Program-made: the position numbers and the translations under genes
Assembly (NCBI GenBank): GCA_043797445.1
Contig: JAZDPP010000092.1
Coordinates: 1-32,000, forward strand
From: Pseudomonadota bacterium
GTDB taxonomy: Bacteria > Desulfobacterota > Desulfobacteria > Desulfobacterales > JAFDDL01
Direction of reading: 5' to 3'
DNA length: 32,000 nucleotides
Shown: one piece after another, positions 1-32,000 of the stretch
Numbering within the stretch: the first letter of the stretch is position 1
Layout of the letters: every line of letters starts with the position of its first letter
The notes under the pieces: generated by a model
What the model was told of the DNA's origin: nothing
Database searches by the model: none
Seen by the model: the letters and a program-made list of their open reading frames with translations, nothing else

Positions 1-1
1 T

Positions 2-376
2 TTGTGCGATGGGGGTGGCAGCAATGGGTGCCGAGCAAGATTTTGGAAATACAATCTTTATCAGGAGATTTGTAAAAAGTACGGAATCTCGGTCCGGGTT
101 TGCCATTATCCAACAGGAGCTTCAAAATGGAATCCAGTGGAACATCGTCTCTTCGGTCCGATCACAAACAACTGGCAGGAGCGCCCTCTTAGGTCTTTTG
201 AAATTATCTTAGACTGCATCCGGTCCACGGCTACCAATAAAGGCTTGAGGGTGGAGGCTGTTCTTAATAACAAAGAATATCAGAAAGGTATCAAGGTATC
301 TGACAATCAAATGAAAATGATAAATCTCATACGGCATGATGAATTGCCACTATGGAACTATTCGTTAATGCACTGA
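2..376 (+). mobile_element. 3' part of an ISAzo13-like (DDE) transposase gene, truncated by the window edge
   Basis: Translation CDGGGSNGCRARFWKYNLYQEICKKYGISVRVCHYPTGASKWNPVEHRLFGPITNNWQERPL...GIKVSDNQM resembles the ISAzo13-family C-terminal catalytic region (CDGGGSN, CHYPPGTSKWNPIEHRLF, GIKVSD). Confidence 0.85.
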
Positions 377-466
377 GCACTGGAACAAAAATGCCAATTA
401 ATTTTTACGCACGTGCTTAGGGCAATGGTTGGTTACTCTGGCGCCCCAGCTTAAGCGCGGTTCGCC

Positions 467-1447
467 TCACTTTTGTCTTTCGAAATAGGCATACAAGTTT
501 TCAAACAGCCGGAATCCCTCCTGCATGCGTTGGAAGTCATCCGGGTGAGAGACAACCATGCCGGTCAAAAGGGCGTTAAAACCGTCCGTCTCGCTGCGGC
601 CGTATTTGGCGTCTTTGAGATCGATATCGTGAACCACTTCGGCTACGGCGAAAAGCGCCCGGTCCTGGGGATGCAGCCGTTGGATCATCACTTCGAAGCT
701 GCACAGGTTTCCCTCGTGGGTAAATTCTCCGTCAAACATGTCGAATCGAAGTTCTCCCTCCTTCGGCACGTATTGAGGGCCTTGGACGAACTTGAAAACC
801 GCCTCCGCGTCCAAAAATCGGCGGATCAGCCACCCGCACGCAATACGGTCAACAAAGAGGTTTCTCCTTGTTACCCAGATTTTTCCTTCAAGGGCACCCA
901 ATCCCTCTTTGGGAGCGAATGTCACAGATGCTTCACCAGCAACTTTTGCCGCAAGATCATTCAGGAGGATTTCCGCAGTTCCCCGCTCAGGCGCTTGATA
1001 AAAATCGATACTCCTAACCTCGTCCAATCGGCGCCGCAACTTTGTCAGGTGGGCCGGACTTCTTGCACCAGGGTCTTGTGAGTCCGTTTGCCCCGAAGAC
1101 CATTCAGTCAGTAGCTGGCGGGCCTCCTGGATGATTTTTTCGTAATCTGAGTTACGGGCGCCTTGAAACAACGCAATGACTTTTTCGTCAGACAGACCTT
1201 CCAAAAACCGTGCCTCCGAAATTGAACCATCCCCGCCGCCTTCGATGATCTCTTTTAATATCCAGCTCAAATCTTCCCGGGACTGATCGGAAATGGGCAT
1301 GGCGTAAACCGACTGCTTGATGGCCACAGCGCCCACCTGCTGCAAGCGCCGCCAGATTTTCACTCTAAGCGCATTCGGGGTGGGCGGGATCTGGTGGATT
1401 AAAAGCAACCATTTCAGTGGATCACTGGGGGTCATTGTTTCCTCCAT
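467..1447 (-). CDS. chrB: ChrB-like chromate resistance/regulatory protein
   Basis: 326 aa. N-terminal WLLLIHQIPPTPNALRVKIWRRLQQVGAVAIKQSVYAMP and C-terminal WVTRRNLFVDRIACGWLIRRFLDAEAVFKFV...FDMFDGEFTHEGNLCSFEVMI are typical of ChrB proteins. Confidence 0.85.
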   Translation of the reverse strand: MEETMTPSDPLKWLLLIHQIPPTPNALRVKIWRRLQQVGAVAIKQSVYAMPISDQSREDLSWILKEIIEGGGDGSISEARFLEGLSDEKVIALFQGARNSDYEKIIQEARQLLTEWSSGQTDSQDPGARSPAHLTKLRRRLDEVRSIDFYQAPERGTAEILLNDLAAKVAGEASVTFAPKEGLGALEGKIWVTRRNLFVDRIACGWLIRRFLDAEAVFKFVQGPQYVPKEGELRFDMFDGEFTHEGNLCSFEVMIQRLHPQDRALFAVAEVVHDIDLKDAKYGRSETDGFNALLTGMVVSHPDDFQRMQEGFRLFENLYAYFERQK

Positions 1448-1613
1448 AAGATGTGTTGCATTTAAAATGCATCAATTGTAACATTTTGTCAAGAACCATT
1501 TCGATGATAATGTCTATTGTCACCTCGATTTATACTGATGCCACTGAAGTTATTGGCCTATTAATTATTGAAACATTTGTTACATTATAAAAGAACAGAT
1601 CAAGGAGCGGACG

Positions 1614-2300
1614 ATGATTGCGCTTAGCGACTTGGAAGATTCTAATATACCGCTAACAAAAGGTATCTCGATGCGGTATCCAAAACCACGCCGGTCTTTC
1701 GATATGAGCGACCGGCAATTTTTGAATAGATAAAGACGAACTTAGCGCACATAACATCTTGCGGCGCACTTTAAAGCAAGCTGGGGGTAGACTGTGGAAT
1801 CAAGAGGTCGCTCGATTCGATAGACGATCAGCATTATTCAATTGCCTTGATTTCCCTCGCTGTTTTTTTAAACCCGGAAAACACCCGAACGCCTGCCCGA
1901 AACCTTACCAGTTTCGATGTTCATTTGGCGGAAGACGCTTTGGGCATGGCATCCAGAGCGATCGTGATGCGGTTACGGAAATATGGGGTAAAGGGGGTCT
2001 ACCTCCCGCCGGTGTTTCCGCAGGACACATCCCGCCCAAGGCCCAAGGCCCAAAGCATTAGACATAAGTCATAAAACGGTGGCAGAAGAAGCTGGACTTG
2101 GCCTCATGGGACTTAACCGACTCGTGTTGCACCCCGAAGTCGGAAGCGTAGAGCTGATCGAAAACAGTGGATTCCGGGTTGATTATGAGAGCGTGGCAGC
2201 GATACAGGATGTTCGAATGGGTTCGTATGTATCCGCATCTTCTTTTTCCTCCTTGAGTTTCGGGAATCTTGCCGTTCAGCGCTTGACATATTTAATCTAA
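1614..2300 (+). pseudogene. Decayed/frameshifted 4Fe-4S (epoxyqueuosine reductase-like or dehalogenase-like Fe-S) protein gene; boundaries approximate
   Basis: Similarity moves between frames: ISLAVFLNPENTRTPARN...MRLRKYGVKGVYLPP...HKS (frame of 1847), then VAEEAGLGLMGLNRLVLHPEVGS (frame of 2079), resembling the HK.VAE.AGLG.MG..R.vihP.fG motif. No single intact ORF. A short ORF with AAGGAG upstream begins at 1614 and may be the original start. Confidence 0.5.
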
Positions 2301-2520
2301 CCGTATATTTTTAAAGCCAATCCTGTTAAAGCGCCCGTATTATGACAGACAGGTATGACTTTTTTCAGGCTTGGGAACCCTTTTTTCCCCGCTTCGGCAT
2401 CGGATTTAACGGCTTGCGACCGTTGTGGAAATAGGCGGTTTGGCGAGGAGGAGACGGCGACGATACATCCATTTGAATTTTTCAATTTCTGATGATTCGA
2501 TGTAATAGGAATAAGTGAAA

Positions 2521-2685
2521 ATGGAGTTGGATGATACACTGGTGAAGGCCGAACTCGATGATATTATGGCGCGAATTGATGGTATCATGAAAAAGGTGGA
2601 AAAATACGAGGGCAATTCAAAAGAAAAACCAGTAGAACCCAATGAGGAATCTGCTTCTCCTTTCAGGGAGGCCCATTTCGGCTGA
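2521..2685 (+). CDS. Small acidic hypothetical protein (54 aa)
   Basis: MELDDTLVKAELDDIMARIDGIMKKVEKYEGNSKEKPVEPNEESASPFREAHFG; AGGAA about 10 nt upstream. Below the ORF-track cutoff; supported only by composition and a possible RBS. Confidence 0.35.
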   Translation: MELDDTLVKAELDDIMARIDGIMKKVEKYEGNSKEKPVEPNEESASPFREAHFG

Positions 2686-2795
2686 AAATGATCCCGGTGT
2701 TAGGGTAACCCCCTTATCACTGGACGATTTCGATGATATTACGTTGAATTTCAATAGAATAGGGTGAGGATACAACACGGCTAAGAGGAGGCGCT

Positions 2796-3080
2796 ATGGC
2801 ACTGACCAAAAATGATCTTGTGGCATCCGTAAATGATTTGGGGTTTACGAAAAAAAAGTCAGTCGAAATTATCGAGGGGCTGATTGAAATCATTAAATCC
2901 ACTCTGGATAAGGGGGAGGATGTATTGGTTTCAGGTTTCGGCAAATTTTCCGTTAAACAAAAGCGGGCTCGAAGAGGCCGAAATCCGGCTACCGGCAGCG
3001 ATCTGACATTACGGGAGAGAAAGGTGATCACCTTTAAATGTTCCGGTAAACTTCGGGAAAAAATTAACGGCCCCGATTAA
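2796..3080 (+). CDS. ihfA: Integration host factor / HU-family DNA-binding protein, alpha-like
   Basis: 94 aa: LTKNDLVASVNDLGFTKKKSVEIIEGLIEIIKSTLDKGEDVLVSGFGKFSVKQKRARRGRNPATGSDLTLRERKVITFKCSGKLREKIN, classical HU/IHF fold with the RxGRNPxTG motif. Confidence 0.95.
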   Translation: MALTKNDLVASVNDLGFTKKKSVEIIEGLIEIIKSTLDKGEDVLVSGFGKFSVKQKRARRGRNPATGSDLTLRERKVITFKCSGKLREKINGPD

Positions 3081-3196
3081 CCTCTGCCCTCGGTGTTACA
3101 CATCATCCTCTTTTTGTGTAACAGCTCGATATATTGTCGAAGTGGAAGCAGCGTGCGCTTAAATAAAGAAAATAATTTGTTCTGCAATGCCGGTAT

Positions 3197-3712
3197 ATGA
3201 ACGATGACAACCGCGGCGTCACAGCGGGTAATTACCTCTTGAAGCCCGGATATATTTATATTGCGGACCCTCGGACGGTTTTGTCCACTGTGTTGGGCTC
3301 TTCCGTGTCGGTTTGCCTTTTTGACCGAAAGAGGAAAGTCGCCGGCATGAACCACTTCCGGCTTCCTTTCACCAAAGACCCGAAAAAGGCAACCGCCGAT
3401 TACGGTAATGTCGCGACGCTTACCCTCATACGAATGATGGTAATTGACGGATCTGACACAAAGCACCTTGAGGCGCAGGTGTTCGGCGGAGCCTATAATT
3501 CGGAGATTTCTTCAAAGGATATCGGCGGGGAGAATGCCGCGGCTGCAAAAAAAATGTTGCTGCGGGAGAAAATACGGATTGTCTCCGAAGATATCGGCGG
3601 GGAAAAGGGACGCAAAATTGTTTTTGACCCGGCAAAAAATGAGACAGCGGTCATTAAGGTGGATAAACTGCGCAAAGGCGATTGGTTTCCCTACGAGGAT
3701 GATCGGGTGTAA
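3197..3712 (+). CDS. cheD: CheD-family protein (chemoreceptor glutamine deamidase family), probable non-canonical active site
   Basis: 171 aa: YLLKPGYIYIADPRTVLSTVLGSSVSVCLFDRKRKVAGMNHFRLPF. CheD signature LGSCVxVCLxD...GMNHxxLP, but the catalytic Cys position is Ser. Confidence 0.85.
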   Translation: MNDDNRGVTAGNYLLKPGYIYIADPRTVLSTVLGSSVSVCLFDRKRKVAGMNHFRLPFTKDPKKATADYGNVATLTLIRMMVIDGSDTKHLEAQVFGGAYNSEISSKDIGGENAAAAKKMLLREKIRIVSEDIGGEKGRKIVFDPAKNETAVIKVDKLRKGDWFPYEDDRV

Positions 3713-3874
3713 GAGAAGAGACCCGGCGATTATCCATCAGCGGATACCTATAGATCAGCTCCATGCGAATCATTTCGTCATCTTTTTTCCGCAGCCATTC
3801 CGATAGCCGACCGAAACGGATTGCGAGGATAAGCGCCAGAAAAGTGCTTCCTGCTGCCGGCACTCATGGGTGCT

Positions 3875-5419
3875 TCATGGATCCAGATCCGGAAGCATTG
3901 CCCCGTGGGCCAGAAGGTTGCGGTGCAGCTCAAAGCAACGCGTGAGATCATGCGCGATATGGCCGACGCGGGATTCACTCACGTACCGGTGCAGGTAATC
4001 CCGATAGGCCGGATGGGCGCAGTGGTCAATGATTCTTCGCGCGCGTTGCACGGGACCGAGACCTCGCAAGTCGGAAAGCCCCTGTTCCGTCACCACCACC
4101 TGAACGGAATGCTCGTTGTTGTCGATATGCGGGCACATGGGGACGATGGAACTGATTCTCCCGCCTTTGGCAATGGAGGGGGTGATAAAAATGGATAAAT
4201 AGCTGTTTCGGGTGAATTCACCGCTGCCGCCAACTCCGTTCATGACATCCATGCCGTAAAGGTGTGAAGAATTGACGTTGCCGTAGATATCGATTTCCAG
4301 GGCCGTATTGATGGCAATGACGCCCAACCGGCGAATCACGCCGGGATGGTTTGAAATCTCCTGGGGTCTCAAAACGATCCGGGGTGCAAAAAAATCGATA
4401 TTATCGACGATTCGAGCGAGTTTGTCCGTGGTGACAGTGAGGCTCGTGGCACTGGCGCCCAGCAGACGTCCCCTGGCCATCAGATCCACCTGCGAATCCT
4501 GAAAGACTTCCGAATACATCATGAAGGGAGGAAGTTCAGCGGTGTTGCCGAGTGCCTCCATGACGCCGTTGGCCATATTGCCGACTCCCGCCTGCAATGG
4601 CAGAAAGGTTTTGGGAATGCGCCCGCAAGCCATCTCTTTCAGTAAAAAATCCGCCACATGATGACCGATCGCCTGACTGACGGCATCCGGTGTTGCAAAG
4701 GCGTCGACCTTATCCGATGCGTCATTTTCGACCACTCCGATGACTTTTTTCGGATCCACCACTGCATAGGGGAGCCCGATGCGCGTCAACGGGTCATAAA
4801 TGGGAATCGGATTGCGATGCGGCGGGGGCGGCATCACCCAGATATCCGCCATCTCGCGCAAGCGCGGGGCCTGGCGCCGATTCAATTCGATAACCACCTT
4901 TTTCGCGTACTTCAAGTAGGTCGGGGAGGCGCCGATGGAGGTGCTCAGGTAAACCCGCCCGTCCGGCGTGATCTCCGTGGCTTCTATTGCCGCCAGATCG
5001 ATTTCTCCCAGAAACCCCCAGGAAACCATCTGGGGAAGGTGCGAAAGATGCATATCCACATATTCCACCTTCTGCTGGTTGATTTGTTCCCGCAGCACCT
5101 TTCCGCCCTGGTAAGGGGCTCGCCAGGAGATGGCCTCTGCCGCCGCGAGATCTTCATCCACGCTTTGTCCGCTGGAGGCGCCGGTGAGGACCCTGATTTG
5201 GAAAGGCCTTCCGAGTGCATGCTGTTCCCGGGCATAAGCCGCCAGCGCTTCCGGAACCGCTTTTGCGGCCCCTGCGGGAGAAAACCCCGAAAAAGAAACC
5301 GTTTGCCCGTGCTGAATGCCCGCTGCAACTTCCTGTGCGCTCAATACCGGAAAGGGACCGTATCCTGCCATGCTCGAAGCTCCCCCAAGTGAGTGGTTCA
5401 TAGTTGTTAAAAATAGCAT
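3875..5419 (-). CDS. Acetyl-CoA hydrolase/transferase family, likely acetyl-CoA:succinate CoA-transferase
   Basis: 514 aa: VSFSGFSPAGAAKAVPEALA, PLQAGVGNMANGVMEALG, IALEIDIYGNVNSSHLYGMDVMNGVGGSGEFTRNSYLSIFITPS, VVTEQGLSDLRGLGP; typical of this CoA-transferase family. Start codon uncertain. Confidence 0.9.
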   Translation of the reverse strand: MLFLTTMNHSLGGASSMAGYGPFPVLSAQEVAAGIQHGQTVSFSGFSPAGAAKAVPEALAAYAREQHALGRPFQIRVLTGASSGQSVDEDLAAAEAISWRAPYQGGKVLREQINQQKVEYVDMHLSHLPQMVSWGFLGEIDLAAIEATEITPDGRVYLSTSIGASPTYLKYAKKVVIELNRRQAPRLREMADIWVMPPPPHRNPIPIYDPLTRIGLPYAVVDPKKVIGVVENDASDKVDAFATPDAVSQAIGHHVADFLLKEMACGRIPKTFLPLQAGVGNMANGVMEALGNTAELPPFMMYSEVFQDSQVDLMARGRLLGASATSLTVTTDKLARIVDNIDFFAPRIVLRPQEISNHPGVIRRLGVIAINTALEIDIYGNVNSSHLYGMDVMNGVGGSGEFTRNSYLSIFITPSIAKGGRISSIVPMCPHIDNNEHSVQVVVTEQGLSDLRGLGPVQRARRIIDHCAHPAYRDYLHRYVSESRVGHIAHDLTRCFELHRNLLAHGAMLPDLDP

Positions 5420-5735
5420 TATTCTGAAATTTGTCCATTATACACGGTGGCATCTTGTCTCACAACAGTATCCTATCGGTTTAAGCCACAATTATTCTTG
5501 GCATTTTCCAAGAGAAAGCTTAACCTGGGAAAAAGATTATGCGGCCTTGATCATCGTCCCGGCCACGCCAGGATATTTTTTCCAGACCGGCAGGAACTCG
5601 CTATCGCTCAAACAACCTGCCGCTCTTCCAAAAACACCCTGGCGTGGCCTCCCTGCCGTGGGAAATTGGCCGAAAAGATGATCAAGGCCGATTATGCAAA
5701 TGGGGAAGGCTATTTTCAGGGAGGAATTCGAATAA

Positions 5736-6230
5736 ATGAATACCCTGTGCATCAATGAAAAATTGCTCGAAGTGCGGGATCATGACAAGGAGGGCTACCG
5801 CCCGGTAATTGACTATGGGGCATGGCGGGTCGCGATTCTGAACTTCAGTGACGAGCTTCGAGTTGAAAACCTCACCGCGATGCAGCGCCACAATGAAACC
5901 GATGAGGTGTTTGTATTGCTCAAGGGACGTTGCATCCTCTTTCTAGGCGAGGGGAGTGAGGCGGTGACGGCGGTTTATGCGGCGGATATGCAGCCGTTTA
6001 AAATATACAATGTTAAAAAGGCGGTCTGGCACACGCACACGCTCAGCCGCGATGCGATGGTGCTGATCGTCGAGAATCGGGATACAACGGCTGACAACTC
6101 GCCGTTTTGTTCCCTGACCGCCGCTCAGCAACAGACGATTGGCGCGTTGGCTGAACGGCTATGGACCGATGGCGCTTCAAAAGAAAGAGGGCATTTCCCT
6201 TGGGAATTCCGGGGAAAGCCCTCTTCATGA
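5736..6230 (+). CDS. Cupin-domain protein
   Basis: 164 aa: NLTAMQRHNETDEVFVLLKGRCILFLGEG...YNVKKAVWHTHTLSRDAMVLIVENRDT, cupin motif pattern. Confidence 0.8.
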   Translation: MNTLCINEKLLEVRDHDKEGYRPVIDYGAWRVAILNFSDELRVENLTAMQRHNETDEVFVLLKGRCILFLGEGSEAVTAVYAADMQPFKIYNVKKAVWHTHTLSRDAMVLIVENRDTTADNSPFCSLTAAQQQTIGALAERLWTDGASKERGHFPWEFRGKPSS

Positions 6231-6240
6231 GTTGTCGTCG

Positions 6241-6441
6241 CTATTCTTCCGTTACATTGACCGCGGCGGGCCCCTTTTTGCCCTGCTCGATGTCGAATGT
6301 CACTCGGGCGCCTTCTTTGAGGGTTTTAAACCCGCTGGAATTAATCCCTGAATGATGAACAAACACATCGGGTCCATTTTCTTGCTCAATGAAACCAAAC
6401 CCCTTTTTGTCGCTAAACCATTTTACCGTTCCTTTTGCCAT
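6241..6441 (-). CDS. cspA: Cold-shock domain protein
   Basis: [66 protein letters not shown]; RNP1 KGFGFI and RNP2 DVFVHH. The start at 6441 fits the family better than the longer ORF start at 6474. Confidence 0.97.
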
Positions 6442-6789
6442 CGTGCTCTCCTCATTTTTTAAAAAAACGCCCAATTGCCATTCATAAAAAATAACCTAAT
6501 ATGAAATTAATAATATTTGTCAATACAATAAACACGTTCGAGGAATAAAGAGGATGAAATGATTAAAAACCGGAAGGGATCACCGTAAATCGCGGCAGGG
6601 GGATGGTAATTAAAAACTGAACAATATAAAAAAGTTGTAAAAAGTTACGATCCATCGAAGGCCTCACCACGAACGGGCAATAGGCACTTATACCTATTTT
6701 TTCTCGGAATCGCTTCATATCTCCCAGGCGGGCATTTTTGTGCGCTGTCGTTGTTCACAATCCACCCTCGTCCCTTTTCAGGTGGACCT

Positions 6790-7431
6790 TTACTCAAACT
6801 GCTTTTTAAAGACGGCAAATGCTTCTTTCAATGCGTCGATATCCTGTCGAAGGTCCTCGATATCCCGCGCCATCCGGTCCATGCGCATCTCCGCTTCGCT
6901 GTTGTCAACCGCTTCACCGGGGGCGGTATCGGCATGAACGACTTCCGGCTCTCCCGAAAGCAGGTGCCCGTAACGGGATTCCTTATGGCCGGGTAATCGG
7001 GCCATTCGCTTGATATAACCCCATTCCTGAAGATTGTTCAGGGTTTCGAGCAAGGCCTCGAGGCTTTCAAAGGCGTGCATTCGTCCCGTTCGTCCCCGGA
7101 TTTCTCCGGCGGTTTGGGGACCTCGAAGAAAAAGGACGCAGAGAACCGAGGACTCCCCGGCAACCAGATCACGCTCCCGGGTAAAGCGCTCCTCATATTT
7201 TATGACGCGCCCGACGCCGCTCTTCCGGACGAGCCCTTTTTTTTCCAGATCCTCGCAGGCACGGACCACGGTATTCTCGTCATGGGAGACCACCGGGTCC
7301 CGGTTCGATTTCTGGTTGCAGGCATTGGTCAGCGCATTTAAAGAGAGGGGATAATATTCGGGGGTCGAAAGCGCCTTTTCAATAAGGCTTCCCAGGACCC
7401 GGATTTCTGTTTCATTCAGCATCATTTCCAT
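6790..7431 (-). CDS. YceH family (DUF480) protein
   Basis: 213 aa: LNETEIRVLGSLIEKALSTPEYYPLSLNALTNACNQKSNRDPVV...LFLRGPQTAGEIRGRTGRMHAFESLEALLETLNNL, DUF480 pattern. Confidence 0.93.
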   Translation of the reverse strand: MEMMLNETEIRVLGSLIEKALSTPEYYPLSLNALTNACNQKSNRDPVVSHDENTVVRACEDLEKKGLVRKSGVGRVIKYEERFTRERDLVAGESSVLCVLFLRGPQTAGEIRGRTGRMHAFESLEALLETLNNLQEWGYIKRMARLPGHKESRYGHLLSGEPEVVHADTAPGEAVDNSEAEMRMDRMARDIEDLRQDIDALKEAFAVFKKQFE

Positions 7432-7634
7432 TTTTGATCGACCGTTTTTTATAAGGGGAGGTTATACCTTCCATACGATTAAATGAATTGACTCTTATGC
7501 GATTATTTTCTAATTAACAAGCCGAAACATTTCATAAACCATCCTGTATATCGATGGTGCCGGCAGAGGCGGTTTTTGGGCGGGCATCATGAAACATGTT
7601 GCAGTTTCTCCTTTGTGCTTTAAAAGTGACCGAC

Positions 7635-7649
7635 TGAAAGAAACTTTCA
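7635..7649. promoter_or_regulatory. Perfect inverted repeat TGAAAG-AAA-CTTTCA, candidate operator upstream of the 213-aa gene
   Basis: Direct reading of the intergenic region about 115 bp upstream of the start at 7766. Confidence 0.35.
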
Positions 7650-7765
7650 CGTCAATTTCCGGCATGAGGCCTGCTTCTTAGGGCCATGTCGCCGGAATGG
7701 GGGGCATGGCTTCAGAGAGAGACACGAGTTAGCGATTAGCTTTTATAAAAAAGGAGGGTTGGACG

Positions 7766-8407
7766 ATGGCGATTCTTTATACCCAGGCATTTGATATCAT
7801 TTCCGGGCAGGAGGCCGCGTACGAAAATTTTATCGCTGATTACATTCCCCGTTCGAACAAGCTGGGGCTTCAATCCGTTGGTGGATTCTACGTGGTTTGC
7901 GGTTTTGGGCCCCGGATTATCCATATATGCCGCGCCGAATCGATTGATGATTTATGCCGGATTTTGTCGACTAAGGAATTCAGGGACCTGCTTCTTGATA
8001 TCAAACGGTACGTCGTTAACTTCCGGAGCAAAATTCTTGAGCCGACCGGGCGGGTCAAACACCAGGAATACGAACTGAGAAAGGGGATCTGGAAGTTCAA
8101 CCAGTACTACGATCTGATCCCGGGCAAGAAAAAGGATTATGCCGATTTTATCATCAACGAGTACCTTCCGGTGATCGAGAAAATTGATTACGTGGAGGTG
8201 ACGGGCGGCTGGAACGTCCTTATCGGCGGTGTCAGCGAGATCATTGGGGAGTTTACTTTCAAATCGCCCGTGGATATCGCACGCATCCTTGAAAATCCGG
8301 ATTTCCAGCGCATTACCGACGTGCTTCGCACGTATGTGGTCAACTATGTGAGCCGCATTATGAGGGTCACCGAACGGTTCGAGGAATCCAGGTGGTACAG
8401 GCTTTGA
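7766..8407 (+). CDS. Tandemly duplicated small-domain protein (about 24 kDa, predicted dimeric alpha/beta-barrel-like), function unknown
   Basis: 213 aa with RBS AAGGAGGG. The two halves align (FDIISGQEAAYENFIADYIPRSNKLG.. with YDLIPGKKKDYADFIINEYLPVIEKID..; YVVNFRSKILEPTGR with YVVNYVSRIMRVTER). Confidence 0.75.
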   Translation: MAILYTQAFDIISGQEAAYENFIADYIPRSNKLGLQSVGGFYVVCGFGPRIIHICRAESIDDLCRILSTKEFRDLLLDIKRYVVNFRSKILEPTGRVKHQEYELRKGIWKFNQYYDLIPGKKKDYADFIINEYLPVIEKIDYVEVTGGWNVLIGGVSEIIGEFTFKSPVDIARILENPDFQRITDVLRTYVVNYVSRIMRVTERFEESRWYRL

Positions 8408-8470
8408 ATTCCGGTCCTCGCCGTATCACGGCCATTCACACCCCAACCCCTTAGACAAGGAGGAAAAGAC

Positions 8471-10315
8471 ATGGCAAAAAAGTTTTTAGACCCGCACGAT
8501 GTTCCCAAGATCCCCGGCACCGAGGGGTGGGAGAGAATGTACCCCTACTATTACCAGTTTAACACGGACGACCCGGCCCGGGCGGCGCATGAAAGCAACC
8601 AGCTATGGTATTATGACGGTCTTCATTACCCCGAGCCGCACCCGCCTTTTGACCTGATGTGGGACGAGGCCTGGTTCATGGCGCTGTCCCAGAACAATAC
8701 CCGAACCTTTCTCGTTCCCCCGGCCAAAGGCATCGAACACCGGATTGTAAACGGATATGTTTATATAACGCCCATCGGCATTGCCGATCCAAAGGAGATC
8801 GAGTCGCGGGTACCCGTTTTTTTAAAACGGGCCGGCTACTACTATGATAACTGGGATACCCTCTATCAGGAGTGGGAAGCCCGGATGAAAACACTCTTAA
8901 TCGAGCTTGAATCCGTCTCCTTTCACCCCCTTCCGGAGGTAGAGGATGAATCGGTCGTTTTTGAAAAGAGAGGGACCGGAAGCGGGTATCATCTGCTGAA
9001 CAAATATGACGATCTGATCGATATGGGGTTTAAGTGCTGGCAATATCATTTTGAGATGCTCAATCTCTGCTATGCCGCCTTTCTGACCTTTACCAATACG
9101 GTGGACCAGATTTTCCCGAACACCCCCGTAGCAACCGTGACAAAGATGGTTTCCGGGATCGATGCCATGATCATGAGGCCCAATGCCGAACTGATCAAAC
9201 TGGCGAAGCTGGCGATTGAAAAGAAGGTCGAAGACCTCATTCTGGAACCCCTGGACGCTTCGGCGCTCATGGAAGCGCTCGGCAAGACGCCCGCCGGCGT
9301 GGAGTGGCTTACCGCACTGGAGGCGTCACGCTATCCCTGGTTTCATATTTCAACCGGCACGGGGTGGTATCATCACCATTGCAGCTGGAACGACGATCTC
9401 AATATCCCCATGGAAAACATTCGGATGCACATCAAGGCGTTAAAAGCGGGGAAAGTGATCGATCGGCCCACCGAAAGATTGATCGAGGAGCGGGATAAAA
9501 TCGTTAAGGAATACCGGGCCATGATTCAGACGGATGAAGACCGCGAGGCGTTCGACGAGACCCTTTCCATTGCCCGGCGGGTATTTCCCTTCGCGGAAAA
9601 CCATATCTTCTATGTCGAGAACTGGTTCCACAGTGTTTTTTGGAACAAAATAAGGCAGGTCGCCGATATTCTTCACGATATCGGTTTTATTAAAGACCGG
9701 GAAGATATCTGGTACCTGAGACGGGGGGAAATCCGGGACGCCCTGTGGGATCACGTGACCAGCTGGGCCACCGGAATTGAACCGCGAGGGCCGTTCCATT
9801 GGCCAAAGGAAATCGAATGGCGGAAAGGGGTTATCGAGAAATTCAGGCAGTGGACGCCGCCACCGGCTCTGGGAACTCCTCCCGACGTGGTCACCGAACC
9901 GTTTACGATCATGTTGTGGGGGGTCACGACGGATGTGTTAAAGAAATGGCTGGAGAGCACCGAAGCGGCCGCGGGAATGGATGACACCGATGAGTTGTTC
10001 GGAGCGCCCGGTTCCTCGGGTCTTGTGGAAGGAAAGGCGCGGGTTATCCGGACCGTTGCGGAGTTGAGCGATTTGCAGGAGGGGGAGATTTTAGTCGCCA
10101 CCACGACCTCACCCAGTTGGGCGCCCGCCTTTTCGAAAATCAAGGGTGCTGTCACGGATGTCGGCGGATCCATGTGCCATGCGGCGATCATCTGCCGTGA
10201 ATATGCCTTGCCGACGGTTGTGGGAACCGGGAGAGCCACTTCATTTATCAAAACGGGTGATTTGATTCGTCTGGATGGGGATCAGGGTACCATCAAGATT
10301 CTGAAACGGGCCTGA
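8471..10315 (+). CDS. ppsA: Phenylphosphate synthase subunit A-like protein with a C-terminal PEP-utilising phosphohistidine (swivel) domain
   Basis: 614 aa, RBS AAGGAGG. The C-terminal GEILVATTTSPSWAPAFSKIKGAVTDVGGSMCHAAIICREYALPTVVGTGRATSFIKTGDLIRLDGDQGTIKIL carries the catalytic-His motif at His570. No ATP-grasp domain on the same chain. Size matches the known 70 kDa subunit. This is phenylphosphate synthase ppsA, not the gluconeogenic pps gene. Confidence 0.75.
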   Translation: MAKKFLDPHDVPKIPGTEGWERMYPYYYQFNTDDPARAAHESNQLWYYDGLHYPEPHPPFDLMWDEAWFMALSQNNTRTFLVPPAKGIEHRIVNGYVYITPIGIADPKEIESRVPVFLKRAGYYYDNWDTLYQEWEARMKTLLIELESVSFHPLPEVEDESVVFEKRGTGSGYHLLNKYDDLIDMGFKCWQYHFEMLNLCYAAFLTFTNTVDQIFPNTPVATVTKMVSGIDAMIMRPNAELIKLAKLAIEKKVEDLILEPLDASALMEALGKTPAGVEWLTALEASRYPWFHISTGTGWYHHHCSWNDDLNIPMENIRMHIKALKAGKVIDRPTERLIEERDKIVKEYRAMIQTDEDREAFDETLSIARRVFPFAENHIFYVENWFHSVFWNKIRQVADILHDIGFIKDREDIWYLRRGEIRDALWDHVTSWATGIEPRGPFHWPKEIEWRKGVIEKFRQWTPPPALGTPPDVVTEPFTIMLWGVTTDVLKKWLESTEAAAGMDDTDELFGAPGSSGLVEGKARVIRTVAELSDLQEGEILVATTTSPSWAPAFSKIKGAVTDVGGSMCHAAIICREYALPTVVGTGRATSFIKTGDLIRLDGDQGTIKILKRA

Positions 10316-10376
10316 TTGGTTTGTCGGGGCGGTTCGCGAACCGCCCCGACAGGTTGCATTGAGGGCTGAAGGATTC

Positions 10377-11333
10377 TCATCGGCCGAGGCGCGTGGAATT
10401 GTTATCGCCCAAAATCAGGGAATGAATTCCCTTGATGGGTCTTTTTCCCCCCGTTATCTGCTCCAGGGTTTTAAGAAAGGCCCGGGCGGCGGGGGACAGC
10501 GGTTGGTTTTTTAAATAGGCGATGCTGACATCGATCGTGACGGTCTCTCCGATGATCGGACGGGTGGCGAGTCTCTCCTGTTTGATTTCCGCGTCCACCG
10601 CTCCTCTGACCAGGAAGGAAATTCCCTCGCCCCGTTCGACGAATTGTTTGATAAAATCGGCGTTGGCCGTTTCCATCAGAATGTTGGGAGTGCAGCCATG
10701 GCGTGCGTAGAGTTCGTTGACCACCCGTCTCGTTTTTGAGCCGGTCTCTTTCAGGATGACCGGTTCATTGGAAATTTCTTCGAAAGTGACGCTTTTTTTG
10801 CGGACCAAAGGATGTCCGGGCGGAAGCAGCAGAATCAATTCCTCCTCGCTGAAAGGGATAAATTCCACATCCGGTGCATCGACTACCTTGGCGATAATTG
10901 CCACCTCGTTTTTCAGCTCCGGAAGGCTTTTGATCATATCCGTGGAGCTGCCCTCGTCCAGATGTATTTCGATATGGCGATACTTCGCGTGAAAATCCCG
11001 CATCAGAAACGGCATGATGTAACGGGCGTAGGTTTTGCTGGTGCCGAGGCGCAGGACGCCGCGCTTGAGGCCTCGTAGATCCGCGATGAGGGTCTCGACT
11101 TCCTTTTCGTGCTCAAAGATCGGCCGGACACTTTCGTAGAGCGCTTTTCCCTCGTCGGTCATGCAGATGCTTCGGCCACGCTTTTTAAATAACTCAAGTT
11201 CACAGTATTCCTCGAAAGCCTTTATTTGCGCCGTGACGGCCGGCTGGGTGATAAAGAGCTCTTTTGCGGCGGCAGTAAAGCTCAGGTTCTTTGCCACATA
11301 ATAGAATGCTCTGATCTGATTTAAATTGAGCAT
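10377..11333 (-). CDS. LysR-family transcriptional regulator
   Basis: MLNLNQIRAFYYVAKNLSFTAAAKELFITQPAVTAQIKAFEEYCELELFKKRGRSICMTDEG (LysR HTH) followed by an effector-binding domain. The ORF opens upstream to 11519 but the family start fits ATG at 11333. Confidence 0.95.
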   Translation of the reverse strand: MLNLNQIRAFYYVAKNLSFTAAAKELFITQPAVTAQIKAFEEYCELELFKKRGRSICMTDEGKALYESVRPIFEHEKEVETLIADLRGLKRGVLRLGTSKTYARYIMPFLMRDFHAKYRHIEIHLDEGSSTDMIKSLPELKNEVAIIAKVVDAPDVEFIPFSEEELILLLPPGHPLVRKKSVTFEEISNEPVILKETGSKTRRVVNELYARHGCTPNILMETANADFIKQFVERGEGISFLVRGAVDAEIKQERLATRPIIGETVTIDVSIAYLKNQPLSPAARAFLKTLEQITGGKRPIKGIHSLILGDNNSTRLGR

Positions 11334-11664
11334 GTGACGCTTCTCCATCGGGCTTGGGGCATTGGGCTGCCTTCCTTTTGGAAGTAAAGAGGAAACGGTT
11401 GGAACGACCGGTGTGCCGGACGTGCTCAACCCATAAGTTCTCCTGATAAATAGCATAAGGATAATGAAATTGACATCATATTTTATTTCAGTCATCCTGC
11501 AACTTAAAAACGTGGCCATATGAAGGCCGCTTCCGTTGCCATATCACGTTTTACCCAACTGCTCGTGTTTTTAAAATAAAATCATACCCCCTCATTCAAG
11601 GGGCACCGATTAACGGGGCGAATTTTTCGCTTCACTTATAAACCCTGTAAAGGAGGAAAACACC

Positions 11665-13071
11665 ATGAAGGACATGAGAGATTATCTGTCAATTTGTGAA
11701 GAAAAAGGGTTATTAAAAAGAATTACGGCGGAAGTTGACCCGTACCTGGAATTGTCCCATATCGCAAAATTAAACGAGGAAGCCCAGGGGCCGGCCCTCT
11801 TGTTCGAAAATGTGAAGGGCCATAATACACCTGTTCTTACCAGTGCCAGTACAACGGTTCAACGTCTGGCCATTATCATGGGTGAGCCTGAAAATTCAAG
11901 CCTTTTTGATCTCTATGCAGCATGGGCGGAAAAGGCAAAAAGTCCGATCAAACCAAAATATGTGGATAGAAGTCAGGCGCCCTGCAAGCAAAACATCATG
12001 ATGGGGGATGATATAGATCTGACTATGTTTCCGGTTCCCCATTATTATCCTCTGGATGGCGGCAAATATTATGGGACCGCACACTTCATCATTACCAAAG
12101 ATCCTGATTCCGGATGGGTTAATCTGGGAACCTATCGAAGCCAGCTGCTGGGTAAAGACAAACTCGGCACCCAGTTCATCAAAGGCAAACATGCCGATAT
12201 CATGCTCAAAAAATACCAGGCACTGAAACAACCCATGCCCGTTGCCTCCATTTGCGGATGCGACCCCATCTTATTTTTAGTGGGAGCCGCCAGGATTGGC
12301 GCCTTTACCAGTGAATTGGAGGTGGCCGGCGCTTTCCGGGGTGAACCCATAGAAGTGGTCAAAGGAGAAGTGGTGGATCTGCCCATTCCCGCCCATGCGG
12401 AAATCGTGGTGGAAGGATTTGTGGATGCGGATAAGTTTATGGAAGAAGGCCCCTTTGGTGAATATACCGGGTATTACTCCGGTGTGGGGACGGATCCCAG
12501 AAACTTTATCGATGTGAAATGTATCACCTATAGAAACAATCCGATATTCTGGGGAACAACCGTTGGTCGTGCGGTAACCGATTCGCATATGACCCTGGCG
12601 TTGTCCTATGGCGCCACCCTCTGGCAGCAACTTAATGAAATGAGGATACCGGGTTTGAAAAATTGTTATTGCCCCCCCGAAGCTGCCGGCAGATTCCTTG
12701 CGATTATCTCCGTAAAACAGATGTTCCCGGGGCATGTCGACCAGGTGCTCACCGCGGCTATTTCAACGGAAATGGGCGCCTATGGGCTTAAAACCGTCAT
12801 TGTGGTGGATGACGATATTGATTCATGGGACATCCCAAGGGTCATGTATGCCATGAGTTTCAGATTCCAGCCAAACCGTTGCCAGATCATCAAGAGAGGC
12901 CGGTCTACCCCGCTTGATCCTTCTCTGCCCATCGATGCCAGATGGATTACCGGAAGACTTCTCATGGATTGTACGATTCCCTATGAGTGGGAAGAAAAAC
13001 CCATTCAGATCAAACTGGATGATGCCATGGTTAAACATGTGAAAGAGAGATGGGCGGAGCTTGGGCTCTAA
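11665..13071 (+). CDS. UbiD-family (prenylated-FMN-dependent) decarboxylase/carboxylase
   Basis: 468 aa, RBS AAAGGAGG. MRDYLSICEEKGLLKRITAEVDPYLELSHI, MEEGPFGEYTGYYS, QMFPGHVDQVL, VVVDDDIDSWDIPRVMYAM and the C-terminal KRGRSTPLDPS...DARWITGRLLMDCT are UbiD-family patterns. Confidence 0.95.
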   Translation: MKDMRDYLSICEEKGLLKRITAEVDPYLELSHIAKLNEEAQGPALLFENVKGHNTPVLTSASTTVQRLAIIMGEPENSSLFDLYAAWAEKAKSPIKPKYVDRSQAPCKQNIMMGDDIDLTMFPVPHYYPLDGGKYYGTAHFIITKDPDSGWVNLGTYRSQLLGKDKLGTQFIKGKHADIMLKKYQALKQPMPVASICGCDPILFLVGAARIGAFTSELEVAGAFRGEPIEVVKGEVVDLPIPAHAEIVVEGFVDADKFMEEGPFGEYTGYYSGVGTDPRNFIDVKCITYRNNPIFWGTTVGRAVTDSHMTLALSYGATLWQQLNEMRIPGLKNCYCPPEAAGRFLAIISVKQMFPGHVDQVLTAAISTEMGAYGLKTVIVVDDDIDSWDIPRVMYAMSFRFQPNRCQIIKRGRSTPLDPSLPIDARWITGRLLMDCTIPYEWEEKPIQIKLDDAMVKHVKERWAELGL

Positions 13072-13242
13072 AAAGGCTTGATCCGTCATTCCATTACGGT
13101 CTTGCGGGCGAGAATTGTTCCGACATTCCTCCCGCAAGGCTTATGGAAGTCTTCATGCATGCAAAACACTTGCTGCCTAAAGGGAATTTGAAAACCTAAA
13201 ACCATCACACGAGTGTGGGTTGCATCAACCGGAGGGGCAAAA

Positions 13243-14307
13243 ATGGTAGAAAAAGAAAAACGAATGACGATTTGGTACGATGAACTCAAAGGTGAGGAGT
13301 ACCATCTTGTCGGTAAGAAAAATGCCAACCTGGGAGAGATGATAAAGGCGGGGATTCGCGTGAGCCCCGGGTTTGCCCTGACCGTTCATGCCAACGAGGT
13401 GTTTGTTTCCGAGACGGGCATTAAACAGAAACTCGAAGACTATCTTAACGACCTAGGTCCGGTGAGTTACGAGAAGAGTCAGCAGGCGAGCCAATACGCC
13501 ATCGATCTGATTGAAAACGCCGAGATACCGCCGGTGATCTGCGATGAAGTTTTTCGGGAATACGAGAAGCTTTGCAGTCTGTCCGGTGTCGAAAACGTGC
13601 CGGTTGCGGTCCGATCCAGCGGAGCCGTTTCCATGCCCGGTCAGATGGAGACTTACCTGAATATTCGCGGGAAAAACGATTTACTTCTCTATATCAAAAA
13701 GACCTGGTCCAGCGCCTATTCCGTCGAAGCCATTACCTATCGGATGAACAAGGGAATGGGGTTTATGCTCAATATCGGCGTGGGGATTCCCAAGATGGTC
13801 AATTCCCGGCTTTCAGGCGTTATTTTTACCTTAAACCCCCTAAACGGGGACCGGTCCAAGATATCTGTTGATGTGAGTTACGGTCTGGGCGAGGCCGTTG
13901 TGAGCGGTATGGTGACACCTGACAATTACCTGGTGGAAAAGGTAACGCTGCAGGTGATCAGCTCGGTGATGGGGGGGAAGGAATCCATGTGTGTCTACCA
14001 GGACGGCGAGAGCAATATCAAGATCGTGGATGTGGCCCAAGAGGACCGCGTGAGATATTGCATTACGCCGGCGGAGCTGACGGAACTTTGCCGTATCGCC
14101 AAGTCCATCGATGTTTACTATGGAAAACCCTATGATATTGAATTCGCGATCGATTGGGATCTGCCGTTCCCCGAGAATGTGATTATTCTCCAGGTCAGGC
14201 CCGAATCGGTCTGGTCCAAGAAGGAGACCCAGCCAAGGACCGCCAAAAAGAAAGATGTTATGGACAGGATTATCAGTCAATTGGTTACGGGCGTCAGAGT
14301 GAAGTAG
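13243..14307 (+). CDS. ppsB: PEP synthase-like ATP/PPDK_N-domain protein, phenylphosphate synthase subunit B-like
   Basis: 354 aa from ATG 13243 with RBS GGAGGGG. VGKKNANLGEMIKAGIRVSPGFALTV, VPVAVRSSGAVSMPGQMETYLN, GLGEAVVSGMVTPDNYLV, YDIEFAIDWDLPFPENVIILQVRPESV; the ATP-binding half only, no phosphohistidine domain. Confidence 0.8.
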   Translation: MVEKEKRMTIWYDELKGEEYHLVGKKNANLGEMIKAGIRVSPGFALTVHANEVFVSETGIKQKLEDYLNDLGPVSYEKSQQASQYAIDLIENAEIPPVICDEVFREYEKLCSLSGVENVPVAVRSSGAVSMPGQMETYLNIRGKNDLLLYIKKTWSSAYSVEAITYRMNKGMGFMLNIGVGIPKMVNSRLSGVIFTLNPLNGDRSKISVDVSYGLGEAVVSGMVTPDNYLVEKVTLQVISSVMGGKESMCVYQDGESNIKIVDVAQEDRVRYCITPAELTELCRIAKSIDVYYGKPYDIEFAIDWDLPFPENVIILQVRPESVWSKKETQPRTAKKKDVMDRIISQLVTGVRVK

Positions 14308-14326
14308 TAACTATAAGGAGGAACCA

Positions 14327-15979
14327 TTGAAACCGATTCGCTATAAAGAAAAAATGATAAACGAGTTTGTAGAAGACGGCCACTGGACGCAGGAGCTGTT
14401 TTACGATTTCTGGGACCGAAACGCCCGGGAGTTTGGAGACCGGGAAGCCCTTGTCGATTCAAAGCACCGGATCACCTGGGCCGAAGCGAAAAAGCTGGTG
14501 GATGCCATGGCCATTACGTGGGTGGAAATGGGAATCGCCAAGGATTCGCGCATCATCATTCAATCGCCTAACAGCGTGTTCGGATTTCTCGCCCGGATTG
14601 CCTGCGAGCGCGCCGGTTGCATTTCCCTGACCGTCTATCCGTATTTGCGTCAGTTGGAACTGGAGTATATGCTGGAGAAGACCGAAGCCACAGCCGTGGT
14701 GATTCCCAGTGTTTATCGGGGATTTGACTATCTGGACATGTACCGGGGCCTGCAGGAGCGGTTTACCCATCTAAAATACTTCTTCCTCTTTGACGATCAG
14801 GTGCCGGCCGGCGCGCCGAAGGGCGCCTACTCGCTGACAACGACGGTTCAGGAGCGCGCGAAAAAGCCGGTGGATGCGTCGGTTCTGGACGCCCGACGGC
14901 TTAGCGCCTGGGGTGATGTGGCGCTATTGACGACCACCTCCGGCACGACCGGTATTCCCAAGCTCGTTGAATATCCCGCGGCTCCCCGAGTCTGTACCTC
15001 CAAGGGCAGAGTCGATATCTGGAAACTCACCAAGGACGATATTGCCGTGGCCATCGCGCCCCATGCCGGCGGTGCCGCGGGGACGTTGACCTATTTTGCA
15101 GCACCTCTTGCGGGCGCCAAAACCGTCATGCTGGAGGAATTCGAACCGGAAGCGGCTCTCGCTCTGATGGAAAAGGAAAAGGCCACGGCCATCGGCGTGG
15201 TGCCCACCCACCTGATTCGAATGCTCGAGTGCGATATCTCCAAATATGATTTGAGTTCTCTTCGCTTTATTCGCTCCGCCGGTGGATATCTTCCTCCGCA
15301 AGTTGCGGAAGAGGCGGAAAATGCGTTCGGGGCCTCCATCACGAGTGATCTGGGTACCCAGGATATGGGATCCGTGTCCGGATGCCGGGTGGAAGACAGC
15401 AAGGATTTACGTCGCCGGACCGTCGGGCGCATGCTGCCGGGCAATAAGGTTCGTCTTCTGGATAAAGACACTAAAAAAGAGGTACCCGAAGGAGAGCCCG
15501 GTGTGCTCTACTTCAGAGGACCCCATGCCCCGGCCGGCTATTTCCGGGATGAGAAATTGACCGCGACGGTATTCGACGATGAGGGGTGGACCACGACGAG
15601 TGATATCGTGAAATTCGATCAGGGGTGTCTCTGGATTCTGGGTCGTGCGAAAGACATGATCATTCGGGGCGGACAGAACCTCTATCCGGCGGAAATTGAG
15701 GGATTATTGAACGGCCATCCCAAAATTGCCTCCGTGGCCGTCGTGGGGTATCCGGATCGCCTGATGGGGGAAAGAGCTTGCGCCTATGTCATTCCCAAAA
15801 AGGGTCAGACGTTTATCTTTCAGGAGATGGTCGATTTTCTTAAATCCAAGAAACTGGCCATGTTCAAAATTCCCGAGCGTCTGGAGATCGTCTCGGAGTT
15901 TCCGGCTGTCGGGGATTCCGGAAAGGTCAACAAGGAAGTATTGAAGAAAGATATCGCTGAAAAAGTAAAGGCGGGGTGA
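14327..15979 (+). CDS. AMP-dependent acyl/aryl-CoA ligase (dihydroxybenzoate-AMP ligase/CoA ligase-like)
   Basis: 550 aa from TTG start with RBS AAGGAGG. LLTTTSGTTGIPKLVEY (P-loop), TSDIVKFDQGCLWILGRAKDMIIRGGQNLYPAEIE and GDSGKVNKEVLKKDI are ANL-superfamily motifs. Confidence 0.93.
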   Translation: MKPIRYKEKMINEFVEDGHWTQELFYDFWDRNAREFGDREALVDSKHRITWAEAKKLVDAMAITWVEMGIAKDSRIIIQSPNSVFGFLARIACERAGCISLTVYPYLRQLELEYMLEKTEATAVVIPSVYRGFDYLDMYRGLQERFTHLKYFFLFDDQVPAGAPKGAYSLTTTVQERAKKPVDASVLDARRLSAWGDVALLTTTSGTTGIPKLVEYPAAPRVCTSKGRVDIWKLTKDDIAVAIAPHAGGAAGTLTYFAAPLAGAKTVMLEEFEPEAALALMEKEKATAIGVVPTHLIRMLECDISKYDLSSLRFIRSAGGYLPPQVAEEAENAFGASITSDLGTQDMGSVSGCRVEDSKDLRRRTVGRMLPGNKVRLLDKDTKKEVPEGEPGVLYFRGPHAPAGYFRDEKLTATVFDDEGWTTTSDIVKFDQGCLWILGRAKDMIIRGGQNLYPAEIEGLLNGHPKIASVAVVGYPDRLMGERACAYVIPKKGQTFIFQEMVDFLKSKKLAMFKIPERLEIVSEFPAVGDSGKVNKEVLKKDIAEKVKAG

Positions 15980-15983
15980 TCGA

Positions 15984-17195
15984 ATGCCGAAAACCGTACT
16001 GATTCTCTCGACGCTGGACACAAAGAGTGAAGAAACTCTCTATTTGCGGCAAAAAATAGAGTCAATCGGTCTCGGAAACTTAGTGATGGATCTCTCCATG
16101 CGTGGCGACAGCGCCTGGCCGGCGGATATTACACCGGCACAGGTTGCCGTTGCCGGCGGCAGTTCACTGGAAGAGATTCGAAGCTCCCGGGATCGATCTA
16201 AAAATACCCGTATTACCACCGCCGGCGCTTCGAAAATCGCCGGTGAGCTATTCAGACAGGGTCGAATCGCCGGTGTGCTCGCCATCGGCGGCTCGACCGG
16301 CTCTCTCATGGCAACCGACGTCATGCGCACACTCCCCTTCGGGGTGCCCAAGCTCATGATCTCCTCCACCGCCGCCTTGCCGGGACTTGCCACCCGGTAT
16401 ATCGGAACCGGAGACATCCTGCTCTTTCACTCCGTCATTGAAGTGGCCGGGGTCACGGATCTATTGAAAAACGTGGTGGACAGAGCGGTCCACGCCATGG
16501 CCGGTATGCTTTCGGAGGGAATTACCCCGCCGTTCAGCCGCGCTGGAAAGGCCATAGCCATTACCATGCTCAGCCCCTGCGAACAATGCGCCAGTGCAGT
16601 TCGGGACGCCCTGGAAAAGGACGGGTATCAGGTGATCGGCTATTCGGCGGCGGGTGTCGGTGACCGGGCCATGGAGGAGATGATATCCCAGGGCCTCTTC
16701 CACGGGGTCATCGATCTTGCGCCCGGCGGGGTGGGGGAGCATCTGTTTGGCTATATGCGGGATGCGGGTCCCGACCGGATGGAGTCCGCGGGCCGCAAGG
16801 GCATTGCGCAGGTGATCTCCACCTGCAGCGTAAACCACATGACGCCGTCCAAGAACAAGTATAAGCCGGATTTTTACGAGCGCAGAAAATACGACCTTGA
16901 CAAGTTCCGCTCCTGGGTGCGCTTATCGCCCGAAGAGTTAAAGACCGTGGCAGGGGTGTTTGCGCAGAAGCTGAACGGCGCCAGAGGACCCGTAAAGGTA
17001 TTGATTCCCTCCAGGGGGTGGTCATCGGTGGATATTCCCGGAAACCCAACCTATGATCCCGACGAGGACCGCATCTTTGTGAAGGAGCTTCGGTTATTGC
17101 TTGACTCAAAAATAGAATTGGTTGAGATTGAGGCGAACATGGAAGAGCCCGTGTTTGCCGAGGCGGTGGTTCGGGTTGCAAGGGAAATTTTTTGA
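15984..17195 (+). CDS. Tm-1-like ATP-binding domain protein (UPF0261)
   Basis: 403 aa: VLILSTLDTKSEETLYLRQKIESIG, GGSTGSLMATDVMRTLPFGVPKLMISSTA, YIGTGDILLFHSVIEVAG, GVIDLAPGGVGEHLFG, IPSRGWSSVDIPG. Starts 4 bp after the ligase stop. Confidence 0.9.
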   Translation: MPKTVLILSTLDTKSEETLYLRQKIESIGLGNLVMDLSMRGDSAWPADITPAQVAVAGGSSLEEIRSSRDRSKNTRITTAGASKIAGELFRQGRIAGVLAIGGSTGSLMATDVMRTLPFGVPKLMISSTAALPGLATRYIGTGDILLFHSVIEVAGVTDLLKNVVDRAVHAMAGMLSEGITPPFSRAGKAIAITMLSPCEQCASAVRDALEKDGYQVIGYSAAGVGDRAMEEMISQGLFHGVIDLAPGGVGEHLFGYMRDAGPDRMESAGRKGIAQVISTCSVNHMTPSKNKYKPDFYERRKYDLDKFRSWVRLSPEELKTVAGVFAQKLNGARGPVKVLIPSRGWSSVDIPGNPTYDPDEDRIFVKELRLLLDSKIELVEIEANMEEPVFAEAVVRVAREIF

Positions 17196-17322
17196 CATCC
17201 TGGCATTGATCATTTTTTCTAAAAACCGGAACACGGCGTTGCAGGGGCGAAAATAAGTCTCCATTACGGGTTGCAGCCGGTGCGGGATGTTTTCCATTTA
17301 TTACTATAATGAAAGGTGAATT

Positions 17323-17904
17323 ATGCCCAAACGAATCGTCGTCGGACTCTCAGGGGCCAGCGGGATTATCTATGGCGTCCGCATTCTGGAGCTTCTCAGG
17401 GATTCAGATATCGAAACGCATTTGATTATCTCAAACTCCGGGAAGGTAAATATCCGTATCGAGACTGATTTTACGCCGGAAGAAGTTGCCGCCATGGCAA
17501 ATTATACCTACGATGACAATGACATGGCGGCGGCTGTCTCCAGCGGTTCATTTTTAACCGAGGGAATGATCGTCGCCCCCTGCACCATCAAATCGCTTTC
17601 CGGAATTGCCAATTCCTATACCACCAACCTGCTGGTGAGGGCCGCGGATGTAACGCTTAAGGAAAAACGGAAGCTGGTTCTGGTTGTCAGGGAAACGCCG
17701 CTCCACAAGGGGCATTTGAGGCTGATGACCATGGCGGCGGACATGGGGGCACATATTCTGCCCCCGGTCCCCTCCTTTTATCACAAGCCGAAAACCATTC
17801 AGGACATCATCGATCAGACCATCGGAAAGGTCTTCGATTATATGGGAATCCAGCATGCGTTATTTGCACGATGGGGCAAAGAAGAACGCGACGAGGTTTT
17901 ATGA
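17323..17904 (+). CDS. ubiX: UbiX/Pad1-family flavin prenyltransferase
   Basis: 193 aa: RIVVGLSGASGIIYGVRILELL, IVAPCTIKSLSGIANSYTTNLLVRAADVTLKEKRKLVLVVRETPLHKGHLRLM...GAHILPPVPSFYHKPKTI. Confidence 0.96.
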   Translation: MPKRIVVGLSGASGIIYGVRILELLRDSDIETHLIISNSGKVNIRIETDFTPEEVAAMANYTYDDNDMAAAVSSGSFLTEGMIVAPCTIKSLSGIANSYTTNLLVRAADVTLKEKRKLVLVVRETPLHKGHLRLMTMAADMGAHILPPVPSFYHKPKTIQDIIDQTIGKVFDYMGIQHALFARWGKEERDEVL

Positions 17905-18039
17905 CCCATGAGAGCGCAGAAAAAAAATTGGGTTCGGGCTGAATTCGAAGAGCGTCAACAGGTAGATCTTTATGGGGATGGGGAACCGTAACTTTGCCGG
18001 GCATTTCCGATTGCTTGAATTTCGGTTCCGGTCATTCAT

Positions 18040-19179
18040 TCATCTTTTCATATTCTTCTTTACTGTCTTAATGAAGCGTCCGAATGCCCTGTCCTTTTTA
18101 CGTTTGTCCAAGTACGACATCTCATAGTGCTCTGACTCTTTCCTGAGTTTCAAATAACTATTATAGCGCTCCTCACTCAACTCGCCGTTTGTAATAGCAG
18201 TAAGAACTGCGCAGTCTGATTCTTGAGTATGGCTGCAATCGACATAGCGACAAGCCATGGAAAGCTCGATAATATCTTCAAACCCTTTGCTTACCCCTTC
18301 CCTGGCGCCCAGAAGGCCTAATTCTCTCATTCCAGGTGTATCAATGAACATAACGCCGTTATCAAGAACAATGAGTTGCCGACGCGCTGTTGTGTGTGTG
18401 CCTTCTCCTGTTCCACTAACCGCTTTGGTATCAAGATCATCCTGTCCAATCAGATGATTGATCAGTGTCGTCTTGCCGACTCCGGATGACCCAAGCAGGC
18501 AATATGTTTGACCCGGTATTAATACCGGATGAAATTCGTCAAATCCGGAGCCAGTTATGTTACTGAGCGCAATAACCCTGGTCGTGATGCCAGCCTGTCT
18601 AATAATCGCAAGCTTCTGTTGCAGCTCATCGTGGGAGATCAAGTCCGTTTTGGCAAGAATGATAATCGGCTCAACATGTCCGTCAGCCGCCATTACTAAA
18701 TACCGATTCAGTCTAGGTAGATTAAAGTCGAAGTGACATGACTGGACAATGAAAGCGATATCAATGTTGGCTGCAATCATCTGGTAGTCCACTTCTATGC
18801 CAGCACGCTTGCGGCGTAAAAACGTCTTTCGTGGAAAGACCCCATGGATGAGTGCCGAAGCGCCATCATTGTGATACTGCACGGTGACCCAATCGCCGAC
18901 GCATGGCAGCTCGACCGATGACTCGACATGGAAATAGAATTTTCCCGCAAGTTCAGCAGGAATCTCTCTGAGTTCATTCCTGATAATGTAGGAATTGCGA
19001 TCAACTGCCGACACGCGTGCAATGCCTTGATTCTCGTGGCGGATGTCATCGACATGTGCGTCAAACCAGTGGTCAAACCCTATATCACTCAATTTCATCA
19101 TAAGAGGTAAGCGCATCGATCTCGGATTGATATTCTCTATTTTGTGAACGAAGAGCATAAGACCATATTGGCGTATCAA
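18040..19179 (-). CDS. rsgA: Ribosome small-subunit-dependent GTPase RsgA
   Basis: Contains GDWVTV, ILAKTDLI, GSSGVGKTTLINHLIG, GEGTHTTARRQLI, DTPGMRELGL and the C-terminal zinc motif CRYVDCSHTQESDCAV. The true start may be ATG at 19098. Confidence 0.95.
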   Translation of the reverse strand: MIRQYGLMLFVHKIENINPRSMRLPLMMKLSDIGFDHWFDAHVDDIRHENQGIARVSAVDRNSYIIRNELREIPAELAGKFYFHVESSVELPCVGDWVTVQYHNDGASALIHGVFPRKTFLRRKRAGIEVDYQMIAANIDIAFIVQSCHFDFNLPRLNRYLVMAADGHVEPIIILAKTDLISHDELQQKLAIIRQAGITTRVIALSNITGSGFDEFHPVLIPGQTYCLLGSSGVGKTTLINHLIGQDDLDTKAVSGTGEGTHTTARRQLIVLDNGVMFIDTPGMRELGLLGAREGVSKGFEDIIELSMACRYVDCSHTQESDCAVLTAITNGELSEERYNSYLKLRKESEHYEMSYLDKRKKDRAFGRFIKTVKKNMKR

Positions 19180-19316
19180 CCAGGACTTTCAACGATTTCT
19201 TCCCCTTTTATAATCATAATAATTGATCATCGATCGCTAAATTGGTGGCCATTTTGCACTTCCTTTTTTACACACCATATTGCACATTGAATTGTGTGTC
19301 AAATAAGTGCGGCGAG

Positions 19317-19373
19317 GCTAACGTTGGAATTCTGCGGCTGTCGTAGGCGGTCCGCTTGAACGCCGGGTAGCCG
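19317..19373 (-). repeat. 57-bp imperfect hairpin, degenerate attC-like (hypothesis)
   Basis: The plus strand begins GGCTAACGTTGG and ends GAACGCCGGGTAGCC (outer arms GGCTA/TAGCC, inner GCGG/CCGC). Lies 8 bp beyond the stop codon of the upstream toxin gene. Confidence 0.3.
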
Positions 19374-19381
19374 CGGCTCTT

Positions 19382-19693
19382 TTAAATGTCGAGTGCAAAG
19401 CGAATTGCCCGTGCAACGTCAAACTTCTTTGTCCGGGGCAAGGATGTGATCAACGGTCCGATTTTGCTCTTGGAAACAGTCTGCAAATGGTCACAATTGA
19501 CAGCACAGTCCTGAGGCATACCATCAGCCGTCGAGAGGAACACCTCGGACGGTATATTACGTACGGTAGTCGTAATGGGTGCGATGGTAACCTCCCCCAG
19601 ATATTCCAACACGGAATCCCGTGTCAGGATAAGGACAGGCCGTTGTTTATCTGGCAACAAAAATTTATACCAGCGTATTTCGCCATGCTTCAT
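19382..19693 (-). CDS. mazF: MazF/PemK-like type II toxin
   Basis: 103 aa: GEIRWYKFLLPDKQRPVLILTRDSVLEYLGEVTIAPITTTVRNIPSEVFLS...GMPQDCAVNCDHLQTVSKSKIG. Confidence 0.93.
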   Translation of the reverse strand: MKHGEIRWYKFLLPDKQRPVLILTRDSVLEYLGEVTIAPITTTVRNIPSEVFLSTADGMPQDCAVNCDHLQTVSKSKIGPLITSLPRTKKFDVARAIRFALDI

Positions 19694-19923
19694 TCGTCAC
19701 CCCACGCCTGCTCAATTTCCCAAACCGAAAACTCATCAGTTGCCACCGGGTTTTGTTCGTACCCCATACGGTGCTTGCGTTCTTGTTGCTCAAGTTTATA
19801 ACGAACAAGGGCGTCTTGCAGCGCCTTTCTTGTGAATGCGGAACGGCTTGTATGGAGTTCCTTTGAAACACGATCGACCGCGTTCACAAGATTATCATCC
19901 AGGGTCATCTGAATGGTTCTCAT
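19690..19923 (-). CDS. Ribbon-helix-helix antitoxin paired with the downstream MazF-like toxin
   Basis: 77 aa: MRTIQMTLDDNLVNAVDRVSKELHTSRSAFTRKALQDAL; 4-bp overlap with the toxin gene. Confidence 0.9.
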   Translation of the reverse strand: MRTIQMTLDDNLVNAVDRVSKELHTSRSAFTRKALQDALVRYKLEQQERKHRMGYEQNPVATDEFSVWEIEQAWGDE

Positions 19924-20523
19924 CTCGCACCTCCATAATATGGATTTTGATAGCTATGATATTCCACATTGAAAGGCCTGTCAAATGAATTGGGTGCGGC
20001 TCTTTTACGGTGCCCCAGGTTAAGAGGTCAGAGAGACCAAGACAGGCTCACAGTCCCGAAATCAGGGTTCTCTCGCTCGGATTCGAATGTTTTTGTAAAG
20101 TAGGTCAAAGCATAGCTCAAAGTGAAACGACCATGTCGCACGCAGAAGCCGAGCGAGGCCATACCGATGAAAGGGTTGATTGTCTCTGCGGTCATGCAAT
20201 TTTGCAATTCCATCATCATCAAACTGGTATTCTGGTACATCCATGAGCACCTCCCATCTATTTGGGTTATAGGTTACATCATGAGTGTATCAACAGTTCT
20301 AACGTTTGTCTATCGCATTGATTTAATATCGCATATTTACAGTCGAGCAAAATGTGTGCCAGAAAAAACCTAAGTTGGACCACTATATCGGGAAAGATAT
20401 TGCCGGCCAGAAACATATTCAGGAGATAATGAAAACCCATCGGCCCGTTGTCAGCGATGTCTTTACGGCGGTTCAGGGAAATACGGCGGTAGCACTGCAT
20501 GTGCCGGTGTTTAAGGGAAACGG

Positions 20524-20880
20524 CTACTGCGCGTCGAAAACAATTTTTAAAGCTTCGTCAATTTTTGCCATGATCTCGTCTTCCAGTTCACCTCGCACTT
20601 TGACTAAACGAGCGCGGTGATCAATAGGACGAGTCTGCAGGCAATCCGCCACCATTTTTTTGGTTAACCCGTTATGCGACGATGGGACAATTTCCGCATT
20701 AGTGATGATGCTGGCTTTTTTTTCACTCCATGTCGTTAACGGTACCACTTGGATGACTGGAACACGCGCATTATACGTGTTGTTCGTAACTATCACGCAG
20801 GGTCGAATTTTCCCGGTTTCCGAACCCTTGGCAGGGTCAAGATTCACGTCGATGACCATCCCCCGGCTCAGCTTGCTCAT
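20524..20880 (-). CDS. mazF: MazF/PemK-like type II toxin
   Basis: MSKLSRGMVIDVNLDPAKGSETGKIRPCVIVTNNTYNARVPVIQVVPLTTW...NGLTKKMVADCLQTRPIDHRARL; the MSKL start at 20880 overlaps the antitoxin stop. Confidence 0.93.
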   Translation of the reverse strand: MSKLSRGMVIDVNLDPAKGSETGKIRPCVIVTNNTYNARVPVIQVVPLTTWSEKKASIITNAEIVPSSHNGLTKKMVADCLQTRPIDHRARLVKVRGELEDEIMAKIDEALKIVFDAQ

Positions 20881-21110
20881 GTTGGCCACTCTGACAGCGC
20901 CGCATCCGTCCATTCTCTCGTTTCATCATCTTCTTCATAAACATCGGCGTACAAAGCAGCCGATTCGCGCAAGCGCTGCTGGGTTAATTCTGTAAACAAG
21001 CGATCGATGGCGGTACGCACCACGTCACTTTTATCCTTAAATCCATACCGATTGCATTGTTCAATAAATTGAATATGCGATTCTTTGAGGCTAAATTTGG
21101 CTTGAATCAT
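20877..21110 (-). CDS. Antitoxin-like (RHH/CopG-type) protein paired with MazF-like toxin
   Basis: 77 aa: MIQAKFSLKESHIQFIEQCNRYGFKDKSDVVRTAIDRLFTELTQQ; immediately upstream of and overlapping the toxin gene. Confidence 0.88.
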   Translation of the reverse strand: MIQAKFSLKESHIQFIEQCNRYGFKDKSDVVRTAIDRLFTELTQQRLRESAALYADVYEEDDETREWTDAALSEWPT

Positions 21111-21204
21111 GAGGACCTCCTTAAATAGTCTAATATGAATACCCTAAATATTGCCCTAAGTATAGGTCCTAAACGATGGGGAGTCAAACCATTTTCTAAG
21201 GGCA

Positions 21205-21264
21205 GGCCCAACGTGGAGCGCAACCGGCGCTGTCAGGCGTCTGGTTCGCGCCGTGGTTGGGGCC
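21205..21264 (-). repeat. 60-bp imperfect hairpin, attC-like (hypothesis)
   Basis: Plus strand GGCCCAACGTGGAGCGCAACCGGCGC...GCGCCGTGGTTGGGGCC. Minus strand ends GTTGGGC, matching the GTTRRRY R' consensus, while the opposite R'' box deviates by one base. Overlaps the 3' end of the acyl-CoA dehydrogenase gene. Confidence 0.25.
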
Positions 21265-22438
21265 GATGCTGCACACCCTTGAGCATTTGCTTTGCAATGA
21301 CGAGTTTTTGGATTTCGCTCGTGCCGTCAAAAATGCGGAATGCTCTGACATGCCGGTAGAGGCGCTCGACAGTGGCACCATCGGCCACGCCTACCCCACC
21401 GAATATTTGCAGCGCTTGATCCACTACCTCCTGGGCGATCTCTGTAGAGTAGAGCTTCGCGATCGAGGCCTCGCGGCCGATTGAAGATGAACCTACGTCA
21501 TGGGCCCAGGCTGCGCGACAGACCAAAAGCGCCGCGGCGTCCGTCTTCACCGCCATGTCCGCAAGTTTTTCCTGGATTAGCTGGTGTTCGCAGATCGGCT
21601 TCCCAAAAGCTCTCCGTTCGGTGCTTCGTTTCAGCGCTTCGTCCATGGCGCGACGCGCGAGACCCAGGCTTGCCGCTCCGACAGTAGGGCGAAACATCTC
21701 GAGAGCCCGCATGGCGATTTCGAAGCCCTGGCCCAGTCGTCCGAGCAGGGCCGTGGATTCGACGAAGCAACCATCGAAACGAAGAGTTCCGAGAGTGTGA
21801 GGCGTCAACACACGGAGCCGATTTTCCAGTGTCACGCCGGCATTAACCCCGCTGACCAGAAAGGCGGATATCCCCTGGACGCCTCCTTCCCCTTCCGTTC
21901 GCGCGAAAACGACGTACAGGTCCGCCACCCCCGAATTCGATATCCAGGTCTTGCACCCGTCTATCACGAAGCCGGAGCCGGACGGCGTGGCGGTAGTCGC
22001 AATCGATGCGACGTCGGACCCGGCCTCTGGCTCGGACAGAGCAAAGGCGGGCAAGGATTCCGCCCCGGAGTATGGCTCTATGAACCTTCGCTTCTGCTCC
22101 GGAGTGCCGTAGAGTGCGATCGGCAATGCTGCCAGCCATGGCTCGGAAAACGCGACATCCGCGACAGCAGAGCTGAAAGCGAGAATCTCGCGCATCAAAC
22201 ATACGCGACGAAGATCGATTTGCCGGTTAGATCCTCCCTGGTCCTGAACAACCGTGGGACCAAGCCACCCGTCGGTGGCGAGGAGTCGAAAGATCTCCTT
22301 TGCAGCGTGCCCATCCCCGCCCTCGTCCGATTCAAAATCGCGTAGATGTGATGCAACCCATGACCGGAAGGCCACGGCAAACTGACGATGCCGTAGTTCG
22401 AAGAACGGCCATTCAGTTGGAGTTATCGTCGGCATCAT
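21233..22438 (-). CDS. Acyl-CoA dehydrogenase family protein
   Basis: 401 aa: AFALSEPEAGSDVASIATTATPSGSGFVIDGCKTWISNSGVADLYVVFART...LGLARRAMDEALKRSTERRAFGKPICEHQLIQEKLADMA...QIFGGVGVADGATVERLYRHVRAFRIFDGTSEIQKLVIAK. Confidence 0.96.
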   Translation of the reverse strand: MMPTITPTEWPFFELRHRQFAVAFRSWVASHLRDFESDEGGDGHAAKEIFRLLATDGWLGPTVVQDQGGSNRQIDLRRVCLMREILAFSSAVADVAFSEPWLAALPIALYGTPEQKRRFIEPYSGAESLPAFALSEPEAGSDVASIATTATPSGSGFVIDGCKTWISNSGVADLYVVFARTEGEGGVQGISAFLVSGVNAGVTLENRLRVLTPHTLGTLRFDGCFVESTALLGRLGQGFEIAMRALEMFRPTVGAASLGLARRAMDEALKRSTERRAFGKPICEHQLIQEKLADMAVKTDAAALLVCRAAWAHDVGSSSIGREASIAKLYSTEIAQEVVDQALQIFGGVGVADGATVERLYRHVRAFRIFDGTSEIQKLVIAKQMLKGVQHRPQPRREPDA

Positions 22439-22454
22439 GTTCTGCTCCCGGTTC

Positions 22455-22895
22455 TCACGAACCTTGTATGCTCTCTCGCGGCACGACGTCGACTTTGACC
22501 TTCACCTCGCCATAACCGAGACATTCGACGCCTATGTCCGGGCAACGCACATAGCGCATAAAATGGAAGGTGTTCGGCTCCAACCCCTCGCTCAGCCTCT
22601 CATTGATGAGAGCAACAGGAATGGCAAGCTGAGAAAGGAGGTAAACGCACATCCGGGAAGGGCACAACTTCGAGATGAAGCTGCCATCCACGTCGAGAAT
22701 AAGACGTTGCCCCACCTTGTGGCCCGAGTTGCAGTGACGCGCTTCGACGACCTCGGCAACGATGGAGTACAAGGGCGCTGCTTCAGACAGTCGGTCGATC
22801 TGTCGGATTCGGTAGCCCGACTCACGAAATGACTCCATTTCGGTTTCGGTGTAGCCAACTCGCTTCGCATATCTCTTCAACTTCTCTTCTATCAT
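22455..22895 (-). CDS. TIGR04076-like uncharacterised protein
   Basis: 146 aa: YSIVAEVVEARHCNSGHKVGQRLILDVDGSFISKLCPSRMCVYLLSQLAIPVALINERLSEGLEPNTFHFMRYVRCPDIGVECLGYGEVKVKVDVV; general family pattern with conserved Cys positions. Same strand as, and 16 bp from, the acyl-CoA dehydrogenase. Confidence 0.55.
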   Translation of the reverse strand: MIEEKLKRYAKRVGYTETEMESFRESGYRIRQIDRLSEAAPLYSIVAEVVEARHCNSGHKVGQRLILDVDGSFISKLCPSRMCVYLLSQLAIPVALINERLSEGLEPNTFHFMRYVRCPDIGVECLGYGEVKVKVDVVPRESIQGS

Positions 22896-22943
22896 CCCTG
22901 ATCACCCCGTCTTGTGATTTCCACGGCTCGGTAGCCTCTGGGA

Positions 22944-23009
22944 ACCGCCTAGTGCGGACCCGCATGATAGGTGGTGTGGGGAGGGGGAGAGAAAGACTCC
23001 CCCTTACCC
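22944..23009 (+). ncRNA. Compact two-hairpin structured element resembling the 3' end (D5/D6-like) of group II intron-type retroelements; hypothesis only
   Basis: Hairpin 1 (22944-22975): ACCGCCTA/TAGGTGGT (with one G.U) plus TGCG/CGCA separated by an asymmetric internal loop. Hairpin 2 (22979-23009): GGG-A-GGGGGAG/CTCCCCC-TTA-CCC. Confidence 0.3.
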
Positions 23010-23019
23010 GATTGGCCTT

Positions 23020-23403
23020 TTACTTAAGGTAGGCTGGTTTAAGGTTCTTTAACATGGGATAATGTTTGGTGTTGAGAGTTTTTAACTCTGCATTTTCGGC
23101 TTCCGCAGTGGCAGCCAAAATAGCATCCGCAAGACCAACGCCATGTGACTTACCATAATCTCGTTTATAAAGACCTCCGGCCTTCCCAATATCGGCGTTT
23201 ACTGGGACAACGCGGAAGAGGGAGACAAACTCCTGAAGAGTTGCTTGCTCCGAATCTCCTTTTACTCCGGCATACAATTCTGCAACAACTATCGATGAAA
23301 GGATGATGCGAGCATTGTATGTGTCGATAAAAACCTCCGCCTTCACATGGCCCCGAAAAAAATCAATTAGAACATCTGTGTCTAAAAGGATGGGCCTCGC
23401 CAT
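23020..23403 (-). CDS. vapC: PIN-domain ribonuclease toxin (VapC-like)
   Basis: 127 aa: ILLDTDVLIDFFRG, SSIVVAELYAGV, GLADAILAATAEAENAELKTLNTKHYPML; conserved acidic PIN residues. Confidence 0.95.
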   Translation of the reverse strand: MARPILLDTDVLIDFFRGHVKAEVFIDTYNARIILSSIVVAELYAGVKGDSEQATLQEFVSLFRVVPVNADIGKAGGLYKRDYGKSHGVGLADAILAATAEAENAELKTLNTKHYPMLKNLKPAYLK

Positions 23404-23405
23404 GA

Positions 23406-23648
23406 TTAGCTCCTATCCCATTCGGCCCGAATTGAATTAAAATCAGGAAGATCCGTACGATCTTTCCAGATTCCAGCAGCTTTGCGCAACACAAATTCCC
23501 TGTGTCCGCGTCCGGCTTGATCAATGAGCCGATCAATGGCATCTCGAATGAGTTCACTTTGTTTCTTGCCGACGGTCTTGGCGATAGTAGCCAATTCTTC
23601 CCGTTGATTTTCTGTCAAATATATTTGCGTTCGTACCATGGCGCACCT
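23406..23648 (-). CDS. Ribbon-helix-helix antitoxin (VapB-like)
   Basis: MVRTQIYLTENQREELATIAKTVGKKQSELIRDAIDRLIDQAG; immediately upstream of the PIN-domain gene. The ORF opens upstream to 23663 but the family pattern starts at MVRTQIYL. Confidence 0.88.
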   Translation of the reverse strand, partial: RCAMVRTQIYLTENQREELATIAKTVGKKQSELIRDAIDRLIDQAGRGHREFVLRKAAGIWKDRTDLPDFNSIRAEWDRS

Positions 23649-24032
23649 CATAGCTGTATACACCAGTGTTATACATCATTTTTAACCCATGTCAAGGCCA
23701 ACGTTTAGAGTTCTATCCATTGTGCCGCTCGGAATAGAAAGCAGGAAACGCTCAAGTTCCAACAAAAGAACCAGATAACCACGAACGATGGAGCATATAA
23801 AAGCGGGATTATGTGGATAAAACACTGTTGGACTGAGCCGTTTATTGAAGCTGGCGATTTCGTAACATTATCTATGAAAATTCTCTGGCGCAACCGGCAA
23901 ACGATTTCGCTCGAGCCGGCCAATCGTGCTTATGCCGCCATGATATTCAAGGGGGCGGAGTGCCGGAAAGTCCGGGTGCTCGGAAAATGCGTGGGGATTA
24001 TTCGCAAGAGTTATGGACGATAGTGCCATAAC

Positions 24033-27000
24033 TTAACCCCGATAAACGGGACTCTTTTCAGTACCCCCTTGAGGGGTATAAATACCTTTTTCCACGGAGC
24101 GCCCCTTCCACAGTTTATAAACCGCCGGGTAGACCAGAAGTTCCAGCAGAAAGGAGGTCAGGAGCCCGCCGATCATCGGGGCGGCGATGCGTTTCATGAC
24201 ATCGGATCCGGCGGAGGTGGACCACATGATGGGAAGAAGTCCCATGAAGGCGGCCGATACGGTCATGATCTTCGGCCGGACGCGTTTGACCGCGCCGTGA
24301 ATGATCGCCTCGTCGAGATCGGCGAGGTTGTTTAAGAAACCTCTTTTCTTGGCATCCTCGTAGGAGAGATCGAGAAAGAGCAGCATGAAGACACCGGTTT
24401 CGGCATCCAGTCCCAGCAGCGCGATCATTCCCACCCATGCGGCGATCGAGACATTGTAGTCGAGAAAATAAAAGAGCCAGATGGCGCCGATCGCCGAAAA
24501 GGGAACGGCCAGCATCACGAGCAGCGATTTAAAGACCGATCGCGTGTTGAAGAAAAGAAGGAGAAAGATGAGCGTGAGCGTGATCGGAATGATCACCTTC
24601 ATTCGCTCCTTTACCCGCAGCATGTTCTCATACTGCCCGCTCCACTGAAGGGAGTAGCCGGTGGGAAGGGTTAACGCTTCGGTCACTTTTTTCTTCGCCT
24701 CCTCGACATACCCGCCGATATCTCTTCCGGTGATATAGACATAGACATACCCGGATAAAAAGCCGTTTTCATCGCGCAGCATGGAGGGTCCCTGCGTCAT
24801 TCGAATATCGGCGAGTAAGCTTAGCGGAACCTGGGCGCCTGTTTCCGTGGGGACCAGAATACGGGCGAGGCTGTCGAGGTTGTCCCGAAGCTCTCTGGGA
24901 TACCGGACGTTGACCGGGTAGCGCTCCCGGCCCTCGATGGTGGTGGTGATATTCTCGCCGCCCACCGCGCTCATGATGATGTCCTGAAGGGCGCCGATGG
25001 TGAGTCCGTAGCGGGCCAGCTGATCCCGGCGGGGTTCGAAATCCAGAAAATACCCCTCGGCCGTTCGCTCCGCAAAGACGCTGCTCGTGCCGGGGACGTT
25101 TTTAATGAGCAGTTCGATTTCCTGCCCGATGCGTTCGATCTCCTTTAAATCCGAACCGAAAATCTTGATCCCGAGGGGACTGCGGATGCCCGTCGAGAGC
25201 ATGTCGATCCGGGCCTTTATCGGCATGGTCATGGCGCCCCGGCTGGTCACTCCCGGAATGACGAGTTTGTCATCCATTTCAGCCAACAGCTCCTCGTAGG
25301 AGAGATGATCGGGCCAGGCGAGCCTTAGAAACGATTTCAGCCAGTCGGGGGCAAGGCCGGAATACCAGCGCTTCTTTGTCCGCCATTCGGTTTCCGGCTT
25401 CAAAACGATCGTTGTCTCCATCATGGAAAAGGGGGCCGGGTCGGTACTGGTGTCGGCGCGCCCGGCTTTCCCGAAAACCCGTTCCACCTCCGGAAACGAG
25501 GTGAGAATGCGGTCCTGCGTTTCCATTACCCGCTGCGCTTCCCCGACCGATATGCCGGGAAGCGTTGTCGGCATGAAGAGAAGCGAGCCCTCGCGTAAGG
25601 GCGGCATGAATTCCGAGCCGAGATGGAAATAGGCCGGGAGGCTGGCGGCGACAAGGAGAAAAGAGACCAGGATGACCGTCTTCGGGCGGCGGATTATGAG
25701 ACGGCAGGCCGGTTCATAGAGCTTAAAGAGAATCCGGCTGATGGGGTGCCTTTCCTCCGCGTAATAGGTGCCGACGAGCGCGTGAGAGGCGACCCGGGCG
25801 AGCCACCGGGGACGGAAGGAAAAGGCGTCCATGCGGCTAAAGAGCATGCGCATGGCCGGATCGAGCGTGACGGCGAGAATGGCGGCGATTCCCATGGCGA
25901 GGTTTTTGGAGTAGGCCAGCGGCTTAAAGAGCCGTCCCTCCTGATCCACGAGGGCAAAGACGGGCAGAAAGGCAACGGCGATGACGAGAAGCGAGAAGAA
26001 GACGGAGGGGCCGACCTCTTTTAAGGCCTCCAGGCGAATCGCGTGAAAATCTCCCTTTCTGCCATCGGCCTGCCAGTGATAAAGCTTGTTGTAGGCGTTT
26101 TCCACCTCCACGATGGCGCCGTCCACCAGCACCCCGATGGAGATCGCTATACCGGCGAGCGACATGATATTCACCGTTACTCCCAGATAGTAAAGGGGGA
26201 TGAAGGAGAAGAGCACCGAGATCGGGATGGTGAGAATTGGAATGATAGCGGAAGGAATGTGCCAGAGAAAGAGGAGGATGACGAGGGAAACGATGATCAT
26301 TTCGATCACGAGCTCATGGCGTAGCGTGTGAAGGGCGCGAATGATGAGATCGGACCGGTCGTAGGTGGTAAGCATTTTGACCCCTTTCGGCAGCGACGGG
26401 GTGAGCTCGTTCAGCTTGTCCTTTACGGCGTTGATGACGGTCAGCGCGTTTTCGCCGTGACGCATGACGACGATGCCGCCCACGGTATCGCCCTTGCCGT
26501 CGAGATCCGACACACCGCGCCGCATCTCCGGCCCCAGCTCCACCCGGGCGACATCTTTCAAAAGCACCGGTACGCCGCCGGGAGCGGTTTTGACGACGAT
26601 TTTCTCAAAATCCTCAAGCGTCCGGCTGTAACCCCGGCCGCGCACCATATACTCCTTTCCGGAAAACTCGAGAAGTCGGCCGCCCACCTCGTTATTGGAC
26701 AGGCGGATGGCCTCGGTCACGCGGGCGAGGGGAAGATTATAGGCCGAGAGCCGGTTCGGATCGACCGTCACCTGGTACTGCTTCACGAACCCGCCGATGC
26801 TGGCTACTTCCGCGACGCCTGGCACGGACTGGACGGCGTAGCGAAGGGTCCAGTCCTGATAGGAGCGAAGGGAATCGAGAGCGTACGTTCCGGACTCATC
26901 CACGAGCGCATACTGAAACACCCAGCCGACGCCCGTGGCATCGGGCCCCAGCTCCGTGCTCACGCCCTCGGGGAGACGCGGCTGAATCTTGGAGAGATAC

Positions 27001-27332
27001 TCCAGCACGCGGGATCTGGCCCAGTAGATATCGGTGCCGTCCTGAAATATGACGTAAATATAGGAAAACCCGAAATCCGACAATCCCCGAATCGCCTTGA
27101 CCTTGGGGGCGCCCAGAAGTGAGGTGATGATGGGGTAGGTCAACTGGTCCTCAATGATGTCGGGGGACCGGTCCCATTTGGAGTAGATGATCACCTGCGT
27201 ATCGGAGAGATCCGGCAGGGCATCGAGGCGGATGTTTTTGAGAATATAGACCGATAACACCCCCACCGCGAGGGTCAAAAGGATCACGAGCCAGCGGTTC
27301 AGCGCGGAAAATTCGATAACTTTTTTGATCAT
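24033..27332 (-). CDS. cusA: Heavy-metal efflux RND transporter (CusA/CzcA family, most CusA-like)
   Basis: 1099 aa: IEFSALNRWLVILLTLAVGVLSVYILKNIRLDALPDLSDTQVIIYSKW, ISIGVLVDGAIVEVENAYNK, PIKARIDMLSTGIRSPLGIKIFGSDL, HGAVKRVRPKIMTVSAAFMGLLPIMWSTSAGSDVMKRIAAPMIGG. Confidence 0.95.
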   Translation of the reverse strand: MIKKVIEFSALNRWLVILLTLAVGVLSVYILKNIRLDALPDLSDTQVIIYSKWDRSPDIIEDQLTYPIITSLLGAPKVKAIRGLSDFGFSYIYVIFQDGTDIYWARSRVLEYLSKIQPRLPEGVSTELGPDATGVGWVFQYALVDESGTYALDSLRSYQDWTLRYAVQSVPGVAEVASIGGFVKQYQVTVDPNRLSAYNLPLARVTEAIRLSNNEVGGRLLEFSGKEYMVRGRGYSRTLEDFEKIVVKTAPGGVPVLLKDVARVELGPEMRRGVSDLDGKGDTVGGIVVMRHGENALTVINAVKDKLNELTPSLPKGVKMLTTYDRSDLIIRALHTLRHELVIEMIIVSLVILLFLWHIPSAIIPILTIPISVLFSFIPLYYLGVTVNIMSLAGIAISIGVLVDGAIVEVENAYNKLYHWQADGRKGDFHAIRLEALKEVGPSVFFSLLVIAVAFLPVFALVDQEGRLFKPLAYSKNLAMGIAAILAVTLDPAMRMLFSRMDAFSFRPRWLARVASHALVGTYYAEERHPISRILFKLYEPACRLIIRRPKTVILVSFLLVAASLPAYFHLGSEFMPPLREGSLLFMPTTLPGISVGEAQRVMETQDRILTSFPEVERVFGKAGRADTSTDPAPFSMMETTIVLKPETEWRTKKRWYSGLAPDWLKSFLRLAWPDHLSYEELLAEMDDKLVIPGVTSRGAMTMPIKARIDMLSTGIRSPLGIKIFGSDLKEIERIGQEIELLIKNVPGTSSVFAERTAEGYFLDFEPRRDQLARYGLTIGALQDIIMSAVGGENITTTIEGRERYPVNVRYPRELRDNLDSLARILVPTETGAQVPLSLLADIRMTQGPSMLRDENGFLSGYVYVYITGRDIGGYVEEAKKKVTEALTLPTGYSLQWSGQYENMLRVKERMKVIIPITLTLIFLLLFFNTRSVFKSLLVMLAVPFSAIGAIWLFYFLDYNVSIAAWVGMIALLGLDAETGVFMLLFLDLSYEDAKKRGFLNNLADLDEAIIHGAVKRVRPKIMTVSAAFMGLLPIMWSTSAGSDVMKRIAAPMIGGLLTSFLLELLVYPAVYKLWKGRSVEKGIYTPQGGTEKSPVYRG

Positions 27333-28723
27333 GGCCCGCTCGCTCCGCTTTTGGAGGTTGTTCCCTGCATCGCCGCGTCGACAATGGCCTGAAGCCGGGA
27401 TTCCGAATCAATGAGGAAATTGGCGCGGATTACCACGTTCTCACCGGCCTCAATGCCCGAGAGCACCTGGGCCTTTCCCCGGCTGATCGCGCCGCAACGG
27501 ATTTCACGCGGCGTAAATCCGCTCTTTCCCGTTTGCACGAAAACAATTTTTCGCGTCCCCGAGTCCATCACCGCCGAGTCCGGAATCACGACCGATTCCC
27601 CGAGATCGAGCATCAGATCGATATCGACGAACATGCCGGGTTTTAAGGCGAGCGAATCGTTTTCAAACTCCAGGCGGGCTTTCAGCGTGCGGCTTTCGGT
27701 ATTGAGAAAGGGCGTGATAAAGGAAATTTTGCCTTTTCGGGAGAACCCCGGATCGAAAGGGGCCGTTAAAATGGCCTCTTGCCCGATCCCAAGGCTTGCC
27801 GCCTCGTACTCGTAAAACTCCGCCTCCACCCAGATGGTGGACAAATCGGCCACCGCAAAGAGCGTCATTCCCGGTTCGACTTTTTGTCCCTCCACCACGT
27901 CTTTCACGGTCACAAGGCCCGATACGGGGGCGAAGACGGGAACGGTCCGCTGGATCTTTTCGGAGGTCAAAAGCGTGGTGATGAAGGCGTCGGGGACATC
28001 GAAGAGCTCAAGCCGCTTTCGGGCCGACTTCAAGAGCAGCGCCGCGGTCTTCCGGACATCGGGGTCTCCGGAGGCCGAGAGCTCCGCCGCGCTTCGCTTG
28101 GCCTGAAGAAACTCTTCCTGGCCTGACACGAGTGTCGGTGAGTAGAGGGAGAGAACCGGGTCTCCGGCTTTGACCGGCTGGCCGGTGTAATTGATGAAGA
28201 GTTTATCCACCCAGCCGTCGATTTTCGTTTGAACGCTTCGCATCCGGGTCTCATCGGCAACCACGCGGCCAACCGTTCGAATCGTGCGATGAAAGCGTTC
28301 CCGAACCGCCGGCGTGGTGACGACGCCCGAGACGCGAACCGCCGCTTCGGAGAGAGTGATCGGCGCCAGTCCTTTCACGGTTTTGGGTAAGGCACCGGTA
28401 TCTTCCGCAAAAAAATCTTCGGCTTCCTCTTCGGGCGTTTTGGTTTTGGGCGCCGTTCCTTCGGCATAGACGGGGATATAATCCATCCCCATCCAGTCCT
28501 TGGCTGGCACCGGGGAGGTAATGGTGGGGTCCATGGGATTCCGGTAGAAGAGGATCTTAGGTTCTCCCGAGGCCGTTTGGCCTCCGGTTATTCCCGAAAA
28601 AAACGGTTTGCCGTAATGCCAGGTGACGAGCGCGGCGGCACCGATGGCGGCCAGGATCAGAAGCGTGATCAGGGCCTTTTTGCGGGGGCGCGATTTTTGG
28701 TTGTGAGCATTCTGATGGTTCAT
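27329..28723 (-). CDS. cusB: RND efflux periplasmic adaptor (CusB-like) with an N-terminal heavy-metal-binding-like segment
   Basis: 464 aa: ILFYRNPMDPTITSPVPAKDWMGMDYIPVY and HlyD/CusB barrel-sandwich segments (GWVDKLFINYTGQPVKAGDPVLSLYSP, FAPVSGLVTVKDVVEGQKVEPGMTLFAVADLSTIWVEAEFYEYE); 4-bp overlap with cusA. Confidence 0.94.
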   Translation of the reverse strand: MNHQNAHNQKSRPRKKALITLLILAAIGAAALVTWHYGKPFFSGITGGQTASGEPKILFYRNPMDPTITSPVPAKDWMGMDYIPVYAEGTAPKTKTPEEEAEDFFAEDTGALPKTVKGLAPITLSEAAVRVSGVVTTPAVRERFHRTIRTVGRVVADETRMRSVQTKIDGWVDKLFINYTGQPVKAGDPVLSLYSPTLVSGQEEFLQAKRSAAELSASGDPDVRKTAALLLKSARKRLELFDVPDAFITTLLTSEKIQRTVPVFAPVSGLVTVKDVVEGQKVEPGMTLFAVADLSTIWVEAEFYEYEAASLGIGQEAILTAPFDPGFSRKGKISFITPFLNTESRTLKARLEFENDSLALKPGMFVDIDLMLDLGESVVIPDSAVMDSGTRKIVFVQTGKSGFTPREIRCGAISRGKAQVLSGIEAGENVVIRANFLIDSESRLQAIVDAAMQGTTSKSGASGP

Positions 28724-28790
28724 ATGTTTCCCTTTGTCTGCGGAATTCTTCGCAGGGGCAATCTCCGGTAATCCATGGTGGGGGGGCGGG

Positions 28791-28807
28791 CCCCCCCCCC
28801 CCCCCCC
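28791..28807. repeat. Homopolymer tract of 17 C, preceded by G7-C-G3
   Basis: Direct reading: ...TGGGGGGGCGGGCCCCCCCCCCCCCCCCCGTAGG... Confidence 0.9.
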
Positions 28808-28897
28808 GTAGGGGCAATCCTATGTGATTGCCCTTTTTTCTCGTGGCGGCGGTTAATAACCCTGAATGAGGGCGGCCACATAGGGCCGCCCCTACGG
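28806..28897. repeat. About 92-bp palindromic MITE/REP-like intergenic element with 10-bp terminal inverted repeats
   Basis: Termini CCGTAGGGGC (28806-28815) and GCCCCTACGG (28888-28897) are perfect inverted copies. Subterminal hairpins GGGCAATC-ctatgt-GATTGCCC (28812-28833, followed by TTTTTT) and GGGCGGCC-acatag-GGCCGCCC (28870-28891). Confidence 0.8.
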
Positions 28898-28930
28898 TGT
28901 TTCTCGATACCCCTTGTGTCGCTGGATTGC

Positions 28931-30472
28931 CTACCAGGAGACCCCCGTTATTTCCCTCAATTCGGCCAGGGCCCGCCCCAGATCGCTCGCGCTTTTTTCA
29001 ACGGCCAGCCGCGTTTCAAAAAGAGCCGTTGCCGTGCCGATGAGCTCCGGAAACGATTTTCCCCCGCTTTCGACGGCTTTGGCGGCAGCGGAAAAGTCGA
29101 GTTGGGCGTAGGCGGTGATCCGGTCCTTATACAGCAGGAACTGACGTCTTGCCCTGTCGGCAGTGAGCCAGGCGTCTTGTACCATGGAAGCAGTGAGTGC
29201 CTCCTCACCGGAAAGTTCCCGGCGAAGGGCCGTCAGCTTTTGTTTTGTCTCCCGAAGATAGGCCTCGCCGAGACCGAACCCCGAATCCCTTGGAATTCCC
29301 GCCCCGGCACCGGCCTCCGAAGTGACGGAAAAAGGCTCCTGCATTCTCATCGTTCCCGCCCGGGTTACGGCCCGGTTGTCGGTAAGGGACAGGTTACCGG
29401 TAAATCCGGGGAAAATTTCGGTTTCGGCCATCTCGATCATTAGCTCCATCCGGGAGATCATGGCGCGCATTTTCCGTAACTCCTGGCGCCGCTCCGCGGC
29501 GAGCGTCGATAGGTGTTCCGGAGAGGGGAATGTCTTTTCCAGCTTGCCGGTCGCTGGGGTACCGATTTTGGCTGTGGCCGGAAGCAGCAACAGCGCTCTT
29601 ATTTTTGCTTCACTATTCAGCTTTTCTGTTTCAAAGGTCGTCAGCTCTTCTTTCATTTTTTGTTTTTGCACCGAAACCGCGCTGAGTTCCTGAACCGGCC
29701 CGGCGCCGGTTTCGTAGCGTCTCGTCGTCGATGATTCCAGGGTTTTCAGAAGCGAGAGGGAGGCGGCGGTAATGTCGATGGCCCCCTCCGCAAATATCAG
29801 ATCCCAGTAGGCTTTTCGAGCCTGTGTCACCGCGCTTCTGACCGCGATTTCGAAATCTTCCCGCGCGATCCGGACTTCCTGGGTGACAATATCGCCTTTG
29901 AGGGAAACGATGCCCGGGAAGGGATACTTCCGCTCGATGCTCTCCATGTCCGACATGGCACCGACGCCGGTCATGATGCTTGCCGTAAAGGCGCCGTACT
30001 GTCGAAGAATTTCCTCCAGATTGGCGGCCTGACTGTAAGCTTCCAGGGTCGCCTTGACCGTGTGCCCGGCGGATGAGACGAGCGGATTTCTCCCAAGGAT
30101 GAGAATTTCAAGCGCCTCAAGAGAAAAACCGTCTTTTAAGGCCACCTCACAGGCGGCATCATCGGTGAATGCCGGAGAAAGCGCTTCGTGCCGCGAGGCG
30201 TTCGGCGTATAAAAGACGGCATCGGGCCGGGGGGCGGTCAGCTCCTTTTCCCCCTTTTCTTTCAGCGCCGTCCAGTCGAATTCCGGCGGATGGATTGGCG
30301 AATCCGGCCTTATCGATGGGAGCGGTGGCGGGGTAACGGCGCTGCTTGTCGCGTGAAACATGGGCGGCGGTTCGTACCGGTCCATCTCCGAAATGACGGC
30401 GGACCGGCCCGCGCATGCCGAGAGAACGGCCGGAAGCAACACAACAAAGCTGAATAAACGCGATCGGTTCAT
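28931..30472 (-). CDS. TolC-family outer-membrane efflux protein (probable lipoprotein)
   Basis: 513 aa: signal/lipobox-like LLPAVLSACAG; tandem TolC-like coiled-coil segments (ARKAYWDLIFAEGAIDITAASLSLLKTLESSTTRRYETGAGPVQELSAVSVQKQKMKEEL). Confidence 0.85.
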   Translation of the reverse strand: MNRSRLFSFVVLLPAVLSACAGRSAVISEMDRYEPPPMFHATSSAVTPPPLPSIRPDSPIHPPEFDWTALKEKGEKELTAPRPDAVFYTPNASRHEALSPAFTDDAACEVALKDGFSLEALEILILGRNPLVSSAGHTVKATLEAYSQAANLEEILRQYGAFTASIMTGVGAMSDMESIERKYPFPGIVSLKGDIVTQEVRIAREDFEIAVRSAVTQARKAYWDLIFAEGAIDITAASLSLLKTLESSTTRRYETGAGPVQELSAVSVQKQKMKEELTTFETEKLNSEAKIRALLLLPATAKIGTPATGKLEKTFPSPEHLSTLAAERRQELRKMRAMISRMELMIEMAETEIFPGFTGNLSLTDNRAVTRAGTMRMQEPFSVTSEAGAGAGIPRDSGFGLGEAYLRETKQKLTALRRELSGEEALTASMVQDAWLTADRARRQFLLYKDRITAYAQLDFSAAAKAVESGGKSFPELIGTATALFETRLAVEKSASDLGRALAELREITGVSW

Positions 30473-31872
30473 GGGGCCTCTTTCGGTTCCGCCGGAGCCG
30501 CCGGGTCTTTTTCAGTCAGATGCCGTCCGGCCAGCGCCTCCAGCCGGGCGAGATATTTACCGTGGTCGGCGCCCGCCCGGGCGAGGGCCAACTGGAAATT
30601 ATACCAGACCGATTCGGTTTCGGCGGCGTCGCTGAAACTTCCCTCCCCCTCGCGAAACCAGGTTTCCGCCGTTTTCACGGCTTTTAAGGCTTGGGGAATC
30701 AGTTGCTCCCGGTATAAAACGACCAGGCGCTCCGCGGTTTGAAGCCGGAACCAGGTTTCCCGGACGGCGGCCAGGGTCTCGTTGGTTTGCACCACCGTCA
30801 TGGCCTTTGCTTTTTCCAACGCGGCCCGGGAGGCATCCATCCGGCCGGTGTTTTTTCCCCACCACAGGGGAATCGTCATGCCGAACTGAACGCCGGTCAT
30901 GTTCTCGCGGGAGTTATCCGGGCTTTCGGGAGCGGTGCTCTCAAATATCACGCCCAGCATGAATTCAGGTAACGTTTCATACCGGGCAACGGAGACCTCG
31001 GCCGAGGATTTCTCCATTTCCGCCCTGGCCATGCGGATTTCTTCGCGGTTCTTTTGGGCAAGGGCATAGATTTCGTGGAGAGTGAAAACCACCGAACGCA
31101 TCGCCTCCCCGGCCACGGGGCCGATCGGTGCTTCCGGCGGCCGGTTCAGCAGCGCGTTTAATCGGGCGATTTCGGTCTTCTCGAGGTCGGACAGCAACAG
31201 AACATCATAGGCGCTCTGGGCCGCCTGGGATTTGGCTTTCATCACATCGATCAGGGCGGCGCGGTTTTGCGCCGCCGCCGTCTCGCTGTTGGTGGTTAGC
31301 CGGGCCAGCAGCGCTTGTGTTTGGCCCGCGATTTTCGTGGCTTTTTGAATATAGGAAAGCTCATGAAAGGATTCACGGATCGCGGTCCCGGTGTCGCGGA
31401 TATTCCGGTCCAGTTCGATCCTTCGCACCTGGGATTCGGCCTGGGCCGCTTTCCCGGCCGCGCTCAATTTCCCCGGAAAGGGAATCGTTTGCGAGATCAT
31501 GGCCTCGACTTTTTTATCGTTCAAATCGTCCGCAATCGATTCCGGCCAGTAGATGACCGATACCTGGGGGTCCGGATAGGCCGTTTTGACCCGCGGAAGC
31601 GAGAGCGATTCGGCCCATCCTTCCCGGCCGGCCCGGATCATCGGGGAAGCCTGGTAAGCGTAGTCCAGAAGGTCTGAAAGGCCGGGGCCTTTGGTGATCC
31701 GTTCTTCAATGGCGTTAAGATCCGGGGCGGGAGGATTCGTCGGTTCAGCGAATACCGGATCCCGCAACCCGGGAAAGAAATACAGGATCGACAGAGCGCA
31801 GCAGGCGATGCGGAAAATCCCGATTCGTGTTTTCTTTTCAGATCTGCGGGTATATGCGAGCGGATCTATCAT
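30469..31872 (-). CDS. Second TolC-family outer-membrane efflux protein
   Basis: 467 aa: LLDYAYQASPMIRAGREG..., YPDPQVSVIYWPESI, ISQTIPFPGKLSAAGKAAQAESQVRRIELDRNIRDTGTAIRESFHELSY, NMTGVQFGMTIPLWWGKNTGR; 4-bp overlap with the next gene. Confidence 0.88.
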   Translation of the reverse strand: MIDPLAYTRRSEKKTRIGIFRIACCALSILYFFPGLRDPVFAEPTNPPAPDLNAIEERITKGPGLSDLLDYAYQASPMIRAGREGWAESLSLPRVKTAYPDPQVSVIYWPESIADDLNDKKVEAMISQTIPFPGKLSAAGKAAQAESQVRRIELDRNIRDTGTAIRESFHELSYIQKATKIAGQTQALLARLTTNSETAAAQNRAALIDVMKAKSQAAQSAYDVLLLSDLEKTEIARLNALLNRPPEAPIGPVAGEAMRSVVFTLHEIYALAQKNREEIRMARAEMEKSSAEVSVARYETLPEFMLGVIFESTAPESPDNSRENMTGVQFGMTIPLWWGKNTGRMDASRAALEKAKAMTVVQTNETLAAVRETWFRLQTAERLVVLYREQLIPQALKAVKTAETWFREGEGSFSDAAETESVWYNFQLALARAGADHGKYLARLEALAGRHLTEKDPAAPAEPKEAP

Positions 31873-32000
31873 GTCGTTTTCCTTACCCCCTTCGAGCGGT
31901 TGAGAAATTCTTCCCCATCCGGGATCTGTTTTATTTCAGCGTATAGGTAAAATTATCCTTTATTGTTTTGTCCCCCGCAACGATTTTACTGGTGAGCGTA

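Follow-up and report, generated by a model that had tools for sequence, protein, structure and literature searches.

The phe cluster of Desulfatiglans anilini (H567DRAFT_02049-02059) has been described in detail (Xie and Muller, 2018, PMC6114531; Xie et al., 2020, PMC7500099). Extracts of this organism form phenylphosphate (PMC6114531), and proteins of the block considered here are about 20- to 50-fold more abundant on phenol (PMC7500099, Table S1). According to MS areas on phenol vs. benzoate, these are the carboxylase Ppc-beta (02059; 1.8e10 vs. 8.8e8), a ligase annotated as "2,3-dihydroxybenzoate-AMP ligase" (02058; 1.26e10 vs. 6.6e8, 19-fold), and a UPF0261 protein (02057; 2.5e9 vs. 5.3e7, ~48-fold), with UbiX (02056) at 3.9e7 on phenol vs. 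0 on benzoate; for another UPF0261/ligase pair, 03869/03870, induction is seen only on aniline and 4-aminobenzoate (PMC7500099, Table S1). No PpcB-only system has been shown to possess phenylphosphate carboxylase activity (PMC6114531).

The stretch of DNA analysed here, 32 kb in total (the window), carries a cluster at positions 7766-17904 that encodes, in order, N213, a PpsA-like protein, a LysR-type regulator (minus strand), a PpcB-like UbiD, a PpsB-like protein, a DhbE-like ligase, a UPF0261 protein, and UbiX. The sequence data support its interpretation as a putative gene set for anaerobic phenol phosphorylation, CO2 addition, and CoA attachment. It is probably a LysR-controlled catabolic locus that activates phenol or a close analogue without oxygen and is built like the D. 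anilini phe cluster; phenol is the most likely predicted substrate, and other phenolics are possible. The first-pass annotation had proposed an uncharacterised pathway variant, which is too strong a claim, since phenol clusters of this type have been in the literature from 2018 onwards. The locus is thus of the already known, phenol-induced D. anilini type, with two conserved proteins, N213 and UPF0261, that have no assigned role.

Gene order and conservation of the locus

The order and sizes of UbiD (468 aa), the ligase (550 aa), UPF0261 (403 aa), and UbiX (193 aa) follow those of H567DRAFT_02059-02056 (468, 552, 403, and 193 aa, respectively), and, judging from synteny, annotation, and lengths rather than from alignment, the two blocks are equivalent gene for gene. 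Both systems have split PpsA and PpsB and a single Ppc-beta-type UbiD. The D. anilini cluster lacks PpcC and does not contain PpcA or PpcD; likewise, none of PpcA, PpcC, PpcD, the CBS protein PpsC, the LpdD chaperone, and Hcr is encoded in the 32-kb window. The D. anilini cluster adds Hcr-like genes, a PaaK-type ligase, and a CheY-like response regulator, none of which occurs in the window's 32 kb, where LysR and N213 are found in place of these extra genes. The PpsA lineages also differ, NF006152 (shared with Aromatoleum) in the window and NF006153 in D. anilini-like loci (e.g., L112).

All ORFs named in the first-pass annotation are present at the positions it gave, with family matches far above chance, and its separation of the dikinase into two halves, a 614-aa PpsA-like protein with the swivel domain and a 354-aa PpsB-like protein, holds; the LysR gene on the minus strand and the 213-aa N213 gene had been missed.

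The window's gene set was found again in more than 100 related loci, and its exact order, N213-PpsA-LysR(<)-UbiD-PpsB-Lig-UPF0261-UbiX, also occurs on an independent 123-kb contig; the block PpsA-PpsB-UbiD-Lig-UPF0261-(HD/LpdD)-UbiX is recurrent in Syntrophobacteraceae, Desulfobacterales, and many metagenomes. In 80 metagenome loci picked by the UPF0261 protein alone, the ligase is directly upstream in 38 of 45 cases, UbiD is upstream in 30 of 35, PpsA lies within 9 kb in 22 of 23 informative loci, and UbiX is downstream in 29 of 38. Genes resembling 4-hydroxybenzoyl-CoA reductase often adjoin the block in relatives: Hcr-like molybdenum-enzyme genes lie 3' of UbiX in L031, L102, and L107, and between UbiX and N213 in the closest relative, L001; L086/L087 and L047, cut by contig ends, retain only the FAD subunit.

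The regulator gene (10377-11350, minus strand; HTH_1 and LysR_substrate domains) lies between PpsA and UbiD, divergent from the UbiD operon. Its ORF runs on to 11519, and the HTH domain begins only at ORF residue 66; hence translation probably starts from one of the two ATG codons at 11350 and 11335. A LysR gene with 44-58% identity adjoins or diverges from PpsA/UbiD in most related loci. The LysR-UbiD intergenic region (11351-11664) presumably contains the divergent promoter and operator. The UbiD ATG is preceded, at a distance of 8 nt, by a strong ribosome-binding site (AGGAGG); promoter-like hexamers occur at 11550-11577 (plus strand) and 11651-11622 (minus strand), in a scan that performed no better than on shuffled controls, and no inverted repeats of at least 10 nt were found in 11351-11664.

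Dikinase components and N213

The PpsA-like component (8471-10315, plus strand; 614 aa) comprises a substrate-binding region and a phosphohistidine swivel domain, and its sole Pfam match is the C-terminal PEP-utilizers mobile domain (PF00391, residues 536-606, E 3.8e-24). It scores 875 bits with the NCBIfam model NF006152 (cut-off 723; 1026 bits for the Aromatoleum buckelii homologue). The motif TDVGGSMCH at residues 562-570 agrees with the T/SxxGGxxxH pattern (PMC12167813), which places the catalytic histidine at residue 570. The protein is 83% identical to its counterpart in L001 and 53% identical to that of A. buckelii; since the characterised dikinases PpsA, CreH, and HpeH share only ~45% identity with each other (PMC12167813), the latter value leaves the substrate unfixed.

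The ATP-grasp component PpsB (13243-14307, plus strand; 354 aa, or 364 aa from an alternative GTG start at 13213) contains a PPDK_N domain (E 1.2e-86). It shares 72-77% identity with PpsB of L001 and L026, where this gene comes right after PpsA; its displacement to the 3' side of UbiD is also seen in the P0243 contig.

N213, a label coined here (7766-8407, plus strand; 213 aa), consists of two ferredoxin-like (ABM/Dabb-type) halves. Its only Pfam match is NIPSNAP, below threshold (21.1 bits, cut-off 22.3), and the family has 331 homologues, among the best 120 of which all names given are "hypothetical protein." The AF2 model (pLDDT 90, pTM 0.84) shows a beta-alpha-beta-beta-alpha-alpha-beta unit repeated twice, and the best Foldseek matches in PDB are tandem ABM-fold "putative monooxygenases," e.g., 3f44 (E 1.6e-8, TM 0.61, identity 8%). 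N213 lies directly 5' of PpsA in L001, L003, L004, L005, L008, L025, L026, and the P0243 context, being a strictly adjacent conserved neighbour of the window's PpsA lineage. It occurs in nine loci and a CBS PpsC-like gene in 13, with both together in none. We regard N213 as a candidate for a third dikinase subunit of non-CBS type.

Carboxylase, ligase, and UPF0261 protein

The UbiD protein (11665-13071, plus strand; 468 aa), predicted to depend on prFMN, contains all three UbiD domains and the signature motifs NLGTYR (153-158) and EEGPFGE (260-266), which align with PDB 7pda. It scores 475.7 with the phenyl_P_beta model TIGR02724 (cut-off 468.95) and 214 with the alpha-subunit model (cut-off 565). 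Canonical PpcB proteins score 637, 589, and 522 with TIGR02724 (L003, L004, and L030, respectively), and members of the window protein's clade 489 and 492 (L014 and L001). Its sequence groups it in a clade that is sister to the canonical beta subunit of phenylphosphate carboxylase. This clade could have a shifted substrate or mechanism, since the window protein exceeds the PpcB cut-off by just 7 bits and shares 47% identity with the PpcB of L003.

The ligase (14327-15979, plus strand; 550 aa, AMP-binding and AMP-binding_C domains), an aryl-acid adenylating enzyme, is the presumed 4-hydroxybenzoate-CoA ligase. Among solved structures, 2,3-dihydroxybenzoate-AMP ligases and salicylate-AMP ligases come closest to it (245, 232, and 227 bits).

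The position of the UbiD barely above the PpcB cut-off, together with the preference of these ligase relatives (DhbE, salicylate-AMP ligase) for ortho-hydroxybenzoates, would fit the same chemistry acting on another nucleophile, namely catechol, hydroquinone, cresol, or aniline, and yielding protocatechuate, gentisate, methyl-hydroxybenzoate, or 4-aminobenzoate rather than 4-hydroxybenzoate. We consider this unlikely. The dikinase family does cover phenol, cresol, hydroxyacetophenones, and aniline at ~28-45% identity, and two or three paralogous Lig/UPF0261 sets are found, for example, in the source organism of L001, as in D. anilini, where one set serves phenol and one aniline. However, the equivalent block of D. 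anilini responds to phenol, with no induction on aniline or 4-aminobenzoate, and the window PpsA shares its NCBIfam equivalog with the Aromatoleum protein and is only distantly related to the Pas-like lineage (24-27% identity). Moreover, the residues His234-Asn235-Tyr236 that bind the 2-hydroxyl group in DhbE are replaced by Gly-Gly-Ala in the window ligase, so that the ortho-hydroxy hint fails, and the Hcr-like genes of the relatives suit a para-hydroxy (or para-amino) benzoyl-CoA. Phenol remains the most probable substrate.

The UPF0261 gene (15984-17195, plus strand; 403 aa, PF06792 and PF23189) starts 4 nt past the ligase stop codon. The first-pass annotation correctly assigned its product to the Tm-1-like family but did not recognise its kinship with the aromatic kinase MarK of Novosphingobium aromaticivorans, the sole characterised UPF0261 member, which phosphorylates phenolic hydroxyl groups with ATP (PMC12624787). 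The two proteins belong to the same two-domain fold family (PDB 9MPY, E 1.4e-53 over residues 4-402) and both occur in an aromatic-catabolism context. The N-terminal D-T-K motif of the ATP site is kept (TLDTK), including the lysine that activates MarK (Lys16, equivalent to Lys14 here), whereas, of the residues that touch the substrate in MarK, Gly195/Thr196 correspond to Ser-Pro, and His219, His304, and His348 to Ser, Leu, and Val. MarK partners a biotin-type carboxylase in aerobic acetovanillone catabolism, whereas the window protein accompanies UbiD and PpsAB.

Phosphorylation of phenolics by MarK alone, converting ATP to ADP, allows one to regard UbiD-ligase-UPF0261-UbiX as self-contained, with UPF0261 as the kinase, or as decarboxylating on an aromatic acid or CoA ester, and with PpsAB/N213 as an add-on for low substrate concentrations or another step. 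The reaction of UbiD enzymes can run in either direction, and CoA esters are the substrates of phthaloyl-CoA decarboxylases. On a 223-kb contig, these four genes (80% identity) indeed have no PpsAB in the preceding 10 kb, and the four-gene block is combined with three PpsAB lineages (~42%, 56%, and 78-83% identity to the window PpsA). We nevertheless find this arrangement very improbable, given that PpsA is at most 9 kb away in all but one of the 23 informative loci, phthaloyl-CoA decarboxylase is only a distant match (63 bits), the phenol-binding histidines of MarK are not kept, and in D. anilini the PpsAB-type proteins are phenol-induced and extracts form phenylphosphate.

The last gene encodes the flavin prenyltransferase UbiX (17323-17904, plus strand; 193 aa; NF004685, 262 bits, cut-off 188; TIGR00421, 248, cut-off 109), predicted to make prFMN for UbiD. 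UbiD and UbiX form the classical ubiquinone decarboxylase pair, and the window UbiD scores 346 bits with the general model TIGR00148, but their being ubiquinone or menaquinone biosynthesis decarboxylases merely near unrelated PEP-synthase-like genes is effectively refuted by the scores with the menaquinone decarboxylase (268, cut-off 496) and 4-hydroxy-3-polyprenylbenzoate decarboxylase (241, cut-off 788) models and by the kept synteny with PpsAB, the aryl-acid ligase, and Hcr genes, which have no place in quinone biosynthesis.

Proposed pathway and comparison with known systems

The sequence of phosphorylation, UbiD/prFMN carboxylation, and CoA activation put forward by the first-pass annotation is supported by the protein families, synteny, Hcr-like neighbours, and D. 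anilini proteomics. By homology, from which all steps are derived, PpsB would pyrophosphorylate His570 on the PpsA swivel domain, the gamma-phosphate would be lost, and the remaining phosphoryl group would pass from His570 to the phenolic hydroxyl, yielding aryl phosphate, AMP, and Pi. The single PpcB-like UbiD, with prFMN made by UbiX, would then carboxylate the ring para to the oxygen with release of phosphate, giving 4-hydroxybenzoate or an analogue, and the DhbE-like ligase would convert this acid to its CoA thioester, pulling carboxylation forward. An Hcr-type molybdenum enzyme, presumably encoded at another site in the genome, would then carry out the reductive dehydroxylation to benzoyl-CoA. 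N213 may stimulate the dikinase as its third subunit, as the CBS protein PpsC does in Thauera-type systems. UPF0261 may act with the carboxylase and ligase as a MarK-like phosphotransferase on the aryl or aryl-phosphate intermediate; a role in supplying the prFMN cofactor is less likely.

The aerobic systems HpeHI, AcvAB, and CreHI show the same split into a swivel/substrate component of ~70 kDa and an ATP-grasp component of ~40 kDa, and have the T/SxxGGxxxH motif in common with the window PpsA, in which, as in HpeH, a cysteine stands just before the histidine. However, these systems lead into biotin-dependent carboxylation or the oxidative chemistry of side chains, and none is tied to UbiD/UbiX, N213, or UPF0261.

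Compared with PpsABC and PpcABCD of Thauera aromatica and Aromatoleum, the window has a single UbiD-like subunit without the alpha, gamma (PF09662), and delta (KdsC-like phosphatase) subunits, tandem ferredoxin-like N213 instead of CBS-domain PpsC, an extra UPF0261 protein, and a LysR instead of a sigma-54-type regulator. Common to both are the two-component dikinase with a catalytic histidine and a UbiD-family carboxylase using a UbiX-made cofactor, followed by CoA ligation.

Gene content and surroundings of the locus

The ORF listing and profile searches of the window confirmed every gene named in the first-pass annotation and yielded seven plus-strand genes in the locus 7766–17904. The first of these (7766–8407, +) encodes a 213-aa protein, denoted N213, which matches no Pfam family above threshold. 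It is followed by genes for a PpsA-like protein (8471–10315, +; 614 aa), in which the C-terminal PEP-utilizers swivel domain is the only recognisable one, UbiD (11665–13071, +; 468 aa), a PpsB-like protein with the PPDK_N ATP-grasp domain (13213/13243–14307, +; 364/354 aa), an AMP-binding ligase (14327–15979, +; 550 aa), a UPF0261-family protein (15984–17195, +; 403 aa), and UbiX (17323–17904, +; 193 aa). The gene of a LysR regulator (10377–11350, −) lies between PpsA and UbiD and is divergent from the latter; its mechanical start is probably too far upstream, as 57 codons precede the HTH domain in the ORF 10377–11519 (−), and the same likely holds for the RsgA ORF (18040–19179, −), with about 90 surplus N-terminal residues.

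A gap of 19 nt separates PpsB from the ligase gene, which is followed after 4 nt by the UPF0261 gene; N213 and PpsA lie 63 nt apart. The LysR–UbiD intergenic region of 314 bp contains no inverted repeats of 10 nt or longer, and an AGGAGG ribosome-binding site is found at UbiD. Scans for sigma-70 promoters and terminators gave no excess over shuffled controls (13 vs. 9.4±2.7 and 14 vs. 12.8±3.8, respectively), and the Rfam and tRNA scans yielded no matches.

The window edge truncates a DDE transposase gene, leaving the last 124 aa of the protein (2–376, +; PF07592, E = 3e-43). The gene-poor stretch just downstream of the cluster contains three toxin-type genes (19382–19693, 20524–20913, and 23020–23663, all on the minus strand), two of the MazF/PemK type (E = 1e-14 and 5e-24) and one encoding a PIN-domain (VapC-like) protein, with a ribbon-helix-helix antitoxin gene upstream. 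The GC content is 0.47–0.54 over 1–21 kb vs. 0.58–0.60 over 24–32 kb. The transposase, the toxin–antitoxin genes, and the lower GC content hint that the catabolic cluster resides in DNA that is mobile or was acquired recently. Other neighbors are a complete RND efflux system (24033–31872, −), formed by an AcrB-type pump (1099 aa), a HlyD/CusB-type adaptor (464 aa), and two outer-membrane factors (513 and 467 aa), and genes that appear unrelated to the cluster, namely, a ChrB-like gene with no chromate transporter beside it (467–1447, −), an orphan CheD-like gene (3197–3712, +), and a DUF480/YceH gene (6790–7431, −).

Predicted phosphorylation, carboxylation, and ligation steps

According to homology, genomic context, and the literature on relatives, the split dikinase PpsA/PpsB would form an aryl phosphate, to be followed by a prFMN-dependent PpcB-like carboxylase, served by its own UbiX, and then by an aryl-acid ligase, with the LysR protein as the putative regulator. 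The locus proves both real and coherent, and its earlier functional reading as phosphorylation of a phenolic hydroxyl, UbiD-type carboxylation, and CoA activation is supported.

Two-component aromatic dikinases of the PpsAB/CreHI/HpeHI type combine a ~70-kDa protein carrying a C-terminal swivel domain with a ~40-kDa PPDK_N protein. The same architecture is seen here, the 614-aa protein containing only PF00391 (residues 536–606), and the 354/364-aa protein, PF01326 (E = 1.2e-86). The catalytic phosphohistidine motif T/SxxGGxxxH, defined for PpsA, CreH, and HpeH (PMC12167813), is represented by TDVGGSMCH at residues 562–570, with His570. The window PpsA scores 875 bits with NCBIfam NF006152 (cut-off 723), and its homolog from the cultured Aromatoleum buckelii, 53% identical to it, scores 1026 bits. 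Judging from these sequences, PpsA and PpsB should produce aryl phosphate from a phenolic hydroxyl, converting ATP to AMP and Pi. The A. buckelii locus (L023, 1289–12375) comprises Hcr-like (4-hydroxybenzoyl-CoA reductase) genes, a sigma-54 regulator, and the PpsA-like gene adjoining a PpcD-like one (TIGR02726, 259 bits, cut-off 282); no PpsB or PpcB is detectable within 10 kb of sequence without masked bases, and thus this locus is imperfect as a reference.

The window UbiD contains all three UbiD domains (PF20695, PF01977, PF20696), and in the alignment with PDB:7pda its NLGTYR and EEGPFGE motifs are intact; we take these, as in Fdc1, to be the Arg and Glu...Glu catalytic residues. It fails the model for the phenylphosphate carboxylase alpha subunit and passes that for the beta subunit (TIGR02724) marginally, by 7 bits (475.7, cut-off 468.95). 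Its clade scores 476–492 bits and is ~47% identical to canonical PpcB proteins, which score 637 (L003, a locus that also has PpcA, PpcC, or PpcD), 589 (L004), and 522 bits (L030). Thus, the window UbiD belongs to a PpcB-like sister clade. UbiX, encoded 4.2 kb farther downstream and likewise oriented, scores 262 bits with NF004685 (cut-off 188) and 248 bits with TIGR00421 (cut-off 109). A role of UbiD and UbiX in quinone biosynthesis is excluded by the family-model scores of UbiD. The alpha (TIGR02723), gamma (PF09662), and delta phosphatase (TIGR02726) subunits, as well as the prFMN chaperone LpdD, have no genes in the 32-kb window; the missing carboxylase subunits could lie elsewhere in the genome, as in Desulfatiglans anilini. 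Among the related loci, PpcA, PpcC, and PpcD genes are present in L002 and L003, and a delta-like gene, in L009 as well. Two loci (L015, 16099–19005, and L065) have two tandem UbiD copies of the window type before the ligase, each ~78% identical to that of the window, an arrangement reminiscent of the aniline system of D. anilini, which needs two UbiD-like subunits.

Among solved structures, the ligase is nearest to 2,3-dihydroxybenzoate-AMP and salicylate-AMP ligases. As the hydroxyl-binding His234-Asn235-Tyr236 of DhbE are aligned to Gly-Gly-Ala in the window protein, these structures give no ground for assuming an ortho-hydroxy substrate. From the phenol induction in D. anilini, the Hcr genes in relatives, and the PpsA equivalog common to Aromatoleum, we infer that phenol is the likely substrate; the predicted product is 4-hydroxybenzoyl-CoA. 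Another phenolic compound or aniline is a plausible but less likely substrate.

Related loci and candidate roles of UPF0261 and N213

The gene content of 30 loci from the PpsA genome scan and 80 more from the UPF0261 metagenome scan was determined by tblastn and ORF clustering. The recurrent order is LysR / PpsA-PpsB-UbiD-ligase-UPF0261-(HD, LpdD chaperone, CBS)-UbiX, often followed by three Hcr-like molybdenum-enzyme genes (L031, L102, L107); these are located between UbiX and N213 in L001, and only the FAD subunit is present in L047, L086, and L087. No Hcr genes adjoin the block in the 32-kb window. An independent 123-kb contig reproduces the exact gene order of the window, including PpsB displaced behind UbiD, with 90% identity. 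The ORM2 "Magic" cluster for benzene, with flavoprotein/Hdr-like proteins and a CoA transferase but neither UbiD nor Pps, was dismissed as unrelated in content.

The UbiD-ligase-UPF0261-UbiX block accompanies three PpsAB lineages: one with ~42% identity to the window PpsA and NF006153 as the best model, one from Syntrophobacteraceae with ~56% identity and a CBS PpsC-like gene, and the lineage of the window (64–83%), where N213 is always directly upstream of PpsA. Among UPF0261-selected loci with sufficient flanking DNA, the ligase is immediately upstream of UPF0261 in 38 out of 45, UbiD is upstream in 30 out of 35, and UbiX is downstream in 29 out of 38. An unlikely alternative is that the four genes form a self-contained module, with UPF0261 as the kinase. 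It is suggested by a single contig (P0252), the only clear instance of the block on its own, as UbiD(468)-ligase(541)-UPF0261(403)-UbiX(204), with UPF0261 80% identical to that of the window; the 10 kb upstream contain housekeeping genes and lack PpsA and PpsB. Against it, PpsA is found within 9 kb upstream of UPF0261 in 22 out of 23 loci.

The UPF0261 protein (PF06792, E = 7e-50; PF23189, E = 1.8e-62) is aligned over residues 4–402 with MarK (PDB:9MPY, E = 1.4e-53), the first member of the family with a demonstrated activity, phosphorylation of a phenolic hydroxyl with conversion of ATP to ADP (PMC12624787). The ATP-site lysine (K16 of MarK, K20 of Tm-1) is shared, being Lys14 in TLDTK and retained in all members of the window-type clade. 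In contrast to MarK, the phenol-binding His219, His304, and His348 are replaced by Ser221, Leu, and Val, respectively, and Gly195 and Thr196, by Ser197 and Pro198; both patterns are clade-wide.

A role of UPF0261 in cofactor supply is possible, with HD, LpdD, UbiX, and flavin reductase neighbors in some relatives; the relatives with such neighborhoods carry a second UPF0261 paralog in that position (L112). In L112/L113 (11212–14583) and L070–L072, the first UPF0261 is followed by the HD protein, an LpdD-type prFMN chaperone, UbiX, the second UPF0261 (~33% identical), and flavin reductase, a stretch that looks like a cofactor-supply sub-cluster. A separate UPF0261/ligase pair, 03869/03870 (H567DRAFT_ gene numbers), belongs to the aniline (ani) cluster of D. 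anilini and is abundant only on aniline and 4-aminobenzoate (PMC7500099 Table S1). Such substrate-specific paralogs in the phenol (phe) and ani clusters and the tight coupling with the ligase argue that UPF0261 works on an aromatic intermediate.

The stimulatory third subunit of Thauera PpsABC, PpsC, is a CBS-pair protein of ~24 kDa; in contrast, tblastn detects no such gene in the 32-kb window. Among the related loci, 13 carry a CBS-pair gene and nine carry N213, and no locus has both. N213 is directly upstream of PpsA throughout the PpsA lineage of the window, and its homologs are also found in MAGs of Syntrophorhabdus, a genus with known phenol degraders. N213 is a conserved part of the system, tied to one PpsA lineage, and we infer that it may take the place of PpsC. 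The AlphaFold2 model has two ferredoxin-like halves (pLDDT 90), and the fold search retrieves only generic tandem ABM/Dabb proteins with 8–14% identity; assignment to NIPSNAP was rejected, the Pfam match being below the cut-off and the folds generic, so that function transfer is impossible.

N213 and UPF0261 proteins are suggested to serve aniline-type systems too. A very divergent PpsA (24–27% identity), similar to the aniline Pas-alpha of D. anilini, is encoded in L089, L090, L097, L013 (3–3381), and L100 (17658–21205); N213 homologs directly follow PpsB in the Pas-like loci L013 and L100, and three different UPF0261 paralogs surround one ligase in L089, L090, and L097.

Comparison with known phenol clusters

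Phenol activation costs about four ATP equivalents, and how low-energy anaerobes pay for it is unexplained; the carboxylase activity of the PpcB-only clusters of Geobacter and D. anilini has never been demonstrated (PMC6114531). This gap, which concerns sulfate-reducing, iron-reducing, and syntrophic phenol degraders, is shared by the window, lacking PpcA, PpcC, PpcD, CBS-PpsC, LpdD, and Hcr. Improbable as we consider it, the window-type UPF0261 protein might be the partner, a MarK-family phosphotransferase, that the PpcB-only carboxylase is missing in strict anaerobes, and N213 might be a third phenylphosphate synthase subunit of a new, non-CBS kind. UPF0261 could phosphorylate phenol with one ATP instead of two or, in reverse, could phosphorylate ADP from the aryl phosphate and hand the phenolate to the carboxylase; if true, either variant would account for sulfate reducers and syntrophs affording phenol activation. 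In the locus and more than 100 relatives, the two unstudied proteins are conserved in the system, providing a short testable list of candidates for an explicit open question of the field.

The D. anilini phe cluster encodes Pps-beta (02051), Pps-alpha (02052), Hcr-like proteins (02053–02055) (PMC6114531), UbiX (02056, 193 aa), an "Uncharacterized protein, UPF0261 family" (02057, 403 aa), a "2,3-dihydroxybenzoate-AMP ligase" (02058, 552 aa), and Ppc-beta (02059, 468 aa) (PMC6114531; PMC7500099 Table S1). Matched by order and size, the Ppc-beta/ligase/UPF0261/UbiX blocks are the same in order, with 468/550/403/193 aa in the window vs. 468/552/403/193 aa in D. anilini, whereas the Hcr-like genes beside the block are found only in the latter. 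The mass-spectrometry areas (replicate 1) on 4-aminobenzoate, aniline, benzoate, and phenol are, respectively, 1.5e9, 8.8e8, 8.8e8, and 1.8e10 for 02059; 8.5e8, 8.0e8, 6.6e8, and 1.26e10 for 02058; 0, 5.0e7, 5.3e7, and 2.5e9 for 02057; and 0, 0, 0, and 3.9e7 for 02056 (PMC7500099 Table S1). The UPF0261 protein 02057 is thus ~50-fold induced by phenol, yet is not mentioned by the D. anilini authors, who term the function of the ligase 02058 unknown (PMC6114531; PMC7500099).

As the window block matches this phenol-induced block, the cluster type has already been published as an anaerobic phenol degradation cluster, and therefore the claim of an uncharacterized pathway variant goes too far, and the novelty is modest. 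As annotation, the locus is an ordinary further example of the published type, and the residual interest is in the conserved proteins UPF0261 and N213.
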